Shown here: positions 1-64,000 of the stretch, piece after piece
Layout of the letters: each line of letters starts with the position of its first letter
Numbering within the stretch: position 1 is the first letter of the stretch
NCBI RefSeq assembly: GCF_965641715.1
Contig: NZ_OZ282453.1
Reading direction: 5' to 3' (one strand)
Length of the DNA stretch: 64,000 nucleotides
Source: Escherichia coli
Lineage (GTDB): Bacteria; Pseudomonadota; Gammaproteobacteria; Enterobacterales; Enterobacteriaceae
Made by a program: the position numbers and the translations under genes
Notes under the pieces: generated by a model
Database searches by the model: none
Seen by the model: the letters and a program-made list of their open reading frames with translations, nothing else
Told to the model about the DNA's origin: nothing

Positions 1-35
1 GGAGGTAACCTCGGGCGAGCGCCCCGTTCAGCACA

Positions 36-944
36 CTAATTCTGCTGTAAAAAGTGCAGAAACTGACTTAAAGCATAAGAAGGCGTTTCGTTATTGCGCC
101 AGAACACTCCGACGCTACCTTTCTGTTCTATCTTTGGCAGGTTGAGTATCACCAGTTGTCCCTGGCTGGCATAACGTTGCGCCAGGCGTAATGACAAAAT
201 AGAGATCATATCGCTGCTTTGTAACAGGTTGGTACTGACGTTCATCGACGCCGACTCAATCGTGTTTTCTGGCAGCATTACGCCGTGGTCTACCAGCGCA
301 TTATCAATACTAATGCGAATGGGGGTACCCGTCGGCCAGACGATCCAGCGCCAGTTGGCAAGATCATTCCAGCTGAGGGTGGCGTATTTCGCCAGTGGGT
401 GCTCAGGGCGGGCGACAAAGCATACTGGCTCGGTGTACAGCACCTGATAATTCAGTGGCAGCTGCAATGCGCGACCGCCAATTCGCCCAACGACCACATC
501 GACAGAACCTGCCAATAGATCTTGCAGCAATGGGGTCATCACCTTCTCTTCGATATTCAGGTGTAGAGTTGGCATCTTCGTAAGCAAATGCAAAATCGCC
601 TGGGATACGCAGTCAGTGGCGACAGGAGAACAGCCAATTTTCAGACTGCCGACCAGTCCACCTTGTTTAAAACGGGCCAGTTCATGTTGCGATCGCTCCA
701 TGTCATTGATTAACCGTTGGGCATGTTGCAATAACAATTTGCCGCCTTCAGTCGGACGTAATCCTTTGCTGTGCCGCTCAAAAAGTGTGATTCCAATCTC
801 ATCTTCGAGTTGTGACAACCATTTCGAAAGCGCAGGTTGGGTGATATTCATCATTCGTGCGACATGGGTTAGATTGCCCTGTTCACCCAGCGCCACCAGC
901 ATTTCAAGGTGATGTAGTTTTAATTTTTGCGCCCAGTTCGCCAT
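36..944 (-). CDS. LysR-family transcriptional regulator, divergent from the catabolic operon (MhbR-like)
   Basis: N-terminal HTH (HLEMLVALGEQGNLTHVARMMNITQPALSKWL) and LysR substrate-binding region in the translation; start set at MANWAQ with GGAGG upstream, alternative start at 992; divergent from the transporter gene as in the Klebsiella mhb locus. Confidence 0.75.
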   Translation of the reverse strand: MANWAQKLKLHHLEMLVALGEQGNLTHVARMMNITQPALSKWLSQLEDEIGITLFERHSKGLRPTEGGKLLLQHAQRLINDMERSQHELARFKQGGLVGSLKIGCSPVATDCVSQAILHLLTKMPTLHLNIEEKVMTPLLQDLLAGSVDVVVGRIGGRALQLPLNYQVLYTEPVCFVARPEHPLAKYATLSWNDLANWRWIVWPTGTPIRISIDNALVDHGVMLPENTIESASMNVSTNLLQSSDMISILSLRLAQRYASQGQLVILNLPKIEQKGSVGVFWRNNETPSYALSQFLHFLQQN

Positions 945-1070
945 TTGCCATAACCTCCAGGTTATCTCTCTGCCCGAAATGCCATTGTACATCTCATCTC
1001 TTTAATCACAATATCGCAACATATACAAAACAAAAGAAACATCTACCTTACCTGCACTGAGGCATTTACT

Positions 1071-2429
1071 ATGACTCAACGACGTGATTTACAAGCACTT
1101 ATCGATGCTGCTCCGGTCGGCAAGATGCAGTGGCGCGTTATCATCTGCTGTTTTCTGGTGGTAATGCTCGATGGTTTTGACACCGCGGCTATCGGATTTA
1201 TCGCCCCTGATATTCGCACTCACTGGCAACTCACCGCAGGCGATCTCGCCCCGCTTTTTGGCGCGGGTCTGCTAGGATTAACCGCAGGCGCACTGCTTTG
1301 TGGCCCGTTGTCCGATCGCTTTGGTCGCAAGCGGGTGATTGAGCTGTGCGTCTTTTTGTTTGGCGCGTTAAGCCTCGCCTCGGCTTTCTCACCGGATCTG
1401 CAAACGCTGGTCTTCCTGCGCTTTCTCACCGGCCTGGGTCTGGGCGGCGCGATGCCGAACACCATCACCATGACCTCGGAGTATCTGCCTGCCCGCCGCC
1501 GCGGCGCGCTGGTGACGCTGATGTTTTGCGGCTTTACGCTGGGTTCGGCGTTTGGCGGGATTGTCAGTGCGCAGCTGGTGCCGGTGATTGGCTGGCACGG
1601 CATTCTGGTGTTGGGGGGCGTGTTACCGCTGATGCTGTTTGTCGCACTGCTGGTAGTTCTGCCGGAATCGCCACGCTGGCAGGTGCGCCGCCAGCTACCG
1701 CAGGCGGTGATTGCGAAAACCGTCAGCGCCATCACCCGCGAGCGTTATGTCGATACCCACTTTTATCTCATTGAATCAGCCTCCGTTACAAAAGGCAGCA
1801 TTCGTCAACTGTTTATGGGACGTCAGTTACCCATCACGTTGATGCTGTGGGTAGTGTTCTTTATGAGCCTGCTGATTATTTACCTGCTCTCAAGCTGGAT
1901 GCCGACGCTACTGAACCATCGCGGCATCGACCTGCAACACGCGTCCTGGGTCACCGCCGCGTTCCAGATTGGTGGTACGTTAGGCGCGCTGGCGCTGGGT
2001 GTGCTGATGGATAAGTTCAATCCTTTCCGCGTGCTGGCGCTGAGCTATGCCATAGGCGCTATATGCATCGTGATGATTGGCTTAAGCCAGGATGGATTAT
2101 GGTTGATGGCGCTGGCGATTTTCGGCACTGGCATTGGCATTAGCGGATCGCAGGTGGGGCTGAATGCGCTGACCGCAACACTTTATCCAACACAAAGTCG
2201 CGCCACGGGCGTGAGCTGGTCAAATGCTATCGGCCGCTGCGGCGCGATTGTTGGTTCGCTGTCTGGCGGCGTGATGATGGCGATGAATTTCTCTTTCGAC
2301 ACCCTGTTTTTCATTATCGCTGTGCCTGCGGCGATCAGTGCGGTGATGTTAACCCTGCTGATTACCGTGGTTCGCCAGTCGACCTCTGTCCCTGACTCAC
2401 TGCCTCGCGCAGGCGTTGTGAACGAATAA
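1071..2429 (+). CDS. MFS aromatic-acid transporter (3-hydroxybenzoate/gentisate transporter-like)
   Basis: 452 aa, multiple hydrophobic helices, MFS signature GRKRV loop, first gene of the catabolic operon. Confidence 0.8.
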
Positions 2430-2440
2430 GGAGCATCCCA

Positions 2441-3469
2441 ATGACTGATAACAATCAAAATAGCCGCGAGCAATTTTATCAGCATATTTCCGGGCAAAAC
2501 CTGACCCCGCTGTGGGAGTCACTGCACCATCTGGTGCCGAAAACGCCCAACGCTAACTGTGCGCCAGCGTACTGGAATTATCAGGAGATCCGCCCGCTGC
2601 TACTGGAGAGCGGCGGCCTGATTGGTGCGAAAGAGGCCGTGCGCCGCGTGCTGGTGCTGGAAAACCCGGCGCTGCGCGGGCAGTCTTCCATTACCGCGAC
2701 TTTATATGCCGGTTTGCAACTGATCATGCCGGGCGAAGTGGCACCGAGTCATCGTCATAATCAGTCGGCGCTGCGTTTTATTGTTGAAGGCAAAGGGGCA
2801 TTTACCGCCGTTGATGGCGAACGCACGCCAATGAATGAAGGCGATTTTATCCTGACCCCGCAGTGGCGCTGGCACGATCACGGTAACCCTGGCGACGAAC
2901 CGGTTATCTGGCTCGATGGGCTGGATCTGCCATTAGTGAATATTCTGGGCTGCGGTTTTGCCGAAGATTATCCGGAAGAGCAACAACCGGTAACGCGTAA
3001 AGAGGGAGATTATCTGCCGCGTTACGCTGCCAATATGTTGCCGCTGCGGCATCAGACGGGGAACTCCTCGCCGATCTTTAACTATCGTTATGACCGCAGC
3101 CGCGAAGTGCTGCACGATTTAACCCGACTGGGCGATGCCGACGAGTGGGATGGCTACAAAATGCGCTACGTCAACCCGGTCACCGGCGGCTATCCGATGC
3201 CGTCGATGGGCGCTTTCCTGCAACTGCTGCCGAAAGGGTTTGCCTCACGCGTTGCGCGTACCACTGACAGCACCATCTACCATGTGGTGGAAGGTAGCGG
3301 GCAGGTCATCATCGGCAATGAAACCTTCAGCTTTAGTGCAAAAGATATCTTCGTGGTGCCGACCTGGCATGGCGTGTCGTTCCATACCACGCAAGATTCC
3401 GTTTTATTTAGTTTTTCGGACAGACCGGTACAAGAAGCCCTGGGGCTGTTCCGCGAAGCGCGTTATTAA
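2441..3469 (+). CDS. gentisate 1,2-dioxygenase (bicupin)
   Basis: 342 aa; His-containing cupin motifs ([13 protein letters not shown].., WHDHGN); AAGGAG RBS 7 nt upstream; position in cluster. Confidence 0.85.
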
Positions 3470-3484
3470 TTTAGGAGAGAAAAA

Positions 3485-4186
3485 ATGACTCAATACGTAT
3501 TCGAACCGCAAGCGCCCGTTACCGTACCGGTTGTTGGCAGTGATGAACAATTCCCCGTGCGCCGCGTTTACTGCGTCGGACGTAACTATGCCGCTCACGC
3601 CCGCGAAATGGGCTTTGATCCGGATCGTGAACCGCCATTCTTCTTCTGCAAACCGGCGGATGCCGTTGTTCCGGTTGCCGCTGGTGAAACGCTGGCGCTG
3701 CCGTATCCGGCACAGACCGATAACTACCATTACGAAATTGAACTGGTGGTGGCGATTGGTAAAAAAGGCAGCGATATCCCGCTGGAACACGCCCATGAAT
3801 ATGTCTGGGGTTATGCCACGGGTCTTGATATGACTCGGCGTGACCGTCAAATGGAAATGCGCCAGATGGGCCGCCCGTGGGAAATCGGTAAAGCGTTTGA
3901 TCTCTCAGCGCCCATCGCGCCGCTGCACAAAGCCCGCGATATCGGCGGTATTGATAATGCGCCAATCTGGTTACAGGTTAACGGCGAAGATCATCAGCGC
4001 AGCGATATTCGCCATCTCATCTGGTCGGTGAATGAAACCATCAGCTATCTGTCAGGCTTCTTTGAGCTGCAACCGGGCGATCTGATCTTCACCGGTACGC
4101 CGGAAGGGGTTGGCCCGGTAGTGAAAGGTGATGTGATCACAGGCAACGTCGAGGGCTTAACGCCTATCGCGGTGAAGATTGTCTGA
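3485..4186 (+). CDS. fumarylpyruvate hydrolase (FAH family)
   Basis: 233 aa FAH-fold translation ([25 protein letters not shown]); AGGAGA RBS. Confidence 0.8.
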
Positions 4187-4191
4187 GGTGC

Positions 4192-4839
4192 ATGATGAAG
4201 CTGTACAGTTTTTTTAATAGTTCAGCGTCGTACCGGGTACGCATTGCGCTGGCGCTGAAAGGCATTAATTACCAGACCGAAGGGGTGAATATCCGTATTG
4301 GTCAGCAAAATGAACTGGCCTATCGGCGGATGAATCCGGTCGGGCTGGTGCCGACGCTGCTGACTGACGAGGGCGAATCACTCGGACAATCGCTGGCGAT
4401 TATTGACTGGCTGGAGAGGCACTACCCGCAAGTTCCGCTGGTGCCGCAGGAAGAACCGGCCCGCAACAAGGTGCTGGAAATTGTCTATGCCATCGCTTGT
4501 GATATTCATCCATTGAATAACTTGCGCGTGCTGCGCTACCTGACCGAAGAACTGAACGTCAGTGAAGAAGAAAAAAAACGTTGGTATGCGCACTGGATCC
4601 AGCAAGGGTTAAGCGCGGTGGAACAACTGTTGCGCCAGAACCAGTCGGGGCAATTTTGTGTGGGCGAGACGCCGACGCTGGCAGATTGCTGCCTTGTCCC
4701 GCAGTGGGCGAACGCGCTACGCATGAACTGCGATTTGAGCGGGTATCCACGCTGCAAAGCGGTGTACGACGCCTGCACACAGCTGCCAGCGTTCATTGCC
4801 GCAGCGCCAGAAAATCAACAAGATAAAATTTCAGCCTGA
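4192..4839 (+). CDS. maleylpyruvate isomerase (GST zeta-like)
   Basis: 215 aa with GST N-terminal thioredoxin-like fold (KLYSFFNSSASYRVRIALALKG); start may be the second ATG at 4195. Confidence 0.8.
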   Translation: MMKLYSFFNSSASYRVRIALALKGINYQTEGVNIRIGQQNELAYRRMNPVGLVPTLLTDEGESLGQSLAIIDWLERHYPQVPLVPQEEPARNKVLEIVYAIACDIHPLNNLRVLRYLTEELNVSEEEKKRWYAHWIQQGLSAVEQLLRQNQSGQFCVGETPTLADCCLVPQWANALRMNCDLSGYPRCKAVYDACTQLPAFIAAAPENQQDKISA

Positions 4840-4853
4840 CCAGGAGAACTATA

Positions 4854-6047
4854 ATGACGAAAGTGACACGCGCAGTAATTGTGGGAGGCGGGATCGGCGG
4901 TGCGGCAACTGCGCTGTCACTGGCCCGCCTGGGGATCAAAGTGGTGCTGCTGGAAAAGGCGCATGAGATCGGTGAGATTGGCGCGGGCATCCAGTTGGGG
5001 CCAAATGCGTTTTCGGCGCTGGACAGCCTCGGCGTCGGCGAAGTTGCCCGCCAGCGCGCGGTGTTTACCGATCACATTACCATGATGGATGCGGTGAACG
5101 CCGAAGAAGTGGTGTGCATTGAAACCGGGCAGGCCTTTCGTGACCATTTCGGCGGCCCTTACGCGGTGATCCACCGGGTTGATATTCACGCCTCGGTGTG
5201 GGAAGCGGTACTGACGCATCCGGACGTGGAATATCACACCTCCACCAACGTCGTGGATATTCGCGAGACGGAAGACGATGTCACCGTGTTTGACGATCGC
5301 GGCAATAGCTGGACCGGCGATATTCTGATTGGCTGTGACGGCGTGAAGTCAGTGGTGCGCCAGAGCTTATTGGGCGATGCGCCGCGTGTCACCGGACATG
5401 TTGTCTACCGTGCGGTTATCGATCGTGCCGATATGCCGGAAGATTTGCGCATTAACGCACCGGTACTGTGGGCGGGGCCGCATTGTCACTTGGTGCATTA
5501 CCCTTTGCGCGGCGGCAAGCAGTATAACCTGGTGGTAACATTCCACAGCCGCCAGCAGGAAGAGTGGGGCGTGAAGGATGGTAGTAAAGAGGAAGTGCTC
5601 TCTTACTTTGAAGGGATTCACCCCCGTCCGCGCCAGATGTTGGATAAACCGACTTCATGGCGACGCTGGTCAACCGCTGACCGTGAACCGGTGGCGAAGT
5701 GGGGAACGAAGCGCATAACGCTTGTGGGCGATTCGGCCCATCCGGTGGCGCAATATATGGCGCAGGGAGCCTGTATGGCGCTGGAAGATGCAGTAACGCT
5801 GGGTAAGGCGCTGGCGCAGTGTGAGGGTGATGCGGCGCAAGCCTTTGCGCTGTATGAGTCGGTACGAATTCCGCGCACCGCGCGCATCGTCTGGTCGACC
5901 CGTGAAATGGGGCGGGTTTACCACGCCGCAGGGGTAGAACGCCAGGTACGTAATCTGCTGTGGAAAGGGAAATCGCAGGCAGAATTTTATCGCGGCATGG
6001 AGTGGTTGTACGGCTGGAAAGAAGATAACTGTTTGCAACCACGCTGA
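4854..6047 (+). CDS. 3-hydroxybenzoate 6-hydroxylase (FAD-dependent monooxygenase)
   Basis: 397 aa; N-terminal FAD fingerprint VIVGGGIGGAATALSLARLG; DG and GD FAD motifs (GCDGVKS, LVGDSAHP). Confidence 0.85.
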   Translation: MTKVTRAVIVGGGIGGAATALSLARLGIKVVLLEKAHEIGEIGAGIQLGPNAFSALDSLGVGEVARQRAVFTDHITMMDAVNAEEVVCIETGQAFRDHFGGPYAVIHRVDIHASVWEAVLTHPDVEYHTSTNVVDIRETEDDVTVFDDRGNSWTGDILIGCDGVKSVVRQSLLGDAPRVTGHVVYRAVIDRADMPEDLRINAPVLWAGPHCHLVHYPLRGGKQYNLVVTFHSRQQEEWGVKDGSKEEVLSYFEGIHPRPRQMLDKPTSWRRWSTADREPVAKWGTKRITLVGDSAHPVAQYMAQGACMALEDAVTLGKALAQCEGDAAQAFALYESVRIPRTARIVWSTREMGRVYHAAGVERQVRNLLWKGKSQAEFYRGMEWLYGWKEDNCLQPR

Positions 6048-6157
6048 GCACTTCTTCACCCAATCAGGCGGTCCCCTCGCCCCTTCGGGAGAGGGTTAGG
6101 GTGAGGGTAAAAATCTTGCCCGAATTAATCAGTAAGTCAGTTTGTCTGCAAACACAG

Positions 6158-6186
6158 GAGGCGCTAACATAGCGCCTCATTTTTTT
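6158..6186 (+). terminator. intrinsic terminator-like hairpin (GAGGCGCTA-aca-TAGCGCCTC) followed by ATTTTTTT, 12 nt before the dusC start
   Basis: perfect 9-bp inverted repeat plus T7 run read directly from the sequence. Confidence 0.6.
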
Positions 6187-6198
6187 GCGGGTGATGAT

Positions 6199-7149
6199 AT
6201 GCGTGTGTTACTGGCACCGATGGAGGGAGTGCTTGACTCTCTGGTGCGTGAATTGCTGACCGAAGTTAACGACTACGATCTGTGCATCACCGAGTTTGTC
6301 CGCGTGGTGGATCAACTGCTGCCGGTAAAAGTCTTTCATCGCATTTGCCCTGAGTTACAAAACGCCAGCCGGACACCATCCGGTACGCTGGTGCGCGTTC
6401 AGTTGTTAGGTCAGTTCCCACAATGGCTGGCAGAGAACGCCGCCCGTGCGGTGGAATTAGGTTCCTGGGGCGTGGATCTCAATTGCGGCTGCCCGTCGAA
6501 AACGGTTAACGGTAGCGGTGGTGGGGCGACGTTACTCAAAGATCCTGAACTCATCTACCAGGGTGCAAAAGCGATGCGCGAAGCTGTACCGGCGCATTTG
6601 CCCGTCAGCGTGAAAGTGCGTCTGGGCTGGGACAGCGGTGAGAAGAAATTTGAAATCGCCGATGCGGTTCAACAGGCTGGTGCTACGGAGCTGGTGGTGC
6701 ATGGACGGACAAAAGAGCAGGGTTACCGCGCGGAGCATATTGACTGGCAGGCGATTGGCGAGATTCGCCAGCGGCTGAATATTCCGGTGATTGCCAACGG
6801 CGAAATCTGGGACTGGCAGAGCGCGCAACAATGCATTGCGATCAGCGGCTGCGACGCAGTGATGATTGGTCGCGGGGCGCTCAATATTCCCAACCTGAGC
6901 CGGGTAGTAAAATATAACGAACCGCGAATGCCGTGGCCGGAGGTGGTTGCTTTGCTGCAAAAATATACCCGTCTGGAAAAGCAGGGCGATACCGGGTTAT
7001 ATCACGTAGCGCGGATTAAACAGTGGTTGAGTTATTTGCGTAAAGAATACGATGAAGCAACGGAATTATTTCAGCATGTTCGGGTGTTGAATAATTCCCC
7101 TGATATTGCAAGGGCTATTCAGGCAATTGATATCGATAAGCTGCGATAA
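6199..7149 (+). CDS. dusC: tRNA-dihydrouridine(16) synthase DusC
   Basis: translation from [13 protein letters not shown] matches remembered DusC (315 aa); longer ORF from 6142 would place the hairpin and T-run inside the CDS. Confidence 0.93.
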
Positions 7150-7536
7150 TAGTGGAATCGCAGTTTATCAGAGACAATGAATCGCTTATTCAGCGTCATC
7201 ATCTTGTTGCGCTCCTTTCATGAGCTAAGCCACATATTGCCACTGGCGCAAGGAGCGCGCAGGGGGAGGACAATCGCCTCCTCCCCCTGCACCCCCGGGC
7301 TCTGGCGAACAAAATCGCCGCTGCGCGGTACCTTCAGCTTATCCCCTTCGGCTACCGGGTCGGGCGCGAGGAAACGTCCTTGTAAGACGCGCCCTCAGCC
7401 CACATCCATGTGGGCTGCCCCGGCCTTCGGGGAACGCTTCAGCGATTTTGACGCCACCAACACCGGAGCTGTTTGCAAATCAAGTACACAAAATATCTAG
7501 TTCCTGACCTGACAACTTATATGCCATATCTGATTT

Positions 7537-7620
7537 TTAAAATATCATCTTAAATACGCCAGTCACCACCAGTAGCCCAATCAGGAAAATAATCAATACA
7601 GCCCAGAGTATAATTTTCAT
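7537..7620 (-). CDS. yohP: small membrane protein YohP (27 aa)
   Basis: minus-strand ORF translating to MKIILWAVLIIFLIGLLVVTGVFKMIF, verified codon by codon; AGGA RBS upstream; not in the ORF track (below length cutoff). Confidence 0.7.
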   Translation of the reverse strand: MKIILWAVLIIFLIGLLVVTGVFKMIF

Positions 7621-7843
7621 TGGCGTTCCTTTATTTGTGAGTGCTGAATAAGTATAGGAAAAAACGAAGCCCTTTGCCGTTATCCATAAACGATTAAGAT
7701 AAATCGGAAGATATCATTTACTTAGTGTATATTTTTCTGGATATGTCGTTTTATTGCTACTGATGTATTGCCACGCGGAACTAAAAAATATATCGCAACA
7801 CACGGTAATCTCCGCGCACCTTTTCTTACCTGATTATTCCCCC

Positions 7844-9280
7844 ATGAATCGTGATTCCTTTTATCCAGCCATCGCCTGTTTTCCGCTGTTACTGATGCTG
7901 ACCGGGTGTGCGCCTATGCATGAAACCCGCCAGGCGTTAAGCCAGCAAACGCCCGCTGCACAAGTTGACACCGCATTACCCACGGCGCTGAAAAATGGTT
8001 GGCCAGACAGCCAATGGTGGCTGGAGTATCACGATAATCAACTCACTTCATTAATTAACAATGCACTACAGAACGCACCGGATATGCAGGTGGCTGAACA
8101 GCGCATTCAGCTAGCTGAAGCCCAGGCGAAGGCAATTGCCACTCAGGATGGTCCGCAGATCGACTTTTCTGCGGATATGGAGCGGCAAAAAATGTCGGCA
8201 GAAGGGCTAATGGGGCCGTTTGCTCTGAACGATCCGGCCGCAGGTACGACCGGTCCGTGGTACACCAACGGAACTTTTGGCTTAACGGCGGGCTGGCATC
8301 TCGATATCTGGGGAAAGAATCGGGCGGAGGTTACTGCCCGCCTGGGTACGGTTAAAGCACGGGCGGCGGAACGCGAGCAAACCCGCCAATTGCTGGCTGG
8401 CAGCGTAGCCCGCCTGTACTGGGAGTGGCAAACCCAGGCGGCGTTAAACACGGTCTTGCAGCAAATCGAAAAAGAGCAGAACACCATTATCGCGACCGAT
8501 CGCCAGCTATATCAGAACGGGATTACTTCTTCAGTTGAAGGTGTGGAAACCGATATTAATGCCAGCAAAACCCGGCAGCAGCTCAACGATGTCGCGGGGA
8601 AAATGAAAATTATTGAGGCACGGTTAAGCGCACTTACAAATCACCAGACAAAGTCATTGAAGCTTAAACCGGTCGCGTTGCCGAAAGTGGCAAGCCAGCT
8701 TCCTGATGAACTGGGGTACTCCTTACTGGCCCGGCGGGCAGATTTGCAGGCGGCGCACTGGTACGTTGAGTCATCGCTAAGCACCATTGATGCGGCAAAA
8801 GCGGCATTTTATCCTGACATCAACCTGATGGCCTTCCTGCAACAGGATGCGTTGCACTTAAGCGATCTGTTCCGTCATTCCGCGCAGCAAATGGGCGTTA
8901 CGGCAGGCCTGACGCTACCCATTTTCGATAGTGGTCGTCTTAACGCCAATCTCGATATCGCAAAAGCCGAAAGCAACTTGTCTATCGCCAGCTACAACAA
9001 AGCGGTGGTTGAAGCGGTGAATGACGTGGCGCGGGCAGCCAGTCAGGTTCAGACACTGGCGGAGAAAAACCAGCATCAGGCGCAAATTGAGCGCGATGCC
9101 TTGCGTGTGGTAGGTCTTGCGCAGGCCCGCTTTAACGCGGGCATCATTGCTGGTTCCCGCGTCAGCGAAGCCAGAATCCCCGCGCTGCGTGAGCGGGCCA
9201 ATGGCCTGTTATTGCAAGGGCAGTGGCTGGATGCCTCCATTCAACTCACTGGTGCGTTGGGCGGGGGTTACAAACGCTGA
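7844..9280 (+). CDS. mdtQ: outer-membrane efflux lipoprotein (OMF/NodT family), uninterrupted
   Basis: 478 aa; lipoprotein signal with lipobox LTGC; OMF coiled-coil repeats; single open frame. Confidence 0.85.
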   Translation: MNRDSFYPAIACFPLLLMLTGCAPMHETRQALSQQTPAAQVDTALPTALKNGWPDSQWWLEYHDNQLTSLINNALQNAPDMQVAEQRIQLAEAQAKAIATQDGPQIDFSADMERQKMSAEGLMGPFALNDPAAGTTGPWYTNGTFGLTAGWHLDIWGKNRAEVTARLGTVKARAAEREQTRQLLAGSVARLYWEWQTQAALNTVLQQIEKEQNTIIATDRQLYQNGITSSVEGVETDINASKTRQQLNDVAGKMKIIEARLSALTNHQTKSLKLKPVALPKVASQLPDELGYSLLARRADLQAAHWYVESSLSTIDAAKAAFYPDINLMAFLQQDALHLSDLFRHSAQQMGVTAGLTLPIFDSGRLNANLDIAKAESNLSIASYNKAVVEAVNDVARAASQVQTLAEKNQHQAQIERDALRVVGLAQARFNAGIIAGSRVSEARIPALRERANGLLLQGQWLDASIQLTGALGGGYKR

Positions 9281-9332
9281 TGATATGTGACTTCTATACT
9301 TAACGTTTATTCAGCGTTAAGTGGAGAACTCG

Positions 9333-10094
9333 ATGGCACAGGTAGCGATTATTACCGCCTCCGATTCGGGGATCGGCAAAGAGTGCGCGTTATTACTGGC
9401 GCAGCAAGGGTTTGATATTGGCATTACCTGGCACTCTGATGAAGAAGGGGCAAAAGATACCGCGCGTGAGGTGGTTAGCCACGGCGTACGTGCGGAGATC
9501 GTGCAACTGGATCTCGGCAATCTGCCAGAAGGTGCGCAGGCGCTGGAGAAACTCATTCAACGGCTGGGGCGTATTGATGTGCTGGTGAATAATGCGGGCG
9601 CAATGACCAAAGCGCCGTTTCTTGATATGGCTTTCGATGAGTGGCGCAAGATTTTTACCGTTGATGTCGATGGTGCATTTTTATGCTCACAAATTGCGGC
9701 CCGCCAGATGGTGAAACAAGGGCAGGGCGGTCGCATCATCAACATTACGTCGGTACATGAACATACGCCGCTGCCGGATGCCAGCGCCTACACAGCCGCT
9801 AAACATGCGCTCGGTGGGTTAACCAAAGCGATGGCGCTGGAGCTGGTCAGACATAAGATTTTGGTGAACGCAGTCGCGCCTGGGGCGATCGCCACGCCAA
9901 TGAATGGCATGGATGACAGCGACGTGAAGCCCGACGCGGAGCCTTCGATTCCTCTGCGGCGTTTTGGCGCAACGCATGAGATTGCCAGCCTGGTAGCGTG
10001 GCTGTGCTCAGAGGGCGCAAATTACACCACCGGGCAGTCGTTGATAGTGGATGGCGGCTTTATGTTGGCGAATCCGCAGTTCAACCCAGAATAG
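9333..10094 (+). CDS. yohF: short-chain dehydrogenase/reductase YohF
   Basis: Rossmann TASDSGIGKECA, catalytic YxxxK (YTAAKHA); start at MAQVAII with GGAG RBS. Confidence 0.9.
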   Translation: MAQVAIITASDSGIGKECALLLAQQGFDIGITWHSDEEGAKDTAREVVSHGVRAEIVQLDLGNLPEGAQALEKLIQRLGRIDVLVNNAGAMTKAPFLDMAFDEWRKIFTVDVDGAFLCSQIAARQMVKQGQGGRIINITSVHEHTPLPDASAYTAAKHALGGLTKAMALELVRHKILVNAVAPGAIATPMNGMDDSDVKPDAEPSIPLRRFGATHEIASLVAWLCSEGANYTTGQSLIVDGGFMLANPQFNPE

Positions 10095-10134
10095 CGCAGT
10101 GAGGTGCGTGGTTATTTCAATGGGTAAAATTTTG

Positions 10135-10214
10135 GTAGGCATGATAAGACGCACAAGCGTCGCATCAGGCATGGTGCCCCGGATGTCGGATGCGGCGCGA
10201 ACGCCTTATCCAGG
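10135..10214. repeat. BIME: two REP units (GATAAGACGCACAAGCGTCGCATCAGGC and CGGATGCGGCGCGAACGCCTTATCC)
   Basis: REP consensus-like palindromes between convergent yohF and yohD. Confidence 0.7.
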
Positions 10215-10223
10215 GCAATGGTT

Positions 10224-10802
10224 TTACGCCTGATTATCCGGCTTTTTCTTCCCGCGTCGTTTCAGCCACCAGCGCACGCCTACCACCAGAACCACGACCA
10301 GAATCAACCAGACCCAGTGCTTCAAATGCTGGTCGAGAGTGTGCAACCACGGCGCAATCACCTGACCACCAGCGTAACCGATAGTGGTAAAAATCAACGC
10401 CCAGGCAAATGCGCCGAGAATATTAAGCGGCAGAAAGATTTTCGGCGGCAGCTGGCTGGCACCAATCAGCGTCGGGCCAATCACCCGAAAGCCATACATA
10501 AAGCGCGTACCAATGACAAACAGATACGGATGGCGTTGGATAAGTTTCTGCGCCCGCTCAATTTTATCCTGATGTTTCGAGAAACGGCGTAACAGCTTGC
10601 CGCCAAACCGCCGCCCGCACAGATAAAGCACCTGGTCGCCAATCATGCCGCCAAGCGCCACAGAAAGTACCACCAGCGGGAACTTTAATAGCCCCTGATG
10701 CGCCGCAACGCCTCCCAGCAAAGTCACGGTTTCACCTTCCGCCAGGCTACCGATCACCAGCGCGGCATAACCATATTGTGAGATGAGTGTATTGAGATCC
10801 AT
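10224..10802 (-). CDS. yohD: DedA-family inner membrane protein YohD
   Basis: translation from MDLNTLISQYGYAALVIGSL matches remembered YohD (192 aa). Confidence 0.9.
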   Translation of the reverse strand: MDLNTLISQYGYAALVIGSLAEGETVTLLGGVAAHQGLLKFPLVVLSVALGGMIGDQVLYLCGRRFGGKLLRRFSKHQDKIERAQKLIQRHPYLFVIGTRFMYGFRVIGPTLIGASQLPPKIFLPLNILGAFAWALIFTTIGYAGGQVIAPWLHTLDQHLKHWVWLILVVVLVVGVRWWLKRRGKKKPDNQA

Positions 10803-10971
10803 AGGCCAGTCTGTCTCCCTTTGGTTGCCTGTAAGCATACACCCTGGAAATCATTCACGCTGAAAAAGGACGTACATCAGACGGTGCAAATTACATGAGC
10901 GAACAAAAAATAATCACAAGCTGACTTATACTTGAACTGTCAGGTTCATGAACTCACAACAAGGGGGCGGT

Positions 10972-11559
10972 ATGAGCCATGTCTGGGGACTGTTTTCCCA
11001 TCCCGATCGTGAAATGCAGGTGATTAATCGCGAAAACGAAACGATTTCTCACCATTACACCCACCACGTTTTGCTGATGGCGGCGATTCCGGTGATTTGC
11101 GCCTTCATTGGCACTACACAGATTGGCTGGAATTTTGGCGATGGCACTATCCTGAAGTTATCCTGGTTTACCGGACTGGCGCTGGCTGTCCTGTTTTATG
11201 GCGTTATGCTCGCTGGGGTCGCGGTGATGGGGCGGGTCATTTGGTGGATGGCGCGTAATTATCCGCAGCGTCCGTCACTTGCGCACTGCATGGTCTTCGC
11301 GGGCTACGTTGCAACTCCGCTGTTTTTAAGCGGTCTGGTGGCGCTTTATCCGCTGGTCTGGTTGTGTGCGCTGGTCGGCACGGTGGCACTGTTTTACACC
11401 GGTTACCTGCTTTACCTTGGTATTCCGAGCTTCCTGAATATCAACAAAGAGGAAGGCCTTAGCTTCTCCAGTTCGACGCTGGCGATTGGCGTGCTGGTAC
11501 TGGAAGTGCTGCTCGCCCTTACCGTTATACTATGGGGCTACGGTTATCGTTTGTTCTAG
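10972..11559 (+). CDS. yohC: inner membrane protein YohC (Yip1 family)
   Basis: translation from MSHVWGLFSHPDRE; polytopic membrane protein. Confidence 0.9.
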   Translation: MSHVWGLFSHPDREMQVINRENETISHHYTHHVLLMAAIPVICAFIGTTQIGWNFGDGTILKLSWFTGLALAVLFYGVMLAGVAVMGRVIWWMARNYPQRPSLAHCMVFAGYVATPLFLSGLVALYPLVWLCALVGTVALFYTGYLLYLGIPSFLNINKEEGLSFSSSTLAIGVLVLEVLLALTVILWGYGYRLF

Positions 11560-11732
11560 AAAGTTCTTTGACGTTGCATTGCTGGCGTAAATGTCAGCAA
11601 TGCAGCATTTCCTCACGATTCTCCTTTGACGATCGCACTTTTTGCTCGTTATGATGGCGTCGCTAGCCTCAGTAAATCCTTACTCCGGCGGTGCGCAACC
11701 CGTGCGCGTGAACCACTATCTGAATGCTCATC

Positions 11733-12665
11733 ATGCCGAAATTTCGAGTTTCTTTATTTAGCCTGGCCCTGATGCTGGCTGTGCCTTTTGCACCGCAGGC
11801 CGTTGCGAAAACGGCAGCCGCTACCACCGCTTCACAACCGGAAATTGCCTCCGGTAGCGCGATGATTGTTGATCTGAATACCAACAAAGTGATCTATTCG
11901 AACCACCCGGATCTGGTGCGTCCGATTGCGTCTATCAGCAAATTAATGACTGCGATGGTCGTGCTGGATGCACGACTGCCGCTGGATGAAAAACTAAAAG
12001 TGGATATCAGCCAGACGCCGGAGATGAAAGGGGTCTATTCGCGCGTACGACTGAATAGCGAAATCAGCCGTAAAGATATGCTGTTGCTGGCGTTGATGTC
12101 TTCAGAAAACCGCGCGGCGGCAAGCCTTGCGCACCATTATCCCGGTGGTTACAAAGCCTTTATTAAGGCGATGAATGCGAAAGCGAAATCACTCGGAATG
12201 AACAATACGCGCTTTGTTGAACCAACCGGATTGTCGGTGCATAACGTTTCAACCGCCCGTGACTTAACCAAACTGCTCATTGCCAGCAAACAATATCCGT
12301 TGATCGGGCAGTTAAGTACTACCCGGGAAGATATGGCAACCTTCTCTAACCCGACGTATACGCTGCCGTTTCGCAATACTAATCATCTGGTGTATCGCGA
12401 TAACTGGAATATTCAGTTAACCAAAACCGGCTTTACCAATGCGGCGGGCCATTGTCTGGTGATGCGTACGGTTATCAATAATAAACCGGTGGCGCTGGTA
12501 GTGATGGATGCGTTTGGCAAATATACCCATTTTGCCGATGCCAGTCGCCTGCGTACCTGGATTGAAACCGGTAAAGTGATGCCTGTTCCGGCAGCAGCGT
12601 TGAGCTATAAAAAACAAAAAGCCGCCCAAATGGCGGCGGCGGGGCAGACGGCACAGAACGATTAA
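11733..12665 (+). CDS. pbpG: D-alanyl-D-alanine endopeptidase PBP7
   Basis: signal peptide, SxxK (SISK), SxN (SSEN), KTG motifs; start at MPKFRVSLF. Confidence 0.93.
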
Positions 12666-12670
12666 GTGAA

Positions 12671-12705
12671 TTACGGATGGCGATACTCTGCCATCCGTAA
12701 TTTTT
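12671..12705. terminator. bidirectional intrinsic terminator between pbpG and dld
   Basis: perfect 11-bp inverted repeat TTACGGATGGC / GCCATCCGTAA followed by TTTTT. Confidence 0.8.
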
Positions 12706-14419
12706 ACTCCACTTCCTGCCAGTTTTTCCGCTTACTGGTTTTACCGATCCCCGGATTCATACTGTTGGTCGGATCGTTCTCGCGATAAAACTTCTGCAAC
12801 GTCTCCGGTGCTTTATACAAATGACCGACGTTATGTTCGGCAGGATATTGCGCGCCACGCTGCTGCAGCAGTTCCAGCATCTGTTCTTTCAACGCATGCA
12901 CATCCACGCCTTTTTTAACGATGTAATCCTGATGGAAGACATAGCACATAAAATGGCCGTAATAGAGCTTGTGCACCAGCTGGCTGTCGATCTCCGGCGG
13001 TAAATGCTCATACCATTCGGTGTCGTTACGCCGCAGAGCGATATCCAGCGCCAGAATGTCTTCGACTTCATCGGAATGCACCGCCTGATAACGAATTGCT
13101 GCGCCCGCAGCGGCGAAACGGTGTAAAAACGCTTTGCTGCCTTCCTCCGGCGTACAGACAAAGAAATCGCCCTCGGCCTGTTTGAAATAATCCACCAGCC
13201 ACGATTTGGCTTCACCAACGCCATCGCCCGCCATTTTTAACAGCAGATGATGCTCGTATTTATCGCGCCAGTTTTTCATGCGCGGCGGTAAATGGCTGGG
13301 GAACAGGTGACCGAATTTTTGCATCGCACGGTCAGTAAAATGCGGACGGAAGAATTTCACTTTCTCCAGCATCGCATCGGTGCGTCCCTTGAGATTAAAG
13401 AAGAACGGCATCTTGTCGGTGCCTAACTTATCAATCATCAGGAAGGTGTCTTTGCCGTATTTTTCCGCAATATCGTAGATATCCCGGTGCATATATTCCC
13501 CGGCAACCGGCAGATTTTCGAAGTTAGCCAGAATATGACGGCGGATTTCGGTCAGCACTTCCGGCTGGTTGGTGCCGATATAAAACACCTGCTGATTTTT
13601 TTCCGCTTCGAAGGTATCAAGACGTACTGCAAAGACGGCCAGCTTCCCGGCGCAACCAGAAGATTCAAATAACCGATCCGGATCGGCGTTATAACGTGCG
13701 GGCGTGTCGGCTTCAATATCACGAACGCGGTGGACATAGTCATAATCGTGGGCGTGACGACCATCGTGACGCACATCGTCATCTTTGATGCGATCGTCAT
13801 CCAGCTTGCTAAGGATCTGCTCCGGCGTTTCGCCCAGATCAATCCCCAGATGGTTAACCAGCGTCAGCTTGCCATCTTCATTTATACGCGCGAATAACGA
13901 CATTTCGGTATACGCCGGGCCACGTTGCACCAGCGAGCCGCCGGAGTTGTTACAAATACCGCCGATAACCGATGCGCCTATACACGATGATCCAATCACC
14001 GAGTGCGGTTCGCGTCCCAGCGGTTTGAGGGCTTTTTCCAGCGAATAGAGCGTGGTGCCCGGATAGGCCAGCACCTGTTCGCCCTTGCCAAGAACGTGCA
14101 GCTTGTCGAGACGCAGGGTGCTGATGATAACGACATCGCGATCATAATCGTTACCGTTTGGCGTCGATCCTTCGGTCAGGCCTGTATTGGCAGCCTGCAT
14201 CAGAATAATTTTGTCGGCGGTGACGCAGGCTTTCAGCACCCGCCACAATTCCAGTAGTGAGCCAGGGAAAACGACAGCCAGCGCGTCGCCCTGACCAGAA
14301 CGGAAGCCCTTGCGATAGCGGGCCGTTTTTGCGGGATCGGTGAGCAGGTGTGAATGACCGACCAGACGGGCAAGTTCATTCAAAAAGGCTTTATTATCAG
14401 TTGTTGTCATGGAAGACAT
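12704..14419 (-). CDS. dld: FAD-dependent D-lactate dehydrogenase
   Basis: translation from MSSMTTTDNKAFLNELARLVG matches remembered Dld (571 aa). Confidence 0.93.
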   Translation of the reverse strand: MSSMTTTDNKAFLNELARLVGHSHLLTDPAKTARYRKGFRSGQGDALAVVFPGSLLELWRVLKACVTADKIILMQAANTGLTEGSTPNGNDYDRDVVIISTLRLDKLHVLGKGEQVLAYPGTTLYSLEKALKPLGREPHSVIGSSCIGASVIGGICNNSGGSLVQRGPAYTEMSLFARINEDGKLTLVNHLGIDLGETPEQILSKLDDDRIKDDDVRHDGRHAHDYDYVHRVRDIEADTPARYNADPDRLFESSGCAGKLAVFAVRLDTFEAEKNQQVFYIGTNQPEVLTEIRRHILANFENLPVAGEYMHRDIYDIAEKYGKDTFLMIDKLGTDKMPFFFNLKGRTDAMLEKVKFFRPHFTDRAMQKFGHLFPSHLPPRMKNWRDKYEHHLLLKMAGDGVGEAKSWLVDYFKQAEGDFFVCTPEEGSKAFLHRFAAAGAAIRYQAVHSDEVEDILALDIALRRNDTEWYEHLPPEIDSQLVHKLYYGHFMCYVFHQDYIVKKGVDVHALKEQMLELLQQRGAQYPAEHNVGHLYKAPETLQKFYRENDPTNSMNPGIGKTSKRKNWQEVE

Positions 14420-14614
14420 TTTCCACTCCTTGTGGTGGCGAAAAAATATCACAAACTAGAATAGCGCCTTGTATGACAATTCAGCGAGTGAATATTTTGA
14501 AAATTCAGACAATAAACTGAGCATTCTTTTTCTCTCTCCATCATGCTTATGGCAAACTAAGGTTTTTGCACCATTTTCGCTGCCACGTCGGGCAACAAAG
14601 GAAGAAAAATCCAT

Positions 14615-16912
14615 ATGAAATGGCTATGTTCAGTAGGAATCGCGGTGAGTCTGGCCCTGCAGCCAGCACTGGCGGATGATTTATTCGGTAACCATCCATT
14701 AACGCCTGAAGCGCGGGATGCGTTCGTCACCGAACTGCTTAAGAAAATGACAGTTGATGAGAAAATTGGTCAGCTGCGCTTAATCAGCGTCGGCCCGGAT
14801 AACCCGAAAGAGGCGATCCGCGAGATGATCAAAGACGGTCAGGTTGGGGCGATTTTCAACACCGTAACCCGTCAGGATATCCGCGCCATGCAGGATCAGG
14901 TGATGGAATTAAGCCGCCTGAAAATTCCTCTTTTCTTTGCTTACGACGTGCTGCACGGTCAGCGCACGGTGTTCCCGATTAGCCTCGGTCTGGCCTCGTC
15001 TTTTAACCTCGATGCAGTGAAAACGGTCGGACGTGTCTCTGCTTATGAAGCGGCAGATGATGGCCTGAATATGACCTGGGCACCGATGGTGGATGTTTCT
15101 CGCGATCCGCGCTGGGGACGTGCTTCCGAAGGTTTTGGCGAAGATACGTATCTCACTTCAATAATGGGTAAAACTATGGTGGAAGCGATGCAGGGTAAAA
15201 GCCCGGCAGATCGCTACTCGGTGATGACCAGCGTCAAACACTTTGCCGCTTACGGCGCGGTAGAAGGCGGTAAAGAATACAACACCGTCGATATGAGTTC
15301 GCAGCGCCTGTTTAATGATTATATGCCGCCGTACAAAGCGGGGCTGGACGCAGGCAGCGGTGCGGTAATGGTGGCGCTGAACTCACTCAACGGCACGCCA
15401 GCCACCTCCGACTCCTGGCTGCTGAAAGATGTTCTGCGCGACCAGTGGGGCTTTAAAGGCATCACCGTTTCCGATCATGGTGCAATCAAAGAGTTGATTA
15501 AACATGGCACGGCGGCAGACCCGGAAGATGCGGTGCGCGTGGCGCTGAAATCCGGCATCAACATGAGTATGAGCGACGAGTATTACTCGAAATATCTGCC
15601 TGGGTTGATCAAGTCCGGCAAAGTGACGATGGCAGAGCTGGACGACGCTGCCCGCCATGTACTGAACGTTAAATATGATATGGGGTTGTTTAACGACCCA
15701 TACAGCCATTTGGGGCCGAAAGAGTCTGACCCGGTGGATACCAATGCCGAAAGCCGCCTGCACCGTAAAGAAGCGCGTGAAGTGGCGCGTGAAAGCCTGG
15801 TGTTGCTGAAAAACCGTCTCGAAACGTTACCGCTGAAAAAATCGGCCACCATTGCGGTGGTTGGGCCACTGGCGGACAGTAAACGTGACGTGATGGGCAG
15901 CTGGTCCGCAGCCGGTGTTGCCGATCAATCCGTGACCGTGCTGACCGGGATTAAAAATGCCGTCGGTGAAAACGGTAAAGTGCTGTATGCCAAAGGGGCG
16001 AACGTTACCAGTGACAAAGGCATTATCGATTTCCTGAATCAGTATGAAGAAGCGGTCAAAGTCGATCCGCGTTCGCCGCAAGAGATGATTGATGAAGCGG
16101 TGCAGACGGCGAAACAATCTGATGTGGTGGTGGCTGTAGTCGGTGAAGCACAGGGGATGGCGCACGAGGCCTCCAGCCGTACCGATATTACTATTCCGCA
16201 AAGCCAACGTGACTTGATTGCGGCGCTGAAAGCCACCGGTAAACCGCTGGTGCTGGTGCTGATGAACGGGCGTCCGCTGGCGCTGGTGAAAGAAGATCAG
16301 CAGGCTGATGCGATTCTGGAAACCTGGTTTGCGGGGACTGAAGGCGGTAATGCAATTGCCGATGTGTTGTTTGGCGATTACAACCCGTCCGGCAAGCTGC
16401 CGATGTCCTTCCCGCGTTCTGTCGGGCAGATCCCGGTGTACTACAGCCATCTGAACACCGGTCGTCCGTATAATGCCGACAAGCCGAACAAATACACTTC
16501 GCGTTATTTTGATGAAGCTAACGGGGCGCTTTATCCGTTCGGCTATGGTCTGAGCTATACCACTTTCACCGTCTCTGATGTGAAACTTTCTGCGCCGACC
16601 ATGAAGCGTGACGGCAAAGTGACCGCCAGCGTGCAGGTGACGAACACCGGTAAGCGCGAGGGGGCCACGGTAGTCCAGATGTACTTGCAGGATGTGACGG
16701 CTTCCATGAGTCGTCCGGTGAAACAGCTGAAAGGCTTTGAGAAAATCACCCTGAAACCGGGCGAAACTCAGACCGTCAGCTTCCCGATTGATATCGAGGC
16801 GCTGAAGTTCTGGAATCAACAGATGAAATATGACGCCGAGCCTGGCAAGTTCAATGTCTTTATCGGCACTGATTCCGCACGCGTTAAGAAAGGCGAGTTT
16901 GAGTTGCTGTAA
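14615..16912 (+). CDS. bglX: periplasmic beta-glucosidase (GH3)
   Basis: 765 aa with signal peptide; GH3 motifs. Confidence 0.93.
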   Translation: MKWLCSVGIAVSLALQPALADDLFGNHPLTPEARDAFVTELLKKMTVDEKIGQLRLISVGPDNPKEAIREMIKDGQVGAIFNTVTRQDIRAMQDQVMELSRLKIPLFFAYDVLHGQRTVFPISLGLASSFNLDAVKTVGRVSAYEAADDGLNMTWAPMVDVSRDPRWGRASEGFGEDTYLTSIMGKTMVEAMQGKSPADRYSVMTSVKHFAAYGAVEGGKEYNTVDMSSQRLFNDYMPPYKAGLDAGSGAVMVALNSLNGTPATSDSWLLKDVLRDQWGFKGITVSDHGAIKELIKHGTAADPEDAVRVALKSGINMSMSDEYYSKYLPGLIKSGKVTMAELDDAARHVLNVKYDMGLFNDPYSHLGPKESDPVDTNAESRLHRKEAREVARESLVLLKNRLETLPLKKSATIAVVGPLADSKRDVMGSWSAAGVADQSVTVLTGIKNAVGENGKVLYAKGANVTSDKGIIDFLNQYEEAVKVDPRSPQEMIDEAVQTAKQSDVVVAVVGEAQGMAHEASSRTDITIPQSQRDLIAALKATGKPLVLVLMNGRPLALVKEDQQADAILETWFAGTEGGNAIADVLFGDYNPSGKLPMSFPRSVGQIPVYYSHLNTGRPYNADKPNKYTSRYFDEANGALYPFGYGLSYTTFTVSDVKLSAPTMKRDGKVTASVQVTNTGKREGATVVQMYLQDVTASMSRPVKQLKGFEKITLKPGETQTVSFPIDIEALKFWNQQMKYDAEPGKFNVFIGTDSARVKKGEFELL

Positions 16913-16986
16913 TGCTTTAGTAAGGGCGTGACATTTGCGCCCTTTGCCTGATGTTCATATCTTAACTTGCTGAATTTTCGCCCTTT

Positions 16987-17021
16987 GTAGGCCGGATAAG
17001 GCGCTCGCGCCGCATCCGGCA
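16987..17021. repeat. REP element (GTAGGCCGGATAAGGCGCTCGCGCCGCATCCGGCA)
   Basis: canonical REP palindrome downstream of bglX. Confidence 0.75.
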
Positions 17022-17163
17022 GGAAACGCCGGACCGAATATGCCTCTTAAGTATTTATCTGATTCTGCAATTGAATCCGTCCGCTCAGGCTAACCCTGTC
17101 ATTATCAACTATGCTTTTCTCTTAATTCGCTGAAAACAACAGTAAAAGAATGAGGAAAGCATC

Positions 17164-18081
17164 ATGCCACTCTCAAAGGTCTGGGCAGGTTCACTGGTTT
17201 TGTTGGCAGCCGTGAGCCTGCCGCTGCACGCGGCTTCCCCCGTTAAAGTCGGTTCAAAAATCGATACCGAAGGCGCGCTGCTCGGCAATATCATTTTGCA
17301 AGTACTCGAAAGCCACGGAGTACCAACGGTCAATAAAGTGCAACTTGGAACGACTCCTGTGGTGCGCGGGGCGATTACTTCCGGTGAACTGGATATCTAT
17401 CCGGAATATACCGGCAATGGCGCGTTTTTCTTTAAAGATGAAAACGATGCAGCGTGGAAAAACGCGCAGCAAGGTTACGAGAAAGTCAAAAAACTCGATG
17501 CAGAGCAAAACAAGTTAATCTGGCTGACGCCCGCACCTGCAAATAACACCTGGACCATCGCCGTGCGTCAGGATGTGGCAGAGAAAAACAAACTCACTTC
17601 GCTTGCTGACCTGAGTCGTTATCTGAAAGAGGGCGGCACCTTCAAACTGGCAGCCTCGGCAGAGTTTATCGAACGCGCCGATGCCTTACCCGCGTTTGAA
17701 AAAGCCTACGACTTTAAACTCGATCAGGATCAGTTACTGTCACTGGCTGGCGGCGACACGGCGGTAACGATTAAAGCCGCTGCCCAACAAACTTCTGGCG
17801 TTAATGCCGCAATGGCTTACGGCACTGACGGTCCGGTCGCGGCGCTGGGGCTGCAAACCTTAAGCGATCCGCAAGGCGTGCAACCTATCTACGCGCCTGC
17901 ACCAGTGGTGCGTGAATCGGTGTTGAAGGAGTATCCGCAAATGGCACAGTGGCTACAGCCAGTCTTCGCCAGCCTCGATGAAAAAACATTGCAGCAACTG
18001 AATGCCAGCATTGCAGTGGAAGGACTGGATGCCAAAAAAGTGGCTGCCGACTACCTGAAACAAAAAGGGTGGACGAAGTAA
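17164..18081 (+). CDS. osmF: periplasmic osmoprotectant-binding protein
   Basis: 305 aa with signal peptide; first gene of a four-gene ABC transporter operon. Confidence 0.9.
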   Translation: MPLSKVWAGSLVLLAAVSLPLHAASPVKVGSKIDTEGALLGNIILQVLESHGVPTVNKVQLGTTPVVRGAITSGELDIYPEYTGNGAFFFKDENDAAWKNAQQGYEKVKKLDAEQNKLIWLTPAPANNTWTIAVRQDVAEKNKLTSLADLSRYLKEGGTFKLAASAEFIERADALPAFEKAYDFKLDQDQLLSLAGGDTAVTIKAAAQQTSGVNAAMAYGTDGPVAALGLQTLSDPQGVQPIYAPAPVVRESVLKEYPQMAQWLQPVFASLDEKTLQQLNASIAVEGLDAKKVAADYLKQKGWTK

Positions 18082-18087
18082 TTTCCC

Positions 18088-19245
18088 GTGACTTATCTAC
18101 GTATTAATCCTGTTCTGGCGCTGCTGCTGTTGCTGACGGCAATCGCAGCGGCGCTGCCGTTTATCAGTTACGCGCCTAATCGTTTAGTCTCGGGTGAAGG
18201 GCGTCATCTCTGGCAACTGTGGCCGCAAACGATCTGGATGCTGGTGGGCGTTGGTTGCGCCTGGCTGACAGCCTGTTTTATTCCCGCTAAAAAAGGCAGC
18301 ATTTTTGCACTCATTCTGGCGCAATTCGTCTTCGTATTGCTGGTGTGGGGAGCTGGAAAGGCGGCGACCCAACTGGCGCAAAATGGCAGTGCGCTGGCGC
18401 GTACCAGCCTCGGCAGTGGTTTCTGGCTGGCTGCGGCGCTGGCATTGCTGGCCTGTAGCGATGCCATCCGCCGAATCTCCACGCATCCGCTGTGGCGCTG
18501 GTTGTTGCATATGCAGATTGCCATTATTCCGCTGTGGTTGCTGTACTCCGGCACGCTTAACGATCTCTCACTAATGAAAGAATACGCCAACCGTCAGGAT
18601 GTGTTTGACGACGCGCTGGCACAACATCTGACGTTGCTGTTTGGTGCGGTGCTGCCTGCGTTAGTGATTGGTGTGCCGTTGGGCATCTGGTGCTACTTTT
18701 CCACCGCGCGGCAGGGGGCGATTTTTTCTCTGCTCAATGTCATTCAGACCGTGCCTTCGGTGGCGCTCTTTGGCCTGCTGATTGCGCCGCTTGCCGGACT
18801 GGTTACGGCCTTTCCGTGGCTGGGGAAGCTTGGCATAGCAGGAACCGGAATGACACCCGCACTGATTGCGCTGGTGCTCTATGCCTTGCTGCCGCTGGTG
18901 CGCGGCGTGGTAGTCGGCTTGAACCAGATCCCGCGCGATGTGCTGGAGAGCGCCAGAGCGATGGGCATGAGCGGGGCGCAGCGATTCCTGCATGTTCAGT
19001 TACCGCTGGCGTTACCGGTATTTCTGCGCAGCCTGCGGGTGGTGATGGTGCAAACTGTAGGCATGGCGGTGATTGCGGCGTTAATCGGCGCAGGCGGTTT
19101 TGGTGCGCTGGTTTTCCAGGGGTTGCTAAGCAGCGCCATTGATTTAGTGTTGCTGGGGGTGATCCCGGTAATTGTTCTGGCGGTGCTGATCGATGCGCTG
19201 TTCGATTTACTTATCGCACTGTTGAAGGTGAAACGTAATGATTGA
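18088..19245 (+). CDS. yehY: ABC transporter permease
   Basis: 385 aa, GTG start, polytopic permease. Confidence 0.88.
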
Positions 19246-20164
19246 ATTTAGCCATGTCAGCAAACTGTTCGGCACACAAAAAGCCGTTAACGATCTCAAT
19301 CTCAATTTTCAGGAAGGGAGTTTTTCGGTGCTGATTGGCACATCTGGCTCCGGCAAATCCACCACCCTGAAAATGATTAACCGCCTGGTGGAACATGACA
19401 GCGGAGAGATCCGCTTTGCCGGAGAAGAAATTCGCTCGCTGCCAGTACTGGAGTTGCGCCGCCGTATGGGCTATGCCATTCAATCTATTGGCCTGTTTCC
19501 CCACTGGAGCGTGGCACAAAACATTGCCACCGTGCCGCAATTACAAAAATGGTCGCGGGCGAGGATTGACGATCGTATCGACGAATTAATGGCGCTACTG
19601 GGGCTGGAGTCAAATTTACGTGAGCGTTATCCACATCAGCTTTCCGGTGGTCAGCAGCAACGTGTGGGAGTGGCGCGCGCACTGGCTGCCGATCCGCAAG
19701 TCTTACTGATGGATGAACCTTTTGGCGCACTGGACCCGGTAACGCGCGGCGCGTTGCAACAAGAGATGACGCGCATTCACCGTTTGCTGGGGCGTACCAT
19801 TGTGCTGGTCACTCATGATATTGATGAGGCGCTACGGCTGGCAGAACATCTGGTATTGATGGATCACGGTGAAGTGGTGCAGCAGGGGAATCCGCTGACG
19901 ATGCTGACTCGTCCGGCGAATGATTTTGTCCGCCAGTTTTTTGGACGTAGTGAACTGGGTGTGCGCCTGCTTTCGTTACGTAGTGTGGCGGATTACGTGC
20001 GTCGCGAAGAACGAGCAGAAGGTGAGGCACTGGCAGAAGAGATGACGCTACGCGATGCGCTCTCTCTGTTTGTCGCGCGGGGATGCGAGGTGCTGCCGGT
20101 GGTGAACACGCAGGGGCAGCCTTGCGGCACGCTGCATTTTCAGGATCTGCTGGAGGAGGCGTAA
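19238..20164 (+). CDS. yehX: ABC transporter ATPase with C-terminal CBS-like extension
   Basis: Walker [13 protein letters not shown] signature LSGGQQQRV, Walker B LLMDEP; 8-nt overlap with yehY. Confidence 0.9.
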
Positions 20165-20168
20165 GCGT

Positions 20169-20900
20169 ATGAAGATGTTGCGCGATCCGCTGTTCTGGCT
20201 CATTGCTTTGTTTGTGGCACTGATTTTCTGGCTGCCTTACAGCCAGCCGCTGTTTGCTGCCTTGTTCCCACAACTGCCACGACCCGTTTATCAGCAAGAA
20301 AGTTTTGCAGCTCTGGCACTGGCTCATTTCTGGCTGGTGGGAATTTCGAGTTTGTTTGCGGTGATCATTGGTACTGGTGCCGGAATTGCTGTCACTCGCC
20401 CGTGGGGCGCGGAATTTCGCCCACTGGTGGAAACTATTGCCGCCGTTGGACAGACTTTTCCGCCCGTCGCAGTGCTGGCGATCGCCGTTCCGGTGATCGG
20501 GTTTGGTCTGCAACCAGCGATTATCGCCTTGATCCTTTACGGTGTGCTGCCCGTCCTGCAGGCGACACTTGCCGGGCTGGGAGCGATTGATGCCAGCGTG
20601 ACAGAAGTTGCGAAGGGTATGGGAATGAGTCGTGGTCAGCGACTGCGTAAGGTCGAGCTACCGCTGGCGGCTCCGGTGATTCTGGCGGGCGTGCGAACTT
20701 CGGTGATTATCAACATTGGTACGGCGACGATCGCCTCAACGGTAGGGGCCAGCACGCTGGGTACGCCCATCATCATCGGGCTTAGCGGATTTAATACCGC
20801 GTATGTGATCCAGGGGGCGTTACTGGTGGCACTGGCGGCGATCATCGCAGACCGCCTGTTTGAAAGGCTGGTGCAGGCGCTTAGCCAGCACGCAAAATAA
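20169..20900 (+). CDS. yehW: ABC transporter permease
   Basis: 243 aa polytopic permease, 4 nt after the yehX stop. Confidence 0.9.
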
Positions 20901-20988
20901 AGGTATAACCTGCGAGCATGACGCCACCAATTCCGCCTAACGCCATAAACAGGAACAGGGCGATGACCCCAATTTTAGCTATGCGCAT
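20881..20988 (-). CDS. yohO: small membrane protein YohO (35 aa)
   Basis: minus-strand ORF translating to [35 protein letters not shown], verified codon by codon; AAGGAG RBS 6 nt upstream; 3' end overlaps the yehW 3' end by 20 nt; not in the ORF track. Confidence 0.7.
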
Positions 20989-21047
20989 AATGCACTCCTT
21001 ATGTTAACGAAAGGATTGTACAGTAAAGCGCATTTGTTAACGAATCA

Positions 21048-21779
21048 TTAAATGCCGAGTGGGAAAATATCATAGCCTTGTTCTTGCCAACTGGTGAGTT
21101 GCTGTTGTTGGGCGGAGGTTCGATTTTCACCGCACCACACCAGCAATGTACGGCCTTCGAACAGTTCAGGGCGTAGTTGATTGAGCGAGTGGGCGAGGAC
21201 ATCAATGCGCCATCCTTGTTGACTGGCAATCCAGCCCTCCAGCCACAGACGGGTGGTATCGTGAATATTCCAGCCAACCACCAGCGCATCTTTACCCTGT
21301 TTTTTACGTGCCGAAGCCAGACAGATGGCGATGTAGTTGATCAGTACGCCGTCGAGGATCGCCAGCAGCGCCTGGAGAGTCGGTTGTTGGCACTGAAGCC
21401 GTCGACGCAGAGGAATAAACAAATGCGTGGTGAGCGTCTGGGCGGGGTAATCCTGACCGCGCTCTTTGATCCACGTTCGCAGGCTATGCAGATTGCCGCT
21501 TTGCAAGTAAGTCAGTAATGTTTCTTGCTGATCGCGCCAGCCGTTCTGCACATCAACATTTTCATTACTGAGCAGCATTTTAACTTTGCTGACCTGCACG
21601 CCGTTGTCGATCCAGCGTTTGATCTCGCGGATCCGGTCAATATCGGCATCGTTGAACAGCCGATGACCGCCGTCTGTCCGTTGCGGTTTCAGCAATCCGT
21701 AACGCCTCTGCCACGCGCGTAACGTGACAGGGTTAATATCACAAAGCAACGCCACTTCACCAATTGTGTAAAGCGCCAT
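21048..21779 (-). CDS. mlrA: MerR-family transcriptional regulator MlrA
   Basis: 243 aa; N-terminal MerR HTH (YTIGEVALLCDINPVTLRAWQRRYGLL). Confidence 0.9.
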   Translation of the reverse strand: MALYTIGEVALLCDINPVTLRAWQRRYGLLKPQRTDGGHRLFNDADIDRIREIKRWIDNGVQVSKVKMLLSNENVDVQNGWRDQQETLLTYLQSGNLHSLRTWIKERGQDYPAQTLTTHLFIPLRRRLQCQQPTLQALLAILDGVLINYIAICLASARKKQGKDALVVGWNIHDTTRLWLEGWIASQQGWRIDVLAHSLNQLRPELFEGRTLLVWCGENRTSAQQQQLTSWQEQGYDIFPLGI

Positions 21780-22000
21780 CGTCTCACCCTTGCTCGCGAG
21801 GTCCCGGTTTAACTTTAGACGCAGTTTTGCGAACCAGGTAGTTTTACCCGTTTTTTGTGCATCTATAGGGTGATTTTATTTTTGCCAGGCGATTTTGAGT
21901 GATCGTACTCACGAATTCTCATTTTTCTGCAAGAGTTCAAAGAAAGTTAAACGCAGGCAATGTATGTTACGCGTTTTAAAGGGAAGTGTGGTTTGCGGGT

Positions 22001-23686
22001 ATGTACGATTTTAATCTGGTGTTGCTGCTGCTTCAGCAGATGTGCGTTTTTTTAGTCATTGCATGGTTAATGAGTAAAACGCCATTATTCATACCGTTAA
22101 TGCAGGTCACGGTTCGTCTGCCGCATAAATTTCTCTGCTACATCGTCTTTTCCATCTTCTGCATCATGGGCACCTGGTTTGGGTTGCACATTGACGATTC
22201 TATTGCCAATACCCGTGCGATAGGCGCGGTAATGGGCGGCTTACTCGGCGGTCCGGTCGTCGGTGGGCTGGTTGGCCTGACCGGCGGGTTACATCGATAT
22301 TCGATGGGGGGCATGACCGCGCTAAGTTGCATGATCTCGACCATCGTTGAAGGATTGCTCGGTGGCCTGGTACACAGCATCCTGATCCGCCGCGGGCGCA
22401 CTGATAAAGTCTTTAACCCCATTACCGCCGGTGCCGTCACGTTCGTCGCTGAAATGGTGCAAATGCTGATCATCCTTGCGATCGCCCGACCTTATGAAGA
22501 TGCGGTGCGTCTGGTGAGTAATATTGCTGCGCCAATGATGGTCACCAATACCGTCGGCGCGGCGCTGTTTATGCGTATATTGCTCGATAAACGCGCGATG
22601 TTTGAAAAATACACTTCAGCTTTTTCTGCCACTGCGCTGAAAGTGGCGGCCTCGACGGAAGGCATTTTGCGCCAGGGGTTTAACGAAGTGAACAGCATGA
22701 AAGTGGCACAGGTGCTGTATCAGGAGCTGGATATTGGTGCAGTCGCGATTACCGATCGAGAGAAATTGCTGGCCTTTACCGGAATTGGTGACGATCACCA
22801 TTTACCCGGCAAACCGATTTCTTCGACTTACACCTTAAAAGCGATTGAAACCGGTGAAGTGGTCTACGCTGATGGCAACGAAGTACCTTACCGTTGCTCT
22901 TTGCATCCGCAATGCAAACTGGGGTCGACGCTGGTAATTCCGTTGCGTGGTGAAAATCAGCGGGTGATGGGCACCATCAAATTGTATGAAGCCAAAAACC
23001 GTTTATTCAGTTCAATCAACCGCACGCTGGGCGAGGGGATTGCGCAACTGCTTTCGGCGCAGATCCTCGCCGGGCAATATGAGCGGCAAAAAGCGATGCT
23101 CACCCAGTCAGAGATCAAACTGCTTCACGCCCAGGTGAACCCCCATTTTTTGTTTAATGCGCTTAACACCATTAAAGCGGTGATCCGCCGCGACAGCGAA
23201 CAGGCCAGCCAGCTGGTGCAGTATCTTTCCACTTTTTTCCGCAAAAACTTAAAGCGGCCTTCGGAGTTTGTTACTCTCGCCGACGAAATTGAACATGTGA
23301 ATGCTTATCTGCAAATTGAAAAGGCGCGCTTCCAGTCGCGGTTGCAGGTCAACATTGCTATTCCGCAAGAATTATCCCAGCAGCAATTGCCCGCGTTTAC
23401 CCTGCAACCGATAGTGGAAAACGCCATTAAACATGGGACATCACAACTGCTGGATACAGGGCGAGTGGCAATCAGCGCCCGACGTGAGGGGCAACATTTG
23501 ATGCTGGAGATCGAAGACAATGCCGGTTTGTATCAACCGGTAACCAATGCCAGTGGGCTGGGGATGAATCTGGTGGATAAGCGTTTACGTGAACGGTTTG
23601 GCGATGACTATGGGATAAGCGTCGCCTGTGAGCCTGATAGTTACACCCGAATAACGTTACGACTACCATGGAGGGACGAGGCATGA
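22001..23686 (+). CDS. btsS: LytS-type sensor histidine kinase BtsS (YehU)
   Basis: 5TM-Lyt N-terminal domain, GAF, histidine kinase core ([14 protein letters not shown]); start at MYDFNLVLL. Confidence 0.9.
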
Positions 23687-24402
23687 TTAAAGTCTTAATT
23701 GTCGATGATGAACCGTTAGCACGGGAGAACCTGCGCGTATTTTTGCAGGAGCAGAGCGATATTGAAATCGTTGGTGAGTGTTCAAACGCCGTGGAAGGGA
23801 TCGGCGCGGTGCATAAACTGCGCCCGGATGTGCTGTTTCTCGATATCCAGATGCCGCGCATCAGTGGTCTGGAAATGGTGGGGATGCTCGACCCGGAACA
23901 TCGTCCGTATATTGTTTTTCTCACCGCGTTTGACGAATACGCTATTAAAGCCTTTGAAGAACATGCCTTTGACTATCTGCTGAAGCCAATTGATGAAGCG
24001 CGACTGGAGAAAACGCTGGCGCGTTTGCGGCAGGAACGCAGCAAGCAGGATGTTTCGCTGTTACCAGAAAATCAACAGGCGCTGAAATTTATCCCTTGTA
24101 CTGGGCATAGTCGGATTTATTTGCTGCAAATGAAAGATGTGGCATTTGTCAGCAGTCGGATGAGCGGTGTCTACGTTACCAGCCACGAAGGGAAAGAGGG
24201 CTTTACCGAATTGACATTACGTACACTGGAAAGTCGTACACCACTACTGCGCTGCCATCGTCAGTATCTGGTTAACCTCGCGCATTTACAGGAGATTCGT
24301 CTGGAAGATAACGGCCAGGCCGAGTTGATTTTGCGTAATGGCTTAACCGTGCCGGTCAGCCGCCGTTATCTGAAAAGCTTAAAAGAGGCGATTGGCCTGT
24401 AA
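23683..24402 (+). CDS. btsR: LytTR-family response regulator BtsR (YehT)
   Basis: receiver domain ([16 protein letters not shown] at LFLDIQMP) plus LytTR domain; ATGA overlap with btsS. Confidence 0.9.
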
Positions 24403-24448
24403 AAGACTGCTAAAATGGCTTTTTGCCTCATCAACACCTGAAGGCCTC

Positions 24449-24919
24449 ATGCTAAGTAACGATATTCTGCGCAGCGTGCGCTACATTTTGAAAGCCAATA
24501 ATAATGACCTGGTGCGTATTCTGGCGCTGGGTAATATCGAAGCCACCGCGGAACAGATCGCCGTCTGGCTACGTAAAGAAGACGAAGAGGGTTTTCAGCG
24601 TTGTCCGGACATTGTTTTGTCGTCATTCCTCAATGGCCTGATTTATGAAAAACGCGGCAAGGATGAGTCTGCTCCGGCACTGGAGCCGGAACGTCGCATT
24701 AATAACAACATCGTGCTGAAAAAATTACGCATCGCGTTTTCGCTGAAAACCGATGACATTCTGGCGATCCTCACCGAACAGCAGTTCCGCGTTTCGATGC
24801 CGGAAATTACGGCGATGATGCGTGCACCGGATCATAAAAACTTCCGCGAATGCGGCGATCAATTTTTACGTTATTTTCTGCGTGGACTGGCAGCACGCCA
24901 GCATGTGAAAAAAGGCTAA
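24449..24919 (+). CDS. yehS: DUF1456 protein YehS
   Basis: translation from MLSNDILRSVRYILK; 156 aa. Confidence 0.85.
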   Translation: MLSNDILRSVRYILKANNNDLVRILALGNIEATAEQIAVWLRKEDEEGFQRCPDIVLSSFLNGLIYEKRGKDESAPALEPERRINNNIVLKKLRIAFSLKTDDILAILTEQQFRVSMPEITAMMRAPDHKNFRECGDQFLRYFLRGLAARQHVKKG

Positions 24920-24923
24920 AAAA

Positions 24924-24954
24924 TTGGCGGTCATGTTTAGAGCATGACCGCCAA
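24924..24954. terminator. bidirectional terminator between yehS and yehR
   Basis: perfect 12-bp inverted repeat TTGGCGGTCATG / CATGACCGCCAA flanked by A-run and T-rich tract. Confidence 0.7.
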
Positions 24955-24958
24955 CCGA

Positions 24959-25420
24959 TTATTTCACTTCTTTAAAACCAGCGGCTTTCATCACCAGTTC
25001 CATTTGCGCCATAGTGATACCTTTTTTGGCATCTTCAGCAGAAACGTTGATTCCTGAAATACCCTGCAGGGCTTTAAAATCCACTTTTTCCATATCGATA
25101 GTCACGTTTTCCTGCGCGTAGGTATCGGTATAGGTTAATTTTTCTTCAACACCCGCGATGTTTTTGTATTTGGCGCTTAACGGCTCAAGTGTCTTGGCAG
25201 CATCTTCTTTGGTGGTTGCACCAATGGAGGCAAATTGAATTTTGGTTTCAGAAGATTGCTTAAGCACCTTGTCACCTTTGTAGACATAGGTAATGGCAAT
25301 TTCAGTGCCGTTCAGATTGGCGCTGAATTTCTTCGATTCTTCTTTGTCACCGCAGCCAGCAAGAGAGAAAACCAGAACAGATGCAACAACAAGGGAAAAC
25401 AGCTTATTGAAAGCCTTCAT
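24959..25420 (-). CDS. yehR: lipoprotein YehR
   Basis: start at MKAFNKLF; lipobox LAGC. Confidence 0.85.
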   Translation of the reverse strand: MKAFNKLFSLVVASVLVFSLAGCGDKEESKKFSANLNGTEIAITYVYKGDKVLKQSSETKIQFASIGATTKEDAAKTLEPLSAKYKNIAGVEEKLTYTDTYAQENVTIDMEKVDFKALQGISGINVSAEDAKKGITMAQMELVMKAAGFKEVK

Positions 25421-25544
25421 GTAAAACTCCATTTTATTTAATCAAGGAACTGGTGACTCTCACCAGGGGCTATATAGGATATGCCTAATACCGTGGCGTG
25501 AGCAGTCCGGAACTGGAGTAGAACTCTTAGTAAAAAGCACTATT

Positions 25545-27548
25545 TCATCCTTGTTGCTGAAGCATGGGGAATAATTGTTCGCACAGCAAAACACCGTTAT
25601 TCATTGCTTCTACCCGTGCCTCGCTTTCTGTATTACGAAATTGTCCCAACATATGTGCCAGCCGATAAAAACCCACCGCGGTGAGGTCATTCGCCAGCAA
25701 CTCTGCCTGACCAATAGCACTCTGTTCCTGATAGCGCCAGCCGTTATGGAGCAGTTGAATAAGTAATGCCTGGCAGCGCATCAGCAACTGATGAGCAGTA
25801 GACGGCACAGGCAGAACGCTGGCAGAAGGTAGTGATGCCACCACAGGCGCAGTTTCTGCGTCCAGCGCCCAGGCACGAGTCTTTGTCATCATTACCTGTG
25901 GTTCCAGTGTCAATTGCCCATCAACAAAACTGACAAAGCCAGAAACCAGACACACGGGGTCGTCTGTTTGTTGCAAAAGCGCCGCCATGCGTTCAACGGC
26001 ATAAGGCGCGCTGGCTGAGGCTGGCAGTGATAACGTCAGCAGATTATCTTCACCTTCGCCGCTGATTACCTGCGCATCCAGCGTCTGGCGGCTGCTATCC
26101 CAACCGAGCGAAATACATTCAGCGACCGGCAGAATAAATAAGTTATCGACCTGATTAAGAGGCCGTATGCAGGAGGGGGGACGCTGGCGTAAATATTCCC
26201 GCAAAGCCACAATGCCCGGCTGGCGCAACGGCGCGCTCAACATTCGCCAGGCATCAGGCGACAGTGGAACAACACTACTCAAGCGGTTACGGGTCGCGAA
26301 CAGCAGTTCGCCTTCGGCACTGCGACGCGCTGCTTGTGAAACAATTTGCCCACCTGCCAGTGCGCCAGCCTGAAAACTAAACAGCCGACGCCTAGCTGCC
26401 GGTGAGTTTTCCTGTTCACTTCGCGGCCAACTGCGCGAAAGGTGCAAAATACTGCCGGTGTCGGGATCGGTAAACCAGATGCGTAAACCATAATGCTCAA
26501 TATCCTGCCAGCAACGCATACCTAAAGACACCAGCCGCAGATGATCAAGCTTTGCTTCTCCGGCAATGCCAGAGCCAACGACCGTGCGCCACGGCACAGG
26601 AGGAACTTCACCAACACTGTCGCGCCGGACCATCTCTTGTGCGCAATTTAATCGACTGTTTAATGCCGCAAGCTGACGTAAGCATTCTCCGGCATGATAG
26701 TGGCTGGCGCGGGCGTGGAAGGCATCAACGCTGGCGCGCAGTTGCCGTAGCGATTCACTCACCCAGCGCCAGTTGCAGGCCTCTGCCGCCTGCAATGCGC
26801 GGTTGAATGCTGCCTCGTAATGAATAAGCGGCTGGCTGATGCCGCTCAGCCATAATGCCTGGCTTAGTTGTTGAACATATTGACGACACGTTTTGCCTTC
26901 TTCGCTGGCAAACGGATCGTCAGATGATGTGACGTGTTCGCTGCGCATCTGCCAGATTAAATGAGTCAATTCCGCTTGCTGCGCTTTTGCCTGGACAAAG
27001 GCCTGTACTGCCAGTACGACATGTTCGCAAAGTGTGCCTTCAATACAATCACAACGGGCAAAACGAATGCTGCTACGGGAATAAAAACGCACATCGCTCA
27101 TCGGTAAGCGGGCAGAGGGAATTTCGCCCGGCGTACAGAACAACTCAATGGTGATGCCTTTAGCGACCAGCGCCTGTGCGCGTTTGCGGGTGGTATCGGG
27201 CAGGGTAGCCAGTTCTTCCAGCCAGATTGCCGGATCCCACTCTTCTTCTTTTTCCGTGGGCTGGACGGTGGCACAAAGTCGTTGATAACTTAACACCAGC
27301 ATCACGCGATGACGGCACATGCCGCTGGCCCCGCAGCTGCACTGAGCCTCTTTCAGTGCCTGGCCGTTCGCCAGCTGGGTACGGACACCGTCACTGAAGG
27401 TGGCGATTAAAGCGCCGTTCTCATGGCTGATTTCCGGGACGTTGCCATTTTCCAGTTCCTTAAGGCTGCGCTTAACAAAACCGGCATTGCTTAACGCCGT
27501 CAGGGCCTGCGGTGTCAGTTCTAATAATTCCGGACGTAGTGAATTCAT
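25545..27548 (-). CDS. yehQ: SWIM zinc-finger protein YehQ (two CxCxnCxH motifs)
   Basis: CSCGASGMCRH and CDCIEGTLCEH motifs; start chosen at the ATGA overlap with the yehP stop (alternative upstream start at 27572). Confidence 0.8.
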   Translation of the reverse strand: MNSLRPELLELTPQALTALSNAGFVKRSLKELENGNVPEISHENGALIATFSDGVRTQLANGQALKEAQCSCGASGMCRHRVMLVLSYQRLCATVQPTEKEEEWDPAIWLEELATLPDTTRKRAQALVAKGITIELFCTPGEIPSARLPMSDVRFYSRSSIRFARCDCIEGTLCEHVVLAVQAFVQAKAQQAELTHLIWQMRSEHVTSSDDPFASEEGKTCRQYVQQLSQALWLSGISQPLIHYEAAFNRALQAAEACNWRWVSESLRQLRASVDAFHARASHYHAGECLRQLAALNSRLNCAQEMVRRDSVGEVPPVPWRTVVGSGIAGEAKLDHLRLVSLGMRCWQDIEHYGLRIWFTDPDTGSILHLSRSWPRSEQENSPAARRRLFSFQAGALAGGQIVSQAARRSAEGELLFATRNRLSSVVPLSPDAWRMLSAPLRQPGIVALREYLRQRPPSCIRPLNQVDNLFILPVAECISLGWDSSRQTLDAQVISGEGEDNLLTLSLPASASAPYAVERMAALLQQTDDPVCLVSGFVSFVDGQLTLEPQVMMTKTRAWALDAETAPVVASLPSASVLPVPSTAHQLLMRCQALLIQLLHNGWRYQEQSAIGQAELLANDLTAVGFYRLAHMLGQFRNTESEARVEAMNNGVLLCEQLFPMLQQQG

Positions 27549-28681
27549 GACTGAAGATTCTCCGCAAGCCATGATGCCAGTTCGCCCGGTGTCATGGCGG
27601 CTATTTGTGCGCCGACATTAACCAGCGCCTGGGCCGTATCGCGGTCATAGCAAGGCGTTGCTGTGCTATCGAGCGCCGCCAGTCCCAGCACTTTGATGCC
27701 GCTCTGGACACACTTTTTCACCTGATGCGTCAGCAATGATGATGAACCCCCTTCGTAAAAATCGCTCACGAGGATAATGACGCTTTTTGCTGGTTGTTCA
27801 ATAAGTTGCCGACCATACTCCACGGCACTGGCGATATTGGTTCCGCCGCCTAATTGCACTTTCATTAATAACTCTACCGGATCGGCAACGTCTGCCGTGA
27901 GATCAACCACACTGGTGTCAAAAGCGACCAGATGGGTACGAATGCCGGGTAACTGCCATAAACAGGCCGCCATCACCGCAGAGTGGATCACCGAATCGAC
28001 CATCGAGCCGCTTTGATCAACCAGTAAGACCAGTTGCCATTGTTCGCTTTGGCGTTTAATGCGGCTGTTAAAGCGGGGGGATTCGATATACAACTTGCCG
28101 TGTTGTGGGTGCCAGTGTTGCAGGTTGGCGCGCAGAGTACTTTTGAAATCAAAGTTTCGCGCCAGTGGAATAAATGAGCGGCGACGGCGATCGCGGACAC
28201 CAGAAAAAGCCTGACGAACTTCCTTTGCCAGTCGAGCCATAATTTCTTCAACAACCTGGCGCACTATCCGGCGGGCGGCAGCCAGTACTTCGGGATTCAT
28301 CAGATGTTTGGTGTGCAAAACGGCGCGTAGCAGGCTTTCAGACGGTTGCATACGTTCCAGCACGTCGAGATTCGTCACCACATCTTCAATGCCATAGCGC
28401 AGTACGGCATCGCTTTCCAGCCGCTCAATCACCTGTTGCGGAAACAGCGTGTGAATACTGTTGATCCACTCAGGCGTGGTGAGATTTGAGCCACCTAATC
28501 CACCGGAGCGTTCACCACGCTGGAGCCGTTCAGGATCGCGCCCGTACAGCCACTCCAGCGCGTGGTCTATCTGCCGGGCGTTGTCATCCAGCCCACAAAG
28601 CGTCGTTTCTGCCGCTTCGCCAAGAATTAATCGCCAGCGTTGTAGCTCACGGGTGGTCAGAAGATCGTTCAGTTCAGACAT
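27545..28681 (-). CDS. yehP: von Willebrand factor A domain protein YehP
   Basis: MIDAS motif DxSxS (LLVDQSGSM); start at MSELNDLL overlapping yehM 3' end by 8 nt. Confidence 0.85.
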   Translation of the reverse strand: MSELNDLLTTRELQRWRLILGEAAETTLCGLDDNARQIDHALEWLYGRDPERLQRGERSGGLGGSNLTTPEWINSIHTLFPQQVIERLESDAVLRYGIEDVVTNLDVLERMQPSESLLRAVLHTKHLMNPEVLAAARRIVRQVVEEIMARLAKEVRQAFSGVRDRRRRSFIPLARNFDFKSTLRANLQHWHPQHGKLYIESPRFNSRIKRQSEQWQLVLLVDQSGSMVDSVIHSAVMAACLWQLPGIRTHLVAFDTSVVDLTADVADPVELLMKVQLGGGTNIASAVEYGRQLIEQPAKSVIILVSDFYEGGSSSLLTHQVKKCVQSGIKVLGLAALDSTATPCYDRDTAQALVNVGAQIAAMTPGELASWLAENLQS

Positions 28682-30953
28682 GGAAAACTCCCCAGTGTTG
28701 CAGCGATGCCAGTGCCTGCTGTTCGAGTTGTTGATGATGTGCAATGGCTTGTGGTGGACAATGCAACGGCATTTGCAGTGCCGAAACGGGAAGTTGCGCC
28801 AGTTGATAATGTTCAAGCACCTGATGCGCCAGCGTCCCGCGTTCTCGTGGTGGTAGCCAGGCCATCGCCGCGCGTAAATCGGGCAGGGCATTGATAAAAT
28901 CGGCATCACTTAGTTGATTTAAATGACTGCTGAAACCGGCGATAAATGCCGGCTGACAGGCCAGTTGATGACGGGCTAATGCCAGCAAACCGTGCAGCGC
29001 TTCGCCGGATTGTGCCGGGAAAAACTGTGCCAGCATCGCCAGCGCCGCTTCGGCACTGGCGTTGGGATGTTCCAGACGCATCAGTGCGCCAAGAGCCGCG
29101 CCGCGATCCAGCGCCGGGGCATGAATCGCCTGACTGCGTCGCTCCAGTAAGGCTACCGCCGCAGAAAGCGAAACGCCGGGTAAATTAACGCCGCTATGTA
29201 GATCGCGCAGGATATGGCAAAGCGCCTGCCAGCTATGCAGGTGAGCGTGAAACTCCTTTTCATCCGGTTTGCCGTTGGATTCACACAGCCAGAGCGTGCG
29301 ATCGATAGCCGCGCATAACGTCGTTTGTAATATCTGCGCGCCTTGCATACCGCTAATTTCATCCTGCCGCCATAAGGCATATAGCACTTCCAGCGCCTGG
29401 CCCATTTCGGCAAATTGATTTTCCTGGGCGATTAATAATGTGAGTTGCTCCAGTAATTGTTGACTGAAGGACGCCAGACCCGCTAACGCCGCCTGGCTAA
29501 GACATGTGGTGATACTGCCGATTCCACCCGCGTCCAGCATATCGGCTTCTAATTTATGGCGTGCGGCTCCCTGGAGTGTTGCACCAAAGCAGGCGGCCTC
29601 AATCAATGCCGCATGCTGGCTAAGCGGGCGGGTTAATTTCCAGCGTTCTTCACCGTTGCCTGCAAGTGTCAGTGTGCTTCCCTGCTGGCGTACAATCCCT
29701 GGGATCTCCAGTATTGCCAGCCGATGCAGCACCTGGCTTTGCGCCAGCCCATCGGAGGTAAAGCGATTTAAGGTAAGCTCCGCCGGAAGAGAGATTGTGG
29801 TACGTTCCAGTTCGCAAGTGACATCTTTTGGCAGAGGCGGTTGTGGCGTGGAGGGGGCTAGTTTACCGAATCCGTCACCCGCTAATGTGTCTATCAACGT
29901 TAGCAGAATCGGATCGGTGTCGGGATGAATAACTCCGCGATAGCTCCATGGCAACGGCGCATTCAGGGCTTCTTTAATCAGCGAGCCTGCGAAGGCATCC
30001 AGCCAGTCAGTGCGTAACGGCAGTGTATGACCGCGCAACTGTGCCAGCGCCATCGCATGCAGATGAGCGGCAGCCATATCCGCGGTCGAAGCAGGCAACT
30101 TGTGCTGGCGCAAACGGGTAAGGATAGTTTTTAGCAGTTGTTCTCCCGCCTGCTGTAAGCCCCACTGCCAGCACCAGCTTTGCCAGACCGGGGCAGGCAT
30201 TCCTGAAAGGTATCCTGCCAGCGCATCAAGGCGCTTTTCACTGTAGGGTGTGAGATAACAACCTGTAACGGCATCTGCCAGCGAGGGCAATTCTGGCTTG
30301 TTAATGTCCTGCGGGCATTCGCGCCACATTTTTGCCAGTGCCGGAGCGTGCCAGCCACCGCAGACGACTAACACGTCGCCATTATTTTGCTGCACCGCCC
30401 ATGCAATCCAGCGAGCCATAAAGGCTTCGCGCTGACGATTGAGTGCATCGCCGGGGAAATCGCCCCGCAGTTGGGCAAAATAGTGCGCCAGTGCAGAGGG
30501 TAATGCAGTTTGCTGGCTTTCATCTTCGAACAAGTGATCCCACAGGGTGTCGCTGTTATCCATGCGGGTGGCACGCAGCAGCAAGGTCTGGCTTTCCTCT
30601 TGCGTATCAGGCGAATCGTCCTCTTCTTCACTCTGTGCCCAGCAAGGCAAATCGATGAAGTAAGTTTGTGCCTGAATACGACGAGCGGCTTGTAGCGCCT
30701 GCCACTCCGGCGAAAATTCAGCAAATGGCGTCCAGGCACCACGCCCGGGGGCTGCACCGTCCTGATACTGGCAATAACTGTAAATAGCTACCGGAAGCTG
30801 GTGGGCTAAAAACAGTTCGTCTACCCGGTCATTAAAATCAGCCGGGCCTTCAATCAACACGTATCGTGGCCGCTGGCTTTCGATTAACGATTTCACCAGC
30901 CGGGCGCAGGCCGGGCTATGATGCCGGATGCCGACAATTAACGGCTCGCTCAT
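28674..30953 (-). CDS. yehM: uncharacterised 759-aa protein YehM
   Basis: start at MSEPLIVGIRHH 10 nt after the yehL stop with GAGGAAAG RBS; no motif I can assign. Confidence 0.85.
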   Translation of the reverse strand: MSEPLIVGIRHHSPACARLVKSLIESQRPRYVLIEGPADFNDRVDELFLAHQLPVAIYSYCQYQDGAAPGRGAWTPFAEFSPEWQALQAARRIQAQTYFIDLPCWAQSEEEDDSPDTQEESQTLLLRATRMDNSDTLWDHLFEDESQQTALPSALAHYFAQLRGDFPGDALNRQREAFMARWIAWAVQQNNGDVLVVCGGWHAPALAKMWRECPQDINKPELPSLADAVTGCYLTPYSEKRLDALAGYLSGMPAPVWQSWCWQWGLQQAGEQLLKTILTRLRQHKLPASTADMAAAHLHAMALAQLRGHTLPLRTDWLDAFAGSLIKEALNAPLPWSYRGVIHPDTDPILLTLIDTLAGDGFGKLAPSTPQPPLPKDVTCELERTTISLPAELTLNRFTSDGLAQSQVLHRLAILEIPGIVRQQGSTLTLAGNGEERWKLTRPLSQHAALIEAACFGATLQGAARHKLEADMLDAGGIGSITTCLSQAALAGLASFSQQLLEQLTLLIAQENQFAEMGQALEVLYALWRQDEISGMQGAQILQTTLCAAIDRTLWLCESNGKPDEKEFHAHLHSWQALCHILRDLHSGVNLPGVSLSAAVALLERRSQAIHAPALDRGAALGALMRLEHPNASAEAALAMLAQFFPAQSGEALHGLLALARHQLACQPAFIAGFSSHLNQLSDADFINALPDLRAAMAWLPPRERGTLAHQVLEHYQLAQLPVSALQMPLHCPPQAIAHHQQLEQQALASLQHWGVFHV

Positions 30954-30963
30954 GCATCTTTCC

Positions 30964-32052
30964 TCACGGCAGGCGGTGGCGGGCTTGATAATAAGCCTGC
31001 CAGTGAGCTTCTTTATGTGTGGCGACACGCTGTTCGAAGTAACGGCGCAGGCGCGCGCGATCTTCTTCGTTATCTTTGACGATGGTTCCGGCAATACAGT
31101 CCACCAGGTCGGCAGGCTCCCCCGCACGATTCGCTAAAAACCAGGCGCGGACGCCCACGGCGTGGGCCACGTTCACGGCTTCAGCCGTGGACATAATCGC
31201 TGTTAGTGTATCCATTGACGTTTTCTTTTCGCCGTTGGCACGCAGATCGCGGAAGGTGCGGACCAGTAACTCCAGTACCGCGTCAGGCACTTTATGCGGA
31301 ATACCGCTATGGGCCAGCAAACGCGCCGAAGCACTGGCGACAAGCTCCAGCTCCTGGGCGAAATCCATAATCGGAAAGACAGTTTCAAAATCGAAGCGAC
31401 GCTTTAGCGCAGCACTCATTTCATTGACGCCGCGATCGCGGGTATTGGCAGTGGCAATAATATTAAAGCCTTCTCGCGCATAGAGCTGACTGGCTTCACC
31501 TGTGAGTTCCGGTACCGTCATCACCCTGTCAGAAAGCATACCTAACAGACAGTCTTGCACTTCCAGCGGTGTACGCGTTATCTCTTCAAAACGGACGATT
31601 TTGCCGTCGCGCATTCCCTGGTAAAGCGGGGCAGGGACCAGCGCTTCCGTTGATGGACCATGATTGATAAGCAGGGCGTAGTTCCAGCCGTACTTGATTT
31701 GATCTTCGGTAGTAGATGCGCCGCCCTGGATGGTTAACCCGGCATCGCCGCTAATAGCGGTTGCCAGTAATTCAGACAGGAGAGATTTTGCGGTGCCAGG
31801 TTCCCCCACCAACATCAAACCGCGTCCGGTGGCAAGAGTGACTAACATACGTTCGACAGCGGAGGGACTAATCACCACTTTACGGCTAATATTTTGCGCG
31901 CTATCGCCAAGGATAAAAGCACGGGCCGCAGGCAAACTTAACTGCCAACCGGGCGGGCAAGGTGCGTTATCATTTTGTTTTAATTTTGTCAGTTCATCGG
32001 CGTATAACACAGCAGCAGGCGGACGCTGCAGATGATTATTCTGCGGTGACAT
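30964..32052 (-). CDS. yehL: MoxR-like AAA+ ATPase YehL
   Basis: Walker A LVGEPGTAKS, Walker B-like IVRFEEI, sensor-1 IIATANT; start at MSPQNNHLQ. Confidence 0.85.
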   Translation of the reverse strand: MSPQNNHLQRPPAAVLYADELTKLKQNDNAPCPPGWQLSLPAARAFILGDSAQNISRKVVISPSAVERMLVTLATGRGLMLVGEPGTAKSLLSELLATAISGDAGLTIQGGASTTEDQIKYGWNYALLINHGPSTEALVPAPLYQGMRDGKIVRFEEITRTPLEVQDCLLGMLSDRVMTVPELTGEASQLYAREGFNIIATANTRDRGVNEMSAALKRRFDFETVFPIMDFAQELELVASASARLLAHSGIPHKVPDAVLELLVRTFRDLRANGEKKTSMDTLTAIMSTAEAVNVAHAVGVRAWFLANRAGEPADLVDCIAGTIVKDNEEDRARLRRYFEQRVATHKEAHWQAYYQARHRLP

Positions 32053-32161
32053 ATATTCATCCCTGAAATGTATTAATGAAATAAACGATATTTTACGCGC
32101 AATAAATGTTTGGCGCATTAGTTGTTTGAGCGAAAAATATCTGGAAAGCAGATCACAGTAA

Positions 32162-32244
32162 ATAAAAAAACCTGCTGGTGAGGCAGGTTCTTTTATTTAC
32201 TACTTTGATGTTAAGTTACTGATACTGCAACATGGCATCTCAAC
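32162..32244 (-). ncRNA. orzO: putative type I antitoxin sRNA (OrzO-like)
   Basis: minus-strand promoter TTGCAA-17 nt-TATAAT; 5' end is a 19-nt near-direct copy (17/19) of zorO 5' UTR positions 32392-32410, so the RNAs can pair; 3' end at hairpin ACCTGC/GCAGGT plus U-run. Confidence 0.5.
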
Positions 32245-32250
32245 GAGCGA

Positions 32251-32301
32251 ATTATAACCACCTCGCGACCGTGTTGCAATTAAGATAATGAGATTTATAA
32301 T
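32251..32301. promoter_or_regulatory. overlapping divergent sigma70-like promoters sharing one palindromic -35 hexamer
   Basis: TTGCAA (32274-32279) is its own reverse complement; minus strand -10 TATAAT at 32251-32256 (17-nt spacer); plus strand -10 TATAAT at 32296-32301 (16-nt spacer). Confidence 0.5.
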
Positions 32302-32482
32302 CCTGACTGTTGGGAAGTTGCGCCGGATCGAACCCATTTCAAGTCCTGGCTACCGGACGGGTGGTGCCGCAGGTAGTGCTCTGATCCGGAGTGCAACATG
32401 GCGACTCAACATACGTAAACCAGTATCGACAGGCAGCGTAAGGGTAAGGTGCTGGTGTTGCGCTCCTTAATAAGGAGAGCGG

Positions 32483-32572
32483 ATGGACACGCTGACACAA
32501 AAGTTAACCGTGCTCATTGCTGTACTGGAGCTATTAGTAGCTCTGTTACGGTTGATTGATTTGTTGAAGTAA
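32483..32572 (+). CDS. zorO: type I toxin, 29-aa hydrophobic peptide (ZorO/ShoB-like)
   Basis: ORF MDTLTQKLTVLIAVLELLVALLRLIDLLK with AAGGAG RBS 5 nt upstream, verified codon by codon; long leader from predicted TSS near 32308; not in the ORF track. Confidence 0.7.
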   Translation: MDTLTQKLTVLIAVLELLVALLRLIDLLK

Positions 32573-32593
32573 CGGGCAAATTGAAACGCATCT

Positions 32594-32620
32594 AAGGGGG
32601 AAACCGCTTCCCCCTTTAAT
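32594..32620 (+). terminator. hairpin downstream of the toxin ORF
   Basis: perfect 9-bp inverted repeat AAGGGGGAA / TTCCCCCTT with 5-nt loop, weak T tract. Confidence 0.45.
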
Positions 32621-32680
32621 AAAGCTATACTCGTCATACTTCAAGTTGCATGTGCTGCGACTTGAATTATCTAGAGTATA

Positions 32681-32998
32681 TTATTCTATTTCTTGGTTGA
32701 ATATATTCTGTAGTTCACGATTAAAAATTGCTATTACAGTTTCAGGTGATTCACCTCGTAATTTCCGCTCATCAATACACTCATCTCTTATATAAATCAA
32801 CGCATCATTTATTAGCGGGTCAGCATCTTCTCGATCACGTTGATGAAATGTTGGATGTAGCCGGAATCGCTCCAGTCGATAGACGGAACCTGTAAATAAT
32901 TCAGAGCATTTATGGACCTCAAGTCTGAAGGAAAACGGATCTTCAGGTACAGGGACCTCATAATCGTAAATAGCAACCAGCTCTTTTTGCACGATCAT
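32681..32998 (-). CDS. yehK: uncharacterised protein YehK
   Basis: 105-aa ORF between yehI and the toxin locus; translation matches remembered YehK. Confidence 0.8.
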   Translation of the reverse strand: MIVQKELVAIYDYEVPVPEDPFSFRLEVHKCSELFTGSVYRLERFRLHPTFHQRDREDADPLINDALIYIRDECIDERKLRGESPETVIAIFNRELQNIFNQEIE

Positions 32999-33058
32999 CG
33001 CTTTCCCCGCTGGTAAGTCGTGTTGATAACGGGCAGTTGCATCACTGCCCGCTGTGTT

Positions 33059-36000
33059 TTAATGGAAAATGACGTCAGGTGCGCTTAACGCCTCACTCAA
33101 ATCAAACACATCAAGTTCGGCAAAAGTGACGGATTTATTGTCACGGTACACTCGAAGAGAACGGAAGCTCATTAGCGCTTTGCTATCAACATTGTAGTGG
33201 TTAAAACCGGGTGAAAACTTAAGGACCAGCCGGTACTCACCCAGGTCATAGACAAATGCGTCCTCATAGCCTGACTCCCAGCCTTTGTATCGCATTCCCA
33301 TAAGTTGCCCAACGGTAGCGGATTTACCTTCCCAGCGAGTCAGGCTGTTACTGGTTGACTCGTCAGGTGTGAGCAGCACCGTGCGGCGCGACAACTGGCG
33401 AAAAGGCGGCATAATTTCGTAATCGGCAAAAAGCTGTGCAAATTCACTGCGCATTTCTGCTGTCATTTCTAACGGGTGGGCAATGCCAATCAGAGCATCC
33501 GCAGGAAGGTCAATGGGCTCATCCTGCGCATTGCAGAACTCCCCCTCTGCGGCCACACGAAAGGCGTTGAGTAAACGACGCGGTTCATTTGCCGGATAAA
33601 CCCCCCATATTAATCGCTGGGTAACCAGGCGGGTAAAGGGATGATTAACAAACAGAGAATGAAAATCTGCCAGCGACCAGCGTCGGGTGGTACGTAGGGC
33701 AGCTTCAAGACGCGGGAGCAGGTTTTTGCTCACCTGAGTAGCATCTTTTTTTAGCCCTTTTAGTCGGGCCAGTGCCTCGGGCGCTTTCAGTTGATCGTCA
33801 TCGGCACGCAACCGGGGAACACTTTTCTGGCGAACGTTTTGTTGATCAAAGATAACCGGGTTGAGGTTTTCATCGAAGCGAACGGTAAACTGCCGGGGAC
33901 CAAAATCAAAAATCAACGCCTGCGGATCATCAAGACCCAGTGTTGGGACTAATCTGTCCGCTAACTCTTCCTGGCTTAGCCCGCGATTTTCTGCGACCAC
34001 CTGAAGAAATTCCGCTGCGTTTTCACGTAATGAAGAGGATTTCGCCCGTTGTGATACATGATGCAGCTGTATCAGCGCCATATCATTATTCATCAAGGTA
34101 AGTATATTCAGACCAATGACAGCACGGGCAGATTTGCCTTCTTGTGGCCAGGCGAGGATCTGTGTCGTCAGATCCCGAGCCGTGCTTTCGTCACCAAAGA
34201 GACTTAACGCCAGAAATGCCCAGTTGTCTTTTGCGGGGGCACCAGCTTGTTGCCACGCAGTGAAGAGATCCCAGGCAAAAGCGGCCAGCGTTTGTGGCTG
34301 GCAAAACGTTTTCAGTTGTTCCAGACCGCTATAAAAACGTCCGCCCTGGGTAAAGCGCAGCATTTCGCCGATAATTTCCAGAGCGTCATCGGTAACAGGC
34401 TGATTATTAGTGATAAGTCGCGGCCTGGACCACATTGCCGGATGCCAGAAATCAGGGGCTTTTGGAATGCGTGCCGGGTAAATGTCCATTGGACCCTGTT
34501 TCAGTAAATGCTCCAGGGCAGGCCATACATCTGTACGCTGCCAGCGGTTTGCCACGGTTTGCAGCAATTCACCATGTCCCTGTTCGTAAAGTAAACGCAG
34601 GGCAAGTAATGCAGCTTCGCTATTATCGCTGGATTTGGTGAAGACAAGAGGGATAAGTGCAGTAGCCGTATGTTCCGGCCAATGTAAAATCCACTGGCGA
34701 GCCAGATCACGCTGCACCGCGAAACGTCGCCAGACGCGGGCAACGGGCAGGGCCAGTTCTGTTGCGCCAAAATTTAAAATTAACGGAAATGTTTCTTTTG
34801 GACGATGTAAAAAAGCCAACATCAGACCTGGTAGCGCATCCAACCCGAGGATACTGAGAAAATAGTCCTCACCCGCGAACAGATGTTTTTTCTCATTGAT
34901 ACGCAGCCAGAAGGTCAAAGCCATCTCACGCGGCAACTGTGCCAATAAATACAGGTTCCAGACACTCTTTTCCGGACGATAACGTGAGTAGTTGTCATTT
35001 TCCCATATGTTAATTAACGCTTCTATGTGACCGCTGCGGAGCGCCTGTTCTGCTAATTGTGCTTCCGGGGAGTTCCAGCCATTCAGGATCTCTTCAACCC
35101 GCCCCTGGTAGTAATGCCACTGAACAATGAGTGAATTGCGTGCAGCATCCAGTTTTCCGGGGAGTATATAATTCAGAAACAGCCATACATCATCCCCAAA
35201 ACCCAGTTCCTGTAATACAACTCGCCCACTTTTTTGTTCCATGCGTTCCGCAAGAGATTCCGTGCTGAAATAACGGGCAGACTCAGTGGAGGCAAGCCAC
35301 TCTTGTTCGCCTGGTTGCCAGTAAACTTGCGGGGTTAATTCGAGCGGTGCCAAATCAAGACGTGGAGCTGTCATTTTTTTCTTACTACGCCACGGTGGTG
35401 AAACGAGGATTTCAGGCAGATTGCTGTTATCGGTGCCATCAATAACCGGTTTGGGCGGTGCCAATAAATAACTATTCAGTACTGCCCGGGCTTGAGTACT
35501 TAACCACTGCATCACCTCTTCTGCCAGTTGTGGCTGCGATGCCATCAGCGTTTGTAACAGCGTACGCCAGTATTCATCGCGTGCTTTTTGCTGGGCAGGC
35601 AGCTTTTTGTCTTCGATGATTGGATAACCAGGGCGGGCTGGTGGTTCTTTTAACGCCAGCAGTTCTGCCAGTGCCGCGAGCGTCGCGTGGGGGAAGTTTT
35701 TACTGTATTTAGCCACACGTTGCAGGCTGGGTTTGTTTTTATCAGCCACCAGTAGCAAGGTGTGGATGACCTGCGGATGGTTAATTTGTACCAACAGACT
35801 GCCGCAATCTTCTTTATGGGCATACATCGCGAGGCGCGGAATGGCTGCCAGTCCTTGTTCGCGCAAAAGGGCGGCGCAGGCCGCGTAGCCGAAGTGGTTT
35901 TTTTGTGACATGTAGCTGGCTTCGCGATCGCTAAATACGTCCAGGCCCCAGTATCGTTCGAGTTTTTTTACCGCCGTATTATCAGTAGCAACGACCTTTA

Positions 36001-36691
36001 ACCACTCCTTTGAATGGAGACTTGACCGGGAGCTTTCAAGACTGGCGAGTTCATTGGCTATTTCAGGCTTTTCCGGGAGGATCAGCGCAATAAAAGGACG
36101 GCGAATTTTGGGTATTCCTGGCAGTGCGGCAATGAGTTTATCGGCACAACGCTGCCAGCAACTTTCCTCTGCCAGCGACAGATGCTTACGCAAACGGAGA
36201 TCGAAATCGTTATAGGTCGCGGAGCCATAACCGTAGCCATAGTCCTCGTCCTGATACTGCAATGTCACTACCAGAGGATCACTCTCATAACACCGCGCAA
36301 TAAACTGGCGTGCAATCACCACCTCAGTCGCATATTCCAGCCCCTCTTGTTGGACGATTTCGTCGAGCAACTGTTGGCTGTCATTTTGCGCGATACAGGC
36401 TAGCGCCGCCATTGTCCGGGCCGGGATTGAGGGTTTGTGTTCGCCGATCAAGTTGATGGCCTGCGTGATGGCGGACTGCCACTCCAGTGAAAAATTTTCA
36501 TAACGCCAGACAATGTTTTTTTTCTTCTCAGCTTTTTTTAGCAATTCATCACCCAGTGTCTGGATGAGGCTTTCAGTGATAACAGGCGCTGGTTCGCCCG
36601 GCCAATTGCGATGGCTGAGTGGTGTTTTACCCTTTTTATATTTCAGTTCCAGTTGGGCGTTATCAGCCAGCCACGGTAATTCCTTGTCCAT
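33059..36691 (-). CDS. yehI: giant DUF4132-type protein YehI (no WGR domain)
   Basis: 1210 aa; C-terminal ~350 aa shares conserved blocks with the two downstream paralogs (WAF.AL...GDESTAR, LDFGPRQFTV, ADYE..PPF). Confidence 0.88.
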   Translation of the reverse strand: MDKELPWLADNAQLELKYKKGKTPLSHRNWPGEPAPVITESLIQTLGDELLKKAEKKKNIVWRYENFSLEWQSAITQAINLIGEHKPSIPARTMAALACIAQNDSQQLLDEIVQQEGLEYATEVVIARQFIARCYESDPLVVTLQYQDEDYGYGYGSATYNDFDLRLRKHLSLAEESCWQRCADKLIAALPGIPKIRRPFIALILPEKPEIANELASLESSRSSLHSKEWLKVVATDNTAVKKLERYWGLDVFSDREASYMSQKNHFGYAACAALLREQGLAAIPRLAMYAHKEDCGSLLVQINHPQVIHTLLLVADKNKPSLQRVAKYSKNFPHATLAALAELLALKEPPARPGYPIIEDKKLPAQQKARDEYWRTLLQTLMASQPQLAEEVMQWLSTQARAVLNSYLLAPPKPVIDGTDNSNLPEILVSPPWRSKKKMTAPRLDLAPLELTPQVYWQPGEQEWLASTESARYFSTESLAERMEQKSGRVVLQELGFGDDVWLFLNYILPGKLDAARNSLIVQWHYYQGRVEEILNGWNSPEAQLAEQALRSGHIEALINIWENDNYSRYRPEKSVWNLYLLAQLPREMALTFWLRINEKKHLFAGEDYFLSILGLDALPGLMLAFLHRPKETFPLILNFGATELALPVARVWRRFAVQRDLARQWILHWPEHTATALIPLVFTKSSDNSEAALLALRLLYEQGHGELLQTVANRWQRTDVWPALEHLLKQGPMDIYPARIPKAPDFWHPAMWSRPRLITNNQPVTDDALEIIGEMLRFTQGGRFYSGLEQLKTFCQPQTLAAFAWDLFTAWQQAGAPAKDNWAFLALSLFGDESTARDLTTQILAWPQEGKSARAVIGLNILTLMNNDMALIQLHHVSQRAKSSSLRENAAEFLQVVAENRGLSQEELADRLVPTLGLDDPQALIFDFGPRQFTVRFDENLNPVIFDQQNVRQKSVPRLRADDDQLKAPEALARLKGLKKDATQVSKNLLPRLEAALRTTRRWSLADFHSLFVNHPFTRLVTQRLIWGVYPANEPRRLLNAFRVAAEGEFCNAQDEPIDLPADALIGIAHPLEMTAEMRSEFAQLFADYEIMPPFRQLSRRTVLLTPDESTSNSLTRWEGKSATVGQLMGMRYKGWESGYEDAFVYDLGEYRLVLKFSPGFNHYNVDSKALMSFRSLRVYRDNKSVTFAELDVFDLSEALSAPDVIFH

Positions 36692-36700
36692 GCTCTTTCC

Positions 36701-39700
36701 TTATTCAAACAGGGCTTCAATATCGTTAATTAGCTCGCTGGCGGTGATGGCATCGAGTACGGAGAGCTGCGCTTCCTGTATTGAATTACTCCCCCAGCCA
36801 TAGCTTTCCGCTTTGCCTTCCCATAGCCACAGCTTGCTTAAGAGTTGCTCGGCACTCAGTTCGGCTGGCGACATGCCTACCGCAAAGCCTTCATCGATTT
36901 CCATGATTAACGACCAGCGGCCCAGAGGTTTGATCATCCAGCCGATCCAGCCTCCATCCTGTGGTTCGCCCTTTATCCAGCCTTTATTCGCCAGCCCCAT
37001 TACCCGACCGCTCGGGCATTTTCTGCCTGCCCAGCGGGTCAGTTCGCTGGCATTGCGCTCGGTTTCTGTCAGGGCGTAACTGTTACGGTCGAGCTGGCGG
37101 AACGGCGGTAGCAGTTCGTAGTCGGCAAAAAGCTGCCCAAATGCGGCGGCATCCGTCGGTGATATTTCCAGAACGTGAGGAATACCAACAGAGATATCGC
37201 CTTCCGGCAGGGTGAAAAGATCATCGTCAGCGGTGCTGTAGCTGTTATCTTCCGCTACGCGGAAGCACGTCAGTAGCTGGTTTTCGGTGCTATAAACGCC
37301 CCAAATCAGACGGCGGGTTAAGTGGTGTACCAGTGGATGTTCAACCAGGAAGAGCTGAAAGTTTTCTGGCGACCAGCGGCGACGCAGGCACATGGCGGAT
37401 TCCAACCTTGCTACCTGCTGGGCGGCGACGGTACGCGCATCTTTTTTCAGCAGTTTGTAGCGGTTAACAGCATCGTTCGCCTGTGATTCATCATCGCTTT
37501 TGTTTGGTTTGGGCAGGTCTTTCAGACGGCTGCCGGAAGCGTCACGCACAAACGGTTTTAAGGTTTCATCAAAGCTGACGGTGAACTGGCGTGGGCCGAA
37601 ATCCAGCAGCAACGAACCGTTATCATCCAGACTGAGATCCGGTGCTAACCGATCTTCAAGCTCCGCCACTGTCAGTTCGCGACTTTCAGCAATGTCGGCA
37701 ATTTTCTCTTTCGCCCGCTCCTGTAAAGCTTTGAATTTCAGTTTCTGAGCAATGCCGTTAAGCTGCATCAGAGCGATATCACTACCGATAGCGGCGAGAA
37801 TATCCAACCCAACGGTGGCGCGTTTATGCTGAGATTCGCCAGGCCAGGCGCGTATTAATGGCGTCAGTTTGCGAGCGGTGTCGTCGTTACCGAGAACACA
37901 TAACGCAGTGAACGCCCAGCTTTCTTTCGATGGTGCACCCGTAGTCAGCCAGGCGGTAAACAGATCCCAGGCAAATTCAGCCAGTGAGTCGGCGGTACAG
38001 GCATCTTTCACCTGCAATAATCCCGGATACAGCGCCTCTTCCTGAGGGAAGCGGAGCATTTCACCGAGGTGGAGGAGGGCGTTATCTGGCAGTACCTTGC
38101 TGCTATTTTTGAGTTTTGGGCGAGTCCATAATGGAGGTTGATAAAACAACGGTAAAGGGGGGATTTTCGCCGGGTATTTACCCACAGGACTGTTGTCGTT
38201 ATTTTTATTTTGAGTTTCCCAGGGCGGCGAGACTAGTACCATTGGTAGAATTTCTGAGTTTGCAAAATCTTCATTGCGACTATTCAGCAATTGCTGACAT
38301 TGTTGCAATAAATTTGCCGCTTGCGACGATAATCCGATGACTAATTTTTCGACCAATAAAGGATTTGCATTAAGTAATGAAACCAGCAACGTATGTTTGC
38401 GTTTATCATCTTTTTTTACCAATTCTTCGGCTAATGCCGCTATCGTGGCAGAAGGAAAATTTTCGGCACTTTTTATTAGTCGTTCATAACAGCGTTTATT
38501 AGTATCGGCGGCTTCGATGAGTGCCGTAATGGCCAACGGATGATTAATACATTTCAGTACGTCACCGCAATTATCTTCTTCAGCATAGGAAGCCAGGCGA
38601 GCCAGTGCCGCTATACCTTGTTCCCGTAATACCGTAGCTGACCAACTGGCACCATAGGTGTTAAATACATCAATGTATTGATAGTTCTCCAGTATTTCGA
38701 GCGTGAATGGATCTGTCGCTACCAGTTTCAACATTTCAAGTTGTGGAACATCTGCGACCTGGTGTAAACGATGTACGATCTCATGGGCCACTTCGGGTAT
38801 TTCTGGCATTAAAATGGCAATTAACGGTTGGCGATAGAGTGATATATCTGGTAACGCAACGAGTAATTTTGCAATGCAATTTTGCCATACTTCTTCTTCT
38901 GCTAGTGATAAATGTTTACGCAGACGTAAACTAAATTTGTCGTTATTCCTTCTATAACTGTCCTTGCTGCTATCTGCATAATTAATAAAGAAAGTCAAAT
39001 GTTCATCTTTATAGTCAAAATCGAAATCAATTTGCCACCAGAAGATGACAGTTTCAGTTGCGTATTCGATACCGAAGGTGCTTACAATTTCATCCAGCAA
39101 CTCGGATGAGGTTTCATCATTCCAGCCCTGACAAAAACATATTTCCAGAAAAGTAAGTACCGCCATAGTACGCGCGGGTATCTCAGTCTTTTGGGCCTTA
39201 ATTAAGCTGATTGCCTGGCTAATCGCATCAGCCCATTCATCAGAGCATGAGCTGTAATCGAAAGTCAGATTTTTATAATAATGATAAGTACGATTTGCCA
39301 ATCGGGAAATTAAATTTTGTTTTTCGGGTTTGGTTGGTTTTTTAACTGGCTCTCCCGGCCAAAGGCGGTGGCTGAGGGCATGGCGGGCAATATTCGGGGG
39401 AAGAATAATGGGATCGTTGTCTGCCAGCCAGGGTAAACCATTAGTTGCTGCCTGGCGATTTATTGAGGCTTTTTCCTCTGTGACCAGGACTTTCTTTGCT
39501 GAGGCATCATGTGAGTGAGCGTTAGCGTCTACTTGCTCCACATACCCCTTCTTCACCTTCTCCGCAATCAGCTTCAGTTCCACTTTTTCCGCCGCCGCAG
39601 CATCTGCAAAGCTTTTTACCTGACTTTGCCCGTTAGTGCCGACTTTACCCCAGGTTATATGCAGCTCGTTTCCCTGCTGCTCCACCGCCCAGAATTTATG

Positions 39701-39733
39701 TGATTTTTCGTCCTGATAAATATAGGTTTTCAT
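36701..39733 (-). CDS. WGR-domain plus DUF4132 protein, 1010-aa paralog of MolR/YehI
   Basis: N-terminal WGR-like module (KFWAVEQQGNELHITWGKVGT) and C-terminal module about 75% identical to the molR-like product by eye. Confidence 0.85.
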   Translation of the reverse strand: MKTYIYQDEKSHKFWAVEQQGNELHITWGKVGTNGQSQVKSFADAAAAEKVELKLIAEKVKKGYVEQVDANAHSHDASAKKVLVTEEKASINRQAATNGLPWLADNDPIILPPNIARHALSHRLWPGEPVKKPTKPEKQNLISRLANRTYHYYKNLTFDYSSCSDEWADAISQAISLIKAQKTEIPARTMAVLTFLEICFCQGWNDETSSELLDEIVSTFGIEYATETVIFWWQIDFDFDYKDEHLTFFINYADSSKDSYRRNNDKFSLRLRKHLSLAEEEVWQNCIAKLLVALPDISLYRQPLIAILMPEIPEVAHEIVHRLHQVADVPQLEMLKLVATDPFTLEILENYQYIDVFNTYGASWSATVLREQGIAALARLASYAEEDNCGDVLKCINHPLAITALIEAADTNKRCYERLIKSAENFPSATIAALAEELVKKDDKRKHTLLVSLLNANPLLVEKLVIGLSSQAANLLQQCQQLLNSRNEDFANSEILPMVLVSPPWETQNKNNDNSPVGKYPAKIPPLPLFYQPPLWTRPKLKNSSKVLPDNALLHLGEMLRFPQEEALYPGLLQVKDACTADSLAEFAWDLFTAWLTTGAPSKESWAFTALCVLGNDDTARKLTPLIRAWPGESQHKRATVGLDILAAIGSDIALMQLNGIAQKLKFKALQERAKEKIADIAESRELTVAELEDRLAPDLSLDDNGSLLLDFGPRQFTVSFDETLKPFVRDASGSRLKDLPKPNKSDDESQANDAVNRYKLLKKDARTVAAQQVARLESAMCLRRRWSPENFQLFLVEHPLVHHLTRRLIWGVYSTENQLLTCFRVAEDNSYSTADDDLFTLPEGDISVGIPHVLEISPTDAAAFGQLFADYELLPPFRQLDRNSYALTETERNASELTRWAGRKCPSGRVMGLANKGWIKGEPQDGGWIGWMIKPLGRWSLIMEIDEGFAVGMSPAELSAEQLLSKLWLWEGKAESYGWGSNSIQEAQLSVLDAITASELINDIEALFE
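39665..39718. repeat. 54-bp segment identical to 43475-43528
   Basis: direct sequence comparison of the 5' coding ends of the two WGR paralogs. Confidence 0.85.
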
Positions 39734-39745
39734 TGTTAAATCCTT

Positions 39746-42700
39746 TTAATCAAACAGTGATTCAATGTCGTTAATCAGCTCGCTGGCGGTGATGTCGTCG
39801 AGCATGGAGAAAGTGGGTGAGGATTGTTTACCATAGCGATCATAAGGGGCGGTGATTTTTACGCTTTCGACAGGCAGCAGGTCGCTATACCCCGTTTCGC
39901 CATAAATTAATGAAAAAGGTTCCGTTTCAAGTTCGAGAGCACCATAAGGGGTAGATTTGCGCATCGCATAAACGCTGCCGCTTTCTTCCAGACGTTGCCA
40001 GCCTCGGCGTTCCAGCCCGACAATGCGTCCGGCCTGGCAGAGACGTCCGTTCCAGCGTGACAATTCATGGACATTACGTTCGTTATCAGCAAGGTGGTAA
40101 CTACCACGTTCGAGCTGTTGGAAAGGGGGAAGCAGTTCGTAATCAACGTAAATTTGCCTGAATGCAGCGGCGGATTCAGGGGGGATTTCCAGCACATGCG
40201 GTATACCGATGTTTCCTGCTGGCAGCGTGAATAACTCATCCTGCGCATCGCTGTAAGTGCTGTCTTCTGCCACGCGAAAACAGGTGATAAGAGCGTTTTC
40301 ATCGTTATAAACCCCCCATAACAGCCGTCGGGTTAAGTGACGTACCAGCGGATGCTCCACCAGAAACAGGCGGAACTGCTCTGCCGTCCAGCGTCTGCGC
40401 TGGCACATAGCCTGTTCCAGACGGGTAATATGCTGGCTGGCGATAGCACGAACATCTTTTTTCAACTGTTTGAAGAGATTAACTGCGTCAGTTGCCAGTG
40501 TTTTATCATCGCTCTGGTTTGGCTTAGGTAAATCTTTCAGGACTTTGCCGTTTGCATCGCACACTACAGGTTTTAAGGTTTCGTCAAAACCAACGGTGAA
40601 TTTGCGGGGGCCGAAATCCAGTATCAGCGAGCCACTGCTATCAAGCCCTAAATCTGGAGCCAGGCGGTCTTCCATTTCAGCCATAGTCAGCCCACGGTTT
40701 TCAGCAACTATGTTGATTTTCTCGCGGGCATGTTCCTGTAATGCTTTGAATTTAATTTTTCGCGCGATGCCATTAAGCAGCATTAGCGCAACATCGCTGC
40801 CAATATCAGCTAATACATCCAGCCCGGACACCGCCCGTTTATGCTGGGATTCCCCAGGCCAGGCGCGGATAAGCGGGGTTAATTTACGCGCGGTGTCGTC
40901 ATTGCCTAAAATCCCAAGCGAAGTAAATGCCCAGTTTTCTTTTGCGGGTGCGCCAGCTTCTGTCCAGGCGGTATACAGATCCCAGCCAAATTCAGCCAGT
41001 GATTCGCGGGTGAAGATTTCTCTAATGATATCCAGCCCAGCGTAGGCGGTAATGTCGCGAGGAAAGCTCAGCATAGTGCCGAGGTGGCGCATAGCGTCAT
41101 CTGACAGAGGCAGGTTGTTACTTTTAAGCCGTGGTCTGCGCCATAAGGTGAACTGATAAAAGCCGGGCAGTGGGGCGATTTTAGCGGGATATTCTTCCAG
41201 CGGCTCGCTATCAAATAATGTTGCCAGCGCAGCTAAAACATCAGGTTGGTTATACCCCTGGGCGATTTCTTCAATCGTTTCTCGCTGGTTTAAATTCACC
41301 AGCAGACGAAGCGCCTGGCGGGCACAATCACGATCTTTTCCTTTTTTGCCCAAGGCCACAGGAAGTAGCCCGGCGGCAGCATGGCGTGGGAAGTTAGCCA
41401 GCCATTTTCGAGCATCTTCAGCAGACATTTTTTTCTGTAATCGCTGCGCCATCGGTAATGCTAATTCGCTGACGCCCAGGAAGAGGGTGAATATCCATAA
41501 CTGTTGTGGCTTACGTTGCAGACATTTCATAAACGCAGGAATGGCCGCATCACCAAAAATCGCCAGAATTTCTCTCTCGCCGGAGAATTGCTCTTCATTA
41601 ATTATTTGATTGAGAAAAGAAATAGCATGCTGAGTGGGTAGGAAGCAGAGCGCGTACAACTGCCAGTGTCTGCTTCCTTTGTTATGGTATTGCGCAAACT
41701 CGGCTTTCAGCGCGGGGAAATCGAAACGTAACAGGGCATCAACTGCGCTTTGTGGCATTATTTTTTTTTCGTATTGTTCTTCTCCGGTTCTGCGCCATTC
41801 CTTAAACCCCAGTCGCCAAAGGATTTGCTGTTCTGGCGTTAAAGGGATGAAAGACGTTTCCCAGCGTTCTTTTTTTATCGGTGGCAGGTCGGTAAATAAG
41901 GTTTGCTGTGATGCCTGATATTGCGCGATTTCACTGAATCTGGATATGTCAGTATGACTGATTAACTCTGTAATTCCTGGTGTGATATCCGTGACGGCAG
42001 GAATGGGAAGTACCGGTAAATCAAATACGGGTATGACATTCTTTTTCTTATTTATTACCCACGGTGGAGCGACAAGCAGCTCCGGCAACATATCCACAGT
42101 GGCATATTCACATTCTTCAGCTACTGGCAGCGGACGACATTCAGATAAGATGCCTGCCGCCTTAGCATTAACCCAGGGAATGACCTCGCATACTAACTCT
42201 GGCGTGGCGGTAATCAGTTTGACAAGCGCTTTACGCCACTCATTATTTTCATGTATTGCCAGCAAAGTAGCATAAGCGGCAATAGCCGCAGCGGGATGTT
42301 TTTGGCAGGCTTTGCTTAAGTATTCCAGGTGCTTTTTCTTGCCATTTACACCGAGGATCAGAATTTGAATCGCATCCGGGTGATTCGTTTTCCATAGCCA
42401 TTTGACAAGATCTTCAGTCTCGCTGATACGCTCGAAGAGATAAGTGGGATTGTCAGAATGCTCTTCCGTAAACTCAAGAAGTATCCGGCTTACACCGCGC
42501 ACCCCATTATTTGCCAGCAACATTGCCAGATAAGCGCGAAAATCATGATACAACGGTGGGAAGTCGTATTTTTCTGCTGTAGTCAGAGCGGCGTCATCGG
42601 TTACCACCAGTCTTAACCAGGTCATCGCCGGAACGTTTTGATCTGCATAACGTAGCGCCATAGCATTGGCAATATCCGGGCGTTCAGGGAGCAGTAACGC

Positions 42701-43543
42701 CGCAAAAGGTTGTCGTGCTGGGGATAGCGAGGGAATAGCAGCGAGTACTTTATCTACACAGCGTTGCCACTCATCTTCTGAAGCGAGTGAAAGATGATGA
42801 CATAGACGTTGATGCCAACTCGGTAGCGATTCTGCTTCGTGATTAGGTGGAATGATGGTGGTTACTGCGCCTTTTACTGGTTTATATTTGAGTTGAAGAG
42901 CGAGAAGGGCGATTTCAACGGCACTTTCCAGACCACAGCGAATGACTAAGTCATCGACCAGTTCATCTTGAGAGTAAGAGTTCCAAAAGCCCCAGAGCAA
43001 TGCTGCATCAGATTGCGCACTCCCTGTCGGTTGATTACCCTTAACTCGCATTTGTAACTCAGCAAAAGCCTGCTGCCAGTTTTCTGGATAAGAGCGGTAA
43101 TTGTTGTCGGGATCATATGCCCTGGTGTTATTCGCGATGCGCTTCCATATTTGGCCATCTTTGTACAGATAATTGATCTCTCTGGGGCGAGAGCGATGAG
43201 GAAAAGCAAATCGATTAATATCGTCAGTGACCGGAATGACTGCATCATCAGCCAGCCAGGGGCGTTGGTTTTTACTCTCAGGGGAAGTTTCAACTTCAGG
43301 AGTGGCTTTGGTAATGGGGGGGATATGCACGTTTGCTGAAGCATTTTCCACATAGCCTTTTTTCGTTTTCTCCGCGATAAGCTTCAGTTTCGCTTTTTCC
43401 GCTGCTGCAACATCAGCAAAATTTTTTACCTGGCTTTGCCCTTGGGTACCAACTTTTCCCCAGCTGATATGCAACTCGTTTCCCTGCTGCTCCACCGCCC
43501 AGAATTTATGTGATTTTTCGTCCTGATAGATAAAGTGTCTCAT
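39746..43543 (-). CDS. molR: WGR-domain plus DUF4132 protein, full length (MolR-like)
   Basis: 1265-aa uninterrupted ORF; N-terminal WGR (KFWAVEQQGNELHISWGKVGT); position directly downstream of metG. Confidence 0.85.
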   Translation of the reverse strand: MRHFIYQDEKSHKFWAVEQQGNELHISWGKVGTQGQSQVKNFADVAAAEKAKLKLIAEKTKKGYVENASANVHIPPITKATPEVETSPESKNQRPWLADDAVIPVTDDINRFAFPHRSRPREINYLYKDGQIWKRIANNTRAYDPDNNYRSYPENWQQAFAELQMRVKGNQPTGSAQSDAALLWGFWNSYSQDELVDDLVIRCGLESAVEIALLALQLKYKPVKGAVTTIIPPNHEAESLPSWHQRLCHHLSLASEDEWQRCVDKVLAAIPSLSPARQPFAALLLPERPDIANAMALRYADQNVPAMTWLRLVVTDDAALTTAEKYDFPPLYHDFRAYLAMLLANNGVRGVSRILLEFTEEHSDNPTYLFERISETEDLVKWLWKTNHPDAIQILILGVNGKKKHLEYLSKACQKHPAAAIAAYATLLAIHENNEWRKALVKLITATPELVCEVIPWVNAKAAGILSECRPLPVAEECEYATVDMLPELLVAPPWVINKKKNVIPVFDLPVLPIPAVTDITPGITELISHTDISRFSEIAQYQASQQTLFTDLPPIKKERWETSFIPLTPEQQILWRLGFKEWRRTGEEQYEKKIMPQSAVDALLRFDFPALKAEFAQYHNKGSRHWQLYALCFLPTQHAISFLNQIINEEQFSGEREILAIFGDAAIPAFMKCLQRKPQQLWIFTLFLGVSELALPMAQRLQKKMSAEDARKWLANFPRHAAAGLLPVALGKKGKDRDCARQALRLLVNLNQRETIEEIAQGYNQPDVLAALATLFDSEPLEEYPAKIAPLPGFYQFTLWRRPRLKSNNLPLSDDAMRHLGTMLSFPRDITAYAGLDIIREIFTRESLAEFGWDLYTAWTEAGAPAKENWAFTSLGILGNDDTARKLTPLIRAWPGESQHKRAVSGLDVLADIGSDVALMLLNGIARKIKFKALQEHAREKINIVAENRGLTMAEMEDRLAPDLGLDSSGSLILDFGPRKFTVGFDETLKPVVCDANGKVLKDLPKPNQSDDKTLATDAVNLFKQLKKDVRAIASQHITRLEQAMCQRRRWTAEQFRLFLVEHPLVRHLTRRLLWGVYNDENALITCFRVAEDSTYSDAQDELFTLPAGNIGIPHVLEIPPESAAAFRQIYVDYELLPPFQQLERGSYHLADNERNVHELSRWNGRLCQAGRIVGLERRGWQRLEESGSVYAMRKSTPYGALELETEPFSLIYGETGYSDLLPVESVKITAPYDRYGKQSSPTFSMLDDITASELINDIESLFD
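43475..43528. repeat. 54-bp segment identical to 39665-39718
   Basis: direct sequence comparison. Confidence 0.85.
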
Positions 43544-43640
43544 TCTGCATCCCTGTAATTTTATCCAGTTGAATGCAGATGCTACCAGTATTTATGCGGG
43601 TTAGAGAGAGACAAAATCGTAAGAAAACAACTTTAGGAAT

Positions 43641-43674
43641 TTATAAAGAAAAGGCGCTGTCGATGCAGCGCCTT
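43641..43674 (-). terminator. intrinsic terminator downstream of metG
   Basis: perfect 9-bp inverted repeat AAGGCGCTG / CAGCGCCTT followed on the minus strand by a T-rich tract. Confidence 0.7.
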
Positions 43675-43683
43675 GAAGGGGGA

Positions 43684-45717
43684 TTATTTCACCTGATGAC
43701 CCGGTTTAGCACCAGCATCCGGGCTTAGCAGGAAAATATCTTTCCCGCCAGGACCGGCAGCCATCACCATGCCTTCGGAGATACCGAAGCGCATTTTACG
43801 TGGTGCCAGGTTAGCCACCATAATGGTGTGACGACCAATCAGTACCTGCGGATCCGGGTAAGCAGAACGAATGCCAGAGAAGACATTGCGTTTTTCACCG
43901 CCGAGATCCAGCGTCAGGCGCAGCAGTTTGTCAGAACCTTCAACAAACTCTGCGTTTTCAATCAGCGCCACGCGCAGGTCAACTTTAGCGAAGTCGTCAA
44001 AGGTGATGGTTTCCTGAATCGGATCATCTGCCAGCGGGCCAGTTACCGGCGCGGCAGCTGCTTTCACTTCTTCTTTAGACGCTTCCACCAGTGCTTCAAC
44101 CTGCTTCATATCTATGCGGTTATACAGCGCCTTGAACGGATTCACTTTATGGCCCAGCAGCGGTTGCTGGATACCATCCCAGGTCAGTTCCGTATTCAGG
44201 AATGCTTCTGCGCGCTCGGTCAGTTTCGGCAGTACCGGCTTCAGGTAAGTCATCAGCACGCGGAACAGGTTTATGCCCATCGAGCAAATTGCCTGCAGGT
44301 CAGCATCGCGGCCTTCCTGTTTCGCCACCACCCACGGAGCCTGTTCATCGACATAGCGGTTAGCCAGATCAGCCAGCGCCATGATTTCGCGCACTGCTTT
44401 ACCAAATTCGCGGCTTTCCCACGCTTCACCAATCACTTCAGCGGCATCAGTGAAGGTTTTGTACAACTGCGGGTCAGCCAGTTCGCTTGCCAGCACGCCG
44501 TCAAAACGCTTGTTGATAAAGCCCGCATTACGAGAGGCCAGGTTAACCACTTTGTTAACGATATCGGCATTCACGCGCTGAACGAAATCTTCCAGGTTGA
44601 GATCGATATCATCAATGCGCGAAGAGAGTTTCGCAGTGTAGTAGTAACGCAGGCTGTCGGCGTCAAAATGATTCAGCCAGGTGCTGGCCTTAATAAAGGT
44701 GCCACGAGACTTAGACATCTTCGCGCCATTCACCGTCACATAGCCGTGAACAAACAGGTTGGTCGGCTTGCGGAAGTTGCTGCCTTCCAACATGGCAGGC
44801 CAGAACAGACTGTGGAAGTAAACGATGTCTTTGCCGATGAAGTGATACAGCTCAGCGGTGGAATCTTTCTTCCAGTATTCATCGAAGTTTACAGTGTCGC
44901 CGCGCTTGTCGCACAGATTCTTGAAAGAACCCATGTAGCCAATCGGTGCGTCCAGCCAGACGTAGAAGTATTTGCCCGGCGCGTTCGGAATTTCGAAACC
45001 GAAGTACGGTGCATCTCGGGAGATATCCCACTGTTGCAGGCCGGATTCAAACCATTCCTGCATTTTGTTGGCCACCTGCTCCTGCAACGCGCCGCTGCGA
45101 GTCCATGCCTGCAACATTTCGCTGAAAGAGGGCAGATCAAAGAAGAAGTGTTCGGAATCACGCATTACCGGCGTAGCGCCAGAAACCACCGATTTTGGTT
45201 CGATCAATTCAGTCGGGCTATATGTTGCGCCGCAGACTTCACAGTTATCGCCGTATTGATCCGGCGATTTACATTTCGGGCAGGTACCTTTCACAAAACG
45301 GTCCGGCAGGAACATGCCTTTTTCCGGATCGTACAGTTGAGAGATGGTGCGGTTTTTAATAAAACCGTTCTCTTTCAGGCGGCTGTATATAAGCTCCGAC
45401 AGCTGACGGTTCTCTTCGCTGTGCGTAGAGTGGTAATTGTCGTAGCTGATGTTAAAGCCTGCGAAATCAGTCTGATGTTCCTGACTCATTTCGCCAATCA
45501 TCTGCTCCGGGGTGATACCAAGCTGCTGAGCTTTCAGCATGATTGGCGTACCGTGGGCATCGTCGGCGCAGATGAAGTTGACTTCGTGGCCGCGCATTCG
45601 CTGGTAACGGACCCAGACATCAGCCTGGATGTGCTCCAGCATATGGCCGAGGTGGATTGAGCCGTTGGCGTACGGCAGTGCGCACGTTACCAGAATTTTC
45701 TTCGCGACTTGAGTCAT
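43684..45717 (-). CDS. metG: methionyl-tRNA synthetase
   Basis: start at [26 protein letters not shown] (HIGH-type motif), KMSKS present, zinc knuckle CPKCKS..CEVCG. Confidence 0.95.
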
Positions 45718-45884
45718 AGTAGGCATTACTTCTTTGTAGTGAAAAGGGCTTAGATAGTACCAAATGGGGCATGGTTACGTAAGTCCTGTGCAAGCATCTT
45801 ATGATGCATTATTAGGTAAGTACTTAGCTGTTAACTTCAGGTAAACTAATAGCGATAAGTTATCTTTATAAATAAGGAGTCGGG

Positions 45885-46994
45885 ATGAACGAACAATCCC
45901 AGGCCAAATCACCAGAAGCCTTGCGCGCAATGGTCGCCGGGACACTGGCCAATTTTCAGCACCCAACCCTGAAGCATAACCTCACCACGCTGAAAGCGTT
46001 GCACCATGTCGCCTGGATGGACGACACGTTGCATGTGGAACTGGTTATGCCATTCGTCTGGCATAGCGCGTTTGAAGAGTTAAAAGAGCAATGTAGCGCC
46101 GAACTGCTGCGTATCACCGGGGCGAAAGCTATCGACTGGAAACTGTCGCACAATATCGCCACCTTAAAACGCGTGAAGAATCAGCCGGGTATTAATGGCG
46201 TGAAGAACATCATTGCGGTCAGTTCCGGTAAAGGCGGCGTGGGTAAATCCTCCACGGCGGTAAACCTGGCGCTGGCACTGGCGGCGGAAGGGGCGAAAGT
46301 CGGTATTCTGGACGCCGATATCTACGGCCCATCAATTCCCACCATGCTGGGCGCAGAAAATCAGCGTCCAACTTCGCCGGACGGTACCCATATGGCACCG
46401 ATTATGTCTCATGGCCTGGCAACCAATTCAATTGGTTATCTGGTCACTGACGACAATGCGATGGTGTGGCGTGGACCGATGGCGAGCAAGGCGTTAATGC
46501 AGATGTTGCAGGAAACCTTGTGGCCGGATCTCGACTATCTGGTGCTTGATATGCCGCCAGGCACCGGTGACATTCAATTGACGCTGGCGCAGAACATTCC
46601 GGTAACTGGTGCAGTCGTGGTCACCACCCCGCAGGACATCGCGTTGATCGATGCGAAAAAAGGCATTGTGATGTTCGAGAAAGTCGAGGTTCCGGTGCTC
46701 GGTATTGTCGAGAACATGAGTGTGCATATTTGTAGTAACTGTGGTCACCATGAACCGATTTTCGGTACCGGTGGTGCAGAGAAACTGGCTGAAAAATACC
46801 ATACACAGCTGCTGGGGCAGATGCCGTTACACATCTCCTTACGTGAGGATCTCGATAAAGGCACGCCAACGGTTATCAGCCGTCCGGAGAGCGAATTTAC
46901 CGCTATCTACCGCCAGCTGGCTGACCGCGTTGCAGCTCAGCTCTACTGGCAGGGTGAAGTTATTCCAGGCGAGATTTCCTTCCGCGCGGTCTAA
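45885..46994 (+). CDS. apbC: Fe-S cluster carrier ATPase ApbC/Mrp
   Basis: 369 aa; P-loop SGKGGVGKSS; CxxC motif (CSNCGH). Confidence 0.93.
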   Translation: MNEQSQAKSPEALRAMVAGTLANFQHPTLKHNLTTLKALHHVAWMDDTLHVELVMPFVWHSAFEELKEQCSAELLRITGAKAIDWKLSHNIATLKRVKNQPGINGVKNIIAVSSGKGGVGKSSTAVNLALALAAEGAKVGILDADIYGPSIPTMLGAENQRPTSPDGTHMAPIMSHGLATNSIGYLVTDDNAMVWRGPMASKALMQMLQETLWPDLDYLVLDMPPGTGDIQLTLAQNIPVTGAVVVTTPQDIALIDAKKGIVMFEKVEVPVLGIVENMSVHICSNCGHHEPIFGTGGAEKLAEKYHTQLLGQMPLHISLREDLDKGTPTVISRPESEFTAIYRQLADRVAAQLYWQGEVIPGEISFRAV

Positions 46995-47022
46995 CGCCTA
47001 TTAACCATTCTGGTTATTCTTC

Positions 47023-47066
47023 ATACACCGCAGAGATGTTACATTGATGCGGTGTATTTGTTTTTG
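47023..47066 (+). terminator. intrinsic terminator after apbC
   Basis: 10-bp inverted repeat ATACACCGCA / TGCGGTGTAT followed by TTGTTTTTG. Confidence 0.7.
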
Positions 47067-47255
47067 CCGCATTAATGAACACTTATTTAATACTGCGAAT
47101 ATTCAGTGGATCTTAGTCCGAAACTGTACAAAGGCGATTGATTGTGCAACCACTGTCTCTTTATCATCCCTCGTGGCTGTGTAGCGGATGTACAGCTATA
47201 GTGTGTTATGCACTCAATCTACCCGGCATAACCTTTACTACAGGGATAACGTTCA

Positions 47256-47537
47256 ATGAATAAGTATTGGTTGTCAGGAGCTGTTTTTCTTGCTTATGGA
47301 CTAGCATCACCCGCGTTCTCTTCTGATACTGCAACATTAACCATCAATGGCAGAATTAGTTCCCCTACATGCAGTATGGATGTTGTTAATAATCATCTTC
47401 AGCAACGTTGTGGGCAGTTGTTACAACGAGTTGAAACCAACTATCGTGCTTCTTCTACTGCAAAAGGCGTTACGACAGAAGTGGTAGCTGTGGGTAATAA
47501 CGACAAACGCAAAATCGTGTTAAATCGCTACGATTAA
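47256..47537 (+). CDS. yehE: small secreted protein YehE
   Basis: 93 aa with signal peptide, upstream of the fimbrial genes. Confidence 0.8.
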   Translation: MNKYWLSGAVFLAYGLASPAFSSDTATLTINGRISSPTCSMDVVNNHLQQRCGQLLQRVETNYRASSTAKGVTTEVVAVGNNDKRKIVLNRYD

Positions 47538-47566
47538 TTTGCCAACACCGTTTTAAGCATATTTAA

Positions 47567-47608
47567 AAAGCCAAAATCATTCCTATGAATGATTTTGGCT
47601 TTTTTATT
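47567..47608 (+). terminator. intrinsic terminator after yehE
   Basis: 15-bp inverted repeat AAGCCAAAATCATTC / GAATGATTTTGGCTT followed by TTTTTT. Confidence 0.75.
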
Positions 47609-47828
47609 CATCCCATAAATGTTATTTACGGTAATTTACGGTAATTAATCAGTTTCAAAAATGTTTGTTATAGCGAATTATTTGTTGTATTTATATCGCA
47701 TTAGTTAATTTGTTTTAAATCAACAAAACAATATGTTTACATTGCGGCAACCTTTTTGATGTGAGAAATTTGTTTCCAAGAGATACAGACTCTTAACAAA
47801 ACAAAATAAACTTATTAAGGAATGCATC

Positions 47829-48371
47829 ATGAAACATTCAATTATTGCTGTCGCTGTCTTATCTTCTGTATTTATGAGTGCTGGTATTTTCGCTGCTGAA
47901 GTAGATACCGGAACTTTAACCATTAAAGGTAATATTGCTGAATCACCATGTACATTTGTCGCTGGCGGTGATTCAGTCAGTATTAATATGCCGACTGTAC
48001 CCACCACTGTATTTGATGGAAAAGCGAAATATTCAACTTATGATGGCGCGGTTGGTGTAACCAGCAGTATGCTGAAAATTACTTGTCCGAAGACTATTGA
48101 TGGCGTAAAACTTTCGTTGATCACCAACGAGAAAATTCTTGGTAATGATAAGGCAATATCCAGTAGTAATGACACAGTTGGATACTATCTCTATTTGGGA
48201 GATAGCAGTGACGTACTGGATATTTCCGCACCATTTAATATTGAAAGTTATAAAACTGCTGATGGACAATATGCAATACCGTTTAAGGCAAAATATCTGA
48301 AGTTGACTGACAGTGGTGTTGCATCTGGTACTGTTAACTCTTCATTGGTTATGCGTGTTGCCCAGGATTAA
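47829..48371 (+). CDS. yehD: fimbrial major subunit YehD
   Basis: 180 aa with signal peptide and fimbrial subunit fold, AT-rich upstream region. Confidence 0.9.
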   Translation: MKHSIIAVAVLSSVFMSAGIFAAEVDTGTLTIKGNIAESPCTFVAGGDSVSINMPTVPTTVFDGKAKYSTYDGAVGVTSSMLKITCPKTIDGVKLSLITNEKILGNDKAISSSNDTVGYYLYLGDSSDVLDISAPFNIESYKTADGQYAIPFKAKYLKLTDSGVASGTVNSSLVMRVAQD

Positions 48372-48411
48372 ATATTTAAAATAATCATCTTGTTTTTTCA
48401 GTAAGTTAAAA

Positions 48412-48435
48412 TGGCCGCCATATTCATGGCGGCCA
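48412..48435 (+). promoter_or_regulatory. intercistronic stem-loop between pilin and chaperone genes
   Basis: perfect 10-bp inverted repeat TGGCCGCCAT-attc-ATGGCGGCCA with no T-run. Confidence 0.5.
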
Positions 48436-48458
48436 GCATAAATATAAGAGGCATTAAG

Positions 48459-49133
48459 ATGAAAGGGTTATTATCTTTACTCATCTCTTCTATGATATTC
48501 CCCGTGCATGCCGGAATGGTTATTTTCGGGACCCGTATCATTTACCCGGCAGAGCAGAAAGAGGTCATGGTACAACTGATGAATCAGGGAAACCGCTCTT
48601 CGCTGATGCAGGCGTGGATTGATGATGGCGACACGTCTCTGCCGCCAGAAAAGATTCAGGTTCCTTTCATGTTAACGCCACCAGTAGTGAAAGTAGCGGC
48701 CAATTCTGGGCAACAAATAAAAATTAAAATCATGCCTAATAAATTACCCAGTAATAAGGAAAGTATTTTTTATCTTAATGTTCTGGATATTCCACCGAAT
48801 AGCCCAGAAGATGAAGGAAAGAATGCGTTAAAATTTGCCATGCAAAACAGAATCAAGTTGTTTTACCGACCTGCTGGTATTGCTCCGGTAAATAAAACGA
48901 CTTTTAAAAAATTACGAGTGAGTCGTAGCGGTAATAACGTAGTCATAAAAAATGACTCGCCAAATTGGGTAACGATTTCTGATGTTAAGGCTAATAACGT
49001 CAAAGTGAATTATGAAACAATCATGATTGCACCACATGAAAGTCAGAATGTTAGTGTAAAAAATAATAATGCGAATAGCTGGCAACTGACCATTATCGAT
49101 GACCACGGCAACTATATTAGTGACAAAATTTAA
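48459..49133 (+). CDS. yehC: periplasmic fimbrial chaperone YehC
   Basis: start at MKGLLSLL with AAGAGG RBS; PapD-like chaperone. Confidence 0.9.
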   Translation: MKGLLSLLISSMIFPVHAGMVIFGTRIIYPAEQKEVMVQLMNQGNRSSLMQAWIDDGDTSLPPEKIQVPFMLTPPVVKVAANSGQQIKIKIMPNKLPSNKESIFYLNVLDIPPNSPEDEGKNALKFAMQNRIKLFYRPAGIAPVNKTTFKKLRVSRSGNNVVIKNDSPNWVTISDVKANNVKVNYETIMIAPHESQNVSVKNNNANSWQLTIIDDHGNYISDKI

Positions 49134-49148
49134 TTGCAGGAGCTGCCT

Positions 49149-51629
49149 ATGTTGAGAATGACCCCACTTGCATCAGCAATAGTCGCGTTATTGCTCGGCA
49201 TTGAAGCACATGCAGCAGAAGAAACCTTTGACACCCATTTTATGATGGGAGGAATGAAAGGTGAGCAAGTAACAAATTTGCGTCTTGATGATAATCAGCC
49301 TTTACCTGGGCAGTACGACATTGATATTTATGTCAATAAACAATGGCGTGGAAAATATGAGATTATCGTCAAAGATAACCCACATGAAACTTGCCTGACG
49401 CGTGAAATTGTAAAGCGGTTAGGTATAAATAGCGATAATTTTGCACGCGAAAATCAGTGTTTAACATTTGAGCAACTTGTTCAGGGCGGAAGCTACTCCT
49501 GGGATATTGGGATTTTTCGTTTGGATCTCGCTGTTCCGCAAGCCTGGGTCGAAGAGCTGGAAAATGGTTACGTTCCGCCAGTAAACTGGGAGCGGGGAAT
49601 CAATGCGTTTTATACGTCTTATTACGTAAGTCAGTATTACAGTGACTATAAAGCCTCGGGCAATAGTAAGAGCACTTATGTGCGTTTTAACAGTGGGCTA
49701 AATTTGCTGGGATGGCAGCTGCATTCAGATGCCAGTTTTAGCAAAACGGATAATAATCCTGGTGAGTGGAAAAGCAACACACTGTTTCTGGAGCATGGAT
49801 TTTCTCAAATTCTCGGTGCGCTGCGTATTGGTGATATGTACACCTCATCCGATATATTTGATTCCGTTCGCTTCACCGGGGTTCGGTTATTTCGTGATAT
49901 GCAGATGTTGCCAAACTCGAAGCAAAATTTTACCCCACGGGTACAGGGGATTGCCCAGAGTAACGCGTTGGTAACTATTGAACAGAACGGTTTTGTCGTT
50001 TATCAGAAAGAGGTTCCACCAGGTCCGTTTTCGATTAGTGATTTGCAGTTAGCGGGCGGAGGGGCGGATCTTGATGTTAGTGTTAAGGAAGCCGATGGTT
50101 CTGTGACTACGTATCTGGTGCCTTATGCGGCAGTACCTAATATGCTGCAACCAGGTGTATCAAAATATGATTTTGCGGCAGGCCGTAGTCATATTGAAGG
50201 TGCGAGCAAGCAAAGTGATTTTGTCCAGGTCGGTTATCAGTATGGTTTTAATAATTTATTGACGCTGTATGGCGGCACGATGGTTGCTAATAATTACTAT
50301 GCCTTTACCCTCGGAACAGGTTGGAACACGCGTATTGGCGCAATTTCAGTCGATGCAACTAAATCGCACAGTAAGCAAGACAATGGTGATGTGTTTGACG
50401 GACAAAGTTATCAAATTGCCTATAACAAATTTTTGAGCCAAACATCAACACGTTTTGGTCTGGCGGCCTGGCGTTATTCGTCGCGTGATTACCGCACATT
50501 TAACGATTATGTGTGGGCAAATAATAAAGATAATTATCGTCGTGATAAAAACGATGTCTATGATATTGCCGATTATTACCAGAATGATTTTGGTCGCAAA
50601 AATAGCTTTTCCGCCAATATGAGTCAGTCATTGCCAGAAGGCTGGGGATCTGTGTCATTAAGTACTTTATGGCGTGATTACTGGGGGCGAAGCGGCAGTA
50701 GTAAAGATTATCAACTGAGTTATTCCAATAACTGGCGGCGGATAAGCTATACCCTCGCGGCAAGCCAGGCGTATGACGAGAACCACGCCGAAGAGAAACG
50801 CTTTAATATTTTTATATCGATTCCCTTTGACTGGGGCGATGACGTTACGACGCCGCGGCGGCAAATATATATGTCTAACTCAACGACCTTTGATGATCAG
50901 GGTTTTGCTTCAAACAATACCGGATTATCGGGAACCGTTGGGAACCGCGATCAGTTTAACTATGGTATCAACTTGAGCCATCAACATCAGGGAAATGAAA
51001 CGACAGCTGGGGCCAATTTGACCTGGACCGCACCGGCCGCAACAGTGAATGGCAGCTATAGTCAGTCGAGTACTTATCGACAGGTCGGAGCCAGTGTTTC
51101 AGGGGGACTGGTTGCCTGGTCTGGTGGCGTTAATCTGGCGAACCGTCTTTCCGAAACGTTTGCAGTGATGCATGCGCCGGGAATCAAAGATGCTTATGTC
51201 AATGGGCAAAAATATCGCACAACAAACCGTAATGGTGTGGTGGTGTACGACGGACTGACACCTTATCGGGAAAATCACCTGATGATGGATGTGTCGCAAA
51301 GCGATAGCGAAACAGAATTACGCGGGAATCGTAAAATGACCGCCCCTTATCGCGGCGCGGTCGTTCTGGTTGATTTTGATACCGATCAGCGTAAGCCCTG
51401 GTTTATAAAAGCATTAAGATCCGATGGACAGCCATTAACGTTTGGTTATGAAGTCAATGATATGCATGGTCATAACATTGGTGTTGTCGGCCAGGGCAGT
51501 CAGATATTTATTCGCACCAATGAAATACCGCCAGCGGTTAATGTGGCAATTGATAAGCAACAAGGGCTTTCATGCACAATCACCTTCGGTAAAGAGATTG
51601 ATGAAAGTAAAAATTATATCTGTCGGTGA
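49149..51629 (+). CDS. yehB: outer-membrane fimbrial usher YehB
   Basis: 826 aa from MLRMTPLAS; usher family. Confidence 0.9.
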   Translation: MLRMTPLASAIVALLLGIEAHAAEETFDTHFMMGGMKGEQVTNLRLDDNQPLPGQYDIDIYVNKQWRGKYEIIVKDNPHETCLTREIVKRLGINSDNFARENQCLTFEQLVQGGSYSWDIGIFRLDLAVPQAWVEELENGYVPPVNWERGINAFYTSYYVSQYYSDYKASGNSKSTYVRFNSGLNLLGWQLHSDASFSKTDNNPGEWKSNTLFLEHGFSQILGALRIGDMYTSSDIFDSVRFTGVRLFRDMQMLPNSKQNFTPRVQGIAQSNALVTIEQNGFVVYQKEVPPGPFSISDLQLAGGGADLDVSVKEADGSVTTYLVPYAAVPNMLQPGVSKYDFAAGRSHIEGASKQSDFVQVGYQYGFNNLLTLYGGTMVANNYYAFTLGTGWNTRIGAISVDATKSHSKQDNGDVFDGQSYQIAYNKFLSQTSTRFGLAAWRYSSRDYRTFNDYVWANNKDNYRRDKNDVYDIADYYQNDFGRKNSFSANMSQSLPEGWGSVSLSTLWRDYWGRSGSSKDYQLSYSNNWRRISYTLAASQAYDENHAEEKRFNIFISIPFDWGDDVTTPRRQIYMSNSTTFDDQGFASNNTGLSGTVGNRDQFNYGINLSHQHQGNETTAGANLTWTAPAATVNGSYSQSSTYRQVGASVSGGLVAWSGGVNLANRLSETFAVMHAPGIKDAYVNGQKYRTTNRNGVVVYDGLTPYRENHLMMDVSQSDSETELRGNRKMTAPYRGAVVLVDFDTDQRKPWFIKALRSDGQPLTFGYEVNDMHGHNIGVVGQGSQIFIRTNEIPPAVNVAIDKQQGLSCTITFGKEIDESKNYICR

Positions 51630-51639
51630 GAGGTGAAAT

Positions 51640-52674
51640 ATGATGTTCAGAAATGCAATATTACTAATATTTATATTGTGGGCTAATTTTACCTGGGCTG
51701 GATGTCGTACTACTGCATCATTAAATATTACTGATAGTATTAATGTTGGGGGGATTTTAGCGAATGAAACTTCCTTTAGTAAAAGTGTCGTGTTTACTGG
51801 GATATCTTGTGATACGAGCACGGATAAAATAGTTTATAAAAATATCCAAAGTGATTGGGTTGAAGTTGGGCCTTTTGGTAATGGCGAAAAATTAAAGGTT
51901 AAAATAGAGTCTTTAGGTAAAACCAGCGACACGATTGGGAAATCCAGCAATGCGCAGGCAGTATTACCCTATGTGGTTAAAATAGCCAGAGGTACACCTG
52001 ATTTTACTGGAGAAAGAAAATCTACCTGGTTTATTTCAGATACCGTGATTGCAAATATTGGCGGTGAGTCATCGTCATCCATCGACTTTTGGTTGGGTAT
52101 TTGTAAGGCATTGAAGTTTAACTGGTGTGTGAATTATCTCACCAGCAAACTGGCGGGGGATACTTTTACGCTTGGGTTAAGTATTTCCTATTATCCTAAA
52201 AATACGACCTGTAAGCCTGAAAACACAGTTATAAAAGTAGATGATATCGCCTTGTCCCAGCTCAGAAATCAGGGAAAGATTGCGGCGAACAGTAAGGAAG
52301 GAACAATTACGTTGAAATGTGATAATCTTTTCGGCGACAAAAAACAAGCATCGCGGAATATGGTTGTATATCTTTCTAGCAGTGACTTAGTTAAAGGAAG
52401 TAATACTATTTTGCGTGGTAAAACAGATAATGGTGTAGGGTTTGTGTTGGATCTAACAGAACCACCAAAAGGGACTGAGGCTGCCATTAAAATTTCGGCC
52501 AACGGCGATCAGGGCGCGGCGACATCATTATGGAAAACAGATAAACCAGGAGTTTCATTAAATAGCAACATTATTAATATACCTGTCATGGCCAGTTACT
52601 ATGTATATGATGAAAAAAAAGTTAAATCTGGCGTACTGGAGGCAACCGCATTAATCAACGTGAAATACGACTAA
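51640..52674 (+). CDS. yehA: fimbrial adhesin-like protein YehA
   Basis: 344 aa with signal peptide, last gene of the chaperone-usher operon. Confidence 0.88.
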   Translation: MMFRNAILLIFILWANFTWAGCRTTASLNITDSINVGGILANETSFSKSVVFTGISCDTSTDKIVYKNIQSDWVEVGPFGNGEKLKVKIESLGKTSDTIGKSSNAQAVLPYVVKIARGTPDFTGERKSTWFISDTVIANIGGESSSSIDFWLGICKALKFNWCVNYLTSKLAGDTFTLGLSISYYPKNTTCKPENTVIKVDDIALSQLRNQGKIAANSKEGTITLKCDNLFGDKKQASRNMVVYLSSSDLVKGSNTILRGKTDNGVGFVLDLTEPPKGTEAAIKISANGDQGAATSLWKTDKPGVSLNSNIINIPVMASYYVYDEKKVKSGVLEATALINVKYD

Positions 52675-52730
52675 TAACAAGCAAGACGAGCAAGTGGCTA
52701 ATAATAAGAAATAATAAGGTGTCTGCATTT

Positions 52731-52757
52731 CCCCCTCTCTCCGAGGGGGCTTTTTTT
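52731..52757 (+). terminator. intrinsic terminator after yehA
   Basis: CCCCCTC-tctcc-GAGGGGG hairpin followed by TTTTTTT. Confidence 0.8.
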
Positions 52758-53094
52758 AGCGATGATAAAAAATCTCACCGTCGTAGGCTTTAATGATTTT
52801 TCCGTCGGTATTATTGATCAGCACATATGCACCGCCCATATAGGTCCAGTGGGTTCCGGCGTCAGGTGCGGGCAGGTTACGCAACTGCCACTGCTTAATG
52901 TTGTACTCATCGGTACGGTACATCTCTGGTACGGTGTCACCTGGTTTGAAATGCTTGAAGTCAGCAATGAAGCTGCTTAACTCATACTTTGAAATTCCCG
53001 AGGCATTGGTCGAACCCGCGGTGGCTGGTGCGGCCCATGCTGCGCTGGTTACCAGCAAAAGCGCACCCAGCAACATCTTATTTTTTATGGTCAT
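52756..53094 (-). CDS. rcnB: periplasmic nickel/cobalt homeostasis protein RcnB
   Basis: start at MTIKNKMLLGALLL with GGAGAG RBS; 112 aa with signal peptide. Confidence 0.9.
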   Translation of the reverse strand: MTIKNKMLLGALLLVTSAAWAAPATAGSTNASGISKYELSSFIADFKHFKPGDTVPEMYRTDEYNIKQWQLRNLPAPDAGTHWTYMGGAYVLINNTDGKIIKAYDGEIFYHR

Positions 53095-53311
53095 ATACTC
53101 TCCACTTTGGGGATCAGTAAAATCAGTCGCATATCTTTCCCGCCATACAATATAACCGACAAGAGATATTTTGTTAGTGATCCCATGATTTCGTAAAAAG
53201 TGTAAATGAAAGGATGCAGCAAAAGCATCCTCATTGAACGAGAAGTGAACGGAATAAGCTGATTTAAGAATCATCCTGGGCTAAAGGGATAACGAAGCCC
53301 AGGTGATTGTT

Positions 53312-54163
53312 TTATCTCATAATACCCATAAAGCCATGCACTCCCATATACAACCCGACTAAACCAATCAACAGACTGGAAAAATAGGGGGCGCGTTTAG
53401 CGAGAGTGTTAAATCCGCTCCAGCGTTTTGCAACTTGTTGAACACTGATTGCCGCTCCAACGCCTACTGTAACCAGCGTTAATGCCAGGCCGATGCTGAA
53501 ACTGACGACCAGTGTTGCGCCCAGTGTCAGGGCTTTCAACTGAATGCAAATCAACAGCACGGTAATTGCTGCCGGGCAGGGAATAAGGCCACCTGTTAAG
53601 CCAAATAACAAAATTTGCCAGTTGGTGACCTCTCTACCATCAAAGCGTCGTTTAATGTCATTGGCATGGGCTCGTGCATGGGCATCCTGATACTCTTCGT
53701 TGTCGCCATGTTCATGATGGTGATGATGTTCGTGGTCGTGGTCGTGGTCGTGGTCTTGATGATCTTCGTGATCGTGGTGATGATGCTCATGATCATGCTC
53801 GTGCATATTCTCCAGCCAGTTGCGTTCGCCGCGCCAGGTACGCCAGAACATCCAGAACGCGGTGCCAATAATGATCACTGCGGAAATCAACTGGAGCCAC
53901 GGTTCTGCTGATTGAGCAGTAAAGCGCTTGCTGATCACCATCCCGCCAAAGGCAATCAACCAGACCACCGCGGTATGCGAAATGGTTGCTGCCAGTCCGA
54001 GCATCACCGCCTGTTTAGTGGTGCCTTTGATGGCGATGATAAACGCCGCCATCATCGTTTTTGAGTGCCCTGGTTCCAGGCCATGAAGCGCACCAAGTAA
54101 GATGGCGCTGGGGATGAAGAACCAGGCGTTTCCTTGCTGAAGAAGAGTTGTAAATTCGGTCAT
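53312..54163 (-). CDS. rcnA: nickel/cobalt efflux permease RcnA with His-rich loop
   Basis: 283 aa; cytoplasmic loop HEHDHEHHHHDHEDHQDHDHDHDHEHHHHHEH. Confidence 0.93.
   Translation of the reverse strand: MTEFTTLLQQGNAWFFIPSAILLGALHGLEPGHSKTMMAAFIIAIKGTTKQAVMLGLAATISHTAVVWLIAFGGMVISKRFTAQSAEPWLQLISAVIIIGTAFWMFWRTWRGERNWLENMHEHDHEHHHHDHEDHQDHDHDHDHEHHHHHEHGDNEEYQDAHARAHANDIKRRFDGREVTNWQILLFGLTGGLIPCPAAITVLLICIQLKALTLGATLVVSFSIGLALTLVTVGVGAAISVQQVAKRWSGFNTLAKRAPYFSSLLIGLVGLYMGVHGFMGIMR
53732..53755. repeat. hexanucleotide tandem repeat (GTGGTC)x4 inside the rcnA His-rich loop
   Basis: direct reading; encodes alternating His-Asp on the minus strand. Confidence 0.8.
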
Positions 54164-54200
54164 GATAATAATTCTTAGTATTAATTCGGCAATCTTATTC

Positions 54201-54235
54201 TACTCCCCCCCAGTACCTGATACTACCCCCCAGTA
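54201..54235. promoter_or_regulatory. two tandem RcnR operator sites (TACT-C7-AGTA and TACT-AC6-AGTA)
   Basis: matches the TACT-G6-N-AGTA RcnR recognition pattern (reverse strand), in the rcnA-rcnR divergent intergenic region. Confidence 0.85.
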
Positions 54236-54283
54236 GATTAATAGTGCTATGATTTTTCATGTTCTTGTTAACCAGGTGTTGCC

Positions 54284-54556
54284 ATGTCTCATACAATCCG
54301 TGATAAACAGAAACTGAAAGCGCGTGCCAGTAAGATTCAGGGCCAGGTCGTGGCGCTCAAGAAAATGCTCGACGAGCCGCACGAATGCGCTGCAGTTTTA
54401 CAACAGATTGCTGCTATCCGTGGCGCGGTAAACGGTCTGATGCGGGAAGTGATTAAAGGTCATCTGACGGAACACATCGTTCACCAGGGGGATGAGCTAA
54501 AACGTGAAGAAGATCTGGATGTTGTTCTGAAGGTGCTGGATTCATATATCAAATAA
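54284..54556 (+). CDS. rcnR: Ni/Co-responsive repressor RcnR (CsoR/RcnR family)
   Basis: 90 aa, [21 protein letters not shown]. Confidence 0.93.
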
Positions 54557-54644
54557 TTTATTAACGCGATTGTAAAACTGCCGTTTTTCCTCGTTTACAA
54601 CGGGTGCGCTGGACATTACCATCCTCCTCTGCGATTTATCATCG

Positions 54645-54778
54645 CAACCAAACGACTCGGGGTGCCCTTCTACGTGAAGGCTGAGAAATACCCGTATCAC
54701 CTGATCTGGATAATGCCAGCGTAGGGAAGTCACGGACCACCAGGTCATTGCTTCTTCACGTTATGGCAGGAGCAAACT
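54645..54778 (+). ncRNA. TPP riboswitch (THI-box) leader of thiMD
   Basis: conserved THI-box CTGAGA...ACCTGATCTGGATAATGCCAGCGTAGGGAA; expression platform overlaps the thiM RBS GGCAGGAG. Confidence 0.9.
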
Positions 54779-55567
54779 ATGCAAGTCGACCTGCTGAGTT
54801 CCGCGCAATCTGCGCACGCGTTACACCTTTTTCACCAACATTCCCCTCTTGTGCATTGCATGACCAATGATGTGGTGCAAACCTTTACTGCCAATACCTT
54901 GCTGGCGCTCGGTGCATCGCCAGCGATGGTTATCGAAACCGAAGAGGCCAGTCAGTTTGCGGCTATCGCCAGTGCCTTGTTGATTAACGTTGGCACGCTG
55001 ACGCAGCCACGCGCACAGGCGATGCGTGCCGCCGTTGAGCAAGCAAAAAGCTCTCAAACCCCCTGGACGCTTGATCCAGTAGCGGTTGGTGCGCTCGATT
55101 ATCGTCGCCATTTTTGTCATGAACTTTTATCTTTTAAACCGGCAGCGATACGTGGTAATGCTTCGGAAATCATGGCATTAGCTGGCGTTGCTACTGGCGG
55201 ACGGGGAGTGGATACCACTGACGCGGCAGCTAATGCGATACCCGCTGCACAAACACTGGCACGGGAAACTGGCGCAATCTTCGTGGTCACTGGCGAGGTG
55301 GATTATGTTACCGATGGTCGTCGCACCGTTGGCATTCACGGCGGCGATCCGTTAATGGCCAAAGTGGTAGGAACTGGCTGTGCATTATCGGCAGTTGTCG
55401 CTGCCTGCTGTGCGTTACCAGGCGATATGCTGGAAAATGTCGCATCTGCCTGTCACTGGATGAAACAAGCCGGAGAACGCGCAGTCGCCAGAAGCGAGGG
55501 GCCAGGCAGTTTTGTTCCACATTTCCTTGATGCGCTCTGGCAATTGACGCAGGAGGTGCAGGCATGA
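54779..55567 (+). CDS. thiM: hydroxyethylthiazole kinase
   Basis: 262 aa, immediately after the TPP riboswitch. Confidence 0.93.
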
Positions 55568-56364
55568 AACGAATTAACGCTCTGACGATTGCCGGTACTG
55601 ATCCGAGTGGTGGTGCGGGGATTCAGGCCGATCTTAAAACCTTCTCGGCACTTGGCGCTTATGGTTGCTCAGTTATTACTGCTCTGGTGGCGCAAAACAC
55701 CCGTGGCGTACAGTCGGTGTATCGCATTGAGCCTGATTTTGTCGCTGCCCAGCTCGATTCGGTGTTCAGCGATGTGCGAATCGACACCACTAAAATCGGT
55801 ATGTTGGCGGAAACCGATATTGTTGAAGCGGTGGCAGAACGGTTGCAACGTTATCAGATCCAAAACGTGGTACTCGACACCGTTATGCTGGCAAAAAGCG
55901 GCGACCCACTGCTTTCACCTTCGGCGGTTGCTACGCTGCGCAGTCGATTATTGCCACAGGTTTCATTAATAACGCCAAACTTGCCCGAAGCTGCTGCCTT
56001 GCTCGACGCGCCACACGCGCGCACCGAACAGGAAATGCTGGAACAAGGGCGATCGCTGTTGGCGATGGGCTGTGGCGCAGTGCTAATGAAAGGTGGTCAT
56101 CTGGATGATGAGCAAAGCCCGGACTGGCTGTTTACCCGCGAGGGTGAACAACGGTTTACCGCACCGCGCATTATGACCAAAAACACCCACGGCACTGGTT
56201 GTACACTCTCTGCGGCGTTGGCTGCACTACGCCCGCGCCATACAAACTGGGCTGACACCGTACAGGAGGCAAAAAGCTGGCTTTCATCGGCGTTAGCACA
56301 GGCCGACACGCTGGAAGTTGGTCACGGTATTGGTCCGGTTCACCACTTCCACGCCTGGTGGTGA
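55564..56364 (+). CDS. thiD: hydroxymethylpyrimidine/phosphomethylpyrimidine kinase
   Basis: 266 aa; ATGA overlap with thiM. Confidence 0.93.
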
Positions 56365-56428
56365 GCACCGTACTATAGCTGCTTTGGTTATTGTCAGCCT
56401 TTGGCACTGACATTCAGGGATGAAACCA

Positions 56429-57247
56429 ATGCAGCTAAGCATTACCAGTCGAAAAAAACTCACCGCTCTATTATGCGCTCTTGGGCTAATTTCCATCGTT
56501 GCAATTTATCCGCGTCAGACGGTGAATTTTTTCTATTCGACAGCAGTTCAGATTACAGACTACATCCACTTCTACGGTTATCGCCCGGTTAAATCTTTCG
56601 CTATTCGCATTCCTGCCAGTTACACCATTCACGGAATAGATGTTTCGCGCTGGCAGGAGCGGATCGACTGGCAGCGGGTGGCAAAAATGCGCGACAACGG
56701 TATCCGCTTACAGTTTGCTTTTATTAAGGCGACGGAAGGCGAAAAGCTGGTGGACCCGTATTTTTCGCGTAACTGGCAACTAAGCCGCGAAAATGGCCTG
56801 CTGCGCGGGGCGTATCATTATTTCTCCCCGTCGGTAGCAGCGCCGGTTCAGGCGCGATTATTTCTGCAAACGGTGGATTTCTCACAAGGCGATTTCCCTG
56901 CCGTGCTGGACGTAGAAGAACGGGGAAAATTATCGGCAAAAGAATTACGCAAGCGGGTAAGTCAGTGGCTAAAAATGGTCGAAAAAAGTACGGGAAAAAA
57001 GCCGGTTATTTACTCAGGAGCCGTTTTTTATCACACCAATCTGGCGGGCTATTTCAATGAATATCCGTGGTGGGTGGCTCACTACTATCAACGTCGTCCG
57101 GACAATGACGGCATGGCCTGGCGCTTCTGGCAGCATTCCGACCGTGGACAGGTAGATGGCATCAATGGTCCGGTGGATTTTAATGTATTTAATGGCACGG
57201 TGGAGGAGTTGCAGGCATTCGTTGATGGGATTAAAGAAACGCCTTAA
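56429..57247 (+). CDS. yegX: GH25 lysozyme-like glycoside hydrolase YegX
   Basis: 272 aa from MQLSITSRKK with N-terminal membrane anchor (ORF-track start 56420 has no RBS spacing). Confidence 0.85.
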   Translation: MQLSITSRKKLTALLCALGLISIVAIYPRQTVNFFYSTAVQITDYIHFYGYRPVKSFAIRIPASYTIHGIDVSRWQERIDWQRVAKMRDNGIRLQFAFIKATEGEKLVDPYFSRNWQLSRENGLLRGAYHYFSPSVAAPVQARLFLQTVDFSQGDFPAVLDVEERGKLSAKELRKRVSQWLKMVEKSTGKKPVIYSGAVFYHTNLAGYFNEYPWWVAHYYQRRPDNDGMAWRFWQHSDRGQVDGINGPVDFNVFNGTVEELQAFVDGIKETP

Positions 57248-57298
57248 ATAAGAAGCAGTGATATACTCCCACCAGACTCCCTGGCAGGAAAAAGACAA

Positions 57299-58045
57299 AT
57301 GGAACAAGCGCATACCCAGCTGATTGCCCAACTGAACGAGCGTATTTTAGCGGCGGATAACACGCCGCTTTATATTAAGTTTGCCGAAACGGTAAAAAAT
57401 GCCGTGCGCAGCGGGGTGCTGGAGCATGGCAATATTTTGCCCGGTGAGCGTGATTTAAGTCAGTTAACCGGCGTTTCGCGCATTACGGTGCGCAAGGCGA
57501 TGCAGGCGCTGGAAGAAGAGGGCGTGGTGACGCGTTCGCGTGGTTACGGCACGCAGATCAACAACATCTTCGAATACTCGTTGAAAGAAGCGCGAGGTTT
57601 TTCTCAGCAGGTGGTATTGCGCGGGAAAAAGCCCGATACGCTATGGGTTAACAAGCGTGTCGTGAAATGTCCCGAAGAAGTCGCGCAGCAGCTGGCGGTC
57701 GAAGCGGGAAGTGATGTCTTTTTGCTTAAGCGTATTCGCTATGTCGATGAAGAAGCGGTATCGATTGAGGAATCGTGGGTTCCGGCGCATTTAATTCATG
57801 ATGTTGATGCCATCGGAATTTCTCTTTATGACTATTTCCGCAGCCAGCACATTTACCCACAACGTACACGTTCCCGCGTTAGCGCCCGGATGCCAGATGC
57901 CGAGTTTCAGTCACATATTCAGTTAGATAGCAAAATACCGGTGCTGGTGATCAAGCAAGTGGCGCTTGACCAACAGCAACGGCCTATTGAATACAGCATT
58001 AGCCACTGTCGCAGCGATCTATACGTTTTTGTTTGCGAGGAGTAG
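57299..58045 (+). CDS. yegW: GntR/HutC-family transcriptional regulator YegW
   Basis: N-terminal GntR wHTH and UTRA effector domain; 248 aa. Confidence 0.9.
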   Translation: MEQAHTQLIAQLNERILAADNTPLYIKFAETVKNAVRSGVLEHGNILPGERDLSQLTGVSRITVRKAMQALEEEGVVTRSRGYGTQINNIFEYSLKEARGFSQQVVLRGKKPDTLWVNKRVVKCPEEVAQQLAVEAGSDVFLLKRIRYVDEEAVSIEESWVPAHLIHDVDAIGISLYDYFRSQHIYPQRTRSRVSARMPDAEFQSHIQLDSKIPVLVIKQVALDQQQRPIEYSISHCRSDLYVFVCEE

Positions 58046-58984
58046 TTCCTCGCGCGTTGGCGCACAATCACCGCCCCGATGCCCGACAACCCACGACGCC
58101 ACTGCATTGCCCAGTAATACGGCATCCGCCAGTGGCAGACCAGAGGCCAGCCCGGCAAGTACGCCACCGGCATGACTGTCGCCCGCCCCAATGGTGTCGA
58201 CAACTTGCGTTGGAAATGCCGGAATGCAGCCAGAAGCGTCGTTGCTGAAATACCATGCGCCTTCTTTATCGAGACGAACGATCAACGGCGCGGCAAATTT
58301 CTCCTGCCATTGTTTGCCAAGTGTTGTTATCTCTGCGGATAAAGCAAAACGTTCGGCGGCAATCTCAGCCTCTTGACGATTGAGTGACACTAAAGGTCGA
58401 CAGGCCATGATCCGCGCCAGTAATGCATCCGGGATATCGCCAATACGTGGGCCAAAATCGATAAACGGCGTCACGTCTTGCAGCTTTTCCAGCCATTCCA
58501 CTAATAATTCGCCGCAGGGCGAGGCCATTTGATAACCGGAAAAATAGAGCAGGCTGCCAGGCGCAACGGTTAATCGCGCCAGACACTGGCGATTCCACTG
58601 ATTTTCCACACCGCTGAATGACATAAAAGTGCGTTCGCCATCCGGCTCAACCAGCGCCAGACACCAGCCGTTATCACCTTCGGCGTTATCGATCAGGCTG
58701 ATTAAGCCCTCTTTTGCCATCCGGTTGCGAATAATCTCCGCCCACACGCCCTGACCGAGCGGCAAGGCGTTACCCGCTTCGATGCCGAGGCGTTTTAACG
58801 CCACGGCAATATTCAGGGCGCAGCCGCCAACGTTAACGCTCTGCTGTTTCAGTTCGATATCGCACCCACGCCAGGGGAGGGCATAAGCGTCGGCGATCAC
58901 GTCAATGACCGCCGCGCCGACGACCATCACCGGCTGACGCGTGGTTAATTCAGGCAGCAGCGTGTGTAATCGAGCGCCGCTCAT
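58019..58984 (-). CDS. yegV: PfkB-family sugar/nucleoside kinase YegV
   Basis: 321 aa; ribokinase-like motifs (DTIGAGDSHAGGVLAG). Confidence 0.9.
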   Translation of the reverse strand: MSGARLHTLLPELTTRQPVMVVGAAVIDVIADAYALPWRGCDIELKQQSVNVGGCALNIAVALKRLGIEAGNALPLGQGVWAEIIRNRMAKEGLISLIDNAEGDNGWCLALVEPDGERTFMSFSGVENQWNRQCLARLTVAPGSLLYFSGYQMASPCGELLVEWLEKLQDVTPFIDFGPRIGDIPDALLARIMACRPLVSLNRQEAEIAAERFALSAEITTLGKQWQEKFAAPLIVRLDKEGAWYFSNDASGCIPAFPTQVVDTIGAGDSHAGGVLAGLASGLPLADAVLLGNAVASWVVGHRGGDCAPTREELLLANKNV

Positions 58985-59985
58985 ACCACCTCCCGTTGTT
59001 GGCGATACTTCGCCAGCGCTGTGGCATAGCGGTTGAAATCAAGCTGATTTACCGCATCCAGTTCCGCCTTTAACGCAGGATCGATAGCGTTAACGCCATG
59101 CAACGCGCCGCAAATCGCCGTCGCCATAGCGCCGATGGTGTCTGTGTCGCCGCCAAGGTTAGCGCACAGGACGGCGCAACGGTTCGGGTCGGTTTGTGCC
59201 AGTTCAACCAGCGCAATGGCGCACGGAACGGACTCAATAGTGCTGGTACCTGCGCCAACGACCTGGTAAAGCTGTTCGCTGGCGGATTCAGTGCCGTCGG
59301 CATTGCGCACAATTTTCAGCGCAATCTCCAGACGTGCTGCCAGTGAGGCGCTGAAGGTAGTGATGCGTTTTTGCTGTGCATGTCGCGCAATTGAAGGCAG
59401 TGAATCAACAATCGCTGACCAGCTTTCTCCGTCAATGGCACGAGAAATCGCCCATGCGATGACTACCGCGCCTGCAACCGCCAGATCGGATTTATGGGTC
59501 GGGCTGGACGCCAGCGCCACATCATCAATAAAGGAATCAACATCGTGCGCCGGAAGCAAACAACCTAATGGCGAGACGCGCATCGCTGCGCCGTTGGTCA
59601 CGCCGTTGTTTTCCAGTTCAGCAACGGGTTTACCGTCGCGAATGGCGTTGAGAGCAATCTTCGAGGTCGGACCTAGTACGTTTTTGTTAAAGGCGTCGAA
59701 ACGCAGCGCCCAGTCGAGAATATTACGCCCAATCAGATTCGGGTCGATCTTGCCTTCACGTTCCAGTAACGCATCCGCCAGACACAGCGCCATCGAGGTA
59801 TCGTCGGTGAATTCGGCGCGGTTAAAATAACAGGCCGCGTTATTCTCCTTTGGTCCAGGCAGAAAACGGTCAATCCAGCCAAAGTGTGCTTTAACGCGGC
59901 TGCGTGGCCAAAGCTCGGAGGGCATCCCCATCGCATCCCCTAACGCCTGCCCATAAAGAGCACCGAGAATACGTTCTGTTTTCAT
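58981..59985 (-). CDS. yegU: ADP-ribosylglycohydrolase-family protein YegU
   Basis: 334 aa; ARH fold motifs (GQALGDAMG, GGDTDTIGAMA); ATGA overlap with yegV. Confidence 0.9.
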   Translation of the reverse strand: MKTERILGALYGQALGDAMGMPSELWPRSRVKAHFGWIDRFLPGPKENNAACYFNRAEFTDDTSMALCLADALLEREGKIDPNLIGRNILDWALRFDAFNKNVLGPTSKIALNAIRDGKPVAELENNGVTNGAAMRVSPLGCLLPAHDVDSFIDDVALASSPTHKSDLAVAGAVVIAWAISRAIDGESWSAIVDSLPSIARHAQQKRITTFSASLAARLEIALKIVRNADGTESASEQLYQVVGAGTSTIESVPCAIALVELAQTDPNRCAVLCANLGGDTDTIGAMATAICGALHGVNAIDPALKAELDAVNQLDFNRYATALAKYRQQREVV

Positions 59986-61259
59986 TTAACTTCCCCTTGT
60001 GTCAACGCAATATCGCGATCATCGACCTTGATAGCCGTAATTTCGTTGTCGGATTCGCGGAAAAAAATCATGAACAGCACGGCGATAATGGCAATCATCA
60101 CCGCGCCAAAAGTCCACATCCCGGACCAGTTGAAAGTCAGTCCGTTTACCGGTTCCTGATAAGCGAACATCTTTTCCATCATCACACCGCCAAGACGATA
60201 GCCGAGCAAACTGCCGAAGCCCTGGCAGCAGAGCGTGATCAGCCCCTGCGCGGCGGTACGCATATGCACGGGGGCTTTTTTATCGACATAGATGTAAGCG
60301 GTAACGTAGTAAAAATCGTAACTTACGCCGTGAAGCAAAATACCGAGGAACAGTAACGCGTAGGTGAAATATTCATCCGCACTACCGTAAATAAAGAAGC
60401 CATAGCGGATCGCAGCGGTGATTAGACCAAGCAATAATACCTTTTTGATACCAAAGCGTTTAGTGAAAAACGGCAATGCCAGCATAAAGAAGATTTCAGA
60501 GAACTGGCCGAGCGTCATCCAGCCGGTGGCGTTTTTCATGCCAACTTCGGTCAGATAACCGTTGGCAAAGATGTAATAGAACGCCAGTGGCATCGCAAAC
60601 AGGAATGAACAGAAGAAAAAGACGAGGAAGTTTTTATCGCGCAGCAGGATCAGCGCATCCAGGCCGAGCATGACTTTAATGTCCATTTTGCCGGTGCTTT
60701 TTGGTGGCGTGTCGGGCAGGAAAAACGCAAACACACCGAGCAGAGCAGAACTTCCGGCGGTAATCAGCAGCGGGATGTTAGTCGGTGAGATATCGGCATA
60801 CCCCAGCATTTGCGGCAAGAAACCACATGCCAGACCGGAGGCAATCCAGCCGATAGTGCCCATCACACGAATGCGCGGGAAATCACGCTCAACATCCGGC
60901 ACGTTGGCAAAAGCGATGCTGTTAGTCAGCGCAATGGTCGGCATATAGGTTAGCGAGTAGGCCAGCAGTAACGGGAAGAACCCGGCAAAAGTGGTCTGTT
61001 GCGCGGCGAAATACATCAGCACCGCACCAGCGAACATCAATACCGCCAGCACTTTCTGCGCCGAGAAAAAGCGGTCAGTGATGGAGCCAACCAGAATTGG
61101 CGACAGGATCGCCGCAATGGCTGTGCAGGCATACGACCAGCCAATTTCTCCGGCACTAAAACCGCTTTTACTTAACCACAACCACAATGGCACAAACCAC
61201 GCGCCCCAGATAAACCATTCAACAAACATCATGAACGACAGCTTTGCTGTTGTTTTCAT
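59982..61259 (-). CDS. yegT: MFS nucleoside transporter (NupG/XapB family) YegT
   Basis: 425 aa polytopic MFS protein; ATGA overlap with yegU. Confidence 0.9.
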   Translation of the reverse strand: MKTTAKLSFMMFVEWFIWGAWFVPLWLWLSKSGFSAGEIGWSYACTAIAAILSPILVGSITDRFFSAQKVLAVLMFAGAVLMYFAAQQTTFAGFFPLLLAYSLTYMPTIALTNSIAFANVPDVERDFPRIRVMGTIGWIASGLACGFLPQMLGYADISPTNIPLLITAGSSALLGVFAFFLPDTPPKSTGKMDIKVMLGLDALILLRDKNFLVFFFCSFLFAMPLAFYYIFANGYLTEVGMKNATGWMTLGQFSEIFFMLALPFFTKRFGIKKVLLLGLITAAIRYGFFIYGSADEYFTYALLFLGILLHGVSYDFYYVTAYIYVDKKAPVHMRTAAQGLITLCCQGFGSLLGYRLGGVMMEKMFAYQEPVNGLTFNWSGMWTFGAVMIAIIAVLFMIFFRESDNEITAIKVDDRDIALTQGEVK

Positions 61260-61515
61260 CTTTTAATTCCTTCATGACAGGTAATGTAAGGTACGCGATG
61301 ACAATACCACTTAATAATACCTTTTAAATACCTTTGCGGTGAAAACTTGACCGCGCTAACATTTTTTCTGATGAATCGAGCCAACAGAAAACGCTGAAAA
61401 AACATCCAAAAGATGGAAAAACTCGCCCGTAACGACCAGGATTATGATTGCCCGCAAAAGGCGGGCCAGGACAATCCATAGCCGATATCCAATCGGAATT
61501 TACGGGAGCATAGTA

Positions 61516-62568
61516 ATGACAGATATTGCGCAGTTGCTTGGCAAAGACGCCGACAACCTTTTACAGCACCGTTGTATGACTATTCCTTCTGACCAGCTTT
61601 ATCTCCCCGGACATGACTACGTAGACCGCGTGATGATTGACAATAATCGCCCGCCTGCGGTGTTACGTAATATGCAGACGTTGTACAACACCGGGCGTCT
61701 GGCTGGCACAGGATATCTTTCTATTCTGCCCGTTGACCAGGGCGTTGAGCACTCTGCCGGAGCTTCATTTGCTGCTAACCCGCTCTACTTTGACCCGAAA
61801 AACATTGTTGAACTGGCGATCGAAGCGGGCTGTAACTGTGTGGCATCAACTTACGGCGTGTTGGCGTCGGTATCGCGGCGCTATGCGCATCGCATTCCAT
61901 TTCTCGTAAAACTTAATCACAACGAGACGCTAAGTTACCCGAATACCTACGATCAAACGCTGTATGCCAGCGTGGAGCAGGCCTTCAACATGGGCGCGGT
62001 GGCGGTTGGTGCGACTATCTATTTTGGCTCGGAAGAATCACGTCGCCAGATTGAAGAAATTTCTGCGGCTTTTGAACGTGCGCACGAGCTGGGCATGGTG
62101 ACAGTGCTGTGGGCCTATTTGCGTAACTCCGCCTTTAAGAAAGATGGCGTTGATTACCATGTCTCCGCCGACCTGACTGGTCAGGCGAACCATCTGGCGG
62201 CAACCATAGGTGCAGATATCGTCAAACAAAAAATGGCGGAAAATAACGGCGGCTATAAAGCAATTAATTACGGTTATACCGACGATCGCGTGTACAGCAA
62301 GTTAACCAGCGAAAACCCGATTGATCTGGTGCGTTATCAGTTAGCTAACTGCTATATGGGCCGGGCCGGGTTGATAAACTCCGGCGGTGCTGCAGGCGGT
62401 GAAACTGACCTCAGCGATGCAGTGCGTACTGCAGTTATCAACAAACGCGCTGGCGGAATGGGGCTGATTCTTGGACGTAAGGCGTTCAAGAAATCGATGG
62501 CTGACGGCGTGAAACTGATTAACGCCGTGCAGGACGTTTATCTCGATAGCAAAATTACTATCGCCTGA
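61516..62568 (+). CDS. fbaB: class I fructose-bisphosphate aldolase
   Basis: start at [16 protein letters not shown] with GGGAG RBS; 350 aa. Confidence 0.93.
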
Positions 62569-62595
62569 TACGCCTTATACGAACAACACCACCCC

Positions 62596-62708
62596 GTAGG
62601 ACGGATAAGGCGTTTACGCTGCATCCGGCAACCTATGCCTGATGCGACGCTGAAGCGTCTTATCATGCCTACACAGCGCTGCCACGTATGTTTACACTGC
62701 ATCCGGCA
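62596..62708. repeat. BIME with three REP units
   Basis: GTAGGACGGATAAGGCGTTTACGCTGCATCCGGCA, GCCTGATGCGACGCTGAAGCGTCTTATCATGCCTACA and partial TGTTTACACTGCATCCGGCA. Confidence 0.75.
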
Positions 62709-62731
62709 TAAAATAACGCGCACTTTGCTAC

Positions 62732-62760
62732 GGCTTCCCTATCGGGAGGCCGTTTTTTTT
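62732..62760 (+). terminator. intrinsic terminator after the fbaB/BIME region
   Basis: GGCTTCCC-tatc-GGGAGGCC hairpin followed by T8. Confidence 0.7.
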
Positions 62761-62822
62761 GCCTTTCACTCCTCTAACAATTTTCATATTGTCGTTTTTG
62801 TGATCGTTATCTCGACATTTAA

Positions 62823-64000
<1,178 letters not shown>

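Follow-up and report, generated by a model that had tools for sequence, protein, structure and literature searches.

We read positions 36–6047 of the window, the 64-kb stretch of Escherichia coli DNA analyzed here, as the enterobacterial mhbR-mhbTDHIM locus, carrying a proposed pathway from 3-hydroxybenzoate through gentisate to fumarate and pyruvate. In this reading, to which we assign a probability of approximately 0.88, the locus is ancestral between yohJ and dusC, and the empty site in K-12 represents a single derived replacement. The presence of the gene set in some E. coli, including O157:H7, is already known.

Six ORFs were identified in the region. As described in the first-pass annotation, a LysR gene on the minus strand diverges from five closely packed plus-strand genes for a transporter, a dioxygenase, a hydrolase, an isomerase, and a hydroxylase, and the families were confirmed by NCBIfam, Pfam, and PDB matches. 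The LysR-type transcriptional regulator gene mhbR (36–944, minus strand) was assigned from Pfam, the span of the RefSeq records, and the Klebsiella orthologues. Translation probably begins at the ATG at 944, for a 302-aa product in agreement with the RefSeq records, rather than at 992, where the 318-aa ORF starts. A distance of 126 nt separates mhbR from mhbT (1071–2429), which is followed on the plus strand by mhbD, also named gtdA (2441–3469), mhbH (3485–4186), mhbI, also named maiA (4195–4839, with 4195 as the likely start), and mhbM (4854–6047); dusC starts at 6199, 151 nt past mhbM. The gaps within mhbTDHIM are 11, 15, 8, and 14 nt. Gaps of this size (8–15 nt), together with one strong terminator 3' of mhbM, point to a single-operon structure.

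Three of the products exceeded the curated equivalog cut-offs of NCBIfam, namely those for gentisate 1,2-dioxygenase, maiA, and 3-hydroxybenzoate 6-monooxygenase. MhbD scored 598 bits against TIGR02272 (cut-off 442 bits) and matched the crystallised E. coli O157:H7 gentisate 1,2-dioxygenase (PDB 2D40) at 341 of 342 residues, the sole mismatch being His315 in place of Gln. MhbD contains His104, His106, and His145, which we take to be the metal-ligand triad of the Fe2+ bicupin, numbered as in Adams 2006. MhbI, a zeta-class GST of the glutathione-dependent maleylpyruvate isomerase type, scored 309 bits against TIGR01262 (cut-off 171 bits), as well as 166 bits against the maleylpyruvate isomerase structures PDB 2JL4/2V6K and 232 bits against 6JWK. 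It also carries the sequence SSASYRVRIAL, in which the pattern SSxxxRVRIAL is presumably the N-terminal glutathione-site motif of the zeta-class GSTs.

The last gene of the operon, mhbM, was assigned to an FAD-dependent 3-hydroxybenzoate 6-monooxygenase. A salicylate hydroxylase has been entered for EHEC and for S. Typhi t0680 in older annotations and metabolic models (PMC3229490, PMC5820949), and the title of PDB 4BJY itself reads 'probable salicylate monooxygenase', as would fit a salicylate/gentisate pathway for which 3-hydroxybenzoate is not a substrate. However, MhbM scored 756 bits against the 3-hydroxybenzoate 6-monooxygenase equivalog NF006021 (cut-off 459 bits), compared with 138 bits against salicylate 1-monooxygenase, far below the cut-off of 446 bits. 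In the alignment to 4BJY, Tyr103, His212, and Gln300 of MhbM correspond to Tyr105, His213, and Gln301 of the R. jostii enzyme 3HB6H, the active-site residues mutated in the deposited structures PDB 4BK3, 4BK1, and 4BK2, and Arg169 is also present. Furthermore, the Klebsiella orthologue of MhbM is a characterised 3-hydroxybenzoate 6-hydroxylase (PMC3572157). A pathway restricted to salicylate is very improbable on this evidence, and we retain 3-hydroxybenzoate as the predicted substrate.

The remaining three products were placed in families with lower resolution. MhbH contains the Pfam FAA_hydrolase domain (185 bits) and matched PDB 6J5Y with 379 bits and 4MAQ, a 'putative fumarylpyruvate hydrolase', with 246 bits; its putative substrate, fumarylpyruvate, follows from gene context and orthology. 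MhbT, which bears the same name in RefSeq, resembles the MFS aromatic acid:H+ symporters, with PcaK at 428 bits and AAHS TIGR00895 at 380 bits, both below the cut-offs. MhbR contains the Pfam domains HTH_1 and LysR_substrate, and its top NCBIfam match, PcaQ, reached 187 bits, likewise below the cut-off. Since these scores fall short of the equivalog cut-offs, the specificities of the transporter, regulator, and hydrolase rest on context.

In the proposed pathway, MhbT would take up 3-hydroxybenzoate, and MhbM, using FAD, NAD(P)H, and O2, would hydroxylate it at C6 to yield gentisate. The Fe2+ enzyme MhbD would then cleave the gentisate ring to form maleylpyruvate, MhbI would isomerise the maleylpyruvate to fumarylpyruvate with the use of glutathione, and MhbH would hydrolyse the fumarylpyruvate to fumarate and pyruvate. 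Accordingly, the cluster predicts 3-hydroxybenzoate and gentisate use by the source strain, as in O157:H7, a prediction of small practical value. Both compounds are breakdown products of plant polyphenols.

A perfect 16-bp dyad, ATAACC-TCCA-GGTTAT, was found at 950–965 in the mhbR 5' leader, where it also holds the mhbR Shine-Dalgarno sequence GGAGG (minus strand). The dyad occurs once in the 64-kb window (0.01 expected). Of 16 aligned loci spanning the site, 13 match it exactly and the remaining three differ by one or two substitutions, including Serratia, Leminorella, and Xenorhabdus. This conservation makes it a candidate operator, at which MhbR probably binds, turning on the operon when the aromatic acid, the putative inducer, is present and repressing mhbR. 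The counts from the promoter and terminator scans of the region were not above those of shuffled sequences, and only the elements conserved across genera were kept. For mhbR, these are the boxes of a sigma-70-like promoter on the minus strand (984–1011; -35 TTGTGA at 1011–1006, -10 TACAAT at 989–984), whose -10 box (ATTGTA) is conserved across the enterobacterial alignment, while the consensus scan gave no convincing sigma-70 promoter for mhbT. The other is an intrinsic-terminator-like element on the plus strand (6158–6186), consisting of a hairpin (6158–6178) with a 9-bp stem including six G-C pairs and a run of seven T, located 13 nt upstream of the dusC ATG. The hairpin is conserved in Citrobacter and E. 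albertii, is still present in K-12, which lacks the operon, and is likely the terminator of the mhb operon.

Among 5,426 complete E. coli genomes, the cluster was found in 611, at the yohJ-dusC site in 503 of them. O157:H7 and O55:H7 genomes carry the complete 6.1-kb cluster at this site with 99.7% identity, and the closest records (99.9%) are from commensal or clinical strains. Copies were also found in IS-rich islands and on plasmids of approximately 224 kb. As the first-pass annotation had stated, K-12 MG1655 and K-12-like genomes lack the cluster between yohJ and dusC. The left boundary indeed falls outside the window, albeit only just, as the left edge in the comparison with K-12 lies 23 nt before position 1.

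In place of the cluster, which is absent from 91% of the complete genomes, 4,920 other E. coli genomes share one single-copy filler of approximately 90 nt. The filler is identical in K-12 and in the two other lineages sampled, O2:K2:H1 and O7:K1 CE10, and K-12 keeps the full mhbM-dusC spacer with the terminator hairpin. The shared single-copy filler and the kept spacer and hairpin lead us to read the K-12 state as one old deletion or replacement. In a comparison of the inner 90 nt with the 6.1-kb island, the local alignment score of 21–22 was close to the mean for shuffled controls (21.3). We therefore rejected the filler as a remnant of mhbR or mhbM, and the event was a replacement rather than a clean deletion. 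An origin of the filler as a repeat element was ruled out by its single copy. The K-12-type site thus looks like a single derived replacement of approximately 6.06 kb by approximately 90 nt, now the majority haplotype in E. coli.

The locus had also been called a strain-specific metabolic island. It is absent from K-12, but the 611 carriers, O157:H7 and O55:H7 among them, show that it is not strain-specific. We also weighed the acquisition that the word island implies, in which the source lineage received a genomic island by horizontal transfer into a K-12-like yohJ-dusC intergenic region. The absence of the cluster from most genomes fits such a gain, as does its G+C content (~0.53–0.62), which is somewhat above that of the surroundings and looks somewhat high for E. 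coli (~0.51 genome-wide). The mhb module is also mobile elsewhere, as its presence in IS-rich islands and plasmids indicates, and within E. coli the mhb alleles are more divergent than their flanks (3–8% versus 0.5–2% in one comparison). The carriers, however, lack the K-12 filler, so the two states are not linked by simple insertion. The yohJ and dusC junctions contain no integrase gene, IS element, tRNA, or direct repeats, and thus neither mobility genes nor tRNA/att-like repeats mark the locus as a genomic island, nor is it missing from the site in relatives. The sampled outgroups, including E. albertii, E69, Citrobacter, and Klebsiella, carry mhb at the exact site with matching spacers.

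More than 20 species, spread over at least 10 genera, share the order cdd-yohK-yohJ-mhb-dusC-mdtQ, including E. albertii, Citrobacter, Klebsiella, Raoultella, Kluyvera, Pluralibacter, and Shimwellia. In comparisons with other genera, the nucleotide identity of mhb matches that of the flanks, and the neighbour-joining gene tree agrees with the species tree and places every E. coli copy in a single clade. Based on this cross-genus synteny, the flank-tracking divergence, and the agreement of the trees, we regard mhb as an ancestral locus that was subsequently deleted in the majority haplotype. It was probably lost by most E. coli, including K-12, from the ancestral Enterobacteriaceae yohJ-dusC locus rather than gained here, and acquisition as an island is quite unlikely. 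The correction therefore concerns the direction of change. What resembles a strain-specific island relative to K-12 is the ancestral condition among enterobacteria, and the deletion in K-12 is derived, with consequences for the counting and interpretation of 'O-islands' and accessory genes.

The higher divergence of the mhb alleles within E. coli might mean that related Escherichia lineages supplied them anew through homologous recombination, instead of simple vertical retention. We also considered, tentatively and at less than even odds, that yohJ-dusC is an old two-allele polymorphism. Here, mhb would have been kept in approximately 9% of the genomes with alleles several-fold more diverged than the core flanks, a filler allele of single origin would have swept the rest, and virulence-associated islands (beside efa1/lifA) and large plasmids would have picked up the operon again from chromosomal alleles of E. 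coli. If true, such a polymorphism would suggest niche-dependent selection for the use of plant phenolic acids, with ruminant and bird guts as possible niches. Horizontal transfer into Serratia marcescens is suggested by the 86–91% aa identity of its mhb cluster, which lacks the yohJ/dusC flanks, but the nucleotide identity of 78–82% is not decisive.

The cluster might be intact in sequence yet cryptic in E. coli, either silent or decaying, and confer no growth phenotype. Most E. coli have lost mhb, and damaged copies exist, with an mhbM frameshift in ML35 and an IS truncation in NCTC9100. Our literature search covered population analyses of the locus and the growth of E. coli on gentisate or 3-hydroxybenzoate. 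It returned passing mentions only, and no paper reporting growth of mhb carriers on 3-hydroxybenzoate was found in it. On the other hand, the window and hundreds of genomes carry the six ORFs in intact form, and conservation extends to the regulatory dyad, the promoter, and the Shine-Dalgarno sequence. In vitro activity has been reported for the O157:H7 dioxygenase (PMC4585797, citing Adams 2006), and the S. Typhi orthologues respond transcriptionally (PMC5820949). We therefore consider a cryptic cluster unlikely and expect the operon to be expressed. In the statement of Robson 1996 cited in PMC3572157, K-12 needs Klebsiella DNA to use 3-hydroxybenzoate and gentisate.

The closest characterised counterpart is the mhb cluster of Klebsiella 'pneumoniae' M5a1 with its LysR activator MhbR (PMC3572157 and references therein), which shares the divergent regulator and the order T-D-H-I-M. 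Among described species, K. michiganensis is the nearest to M5a1 (PMC5723360) and served as its proxy. The correspondence in gene order noted at first pass extends from the window and the Klebsiella loci (K. michiganensis and K. spallanzanii) to Raoultella, Citrobacter, and others. Over at least 60% of each protein, the products are 84–91% identical in amino acid sequence to the K. michiganensis and K. spallanzanii orthologues (84–85% for MhbR to the same-position Klebsiella orthologues, 86% for MhbT to K. michiganensis), and the Klebsiella locus has the same chromosomal neighbours, yohJ and dusC. Unlike the O157:H7 cluster (PDB 2D40; Adams et al. 2006), the window comes from a non-O157:H7 genome.

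In S. enterica subsp. diarizonae, the cluster adjoins dusC-mdtQ with 85–93% aa identity, as judged from the right half of the locus, the only part retrieved. Goetz and Harmuth reportedly observed growth of S. typhimurium on m-hydroxybenzoate in 1992. S. Typhi t0677-t0680 encode all four enzyme types, identically ordered (PMC5820949), and regulation of the gentisate genes by bile has been reported in Salmonella only. The nag/sgp clusters of Ralstonia sp. U2 and other Burkholderiales share the chemistry, with a gentisate dioxygenase, a glutathione-dependent isomerase (NagL, 166 bits), and an FAH-type hydrolase. They differ, however, in gene order and regulators and are entered from naphthalene or salicylate, not 3-hydroxybenzoate. 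The betaproteobacterial loci retrieved showed 53–74% identity and rearranged orders.

Compared with Klebsiella M5a1, the E. coli allele in the window has an extra dispersed intergenic repeat of approximately 100 nt (6053–6155) inserted in the mhbM-dusC spacer, outside the pathway. This repeat sets the right boundary of 6158/6159 obtained in the K-12 comparison, which we rejected; the true deletion edge is the mhbM stop codon. An Rfam scan of window positions 1–10000 (E ≤ 1) gave no matches. Strain F719, E69, E. albertii, and Citrobacter lack the insertion and have a spacer of 61 nt. Per E. coli genome, the median number of places with the repeat core is 14, and the full insertion is present in 367 genomes.

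In the ORF listing, the minus strand carries the LysR regulator gene mhbR (ORF 36-992), and the plus strand carries mhbT (transporter, 1071-2429), mhbD (gentisate 1,2-dioxygenase, 2441-3469), mhbH (FAH-family hydrolase, 3485-4186), mhbI (isomerase, 4192/4195-4839), and mhbM (3-hydroxybenzoate (3HB) 6-monooxygenase, 4854-6047), with dusC (ATG at 6199, end at 7149) downstream of the cluster. According to the RefSeq annotation in near-identical genomes, mhbR starts from the ATG at 944 (302 aa) and mhbI from 4195. The intergenic gaps inside the plus-strand block are 11, 15, 8, and 14 nt, indicating a one-operon layout. Using the NCBIfam curated equivalog cut-offs, we assigned MhbD as a gentisate 1,2-dioxygenase (598 bits; cut-off, 442), MhbI as a maiA-type zeta-GST isomerase (309 bits; cut-off, 171), and MhbM as a 3-hydroxybenzoate 6-monooxygenase (756 bits; cut-off, 459), which scored only 138 bits as a salicylate 1-monooxygenase. 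MhbT (the RefSeq name) falls in the PcaK/MhpT group of aromatic-acid:H+ symporters, and MhbR, of the LysR family, has PcaQ as its nearest match; both score under the cut-offs. MhbH belongs to the FAH family; its nearest PDB entry is 6J5Y, and 4MAQ, a 'putative fumarylpyruvate hydrolase', was also matched. The window MhbD is identical at 341 of 342 positions to the crystallised E. coli O157:H7 dioxygenase (PDB 2D40) and keeps His104, His106, and His145. Alignment of MhbM with the Rhodococcus jostii 3HB 6-hydroxylase structure (4BJY) identified Tyr103, His212, and Gln300 as the counterparts of the positions that carry the mutations in 4BK3, 4BK1, and 4BK2, and showed that Arg169 is present. The family scores, the near-identity to 2D40, and the 4BJY alignment confirmed the gentisate/3HB gene set described in the first-pass annotation.

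A likeness to the Klebsiella mhb locus had also been claimed, and it held. We scanned one genome per species with MhbM, followed by tblastn with the six products and the flanking proteins, and found the same R / T-D-H-I-M order in Klebsiella michiganensis and K. spallanzanii, with 84-91% amino acid identity. Strain M5a1, whose 3HB pathway and genes are described as characterised in PMC3572157 and its references, is close to K. michiganensis (PMC5723360). According to Robson 1996, as cited in PMC3572157, growth of K-12 on 3HB requires Klebsiella DNA. The O157:H7 gentisate dioxygenase is reported as purified and active in PMC4585797, citing Adams 2006, and gentisate dioxygenase is among the EHEC-specific reactions missing from K-12 (PMC3229490). 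The mhb cluster is therefore already known; it is widely annotated and is named by NCBI's pipeline.

As proposed, the cluster is absent from K-12 at yohJ-dusC, where MG1655 and its relatives have a spacer of only 238 nt. It is not strain-specific, since at least 80% of it is present in 611 of the 5,426 complete E. coli genomes. In 503 genomes mhbM adjoins dusC, while 4,920 of the 5,426 carry the K-12-type filler, a sequence of ~90 nt that occupies the site instead, always as a single copy with at least 95% identity. Together these account for nearly all genomes, so that the site has two alleles. Among the lineages sampled, K-12, the O2:K2:H1 strain C 237-04, and the O7:K1 strain CE10 share identical empty-site junctions.

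The cdd-yohK-yohJ-mhbR / mhbTDHIM-dusC-mdtQ arrangement was found in a divergent Escherichia (E69), five Citrobacter species, Klebsiella, Raoultella, Kluyvera, Pseudocitrobacter, Pluralibacter, and Shimwellia. E. albertii has the same yohJ-mhb arrangement on a contig that stops after mhbM, and a Salmonella diarizonae locus, which is short of the yohJ side, has the dusC-side half. In the genera with the conserved arrangement, mhb and the flanking genes have equal nucleotide identity to the window (mhb 80-86% and flanks 74-84% for C. werkmanii; 88-92% and 87-92% for E. albertii). For the concatenated cluster, the neighbour-joining tree agrees with the species tree, and one clade holds every E. 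coli copy. K-12 keeps ~88 nt of the yohJ-side spacer and, up to the would-be mhbM stop codon, the entire 61-nt mhbM-dusC spacer with its terminator hairpin. No filler was present in mhb carriers in the locus comparison, and no integrase, tRNA, IS element, or direct repeat was found at the cluster junctions. The data are most simply explained by an ancestral mhb at yohJ-dusC and a single replacement of ~6.06 kb by ~90 nt in an E. coli ancestor. The first-pass interpretation is supported overall, and what it termed an island fits an ancestral locus that most E. coli have lost better than it fits an acquisition, given the synteny across genera, flank-like identity, species-like tree, and junctions free of mobility marks. 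Divergence from the window is 3-8% for mhb alleles within E. coli and 0.5-2% for the flanks of one strain with such an allele (F719); mhb may have been kept for a long time while the flanks were homogenised, or imported again from related lineages.

The filler lies at 5885-5985 of a K-12-like locus, has no counterpart in the window, and contains a hairpin with an 11-bp stem (AGAGGGATTGC...GCAATCCCTCT). Its similarity to the island was not above that of shuffled controls, so we rejected an origin from it, and no repeats of it were found elsewhere in the 4,920 single-copy genomes. The window itself has an insertion of ~100 nt in the mhbM-dusC spacer (6053-6155), which accounts for the apparent right boundary at 6158/6159 in the K-12 comparison. 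This insertion is shared with O157:H7, occurs in full in 367 genomes, and is missing from other mhb alleles and other genera. Within it lies CCCCTCGCCCCTTCGGGAGAGGGTTAGGGTGAGGG, which we take to be a boxC-like dispersed repeat of intergenic regions; the median E. coli genome has its core at 14 places.

The cluster is located away from yohJ-dusC in ~100 genomes, and in the tree these second-site copies fall inside the E. coli clade, indicating derivation from E. coli chromosomal alleles. In O145:NM, a whole-cluster second-site copy (6036-12047 of locus L003; 97% identical) lies in an IS-rich island beside efa1/lifA. The ML35 copy is in an island with a tyrosine integrase and has a frameshifted mhbM, and in NCTC9100 an IS30 trimmed the cluster to a 209-bp mhbM remnant. 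Large E. coli plasmids account for 26 places; on those of ~224 kb, the cluster is flanked by IS91, IS3, and IS1414 remnants, and pCFSAN004181P (224 kb; 5928-11953 of locus L085) shows mosaic identity to the window (mhbT 91.8%, mhbM 98.2%). On a 9.2-kb contig of a MAG labelled Collinsella sp., the encoded MhbR and MhbT match the window proteins at 100% identity and MhbM at 98%, mhbH and mhbI are missing, and mhbD diverges in part; the most likely explanation is mis-binning of an E. coli contig into this actinobacterial MAG. Two Serratia marcescens loci have the full mhbRTDHIM (86-91% amino acid identity to E. coli) and no yohJ/dusC neighbours, and may represent transfer from Enterobacteriaceae.

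The 126-nt mhbR-mhbT spacer contains a perfect 16-bp dyad, ATAACCTCCAGGTTAT, at 950-965, which occurs once in the whole window. Relative to mhbR it is part of the leader, follows a conserved -35 TTGTGA / -10 TACAAT pair, and contains the mhbR Shine-Dalgarno sequence. Of the 16 loci aligned across it, which reach out to Serratia, Leminorella, and Xenorhabdus, 13 have the dyad unchanged and the other three depart from it by 1-2 bases. On this sequence pattern it is a candidate MhbR operator, at which bound MhbR would repress its own gene and activate mhbT. The sole strong plus-strand terminator is formed by a hairpin (6158-6178) and the seven T residues after it. In carriers and K-12 alike, this terminator-like element ends only 13 nt upstream of the dusC start codon, so that transcription of dusC may depend on read-through or on a promoter not yet recognised. 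Farther downstream, mdtQ is intact in the window (7844-9280, 478 aa; NF008524 match, 1023 bits), whereas that of the K-12-like genome is a frameshifted pseudogene.

Follow-up and report, generated by a model that had tools for sequence, protein, structure and literature searches.

In Escherichia coli strains that carry the catabolic mhb (3-hydroxybenzoate) operon, a hairpin followed by a run of T residues stands between the last gene of this operon and the start codon of dusC, which raises the question of how dusC is transcribed. The original prediction for this locus held that the terminator-like hairpin leaves no room for a promoter between itself and the gene. It left two possibilities: transcription of dusC begins at a promoter 5' of the hairpin, which would then act as an attenuator in the 5' UTR, or dusC depends on read-through from the catabolic operon. 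We analysed a stretch of 64,000 nucleotides comprising this locus (referred to below as the window), together with dusC upstream regions from across Enterobacterales and published K-12 expression data. The hairpin loop and the downstream half of the hairpin are most likely dusC's own promoter. The positions of the features discussed are collected in Table 1.

The hairpin between mhbM and dusC

The gene that precedes dusC, mhbM, is the last of the operon mhbT-gtdA-FAH-maiA-mhbM, the transcripts of which are directed towards the hairpin. In the annotation of strain EC1515, the whole operon is on the plus strand, FAH is a fumarylacetoacetate-hydrolase-family gene, and a gene for a LysR-type regulator lies upstream, beside the operon, on the minus strand. 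In K-12, the mhb cluster is absent and the divergent genes yohJ and dusC are separated by 238 bp.

A terminator scan of the hairpin returned nine pairs, six of them G-C, and a loop of 3 nt. The stem is followed on its 3' side by A6179, by seven T residues (6180-6186), by GCGGGTGATGAT (6187-6198) and by the dusC ATG at 6199, the gap between the end of the T-run and the ATG being 12 nt. The 41-nt hairpin stretch folds at -15.9 kcal/mol (z = -5.4), which none of 200 shuffles matched. Sequence and fold therefore bear out exactly the perfect 9-bp hairpin plus T7 that had been described 12 nt before the start codon. Such an arrangement is rare: a perfect stem of 8 bp or more with six or more T within 2 nt was found at three loci only in the whole 64-kb window, against a mean of 0.02 matches per window in composition-matched Markov simulations.

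The element has the features of an intrinsic terminator. Its stem is GC-rich and of a length within the usual range (about 5-14 bp), its loop is short, and its T7 run starts 1 nt past the stem (in most other genera, a run of T7-8 abuts the stem). It also lies downstream of a co-directional unit, 111 nt past the mhbM stop codon here and ~20 nt past it in genomes without the insert described below. The original prediction was thus right about the anatomy, a canonical intrinsic-terminator shape upstream of the correct start codon.

That the ATG at 6199 is the true start of dusC is supported by the conservation of the protein N-terminus. In a set of 80 species-level dusC loci across Enterobacterales (411 dusC loci were found in all), DusC aligned from residue 1 in 79 species and from residue 2 in the other. 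Furthermore, the distance between the T-run and the ATG varies between species by non-multiples of three. N-terminal conservation and this non-triplet variation in upstream length together exclude an in-frame TTG at 6142 as the dusC start. The predicted dusC leader contains a GGGUGA Shine-Dalgarno-like element.

Table 1. Features between mhbM and dusC, with their positions in the window and the basis of each assignment.
Feature	Position	Strand	Basis or remark
mhbM, 3-hydroxybenzoate 6-monooxygenase	4854..6047	+	ORF list; RefSeq annotation of the 99.8%-identical strain EC1515
Insert of ~104 bp	6054..6157		alignment with E. coli MSB1_4I, E69, K-12 and Citrobacter; boundary ambiguous by 2 nt
BoxC / PIT / 'TMECO' core motif	6074..6108	+	CCCTCGCCCCTTCGGGAGAGGGTTAGGGTGAGGGT; sequence and match to Table 1 of PMC4666352
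Candidate -35 hexamer TTGTCT	6142..6147	+	17 bp 5' of TAACAT; right end of the insert; TTTAAT in K-12 and Citrobacter
Probable terminator hairpin	6158-6178	+	perfect 9-bp stem, 3-nt loop: GAGGCGCTA-ACA-TAGCGCCTC
-10 hexamer TAACAT	6165..6170	+	TAnnAT conservation; Reg-Seq '-10' footprint, mapped to 6159-6171
GC-rich discriminator AGCGCCTC, equal to the stem 3' arm	6171..6178	+	conservation in species without mhbM
Probable region of dusC initiation, 6177-6180 (A6179 the likeliest start), and T7 6180-6186	6177..6186	+	usual spacing of 6-10 nt after the -10
K-12 dusC start equivalent	6189	+	10 nt 5' of the ATG; mapped via the K-12 annotation; Reg-Seq supplementary files 1 and 11
dusC, tRNA-dihydrouridine(16) synthase	6199..7149	+	ORF list, annotation, homologue alignment

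The hairpin is core DNA, not island DNA. The comparison that had been proposed as a check, of dusC upstream DNA in genomes lacking the catabolic cluster, found the hairpin and its T7 still in place in such genomes, for instance in K-12. There the hairpin reads AGGCGCTA-ACA-TAGCGCCT, with an identical T7 and an identical 12-nt gap; since G6158 is absent from K-12, the stem has 8 bp in that strain and 9 bp here. The hairpin is nearly universal in E. coli (5423 of 5426 complete genomes), and the 39-nt element that contains it was present as a single copy in these 5423 genomes, which speaks against a REP-like repeat or a regulon operator. The mhb island, by comparison, occurs in roughly 15% of the 5426 genomes, with the insert in 365-367 and without it in 448, and roughly 4600 genomes (roughly 85%) have no mhb operon. 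As to transcript ends, the accessible part of the E. coli Term-seq supplement (PMC7815308), which likewise concerns K-12 and thus a strain without the mhb operon, holds no entry near dusC, and the accessible part of the Cappable-seq paper supplement holds no coordinates near dusC.

In the window, similarity to island-less genomes resumes only at 6159 because of an extra insert of ~104 bp. This insert is confined to a strain group; between the mhbM stop and the hairpin, it has taken the place of an ancestral TAATCCGCTGACC(GG). In E. coli MSB1_4I and E69 and in Citrobacter, the mhbM stop runs straight into the K-12-like CTTTAATCC..., followed by the hairpin. The insert is one copy of a repeat dispersed through E. 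coli genomes, at a median of 14 related places in each; the copy in the argE-ppc intergenic region aligns with it over about 100 nt and has TTGTCA at the -35-equivalent position. The 35-nt core of the insert fits the type A(mm) motifs of Holder et al. 2015 (PMC4666352). It has the form that defines BoxC members, a motif of 34-37 nt, CCCTC(G/T)CCC...GGGAGAGGG-(TTA/CCG)-GGGTGAGGG, present in multiple intergenic copies.

The GC-rich imperfect palindrome that had been pointed out after the mhbM stop is thus real, and corresponds to this BoxC core (6074-6108). We considered it as a candidate terminator of the mhb operon and rejected it, since no T-run follows the folded palindrome and BoxC/PIT/TMECO elements are reported to have neither promoter nor terminator activity of their own (PMC4666352). 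The label of 'island junction' originally given to this site has to be divided: the hairpin itself belongs to the core genome, and the DNA adjoining it is a strain-specific BoxC repeat insert (6054-6157).

Candidate promoter elements across the hairpin

The hexamer TAACAT extends from the last two pairs of the stem across the loop to the base that opens the 3' arm. It has an A at position 2 and a T at position 6, as expected of the -10 element of sigma-70 promoters. Upstream of it, TTGTCT agrees with the -35 consensus at 4 of 6 positions and is separated from TAACAT by a 17-bp spacer, within the 16-18 bp of sigma-70 promoters. Both hexamers match the consensus at only four of six positions, and a promoter scan flagged neither. 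The insert removed the ancestral -35 hexamer, TTTAAT, yet its right end brings TTGTCT at the identical 17-bp spacing.

A motif containing the hairpin was found 5' of dusC, within 70 nt of the ATG, in 62 of the 80 Enterobacterales species. It consists of a hexamer resembling TTTAAT, TTTCAA or TTGTCT, a spacer of 17-18 bp, TAnnAT, the octamer [A/T]GCGC[C/G]TC, an optional A and a run of T5-8; the block formed by TAnnAT, the octamer and the T-run finishes 19-26 nt before the ATG. The -35 hexamer in other species is TTTAAT, TTTCAA or, at 18 bp, TTGTCT. In a gap-free alignment of 63 sequences, TAnnAT never varied at positions 1, 2, 5 and 6, whereas positions 3 and 4 were free (AC, CC, CT, TG, AG, TC and TT were all found). 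In the octamer that follows, four positions are invariant (C35, G36, T39 and C40 of the alignment), as are three T of the run. A hairpin would not be expected to fix any single base of its loop, and one is fixed; the hairpin alone therefore does not explain the pattern. Judged by these substitutions, TAnnAT with free positions 3 and 4 would be the signature of a sigma-70 -10 element and not that of a hairpin loop.

The integrity of the stem depended on the upstream neighbour. In the 20 species with a co-directional mhbM within 200 nt upstream, all nine of the nine pairs were present without exception, and the stem energies ranged from -15.9 to -20.2 kcal/mol. The median energy was -11.2 kcal/mol in the species with a divergent yohJ (n = 23) and -7.5 kcal/mol in those with other neighbours (n = 20), where pairing went down to 2 of 9. 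The difference between the species with mhbM upstream (20) and the others (43) gave p about 1e-9 in a Mann-Whitney test uncorrected for phylogeny. The contrast ran the same way within groups, where the stems with and without mhbM had energies of -16.7 to -18.6 versus -7.0 to -11.2 in Citrobacter, -16.6 to -18.5 versus -12.1 to -16.7 in Klebsiella/Raoultella, and -15.9 versus -12.1 to -16.0 in Escherichia.

The two arms of the stem were not equally conserved. In the species without mhbM, identity to the consensus was 78% for the 5' arm and 93% for the 3' arm. Serratia has an unrelated 5' arm and has kept TATCAT-TGCGCGTC-T6 as well as TTGTCT at 18 bp, the T-run thus being retained even in hairpin-less species. 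No covariation above that of shuffled alignments was detected in the stem (81.8% of cells paired; two double changes, a number reached by 80 of 500 shuffles), so the stem is maintained by sequence conservation. Compensatory change is not a strict requirement for intrinsic terminators. These sequence comparisons suggest that, where an operon lies upstream, the 5' arm is kept complementary to a 3' arm constrained for another reason, and that the stem behaves as a terminator retained only where an upstream operon needs ending.

Mutational data from K-12 bear on the promoter elements. In the Reg-Seq study (Ireland et al. 2020, PMC7567609), 160 bp were mutagenised around a presumed dusC start at 2230395 (minus strand), for which the authors state 'experimental evidence, the only site in the area', citing Raghavan et al. 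2011. The position equivalent to 2230395 in the window is downstream of both the hairpin and the T-run. A dusC start downstream of the hairpin is precisely what the original prediction had named as evidence against itself, and such a start is thus on record, in K-12. Mutations lowered expression at -48 to -42 in eight of ten growth conditions (at -54 to -46 and, as a merged region, -48 to -18 in the others), and at about -30 to -18 in all ten (PMC7567609). Mapped by their offset to 6189, these two footprints fall on 6141-6147, which is TTTAAT in K-12, and on 6159-6171, which ends in TAACAT; the automatic labels of Reg-Seq name the proximal footprint '-35' in two of the ten conditions (PMC7567609). 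The view that there is no room for a promoter thus overlooked one that overlaps the hairpin. All expression data are from K-12, which has neither the mhb island nor the insert, and it is from the K-12 literature alone that mutations in the hexamers are seen to lower expression, as they do in sigma-70 promoters.

Both Reg-Seq footprints lie ~12 bp 5' of the place expected for a start at 2230395. The real dusC start is therefore more likely at about 6177-6180, where A6179 is the only purine. The cited start, at the equivalent of 6189, is 19 nt after the -10 hexamer, which is too far; either the cited site or the -10 assignment is imprecise. We considered CATTTT (6178-6183) as a -10 element serving the published start at 6189, and rejected it since the Reg-Seq footprints lie 12 bp further upstream. 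In the datasets that are available in readable form, the published dusC starts are the one 19 nt after the -10 and another 100 nt 5' of the ATG, and none falls at 6176-6180.

Competing accounts of dusC transcription

We consider it probable that the element is a shared module, acting as the terminator of the mhb operon and as the promoter of dusC, so that neither read-through nor attenuation is needed for dusC. The mhb transcripts would run across the BoxC insert, fold into the stem with its U7 tract and end at about 6183-6187, as judged from the canonical anatomy of the hairpin and from the way in which stem integrity tracks the upstream neighbour. This termination would shield dusC when the catabolic operon is induced. 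In its double-stranded form, the same 45-bp segment would be a sigma-70 promoter, TTGTCT-17-TAACAT, in which the 17-bp spacer would include the 5' arm of the stem, the -10 element would sit in the hairpin loop and the 3' arm would be an 8-nt discriminator. Initiation would take place near A6179, the base beside the T7 run, and this run would double as terminator U-tract and initially transcribed region. The dusC mRNA would then begin past the stem, with a leader of ~20 nt (A-U7-GCGGGUGAUGAU), and the hairpin would for this reason not attenuate it. The GC-rich discriminator might confer sensitivity to growth rate or ppGpp, and the T-run might provide a slippage-prone start or a U-rich leader.

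We considered the possibility that dusC is transcribed from further upstream and that the hairpin and U7, located in its 5' UTR, prematurely end most transcripts. A K-12 start 100 nt 5' of the ATG (Kim 2012; 21 reads) would indeed place the hairpin in the 5' UTR, and a promoter, TCAACA-18-CATCAT, has been predicted next to yohJ (Shimada 2014). Yet the first of these is located in a K-12-type segment of 125 bp that is missing from the window, and the second is, in island-bearing strains, 6 kb of island away and directed into the antisense strand of the regulator gene. For Klebsiella dusC, Kim 2012 gives no start site. The region 6048-6198 contains no antiterminator pairing, no conserved leader ORF and no Rfam match (nothing was returned there by a scan of 5500-7800 with E up to 10); the small ORFs of the mhbM-dusC gap, considered as leader ORFs, were rejected as strain-specific insert DNA or frame artefacts. 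The region in which Reg-Seq mutations raise expression (-43 to -16) overlaps the stem, which would fit an attenuator, but mutations in the -35 and -10 elements lower expression, whereas only an increase would be expected from changes in the stem of an attenuator. The decay of the 5' arm in many species, with conservation of the rest of the motif, also argues against this account. We conclude that the element upstream of dusC is very unlikely to be a 5'-UTR attenuator. The other possibility left by the original prediction, that in island-bearing strains dusC lacks its own promoter and is supplied by transcripts escaping from the mhb operon, is in keeping with the co-directional operon and with the short gap between the mhbM stop and the dusC ATG (151 nt here, 61 nt in genomes without the insert). 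However, dusC is a conserved housekeeping gene for tRNA modification, whereas the mhb genes, which adjoin a gene for a LysR-type regulator, form an accessory catabolic operon. Roughly 4600 E. coli genomes, as well as many species with a divergent yohJ, have no mhb operon, and dusC is served there by the same motif. In addition, most transcripts reading through from mhb would be expected to end at a -15.9 kcal/mol stem with a U7 tract. We regard such a supply as extremely improbable. The choice between attenuation and read-through is thus not supported, positions 1, 2, 5 and 6 of TAnnAT being invariant in the 63 sequences while the 5' arm decays.

A third account assumes that the 8-3-8 palindrome AGGCGCTA-ACA-TAGCGCCT binds a putative dimeric repressor over the -10 element, the RNA hairpin being incidental. 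It is compatible with the promoter half of the dual-use model. Reg-Seq reports a region where mutations raise expression, -43 to -16 when merged and -35 to -20 when curated, and calls it a 'repressor' site without a factor being named (PMC7567609). Such a region could reflect either a protein operator or relief of termination. The palindrome is, in addition, kept by sequence conservation without compensatory changes, as an operator would be. Yet the expression-raising region is off-centre on the palindrome, reaching 13 bp beyond it on the left and missing most of the right arm. Moreover, in a weak promoter with two hexamers of 4/6 each, up-mutations towards the consensus produce the same expression-raising signature. 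The operator model does not predict that stem perfection tracks an upstream co-directional operon, and the presence of the palindrome once per genome means that there is no regulon. We therefore think this account unlikely. The shared terminator and promoter remains our preferred reading.

A further, more speculative idea concerns the control of this promoter. The block formed by TAnnAT, the GC-rich discriminator and T6-8 might be a nucleotide-sensing initiation module, combining UTP-dependent slippage with an open complex sensitive to ppGpp/DksA; we hold this to be rather doubtful. Slippage would accompany initiation beside the T-run, in the manner of codBA, upp or the productive class of PMC12709180. 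It could explain why the published 5' end is 3 nt past the T-run, and why the T-run is conserved in species without the hairpin. If this were true, the T-run of a terminator would couple production of a tRNA enzyme that modifies uridine to the UTP supply and the growth rate. The gene dusC is listed, together with ribosomal-protein genes and fis, among those down-regulated under growth-rate-dependent control (PMC6390033), and a literature search on dusC and ppGpp returned just this indirect classification. The listing fits the GC-rich discriminator and is suggestive.

Comparison with known systems

With its 9-bp GC-rich stem, 3-nt loop and T7 located 3' of a co-directional operon, the hairpin resembles the intrinsic (Rho-independent) terminators of Enterobacteria. 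Unlike in canonical terminators, the loop, the 3' arm and the U-tract are conserved as DNA far beyond the needs of termination, and outlast the 5' arm in some species. A classic parallel is that of frd and ampC: Grundstrom and Jaurin reportedly described, in 1982, an overlap of the frd operon terminator with the promoter/attenuator of E. coli ampC. The ampC promoter is upstream of the hairpin, inside frdD, so that the ampC leader includes the hairpin, which acts there as an attenuator. The two loci share the use of one hairpin and U-tract by the end of the upstream operon and by the regulatory region of the next gene. They differ in that the ampC hairpin is in the leader, as an attenuator of the kind originally proposed for dusC, whereas the dusC -10 element would be in the loop and the start after the stem.

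A second resemblance is to the stringent or growth-rate-regulated promoters. Both rrnB P1, which reads TATAAT-GCGCCACC-A, and the dusB-fis promoter belong to this class and have a GC-rich discriminator. The dusC element has a GC-rich discriminator of 8 nt as well, with an A as the ninth base after the -10, and it precedes a gene for the translation apparatus. Its hexamers are much weaker than theirs, however, and a dependence of dusC on ppGpp/DksA is hypothetical.

T-tracts in the start region are a key element for slippage and reiterative initiation in E. coli (PMC12709180). The dusC element may resemble reiterative-transcription promoters (pyrBI, codBA, upp-uraA and the productive class of PMC12709180) in having a T7 at or next to its inferred start; the run begins 1 nt after A6179, a start placed by spacing rather than by mapping. 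Unlike the genes of pyrimidine metabolism in that group, dusC is not a gene of pyrimidine biosynthesis or salvage, and it is not named in the main text of PMC12709180.

The BoxC core (6074-6108) shares with the intrastrand-triplex repeats BoxC/PIT/TMECO (PMC4666352) its dispersed, intergenic and multi-copy nature and its insertion/deletion polymorphism between strains. It differs from them in its context, as the core lies outside both the terminator and the -10 element and its flank happens to provide a -35 hexamer. The locus would be a case of a BoxC repeat insertion that rebuilt a -35 element at the original spacing.

These comparisons have several implications. Annotators who meet a textbook terminator right before a start codon need not conclude that the gene is attenuated or fed by read-through, since the promoter can lie within the terminator itself. 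The same reasoning offers a reinterpretation of the Reg-Seq call of a dusC repressor site with factor unknown, and suggests that the dusC start in the catalogues is misplaced by about 10-12 nt. One DNA segment would be under two constraints: the promoter half is kept across much of Enterobacterales, and the 5' arm only where an upstream co-directional operon needs terminating. The shared module predicts that genomes with the mhb island, roughly 15% of those of E. coli, still express dusC independently. Taken together, the dusC element probably belongs to two ordinary classes simultaneously, intrinsic terminators and sigma-70 promoters. A -10 element placed in the loop of the preceding operon's terminator, and conserved over much of the order while the 5' arm decays in particular lineages, adds a neat case of such overlap and is not a new kind of system.

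The BoxC-motif insert between mhbM and the hairpin

Between mhbM, the last gene of the operon on the mhb (3-hydroxybenzoate) island, and the hairpin preceding dusC lies an insert carrying a BoxC / PIT / TMECO type A motif, which has deleted the ancestral -35 region of the proposed dusC promoter. The hexamer TTGTCT, found 17 bp from the -10 element, comes from the right end of this insert. Among 5426 E. coli genomes, the insert was present in 365-367; the island without it was found in 448 genomes.

Positions of the features discussed (L001, K-12; L002, E. coli; L005, E. albertii NBRC 107761; L039, Salmonella enterica subsp. arizonae)
Feature	Position	Strand	Detail
Insert with BoxC / PIT / TMECO type A motif	window 6054-6157		~104 bp; core 6074-6108; between mhbM stop codon and hairpin
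Perfect stem, then at least six T	window 47570-47599	+	13 bp
Perfect stem, then at least six T	window 24924-24954	-	12 bp
TwoAYGGAY RNA match	window 7312-7451	-	25.9 bits (gathering score 43), E = 0.39
K-12-type spacer segment	L001 4440-4560	- (as read)	~125 bp
cacatcatgaattctgagcat block	L002 ~6025-6040		left island junction
dusC	L005 142-1089
dusC	L039 4001

Other terminator-like stems and RNA matches

Apart from the dusC hairpin, the 64-kb window holds just two loci where six or more T follow a perfect stem of 8 bp or longer, and both are presumably genuine intrinsic terminators. Downstream of dusC, near yohP as annotated in related strains, Rfam gave a weak match to the TwoAYGGAY RNA, which is probably due to chance.

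dusC upstream regions departing from the conserved block

In E. albertii NBRC 107761, a different hairpin (CCTCCGGC-tat-GCCGGAGG, then ATATTTATTT) occupies the same place, about 50 nt upstream of dusC. Both the TAnnAT element and the AGCGCCTC block are absent upstream of dusC in this strain, and the final 12 nt ahead of the ATG are identical to those of E. coli. In S. enterica subsp. arizonae, unrelated AT-rich DNA adjoins the dusC start codon; the absence of the conserved promoter/hairpin block upstream of the gene in this genome suggests that the region has been replaced.

Features of the yohJ-dusC spacer

Several genera (L010, L011, L020, L062, L070 and other loci) share a short block, cacatcatgaattctgagcat, about 110-130 nt upstream of dusC, adjoining the yohJ end of the spacer; E. 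coli has it at its left island junction as well. The block is possibly conserved as part of the region upstream of yohJ. Island-bearing strains lack a segment of the K-12-type yohJ-dusC spacer. In K-12 this segment holds a second hairpin, an imperfect one (AGAGGGATTGCAG..TGCAGCAATCCCTCT), as well as the distal start site that Kim 2012 reported for dusC at 100 nt before the ATG.

Follow-up and report, generated by a model that had tools for sequence, protein, structure and literature searches.

The GC-rich block between dusC and yohP in the analysed window (64,000 nt of Escherichia coli, contig NZ_OZ282453.1; all positions refer to this stretch) is almost certainly TRIP1c, one intact copy of the dispersed repeat TRIP1. 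The block is thus already known, since TRIP1 has carried its name since 1999. What we add to the published work are relatives outside E. coli, covariation between them, an assignment of the folded strand and a likeness to the TwoAYGGAY motif and to CsrA binding motifs. The alignment of diverged copies provides good support for the view that selection on the TRIP1 family maintains, in one strand, a specific fold with several helices. We regard it as an even call that TRIP1 is a non-coding element which folds in a strand-specific manner and has at its core a TwoAYGGAY-like module bearing two CsrA-type loops.

Locus and identity of the repeat

The two genes dusC and yohP are convergent and the GC-rich block lies between them, with mdtQ and yohF beyond yohP (Table 1). 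In 100-nt windows the G+C content is 0.63-0.66 across 7200-7449, compared with 0.40-0.41 at the dusC end (7000-7199) and 0.32-0.39 in the windows of 7450-7799. The contrast to AT-rich flanks described in the initial annotation is therefore real.

Similarity to TRIP1 begins at 7196, downstream of the dusC stop at 7149, and yohP and mdtQ follow, which corresponds to the published TRIP1c site. The span 7196-7498 matches TRIP1a (aqpZ/lysO locus) of K-12-type genomes at 88-91% identity, with 90.8-91.1% over 303 bp in K-12-type strains. The TRIP1c copy of K-12, once flipped, is 89.3% identical to the window copy over 262 bp; a TRIP1 copy is expected to show high identity to TRIP1a or TRIP1c over about 265-273 bp. 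Since TRIP1a-like sequence and a location at the published yohI (dusC)/yohG (mdtQ) site coincide, the block is assigned to TRIP1c; its G+C content and its stable fold agree with this assignment. A megablast search with 7150-7500 found matches in 5425 of 5426 complete E. coli genomes, at 17,478 places in total (median 3, up to 8 per genome). The earlier proposal of a cluster of degenerate repeat units holds insofar as the block belongs to a repeat family, but it is a single intact unit of about 280-300 bp rather than several short degenerate ones.

TRIP1 was first described and named by Rudd (1999), and its copies were surveyed by Li et al. (2024; PMC10888264). Five loci are listed in this survey: TRIP1a at aqpZ/ybjE, TRIP1b at putP/ycdN, TRIP1c at yohI (dusC)/yohG (mdtQ), TRIP1d at alx/sstT and TRIP1e at copA/ybaP. 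TRIP1c is placed 43-44 bp beyond the stop codon of yohI (dusC), the G+C content is given as 62-65%, a 'double-Y' RNA fold is predicted, and both orientations at the TRIP1a and TRIP1c loci are already reported. As DNA, TRIP1 copies are reported to undergo homologous recombination and to give rise to large inversions, for the most part between TRIP1a and TRIP1c, and the function of TRIP1 is given as unknown (PMC10888264). Our literature search found no mention of the TRIP1 repeat beyond these two publications. Individual copies are dispensable, since TRIP1b, in about half of the genomes, has lost both GGA hairpins described below by deletion between short repeats.

Table 1. Features of the dusC/yohP spacer and of the TRIP1c copy within it, in window positions.
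Feature	Position	Strand	Basis and remarks
dusC (tRNA dihydrouridine(16) synthase)	6199..7149	+	ORF and annotation; stop 46 nt before the repeat
dusC-stop hairpin GATAAGCUGCGAU / AUCGCAGUUUAUC	7135..7169	+	Inverted repeat, 13 nt, 92% complementary
TRIP1c repeat unit	7196..7498	.	Limits from similarity to other TRIP1 copies
Conserved core	7203..7464	-	Alignment A6; common to Escherichia, Klebsiella, Citrobacter and Enterobacter; minus is the inferred folded strand
3' domain helix CGCUCCU / AGGAGCG around variable ~36 nt	7210..7257	-	3 of 7 pairs compensatory
Long hairpin (first palindrome of the initial annotation), loop GGCGAUUG	7258..7291	-	12-nt perfect inverted repeat
TwoAYGGAY-like domain, 154 nt	7303..7456	-	Long closing stem UGGCG..CAAAAUCG / CGAUUUUG..CGCCA with tandem G-A internal loops
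Small hairpin CCGC-GCA-GCGG, G-N-A triloop	7318..7328	-	3 of 4 pairs compensatory
Hairpin 2, stem GGGCGCG / CGCGCCC, internal loop, apical ACAAGGACGU	7362..7394	-	Alignment
Hairpin 1, CAGCCCA-CAUGGAUG-UGGGCUG, CsrA-type loop	7396..7417	-	10-nt perfect inverted repeat
yohP (27-aa membrane protein)	7539..7622	-	RefSeq annotation of strain FCI1, locus 99.9-100% identical

All three palindromes that had been pointed out are present where they were placed. The first, originally given as 7261-7288, lies inside a longer inverted repeat of GCAGGGGGAGGA (7259-7270) and TCCTCCCCCTGC (7279-7290), with arms of 12 nt, 100% complementarity and a spacer of 8 nt. The second pairs CAGCCCACAT (7396-7405) with ATGTGGGCTG (7408-7417) over 10 nt at 100% complementarity, and the third is CCCCGGCCTTCGGGG at 7418-7432. 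The block also folds better than expected by chance. For the core 7203-7464 the minimum free energy (MFE) of the minus strand is -137.5 kcal/mol, whereas 200 shuffled sequences average -109.1 and none is as good (z = -6.07); the plus strand reaches -122.0 kcal/mol (z = -5.57 relative to shuffles). The hairpin at the dusC stop is limited to the orientation allele found in the window, since the K-12 allele has a different sequence here, the last dusC codons included.

Coding potential

The ORF at 7177-7500 on the plus strand runs from an ATG without interruption for 107 codons and could be taken for a small protein gene. High G+C alone, however, gives long open frames, and the translation has no Pfam match at E ≤ 1. 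Furthermore, stop codons interrupt the frame in K-12 TRIP1a, in Citrobacter copies and in a copy from Escherichia sp. E1V33 with 98% identity, and the TRIP1 subfamilies are set apart by single-base indels. Comparison of the copies demonstrates that the TRIP1c block encodes no protein. The initial annotation had also judged this ORF not credible, and we give the small-protein reading practically no weight. Another candidate lies at the 3' end of the RNA strand in E. coli, where a Shine-Dalgarno-like AAAGGAG precedes AUGAUG. It was rejected as a gene because the ORF length in three copies is only 27, 8 and 3 codons and because other genera lack it.

Relatives and genomic setting

A sensitive blastn search of a plasmid collection, which includes megabase-sized records, revealed a core of ~220 bp with 76-85% identity in Klebsiella pneumoniae (14 places in one 5.4-Mb record), K. 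aerogenes, K. variicola and Citrobacter freundii. The Klebsiella and Citrobacter copies occupy loci unrelated to those of E. coli, for example pcaC, dmlA/caiT and torD/yeiP. A pattern scan of species-representative genomes with CATCCATG-N8-CCCGGCCTT, which contains the loop of hairpin 1, added C. werkmanii, C. youngae, C. amalonaticus, Enterobacter asburiae and an Enterobacter MAG. The BLASTN comparison recommended in the initial annotation has thus placed the block in the TRIP1 family, with relatives in Klebsiella and Citrobacter. Non-enterobacterial matches of the pattern (Mesorhizobium, Lachnospiraceae and others) have nothing TRIP1-like beyond the pattern itself: 16 sampled matches are unrelated, coding-like sequence, and no TwoAYGGAY RNA at gathering score was found in 12 of these loci.

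Among 62 distinct metagenomic sites both neighbouring genes are known for 43, of which 22 are convergent, 18 co-directional and 3 divergent. In the co-directional spacers TRIP1 lies in sense orientation 7 times and in antisense orientation 11 times, which does not favour a function that needs co-transcription with the upstream gene. The pattern suggests that copies are tolerated at gene 3' ends rather than that co-transcription is selected for.

On another reading TRIP1 is selfish, non-autonomous mobile DNA. A transposase or recombinase whose gene lies elsewhere would then recognise the hairpins in single-stranded DNA, and any RNA would be incidental. REP elements are recognised by the RAYT enzyme in this manner, and the ends of IS200/IS605 elements by TnpA. 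TRIP1 is found between genes at non-orthologous sites of four genera, can lie in either orientation at one and the same locus (dusC/yohP, aqpZ/lysO), forms tandem arrays (at the loci L006, L138 and L145), is enriched at gene 3' ends and depleted in divergent spacers with no preference for sense orientation, and decays in single copies such as TRIP1b. Its spacers may hold other repeats in other strains, as the K-12 alx/sstT spacer with its Box C-like element does. The hallmarks of a MITE, however, are missing: there is no terminal inverted repeat among the inverted repeats found in and around the block, and no target-site duplication was detected at the boundaries of five E. coli copies or between filled and alternative alleles. 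Clustering of 554 flanking ORFs gave no recurrent partner protein at the examined loci but orthologous neighbours alone (dusC, yohF, mdtQ, lysO, aqpZ). Viral contigs contain no TRIP1 match, every matching record of the plasmid collection is typed non-mobilizable, and the flipped alleles described below are neither clean insertions nor clean inversions. In addition, the fold is multi-branched, spans 140 nt with its long-range helices and keeps its tandem G-A mismatches invariant, all of which is more typical of RNA than of the DNA hairpins that known transposases recognise. We consider mobile DNA of this kind unlikely, although it has to be taken seriously.

Conserved fold

For the structural analysis 37 distinct copies were aligned in the minus-strand sense of the window (alignment A6). 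RNAalifold predicts 61 pairs for this alignment, 25 of them compensatory. The curated structure corresponds to the RNAalifold fold with the register of one helix corrected by hand and comprises 62 pairs. In this structure 97.2% of the cells are paired, compared with 36.6-44.7% when the partners are slid by 1-3 columns, and the covariation score is 0.361 versus 0.047-0.078 in these controls. Both sides change in 28 pairs versus 5-7 in the slid controls, but much of the covariation separates genus-level subfamilies, so that the cell counts overstate the number of independent events. In the covariation analysis of homologues proposed initially, covariation across the four genera is strong.

The TwoAYGGAY-like domain encloses the two GGA hairpins. 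Its closing stem consists of 29 pairs in five helices (columns 26-57 with 118-167), to which the window copy adds an outer helix of 5 bp, UGGCG/CGCCA. Hairpin 1, formed by the second palindrome, shows compensatory change in 6 of 9 pairs, with variants such as CAGCCCA/UGGGCUG, GAGCCAG/CUGGCUC and CGACGCG/CGCGGCG. The loop of hairpin 2 is closed by the pairs 94:103 (GC in 22 copies, AU in 15) and 95:102. For the small hairpin CCGC/GCGG, UUGC/GCAA, CCAC/GUGG and UCGC/GCGA are found. The long hairpin is compensatory in 6 of 8 pairs; it differs between the window and K-12 by two double changes (GAGGA/UCCUC vs GCGGC/GCCGC), and its palindrome occurs as GGGGGAGGA/UCCUCCCCC, GGGGGCGGC/GCCGCCCCC, UAAAGGGCG/CGCCCUUUA and UUAAGGGUA/UACCCUUAA. 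Covariation extends to the 140-nt long-range helix (AAAAUCG/CGAUUUU vs AAAAUUG/CAAUUUU) and to the 3' domain (GCGCUCC/GGAGCGC vs CGUUCAC/GUGAACG). The third palindrome behaves differently. Although present in the window, it is not conserved as a local hairpin, since across the 37 relatives 73.5% of its cells pair and 2 of its 5 pairs are broken in most members. In the conserved fold its bases are part of the long-range helices.

These data bear on the view that TRIP1 is functionless repeated DNA kept by gene conversion, with recombination as its sole consequence. Inversions between TRIP1a and TRIP1c are indeed documented, with 137 of 156 rearrangement events (PMC10888264), and template switching during replication can maintain palindromes. 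Hairpin template switching cannot, however, produce the covariation of long-range helices. Further evidence against this view comes from the 28 pairs that change in a compensatory way between genera, with pairing still at 97%, and from a loop motif kept throughout 40 distinct cores (see below). We regard functionless DNA as highly improbable.

Folded strand

Several features distinguish the two strands. The MFE is lower in the minus-strand sense in all 37 members (means of -125.2 and -114.7), and in A6 there are 31 G.U cells in 13 pairs versus 10 A.C cells in 5 pairs. The facing G-A/G-A columns 36-37 and 142-143 of the long stem show no variation in any of the 37 copies, and on the opposite strand they would be pyrimidine mismatches. 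The G-N-A triloop of the small hairpin points to the minus strand as well. Together these signals, consistent but modest, suggest that the folded strand is the minus strand of the window, which is also the strand of yohP, and TRIP1c lies directly 3' of this gene. Taken alone, the strand signal does not separate RNA from single-stranded DNA, in which G.T and sheared G.A pairs are tolerated too. It is nevertheless likely that the folded molecule is an RNA from the minus strand. The initial suggestion of a structured RNA thereby receives indirect support, namely from covariation across four genera and from the strand asymmetry.

Likeness to TwoAYGGAY RNA

A permissive Rfam scan of 6900-7900 gave sub-threshold matches only. 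The best of them, found with cmscan, is RF01731 (TwoAYGGAY) at 7312-7451 on the minus strand with 25.9 bits and E = 0.17, while the gathering score is 43 bits. Matches to miRNA, snoRNA and rydB models in the same scan are attributed to chance. RF01731 is the only Rfam family that recurs, being the top match at the same place and on the same strand in six diverged TRIP1 copies; the relatives score 28.9, 30.6, 30.9, 33.1 and 36.6 bits, so that no TRIP1 copy scored reaches the gathering score.

TwoAYGGAY RNAs were found in human gut metagenomes, Clostridia and gamma-proteobacteria and have two terminal AYGGAY loops above a closing P1 stem that is often very long (Weinberg et al. 2010). Two tandem G-A motifs have been described in the stem, and the RNA is a predicted CsrA binder (PMC4333381). 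In Rfam it is grouped with PrrB/RsmZ in clan CL00106. TRIP1 has such a long closing stem with tandem G-A motifs. The loop AUGGAU of hairpin 1 fits AYGGAY, and hairpin 2 carries AAGGAC in the window and AGGGAU, ACGGAC or AUGGAC in relatives. Some TwoAYGGAY seed sequences from Psychromonas also have AGGGAC. The seeds from gamma-proteobacteria consist of numerous dispersed copies in Psychromonas ingrahamii, with the loops ACAUGGAUGU and ACAGGGACGU. The 154-nt domain of TRIP1 thus appears to share the TwoAYGGAY plan, although by the Rfam criterion it is not a member of the family. The likeness may reflect common descent or convergence on one protein-binding design.

Loops and candidate CsrA binding

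Since the first retrieval pattern contained the loop of hairpin 1, conservation of this loop would have been a circular result. Retrieval was therefore repeated in metagenomes with a pattern outside both hairpins. Of 94 metagenomic copies with both anchors 93 have the two hairpins, and they represent 40 distinct cores in which the stems vary widely while the loops read CA-N-GGA-Y-G. Position N is occupied by all four bases in hairpin 2 and by U, G or C in hairpin 1, the latter loop being CA(U/G/C)GGA(U/C)G in the copies retrieved with the outside pattern.

In the window the loops are ACAUGGAUGU (7401-7412) and ACAAGGACGU (7374-7383), and the loop of hairpin 2 in K-12 TRIP1 is UUACAGGGAUGU. The two GGA triplets of the window copy are 29 nt apart, a spacing that one CsrA dimer can reportedly bridge. 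The optimal site of RsmE/CsrA is A/U-CANGGANG-U/A (PMC6849547), and the SELEX consensus of CsrA is RUACARGGAUGU with GGA in a hairpin loop (PMC4347634). Both TRIP1 loops present GGA in a hairpin loop and match A/U-CANGGANG-U/A, giving two sites per copy. In the accessible part of the supplementary tables on K-12 CsrA CLIP-seq (Potts et al. 2017) no peak is flagged for dusC, ybjE or efeU. This is weak evidence, because these genes are neighbours of the repeat and reads from the repeat itself were possibly discarded. In the CsrA CLIP-seq and yohP literature we found nothing on the TRIP1 repeat. Judging from the motifs, binding of CsrA by TRIP1 is a serious possibility that falls short of an even chance.

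Orientation alleles

In the dusC/yohP spacer of K-12, TRIP1c is flipped in place relative to the window. The arrangement of the window occurs in 1998 of 5426 genomes (~37%), including strains of B2 or E type such as CFT073 or O55:H7, and in nearly all other sampled genomes the flanks alone match, over a similar span, as in K-12. The alleles also differ beside the repeat and in the last dusC codons, which encode …DIDKLR* in the window and …DIEKL* in K-12. A comparable case is aqpZ/lysO in E. coli E69, where a flipped TRIP1a has private flanks unrelated to K-12 and the terminator hairpin of aqpZ is absent. Because the private flanks of the two alleles are unrelated at both loci, the flipped alleles are explained neither by clean inversion nor by clean insertion of the element. 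No empty dusC/yohP site was found in a spread sample of 40 genomes. The 'empty' alx/sstT site of K-12 contains another repeat, the Box C-like element mentioned above.

Proposed function and alternatives

Consensus scans of three copies (the window copy, K-12 TRIP1a and one from Citrobacter) detected neither a sigma-70-like promoter nor an intrinsic terminator. A -35/-10-like pair spotted by hand in Citrobacter flanks was not called by the promoter scanner and was discarded. There is likewise no terminator-like site between yohP and TRIP1c. For this reason, RNA read from the minus strand could be present here as a 3' extension of the yohP transcript.

In the conserved fold, the 5' two-thirds form the long stem with two invariant G-A/G-A mismatches, opening into two adjacent CA-N-GGA-Y-G hairpins, after which come the long hairpin and a further helix. 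In the model that we propose, the two loops may constitute a paired site for one CsrA dimer, which is the least secure step. Each copy could thereby bring CsrA to its host transcript or hold a small amount of CsrA. Two sites per copy are too few for a CsrB-like sponge. TRIP1 might represent an enterobacterial branch of TwoAYGGAY that serves as a portable two-site CsrA platform, with orientation flips switching which of two convergent genes carries the platform. The carrier would be yohP in ~37% of E. coli genomes, and in most of the remaining ones it would be dusC. We put this extension forward tentatively and consider it rather unlikely in its entirety.

A different role at gene 3' ends is conceivable. 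Like REP sequences, TRIP1 may be an RNA structure that blocks 3' exonucleases or aids termination, with GGA loops that have no part in CsrA binding. The fold is very stable (-137.5 kcal/mol in the window), 22 of the 43 sites with known neighbours are convergent and only 3 divergent, no terminator-like site separates yohP from the repeat, and the flipped TRIP1a replaces the terminator hairpin of aqpZ in E. coli E69. Stability alone, however, leaves unexplained why invariant loops sit on covarying stems and why the G-A columns are kept, and in co-directional spacers antisense copies are as common as sense copies. A purely protective or terminating structure is hence improbable in our opinion, though well short of negligible.

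TRIP1 and TwoAYGGAY are both orphans without known function, and their comparison yields a concrete CsrA hypothesis. The testable object is the 154-nt RNA (7456->7303, minus strand), whose two loops fit the CsrA consensus, and the two orientation alleles, which occur at similar frequency in E. coli, represent a natural experiment. Binding of CsrA would make mobile repeats a route for genes into or out of the Csr regulon, and regulatory modules would be reshuffled as well by the inversions of 1.3 Mb between TRIP1a and TRIP1c. Should CsrA fail to bind, the invariant loops would indicate a different partner.

Comparison with known systems

With published TRIP1 the block shares element, locus, length class and G+C content, its orientation being opposite to that in K-12. 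REP/BIME, ERIC and Box C elements resemble TRIP1 in being GC-rich, structured and intergenic, mostly at gene 3' ends, as well as in occurring in either orientation and varying between strains. They even use the same spacers, since REP-like sequence adjoins the Klebsiella TRIP1 copies and K-12 has a Box C-like element in place of TRIP1d. In contrast to these families, TRIP1 has a low copy number, with 1-10 matching places in an E. coli genome, and no known mobilising enzyme, and it shows no sequence similarity to any of them. Compared with REP and Box C it is also much longer and multi-branched rather than one palindrome.

CsrB, CsrC and RsmZ likewise present GGA in hairpin loops matching CANGGANG, and PrrB/RsmZ belong to the Rfam clan of TwoAYGGAY. 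These RNAs have many sites, whereas TRIP1 has two per copy. A sponge of the CsrB/CsrC type combines many GGA hairpins with its own regulated promoter and a terminator, and for TRIP1 neither a promoter-like nor a terminator-like site was found on the relevant strand. Moreover, TRIP1 is a dispersed repeat in variable contexts rather than a single regulated gene.

The TwoAYGGAY RNA differs from TRIP1 in several respects. Its consensus is AT-rich whereas TRIP1 is GC-rich, and the second loop of TRIP1 has A or G at the position where the name requires Y. In addition, TRIP1 has a G-N-A hairpin inside the closing stem and an extra 3' part of ~100 nt with the long hairpin and a helix. Both have two adjacent A-N-GGA-Y hairpins, a short helix and a long stem with tandem G-A motifs, and both are multi-copy and dispersed within a genome, in the case of TwoAYGGAY in Psychromonas.

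Variable DNA on both sides of dusC

The last codons of dusC (window 7129-7149) differ with the orientation allele of TRIP1c, the GC-rich repeat copy between dusC and yohP/mdtQ. They read …DIDKLR* in the window, whereas the K-12 allele (L003), in which the element is flipped in place, ends in …DIEKL*. The hairpin spanning the dusC stop codon also differs between these two alleles. Therefore, the variable cassette extends into dusC.

On the upstream side, dusC is adjoined by an ORF that is read as a monooxygenase (see table). In FCI1, a strain with a TRIP1c 100% identical to that of the window, the divergent genes yohJ-yohK precede dusC in place of this ORF. Since the two strains differ in this way, extra DNA seems to be present between yohJ and dusC in the strain of the window. 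The spacer between the ORF and dusC contains a Box C-like repeat (GGTCCCCTCGCCCCTTCGGGAGAGGGTTAGGGTGAGGGT) and a terminator-like hairpin (window 6066-6108 and 6155-6190); the latter, with its T-run (GAGGCGCTAACATAGCGCCTCATTTTTTT), follows the repeat and lies immediately before the dusC start.

TRIP1 copies at other loci

A different, Box C-like repeat occupies the alx-sstT spacer of K-12 (L130 3046-3445) where some E. coli have the copy TRIP1d (allele compared: L129 1553-2169), and only the outer flanks are common to both alleles. The spacer acts as a hot spot at which repeats of different kinds alternate.

TRIP1b of K-12 (L004, about 880-1000) looks like a deletion derivative. At its break, GGCCGGG is joined to CAGCAGGGGG at short repeats (CGGGG..CAG), which costs the copy its two GGA hairpins and, from the long stem, the 3' half.

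Tandem arrays of TRIP1-like elements exist as well; they are listed below together with an inverted pair.

Coordinates of the ORF upstream of dusC and of multiple TRIP1-like copies
Feature	Location	Strand	Remarks
ORF, 397 aa	window 4854-6047	+	FAD-binding-type N-terminus (VIVGGGIGG); adjoins dusC on upstream side
Three TRIP1-like copies, tandem	L138 1964-3297		period ~654 bp
Two TRIP1-like copies, tandem	L145 544-910		340 bp apart
Klebsiella pair of TRIP1-like copies, tandem	L006 2023-2720		437 bp apart; REP-like sequence after each
Inverted pair of TRIP1-like copies	L159 2127-2546		one metagenome contig

Terminus of the inferred RNA strand

Read on the inferred RNA strand, copies from E. coli terminate in AAAGGAGCGCAACAAGAUGAUGA (window 7197-7228, minus strand; likewise in L001 and L003), a Shine-Dalgarno-like sequence with an AUG after it. 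In three copies, the ORFs from this start have lengths of 27, 8 and 3 codons. The Klebsiella and Citrobacter copies lack this feature.

Proximity to a phage-type immunity region

A TRIP1-like copy and a phage-type immunity region lie about 100 bp apart in an Enterobacter MAG (L018 389-647 and 750-949). Within this region isrK and c4-a1b1 score slightly below their gathering scores, and C4 antisense RNA reaches 55.3 bits, which is above the gathering score.

Follow-up and report, generated by a model that had tools for sequence, protein, structure and literature searches.

YohP belongs to a class of stress-regulated bacterial proteins of fewer than 50 amino acids with one transmembrane helix, a class that also holds YncL, AcrZ, MgtS and MgrB, to which it bears no sequence relationship. 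AcrZ, MgtS and MgrB bind specific partner proteins (PMC12719787), whereas no partner is known for YohP; YncL, like YohP, depolarizes the membrane and condenses the nucleoid (PMC12542507). YohP is an integral inner-membrane protein, oriented mostly with its N-terminus out and its C-terminus in, and its SDS-resistant dimers require Gly15 (PMC7549839). The protein is recognized post-translationally by SRP/FtsY and is then inserted by SecYEG or YidC (PMC7549839). Additionally, the yohP mRNA is found at the membrane without being translated, a localization helped by its uracil content and secondary structure (10.1101/2022.11.21.517368). YohP is currently of interest as a model for the insertion of very small membrane proteins, through post-translational SRP recognition and mRNA targeting, and also for a stress-induced state termed "metabolic silencing".

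The expression of yohP has been followed in two organisms. The Salmonella "sRNA" STnc1330, first taken as non-coding, encodes YohP, and the Flag-tagged Salmonella protein, plentiful in stationary phase, almost disappears when rpoS is mutated (PMC5437024). Chromosomally SPA-tagged YohP of E. coli, expressed from its own promoter, goes up as stationary phase proceeds, and also in minimal medium and when oxygen is limiting; an induction by SDS/EDTA and H2O2 that had been reported earlier failed to reproduce (PMC12719787). Production of YohP leads to a sublethal depolarization of the membrane and, in turn, to metabolic silencing; with the loss of membrane potential, phage-shock proteins are induced, (p)ppGpp levels rise, the nucleoid condenses and protein synthesis falls (PMC12719787, PMC12542507). 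Furthermore, YohP interferes with the oligomerization of magainin-2, and a yohP deletion strain is more sensitive to ciprofloxacin and to oxidative stress (PMC12719787, PMC12542507). Most YohP phenotypes were obtained by premature expression from a plasmid in exponential phase, a limitation listed by the authors, who also report that the native protein in stationary phase reaches the levels obtained from the plasmid, that deletion of yohP has only minor proteomic effects, and that the deletion has no growth phenotype under inducing conditions (PMC12719787).

Here, we describe the copy of this gene carried by a 64,000-nucleotide stretch of E. coli DNA, hereafter the window. It is almost certain, in our judgment, that the minus-strand ORF at 7537-7620 is yohP, a genuine gene for a 27-residue single-pass inner-membrane protein. 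The encoded protein is identical to the 27-aa YohP of K-12, and the two loci share the convergent neighbor dusC, the divergent neighbor mdtQ, the ribosome-binding site and the 5' region; identity with a K-12-type genome is 100% from position 7535, 2 nt past the yohP stop codon, to at least position 7700. Only the surroundings differ from K-12, in that the spacer towards dusC is inverted in the window from 2 nt after the yohP stop codon onward. The gene is already known, annotated and experimentally characterized, and the finding is therefore correct but ordinary. Its rediscovery adds little that is new, apart from showing that a reader can pick a genuine 27-codon gene out of raw sequence. What the window copy does add is a locus at which the protein, the ribosome-binding site and the promoter are invariant while the 3' flank varies.

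Identity and annotation of the 27-codon reading frame

Read on the minus strand, positions 7537-7620 of the window run ATG AAA ATT ... ATA TTT TAA, comprising 27 codons and the TAA stop codon and encoding MKIILWAVLIIFLIGLLVVTGVFKMIF. A Shine-Dalgarno sequence, AAGGA, lies on the same strand at 7627-7631, 6 nt before the ATG, and its pairing with the anti-Shine-Dalgarno sequence is worth -5.6 kcal/mol. An earlier, sequence-only reading of this DNA had placed a minus-strand ORF with a ribosome-binding site here, and its coordinates and the ribosome-binding site were borne out; the peptide that it wrote down is the translation obtained here. It had also set the gene between dusC and mdtQ, and this is where the gene lies. 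The dusC gene (6199-7149, plus strand) is convergent with yohP, the last ~13 nt of dusC falling in a strain-variable spacer. The mdtQ gene (7844-9280, plus strand) is divergent from yohP and encodes an intact protein of 478 aa; it is intact in many other strains as well, and is a frameshifted pseudogene in K-12.

Short reading frames are abundant in this DNA, with 81 ORFs of at least 20 aa overlapping the 4.5 kb from 5500 to 10000 (yohP among those listed) and 348 ATG-initiated ORFs of 20-50 aa in the window as a whole, so that a 27-codon ORF on its own means little. The yohP frame ranks first of the 348 by hydrophobicity, the maximum of its 19-residue Kyte-Doolittle profile being 2.96 and the mean 2.47. 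The single-helix membrane peptide proposed from the sequence is borne out as well. A strongly hydrophobic stretch and a Shine-Dalgarno match occur together in just two of the 348 ORFs, yohP and a 29-aa hydrophobic ORF, MDTLTQKLTVLIAVLELLVALLRLIDLLK, at 32483-32572 on the plus strand. The latter has a 5-nt Shine-Dalgarno match and is probably, by its sequence, the type I toxin ZorO. NCBIfam gives no hit for it, and the best RefSeq matches leave it unannotated, yehK being the only gene listed there; a 501-base query containing it is found at a median of five places per genome. Another small membrane protein of the window, the 35-aa YohO (20881-20988, minus strand; NCBIfam NF010225, 80.1 bits against a cut-off of 57), narrowly misses the hydrophobicity cut-off that was applied to the 348 short ORFs.

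The reality of yohP is settled instead by its conservation and by family models. The peptide matches the NCBIfam equivalog model NF011345, for which the cut-off is 58, with 67.3 bits along all of its 27 residues, and the Pfam family PF25659 with 50.6 bits against a cut-off of 27, its residues 1-27 covering profile positions 1-28 of 28. A search of the PDB at E-values up to 1 returned no solved structure. The 801 bases around the ORF align to E. coli chromosomes at up to 99.9% identity, where RefSeq lists dusC, yohP and mdtQ, and the "small membrane protein YohP" is WP_000691708.1 both in the best-matching strain, FCI1, and in a K-12-type genome. The gene has the locus tag b4679 in MG1655, with the protein accessions YP_002791249.1 and WP_000691708.1. 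The exact peptide is likewise named YohP in a collection of 15 billion proteins, where it is found on at least 1,000 contigs.

This annotation extends across the species. A 221-nt segment centered on yohP is present in 5,421 of 5,426 complete E. coli genomes, 5,006 of them at 99% identity or more, and yohP is annotated in RefSeq at the same position in about 5,380 of the 5,426. When records were sampled down the ranking of matches to the 221 bases, 29 of 30 had yohP annotated under the match. The name yohP, which had been assigned from the letters of the window, is thus the one carried by the RefSeq annotation (WP_000691708.1) and by both family models above their cut-offs. The description of the gene as unlisted is right for the first-stage ORF track, which had a length cut-off, but not for the public annotation, in which the gene is present. 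Finally, the translation signal on which the sequence-only reading was to stand or fall is on record, since tagged YohP has been detected in E. coli and in Salmonella (PMC12719787, PMC5437024), and the attempt at refutation failed.

Conservation, loss and expression signals of yohP

Orthologues were sought at 80 DusC-anchored loci from different Enterobacterales species, the flanks of which were searched by phmmer and tblastn. A yohP orthologue was found at 17 of the 80, in Escherichia, Citrobacter, two Salmonella enterica subspecies, Enterobacter quasihormaechei and Franconibacter, and in 16 of these 17 it comes immediately after dusC and is encoded on the other strand. Compared with the window yohP, the orthologues have pS values of 0.48-0.76 and pN values of 0.03-0.08, and the variable sites at codon positions 1, 2 and 3 number 10, 1 and 21, respectively. 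Frame-breaking indels are absent from all 17 loci. The C-terminal 14 residues are invariant, as are K2, G15, G21 and K24, and a purine tract of the AAGG/AGGA/GGAG type occupies the Shine-Dalgarno position at every one of the 17 loci. The Salmonella orthologue, MKILLWAILIIFLIGLLVVTGVFKMIF, has two conservative changes and occupies the same position next to dusC. This pattern of substitution shows strong purifying selection on the YohP protein.

The gene has also been lost naturally several times and is dispensable in nature, as is evident from losses in E. coli 720632, E. albertii NBRC 107761 and Citrobacter. An IS1-associated deletion in 720632 takes the 5' part of yohP and leaves its last ~41 nt, a 414-bp deletion in NBRC 107761 removes yohP along with its promoter, and in four Citrobacter species mdtQ directly follows dusC and yohP is absent. 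Most of the other Enterobacterales loci examined have no yohP next to dusC. The places of loss in the loci compared are 2501-2560 of L003 and 1208-1226 of L007, with further cases in L012, L013, L016 and L022.

Promoters used by sigma-S have a C just upstream of the -10 hexamer and a -10 box of the TAYACT type. A candidate -10 region of this kind, CCTATACTTA, was recognized from its sequence only at 7649-7658 on the minus strand; it contains TATACT at 7651-7656, 31-36 nt upstream of the yohP ATG, with a C just before the hexamer. The -10 box CCTATACT is common to Escherichia, Salmonella and Citrobacter and has the form CTACACTT in Enterobacter, and this conserved box looks like a sigma-S-type element. 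Because the CCTATACTT element lies ~31-37 nt upstream of the ATG, the transcript would have a short leader. The yohP coding sequence is 40.5% U, against 24.9% T across the window, which fits the uracil-dependent targeting described for this mRNA (10.1101/2022.11.21.517368). A scan of 7100-7900 detected no intrinsic terminator downstream of yohP, and no Rfam family matched the region of the ORF.

On these features, the window copy would be read from a sigma-S-type promoter through a short leader and an AAGGA ribosome-binding site into a U-rich coding sequence, and its output would depend on RpoS and increase in stationary phase, in minimal medium and when oxygen is scarce. The mRNA would localize to the membrane independently of translation, and the finished peptide would pass to SRP/FtsY and from there to SecYEG or YidC. 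The helix is flanked by Lys2 and Lys24 and contains Gly15 and Gly21; the roles of G15 and of the lysines are drawn from published work (PMC7549839, PMC12542507). Given the identical protein and the conserved promoter and ribosome-binding site, we infer that YohP of the window strain would behave as it does in K-12.

Alternative readings of the peptide and its transcript

The type I toxins TisB and HokB are like YohP in outline, being small helical peptides that lower the membrane potential and lead towards dormancy, and the authors of the E. coli study note TisB-like traits of YohP in its size, its single helix with positive flanks and the loss of membrane potential (PMC12719787). YohP might on these grounds be the toxin of an unrecognized type I toxin-antitoxin pair, held in check by an antisense RNA, and the plus strand does carry a promoter-like site, at 7521-7548, in antisense orientation over the 3' end of the gene. 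This weak sigma-70-like site, however, is a single 9/12 consensus match where shuffled controls yield a mean of 1.5, and its -35 half falls in the strain-variable spacer (boundary at 7535), so that it is not conserved; the site was accordingly rejected as evidence for a toxin-antitoxin pair. The depolarization caused by YohP is, moreover, sublethal and goes with slower growth, native levels being comparable to those from the plasmid (PMC12719787, PMC12542507), and the RefSeq records inspected contain no annotation of an antitoxin RNA. YohP differs from TisB and HokB in that no antisense antitoxin RNA was found, in its sublethal effect, in having a sigma-S promoter rather than SOS control, and in lacking sequence similarity to them. 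We consider the toxin reading very unlikely.

A second reading would make the yohP transcript mainly a regulatory sRNA, with the ORF incidental or secondary to it. The original cataloguing of STnc1330 as non-coding in Salmonella (PMC5437024) speaks for it, as does a transcript that is short and abundant. The coding sequence argues otherwise: the orthologues have pN/pS ratios of ~0.05-0.15, with one variable second codon position against 21 third positions, and substitutions so overwhelmingly synonymous point to selection on the YohP protein rather than on the RNA. The tagged protein has been detected in both E. coli and Salmonella, and Rfam gives no match at the ORF; a transcript that both encodes YohP and acts as an RNA would be compatible with what was examined here. 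A mainly regulatory RNA is therefore extremely improbable, and the protein-coding gene yohP is the reading that we retain. A functionless chance ORF in an AT-rich intergenic region has a negligible probability, for although short ORFs are plentiful, by the counts given above, this one has a ribosome-binding site, a conserved promoter, a pattern of purifying selection across genera, scores that pass the two curated models NF011345 and PF25659, and translation shown by tagging experiments, which together refute it.

The strain-variable spacer and its structured repeat

The spacer between dusC and yohP, approximately 7137-7534, is inverted relative to K-12. On the yohP side its boundary lies 2 nt beyond the stop codon, and on the dusC side it falls within the final ~13 nt of the gene. 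Because the variable spacer begins inside the last dusC codons, the end of dusC (7137-7149) differs from that of K-12; DusC has 316 aa here and 315 aa in K-12, and the protein accessions differ. The 277-nt core of the spacer, 7189-7465, is 88% identical to K-12 on the opposite strand. The arrangement of the window occurs in 1,999 (~37%) of the 5,426 complete E. coli genomes and that of K-12 in 3,305 (~61%), and both are present in other Escherichia species. In Salmonella and Citrobacter, by contrast, the dusC-yohP spacer is only ~35-105 nt long and is without the ~280-nt repeat that is found in Escherichia.

A clean inversion of the spacer in situ was considered and rejected. The 40-70 nt that separate the repeat from the genes are not the same in the two arrangements either, at dusC-yohP as well as at aqpZ-lysO, where further copies of the repeat lie, and the window copy is nearer to the aqpZ-lysO copies (93-95%) than to the K-12 allele of its own locus (88.6%). 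A 10-nt inverted repeat flanks the repeat and yohP (7185-7194 and 7643-7652), about what is expected by chance. As the source of the difference between strains, a replacement, or a recombination between copies, looks likelier than a clean local flip.

The core of this spacer is a structured, GC-rich repeat of ~260-280 nt (7189-7465, minus strand) whose start is ~70 nt past the end of yohP; it forms the 3' flank of the gene and lies outside it. It is unannotated and occurs at a median of three places per genome, and it is this neighboring repeat, not yohP, that might repay further work. Other copies lie at aqpZ-lysO, in both orientations among strains, and at putP-efeU, and a relative with ~90% identity to E. 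coli carries one in its copA-ybaP-ybaK region. Repeat coordinates were recorded as 7206-7460 (minus strand) in the window, 2001-2270 in L085, 2001-2260 in L087, ~1294-1617 in L088 and ~7087-7410 in L096. Orientations were counted over 120 metagenome hits, each oriented by the strand that reads AUGGAU. The dusC-yohP repeat was in the K-12 orientation in ~40 hits and in the opposite orientation, the window form, in ~14; the corresponding counts for the aqpZ-lysO repeat were ~34 and 3. Separately, in three metagenome contigs, L110 among them, the repeat is flanked by lysO or aqpZ at one end and by dusC or yohP-mdtQ at the other. Such joined contigs reflect either misassembly across the repeat or a real recombination between copies ~1.3 Mb apart.

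The repeat folds into an outer helix around two hairpins, followed by a GC-rich hairpin and then a terminal helix. Across 71 distinct copies, the share of paired cells is 94.5%, a figure inflated because the structure was derived from the same repeat sequences; with the partners slid, the share is 41-47%. The covariation score is 0.113, and 0.035-0.055 in the slid controls. Across many copies, four pairs alternate cleanly between two Watson-Crick types, and the outer helix is present with covariation. Alignment folding gives an energy of -112.6 for the AUGGAU strand and -90.8 for the opposite one. Its lower energy and its frequent U-G pairs suggest that the AUGGAU strand is the functional one. 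It coincides with the yohP strand in the window and with the dusC strand in K-12.

The best Rfam match of the repeat is TwoAYGGAY (RF01731), a motif of two adjacent hairpins with AYGGAY terminal loops inside an outer helix. The match spans the full model, positions 1-168, and stays below the gathering score of 43 bits, with 25.9 bits for the window (7312-7451, minus strand), 30.9 for L002 and 30.6 for L085, so that the resemblance of the repeat to this motif is sub-threshold. The first hairpin, CAGCCCAC-AUGGAU-GUGGGCUG, is exact; since the search pattern included this hairpin, its invariance across copies proves nothing. For the second loop, the E. coli copies have AAGGAC or AGGGAU and the divergent copy L193 has AUGGAU. 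A literature search on the hairpin sequence and the gene neighborhoods found no published description of the repeat.

Three metagenome copies (L110, L104 and L089) are broken exactly in the loop of the second hairpin, as ACAGGGAT on one side of the break and GTTACC on the other, the junction in RNA letters being ACAGGGAU followed by GUUACC. L110 is the one copy in which both junctions are visible. Its insert is ~1.37 kb long, with the pattern at oriented offset 384, and encodes a 355-aa transposase of the IS110 family (Pfam PF01548 and PF02371). Furthermore, two genomes have an "IS110 family RNA-guided transposase" at the copA-ybaP-ybaK site in their RefSeq annotation. The exact insertion in the second loop and this RefSeq annotation suggest that the second hairpin loop is a programmed target site for an IS110-family element.

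It is conceivable, though on present evidence rather unlikely, that transcription of the repeat provides yohP with a structured 3' UTR or with a small RNA derived from its 3' end, and in K-12-type strains provides dusC with it instead. If this were so, the orientation polymorphism (~37% against 61% of genomes) would rewire which of the two convergent genes carries the structured RNA module, and the same module would be a natural target of an IS110-family, bridge-RNA-guided insertion sequence.

Follow-up and report, generated by a model that had tools for sequence, protein, structure and literature searches.

In the window, by which we mean the whole 64,000-nucleotide stretch of Escherichia coli DNA that was analysed, mdtQ (formerly yohG) is an intact gene for a NodT-type outer-membrane-factor lipoprotein and an ordinary wild-type allele. 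Escherichia, Salmonella, and Citrobacter carry the gene on the chromosome as part of their core genome. The best explanation of the whole, which we consider highly probable, is a wild-type core-gene allele for a TolC-like orphan channel that would work with a FUSC- or MFS-type pump and that suffered a deletion in the K-12 lineage.

7844..9280, plus strand: mdtQ (formerly yohG) coding sequence, 478 aa plus stop, from the open reading frame, NF008524, TIGR01845, and Pfam OEP.

The frame runs from the ATG at 7844 to the TGA at 9278-9280 and comprises 1437 nt and 478 codons with zero internal stops, as the sequence-only reading had claimed when it described a single uninterrupted 478-codon frame of the OMF family. 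A mechanical ORF call used the upstream TTG at 7754 as start, which would give 508 aa. The RefSeq start in strain A16 (WP_001078171.1) corresponds to the 478-aa form, and that protein is 100% identical to the MdtQ of the window. The N-terminus MNR... was kept across all orthologues examined, which gives the same start. The chance of a 478-codon open frame is (61/64)^478, approximately 1e-10, and therefore the frame cannot be open by chance.

The family models agreed on the identity of the protein. The NCBIfam MdtQ equivalog NF008524 scored 1023.3 bits against a cut-off of 650, with residues 1-478 aligned to profile positions 1-478. TIGR01845 (NodT lipoprotein-channel subfamily; TC 1.B.17) scored 274.7 bits against a cut-off of 210.05, and Pfam PF02321 (OEP) matched two stretches with an E-value of 2.6e-30. 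The score with the MdtP-family model NF007390 was 356 bits, below its cut-off of 597, which makes MdtQ a paralogue and not a member of that family. The TolC subfamily model TIGR01844 gave 53.2 bits, below its cut-off of 225.15. The gene of the window is thus the same gene as the MdtQ of NF008524, WP_001078171.1, and UniProt Q8X659 (O157:H7). Nothing of substance separates it from MdtQ of the WP_001078171.1 type; residue 20, in the lipobox, is Thr in the window, and Ala is commoner.

7844..7909, plus strand: signal peptide and lipobox, residues 1-22, L19-T20-G21-C22, read from the sequence.

MdtQ begins with MNRDSFYPAIACFPLLLMLTG|C22-A23, in which a signal peptide leads into an L-T-G-C lipobox. 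The claim that both elements are present was borne out: LLMLTG|C22 stands in the sequence, and all 128 homologues in an alignment have Cys22 (codon 7907-7909). The alignment has five further invariant positions, all of them present in the MdtQ of the window. Mature MdtQ is predicted to begin with Cys22 as its lipidated residue, and the Ala23 that follows at +2 would direct the protein to the outer membrane. The AlphaFold2 model placed a helix at residues 6-20. Thr20 in the window (A at 7901) is Ala in K-12, E. albertii, Salmonella, and Citrobacter. The exact 85-nt stretch with the Thr20 lipobox variant was found in at least 194 complete E. coli genomes, and the L-T-G-C lipobox also occurs in Phytobacter.

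8156..8914, plus strand: predicted β-barrel strands, residues 105-116, 139-153, 325-336, and 348-357 (AlphaFold2).
Interleaved with the strands, the last reaching approximately 9259, plus strand: predicted tunnel helices, residues 158-224, 230-265, 365-431, and 437-472 (AlphaFold2).

The AlphaFold2 model, built on the 128-homologue alignment, had a mean pLDDT of 90.5 and a pTM of 0.86. The predicted protomer has four β-strands and four long helices, which agrees with the NodT-type fold of four β-strands, long paired helices, and an equatorial domain. A Foldseek search returned CmeC, VceC, CusC, OprN, and OprM as the best matches (E 1e-23 to 1e-24, TM 0.76-0.89). The top 25 matches were lipoprotein channels throughout (CmeC, VceC, CusC, OprN, OprM, SilC, OprJ, and MtrE; E ≤ 7e-21). 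TolC (PDB 1EK9) has the same channel-tunnel fold as the model (Foldseek E 1.7e-14, TM 0.66/0.73), but it shares only 12-13% identity with MdtQ and is more distant than the lipoprotein channels. Unlike MdtQ with its lipobox, TolC is not a lipoprotein.

7991..7995, plus strand: A5 homopolymer in CTG AAA AAT (L49 K50 N51), the site of the K-12 frameshift, where K-12 has A4 (alignment).

The sequence-only reading had described mdtQ as a frameshifted pseudogene in K-12, which was right. The MG1655 annotation gives b2139 (mdtQ) as a 1436-nt pseudogene, and PGAP labels the gene of a K-12 derivative 'frameshifted'. Pairwise alignment of b2139 with the window showed one deleted A and 12 substitutions, of which three (T20A, I98V, and H267N) change the protein. 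The alignment that had been proposed as a check located this lesion as A4 in K-12 versus A5 in the window; the window copy, with its extra frame-keeping A, is unshifted, and the K-12 copy is shifted. Because one A is missing from the A5 run (codons 50-51), the K-12 reading becomes LKMVGQTANGGWSITIINSLP*, with the stop at codon 70. The K-12 product would consist of the signal peptide, 28 mature residues, and 19 out-of-frame residues. A single A, lost specifically in the K-12 lineage, accounts for the K-12 pseudogene.

Of 5,426 complete E. coli genomes, 5,407 had the 1.9-kb mdtQ locus at ≥80% coverage, and the locus was always chromosomal. The population was surveyed with short exact-match queries across the lesion, which serve as a proxy for pseudogene flags and cover this lesion type. 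The exact K-12 A4 form (84-nt query) was found in 355 of 5,411 complete E. coli genomes. Among the A4 matches listed, 60/60 were K-12 laboratory derivatives (MG1655, DH5α, DH1, C600, J53, NCM3722, and ER/NEB strains), and the restriction of this form to K-12 is an extrapolation from these 60 of the 355. The exact A5 form of the window (85-nt query) was found in 3,041 complete E. coli genomes. In a listing of 40 rows spread over the genomes, the remaining genomes spanned 85 nt with substitutions alone, K-12 derivatives excepted. A spread sample of 39 genomes showed a net length change over the locus in two K-12 derivatives only. The A5 run is a homopolymer, the classic site of indel errors, and a miscall during sequencing or assembly of the window or of K-12 might produce such a difference. 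However, A4 recurs in 355 independently assembled genomes, the exact A5 form in 3,041, the non-K-12 genomes in the sampled listing all span 85 nt, and the orthologues of other genera share the frame of the window. An artefact has a negligible probability and is effectively already refuted.

Other alleles occur at low frequency. Rare in-frame, internally deleted mdtQ alleles are carried by some E. coli (P0014, P0004, and P0025), and at least one E. coli genome (H40) is without most of mdtQ. An intact gene is ancestral in the species and carried by the majority, K-12 is the exception, and the intact copy is no trait special to this strain.

Intact orthologues of 478-479 aa were found in E. albertii (94% identity), Salmonella (81%), and Citrobacter (80%). 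The gene order mhb cluster – dusC – mdtQ – yohD – yohC – pbpG – dld – bglX is common to these three. With yohP and yohF given in brackets, the neighbourhood reads gentisate/3-hydroxybenzoate cluster, dusC, (yohP), mdtQ, (yohF), yohD, yohC, pbpG, dld, bglX. The position in the window, dusC/yohP – mdtQ – yohF/yohD, agrees with the annotations of K-12, a K-12 derivative, and A16. The substitution rates were as follows.

Window versus E. albertii: dN/dS 0.036, dS 0.94 (Nei-Gojobori).
Window versus Salmonella: dN/dS 0.069, dS 1.86 (Nei-Gojobori).
Window versus Citrobacter: dN/dS 0.060, dS 2.17 (Nei-Gojobori).

Because dN/dS is only 0.036-0.069, mdtQ is, by this sequence comparison, under strong purifying selection. 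Independent truncations of mdtQ have been described in S. Typhi and Paratyphi A isolates (PMC9241588).

7762..7789, plus strand: conserved non-coding block GATGTATTGCCACGCGGAACTAAAAAAT, 28 bp, 82 nt before the mdtQ ATG.

The spacer between yohP and mdtQ is AT-rich, has a length of 223 bp, and holds GATGTATTGCCACGCGGAACTAAAAAAT. Across five orthologous loci, selected through protein homology, a single base of this block varies, whereas the non-coding DNA around it and the synonymous sites are saturated with changes (coding dS 0.9-2.2). An exact-pattern scan of 100,044 species genomes gave 22 matches, one per genome, in the genera Escherichia, Salmonella, Citrobacter, and Phytobacter. For the window and 20 of these 22 loci, the block precedes the mdtQ ATG by 79-82 nt. 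The remaining two loci are those of Escherichia sp. MOD1-EC7003 and C. koseri; their mdtQ begins with ATGACTCG/ATGAACCG, which the search string ATGAATCG missed, and the alignment places their ATG at the same position. A TTGCCA inside the block resembles a -35 element, with no conserved -10 partner. We regard the block as a candidate regulator-binding site or unusual promoter element of mdtQ, and its conservation may be taken as further evidence for regulated use of the gene.

Several identities of the block were tried and rejected. A marbox for MarA/SoxS/Rob (AYNGCACNNWNNRYYAAAY with ≤2 mismatches) was absent from 7621-7843, and the window-wide count was that expected by chance. RNAalifold gave -1.64 kcal/mol, four pairs, and zero compensatory changes, which does not fit an RNA structure in the 5'-UTR, and no Rfam RNA family was found at the mdtQ locus. 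An ATG at 7763 is in frame in E. coli, but in Salmonella and Citrobacter the corresponding reading is MYCHA-stop, which excludes an upstream ORF or an N-terminal extension. The extension is further ruled out by a 2-nt indel that breaks the frame between the 7763 ATG and mdtQ.

The published outer-membrane proteome of K. pneumoniae ST258 includes YohG (PMC4404324), and MdtQ was detected and up-regulated alongside MarA and MarR in porcine E. coli under paeonol (PMC12584432). A scan of 7100-9400 for sigma-70 promoters and terminators stayed at chance level with nothing convincing before mdtQ, and no recognisable Shine-Dalgarno sequence was seen before its ATG. The mdtQ promoter lacks experimental confirmation (PMC11762307). 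The gene is dispensable, as K-12 lives without it.

These observations bear on the possibility that mdtQ is an intact but cryptic, decaying, and silent relic, whose frame is open merely for want of a lesion so far. K-12 lost the gene at no known cost, truncation occurred repeatedly in S. Typhi and Paratyphi A (PMC9241588), E. coli has internal-deletion alleles and a few genomes from which the locus is gone, and the upstream scans gave no convincing promoter or ribosome-binding site. Against this, a dN/dS of 0.04-0.07 at a dS of 0.9-2.2 is incompatible with neutrality, and a length of 478-479 aa is intact in 15 of 15 further species genomes with enough sequence. The upstream block of 28 bp is invariant across genera, and the protein was seen in both proteomic studies (PMC4404324, PMC12584432). 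We consider a silent relic very improbable.

The sequence-only reading had suggested that the intact copy provides a functional efflux component in this strain. That it encodes a working protein is supported by the low dN/dS values, the kept family-invariant residues, the confident fold, and the proteomics in K. pneumoniae and porcine E. coli. On sequence and model grounds there is good support that intact mdtQ encodes a working protein, while its efflux role and partner pump are conclusions that we infer.

No pump or adaptor gene adjoins mdtQ in E. coli, E. albertii, Salmonella, or Citrobacter. MdtQ is an orphan channel, because no pump genes adjoin mdtQ in any genus examined. A 2025 TolC review likewise treats it as an orphan channel (PMC11762307). 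The class of its partner was approached through the gene neighbourhoods of the nearest non-orthologous relatives, which share 35-42% identity with MdtQ. The contigs of three relatives (P0121, P0126, and P0132) were too short for context, so that six neighbourhoods were readable. In five of them (P0125, P0127, P0128, P0129, and P0130), a FUSC gene lies immediately upstream of the channel gene, and three of these five loci also carry YtcA and an AaeA-like adaptor. In the sixth (P0131), the channel gene has an MFS gene on one side and an EmrA-like adaptor gene on the other. None of the six had an RND pump beside the MdtQ relative.

The closest E. coli paralogue of MdtQ is MdtP (YjcP), with 35% identity over 464 residues (E 4e-88), and it is also a NodT-type lipoprotein. 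MdtP is the product of the last gene of ytcA-mdtN-mdtO-mdtP, in which MdtO is a FUSC protein, and the ytcA-mdtNOP architecture is found again beside the nearest non-orthologous relatives of MdtQ. The mdtP gene adjoins genes for an adaptor and a FUSC pump, whereas mdtQ has neither beside it in any genus examined. The best solved sequence relative is VceC of Vibrio cholerae (PDB 1YC9; E 1.5e-39, residues 51-477). Its fold matches the MdtQ model (TM 0.76/0.87, approximately 25% identity), and both are lipoprotein channels. VceC serves the VceCAB MFS tripartite pump, which is encoded with it, whereas mdtQ is encoded without a pump. Because of the operons of the relatives and of MdtP, and because of the MFS pump of VceC, we infer that the MdtQ branch probably serves FUSC- or MFS-type pumps with AaeA/EmrA-like adaptors and not RND pumps.

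MdtQ might instead be a general exit duct, redundant with TolC, for RND, ABC, and MFS pumps (AcrAB, MacAB, and EmrAB). The words 'multidrug resistance' in its name and annotation agree with such a role, its fold equals that of the RND-coupled OprM, OprN, and CmeC, and mdtQ is an orphan like tolC. Both genes lie away from the pumps served, the pump being a presumed one in the case of MdtQ, but TolC has known partners and substrates, unlike MdtQ. The relatives speak against a general duct, since five of the nearest with readable context are coupled to FUSC systems, one to an MFS/EmrA-like system, and none to RND. Among solved structures, the MFS-linked VceC matches best by sequence, at E 1.5e-39 versus 5e-23 for OprM. 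The original report of yohG deletion phenotypes is said to be that of Sulavik et al. in 2001. A published report describes no effect on intrinsic resistance except slight puromycin susceptibility, and if the deletion phenotypes came from K-12, mdtQ had been frameshifted beforehand. A general back-up duct is unlikely, and a channel for FUSC or MFS pumps is preferred.

From family knowledge, MdtQ would be exported by the Sec pathway, lipidated at Cys22, and sorted to the outer membrane in a Lol-dependent manner through the Ala at +2. The model and homology suggest a TolC-like homotrimer, in which four β-strands per protomer would form a 12-stranded barrel and four long helices per protomer would form the periplasmic tunnel. 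The tip of the tunnel may dock on the adaptor protein of a pump in the inner membrane, which would let substrates exit the cell directly. The pump would be encoded elsewhere in the genome. The likeliest partner may be a pump with an AaeA/EmrA-type adaptor, either of the FUSC type (aromatic-acid exporter) or of the MFS type.

The E. coli FUSC pump AaeAB was given with a question mark as its outer-membrane partner ('AaeAB-?') in a 2021 review (PMC8277102). Among the papers searched, none names mdtQ and aaeB together. We speculate that MdtQ may be the missing exit duct of AaeXAB, hidden by the K-12 frameshift, and that the 28-bp block may be the site at which a regulator switches the channel on, although we hold this to be quite doubtful. 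If it were true, the pairing of MdtQ with AaeXAB would have escaped notice for decades because the efflux genetics of E. coli was done nearly all in K-12.

The finding of an intact mdtQ is correct, ordinary, and already documented. According to a 2025 review, mdtQ belongs to the conserved core genome of E. coli in spite of its pseudogene label (PMC11762307), and the pseudogene status in K-12 has been mentioned in passing (PMC12719787). Only the partner-class proposal and the conserved upstream block go beyond the existing record. By itself the intact gene matters little; in practice it serves to remind us that, at this locus, K-12 is the exception. MdtQ is left uncovered by K-12-based conclusions about the outer-membrane channels open to E. 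coli pumps, as it is by susceptibility data obtained with K-12 deletion sets. The by-products of interest are the consistent coupling of MdtQ relatives to FUSC pumps and the deeply conserved block of DNA upstream of the gene.

The non-coding region upstream of mdtQ and the genes around it include the following features of the window:
7762–7789, + strand, 28-bp non-coding block upstream of mdtQ (GATGTATTGCCACGCGGAACTAAAAAAT)
7177–7500, GC-rich repeat between dusC and yohP, reaching 63% GC and containing internal inverted repeats
9321–10094, yohF, encoding an SDR oxidoreductase, just downstream of mdtQ
36–6047, LysR regulator (− strand), then mhbT and a gentisate/3-hydroxybenzoate degradation cluster

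All but one base of the 28-bp block was unchanged across Escherichia, Salmonella, Citrobacter, and Phytobacter. The block occurred once per genome in the 22 genomes matched, and its distance to the mdtQ start was 79–82 nt in 20 of them; the start-finding search missed mdtQ in the remaining two. A marbox, an RNA structure, and a conserved uORF were each considered for this block and rejected.

The lipobox of MdtQ in the window reads L-T-G-C, with threonine at codon 20 (7901–7903), and L-A-G-C is found at the same lipobox in K-12, E. albertii, Salmonella, and Citrobacter. The exact 85-nt stretch carrying the Thr codon is common to 194 complete E. coli genomes, O157:H7 strains among them, and Phytobacter MdtQ also has threonine in its lipobox. 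The threonine is a tolerated minority variant.

The repeat between dusC and yohP, from which a spurious 107-aa ORF arises, corresponds to TRIP1c, reported as a recombination hotspot (PMC10888264). On the other side of mdtQ, yohF was found in E. coli and Salmonella. It was absent from the Citrobacter and E. albertii loci (L005:7441–8047 and L006:7441–8050) when these were compared with 9321–10094 of the window, and a yohD-like gene directly follows mdtQ in both. The Citrobacter locus carries a methyltransferase gene in place of yohP.

The degradation cluster encodes a cupin dioxygenase, an FAA hydrolase, a GST-like isomerase, and an FAD hydroxylase. K-12 lacks the cluster at the corresponding site, where dusC is followed by yohJ, and the first 25 kb of the window was contiguous in only about 498 of the 5,426 complete E. 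coli genomes. The cluster looks ancestral and since lost from most E. coli, because it is syntenic in the Salmonella, Citrobacter, and E. albertii loci.

The yeh region (25001–50000), especially 33059–43543 (− strand), stood out by its low identity. Its identity to the best of the 5,426 complete E. coli genomes was 95.6%, compared with 99.1% for 1–25000, and only 243 of these genomes covered at least 80% of it in one piece. It contains yehLMPQ, metG, the beginning of a fimbrial operon, and three giant DUF4132 ORFs in tandem (1210, 1010, and 1265 aa). This region is a hyper-divergent segment.

Four Rfam matches in the window reached the gathering score:
11648–11728, + strand, Peptidase-S11 leader, before pbpG
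32164–32237, − strand, OrzO-P antitoxin RNA (type I toxin–antitoxin)
54648–54744, + strand, TPP riboswitch
62599–62669, + strand, naRNA4

[quoted passage not shown] The K-12 gene (L001:1324–2759, − strand) is already frameshifted at codon 50, so this phenotype needs another explanation if the mutants were made in K-12; polar effects or noise are examples. The mdtQ alleles of some E. coli isolates carry in-frame internal deletions of 24–58 residues that partly remove the tunnel helices. The encoded proteins are:
P0014, 435 aa, on 43 contigs
P0004, 454 aa
P0025, 420 aa

These deletions may represent independent inactivations of mdtQ in wild strains.
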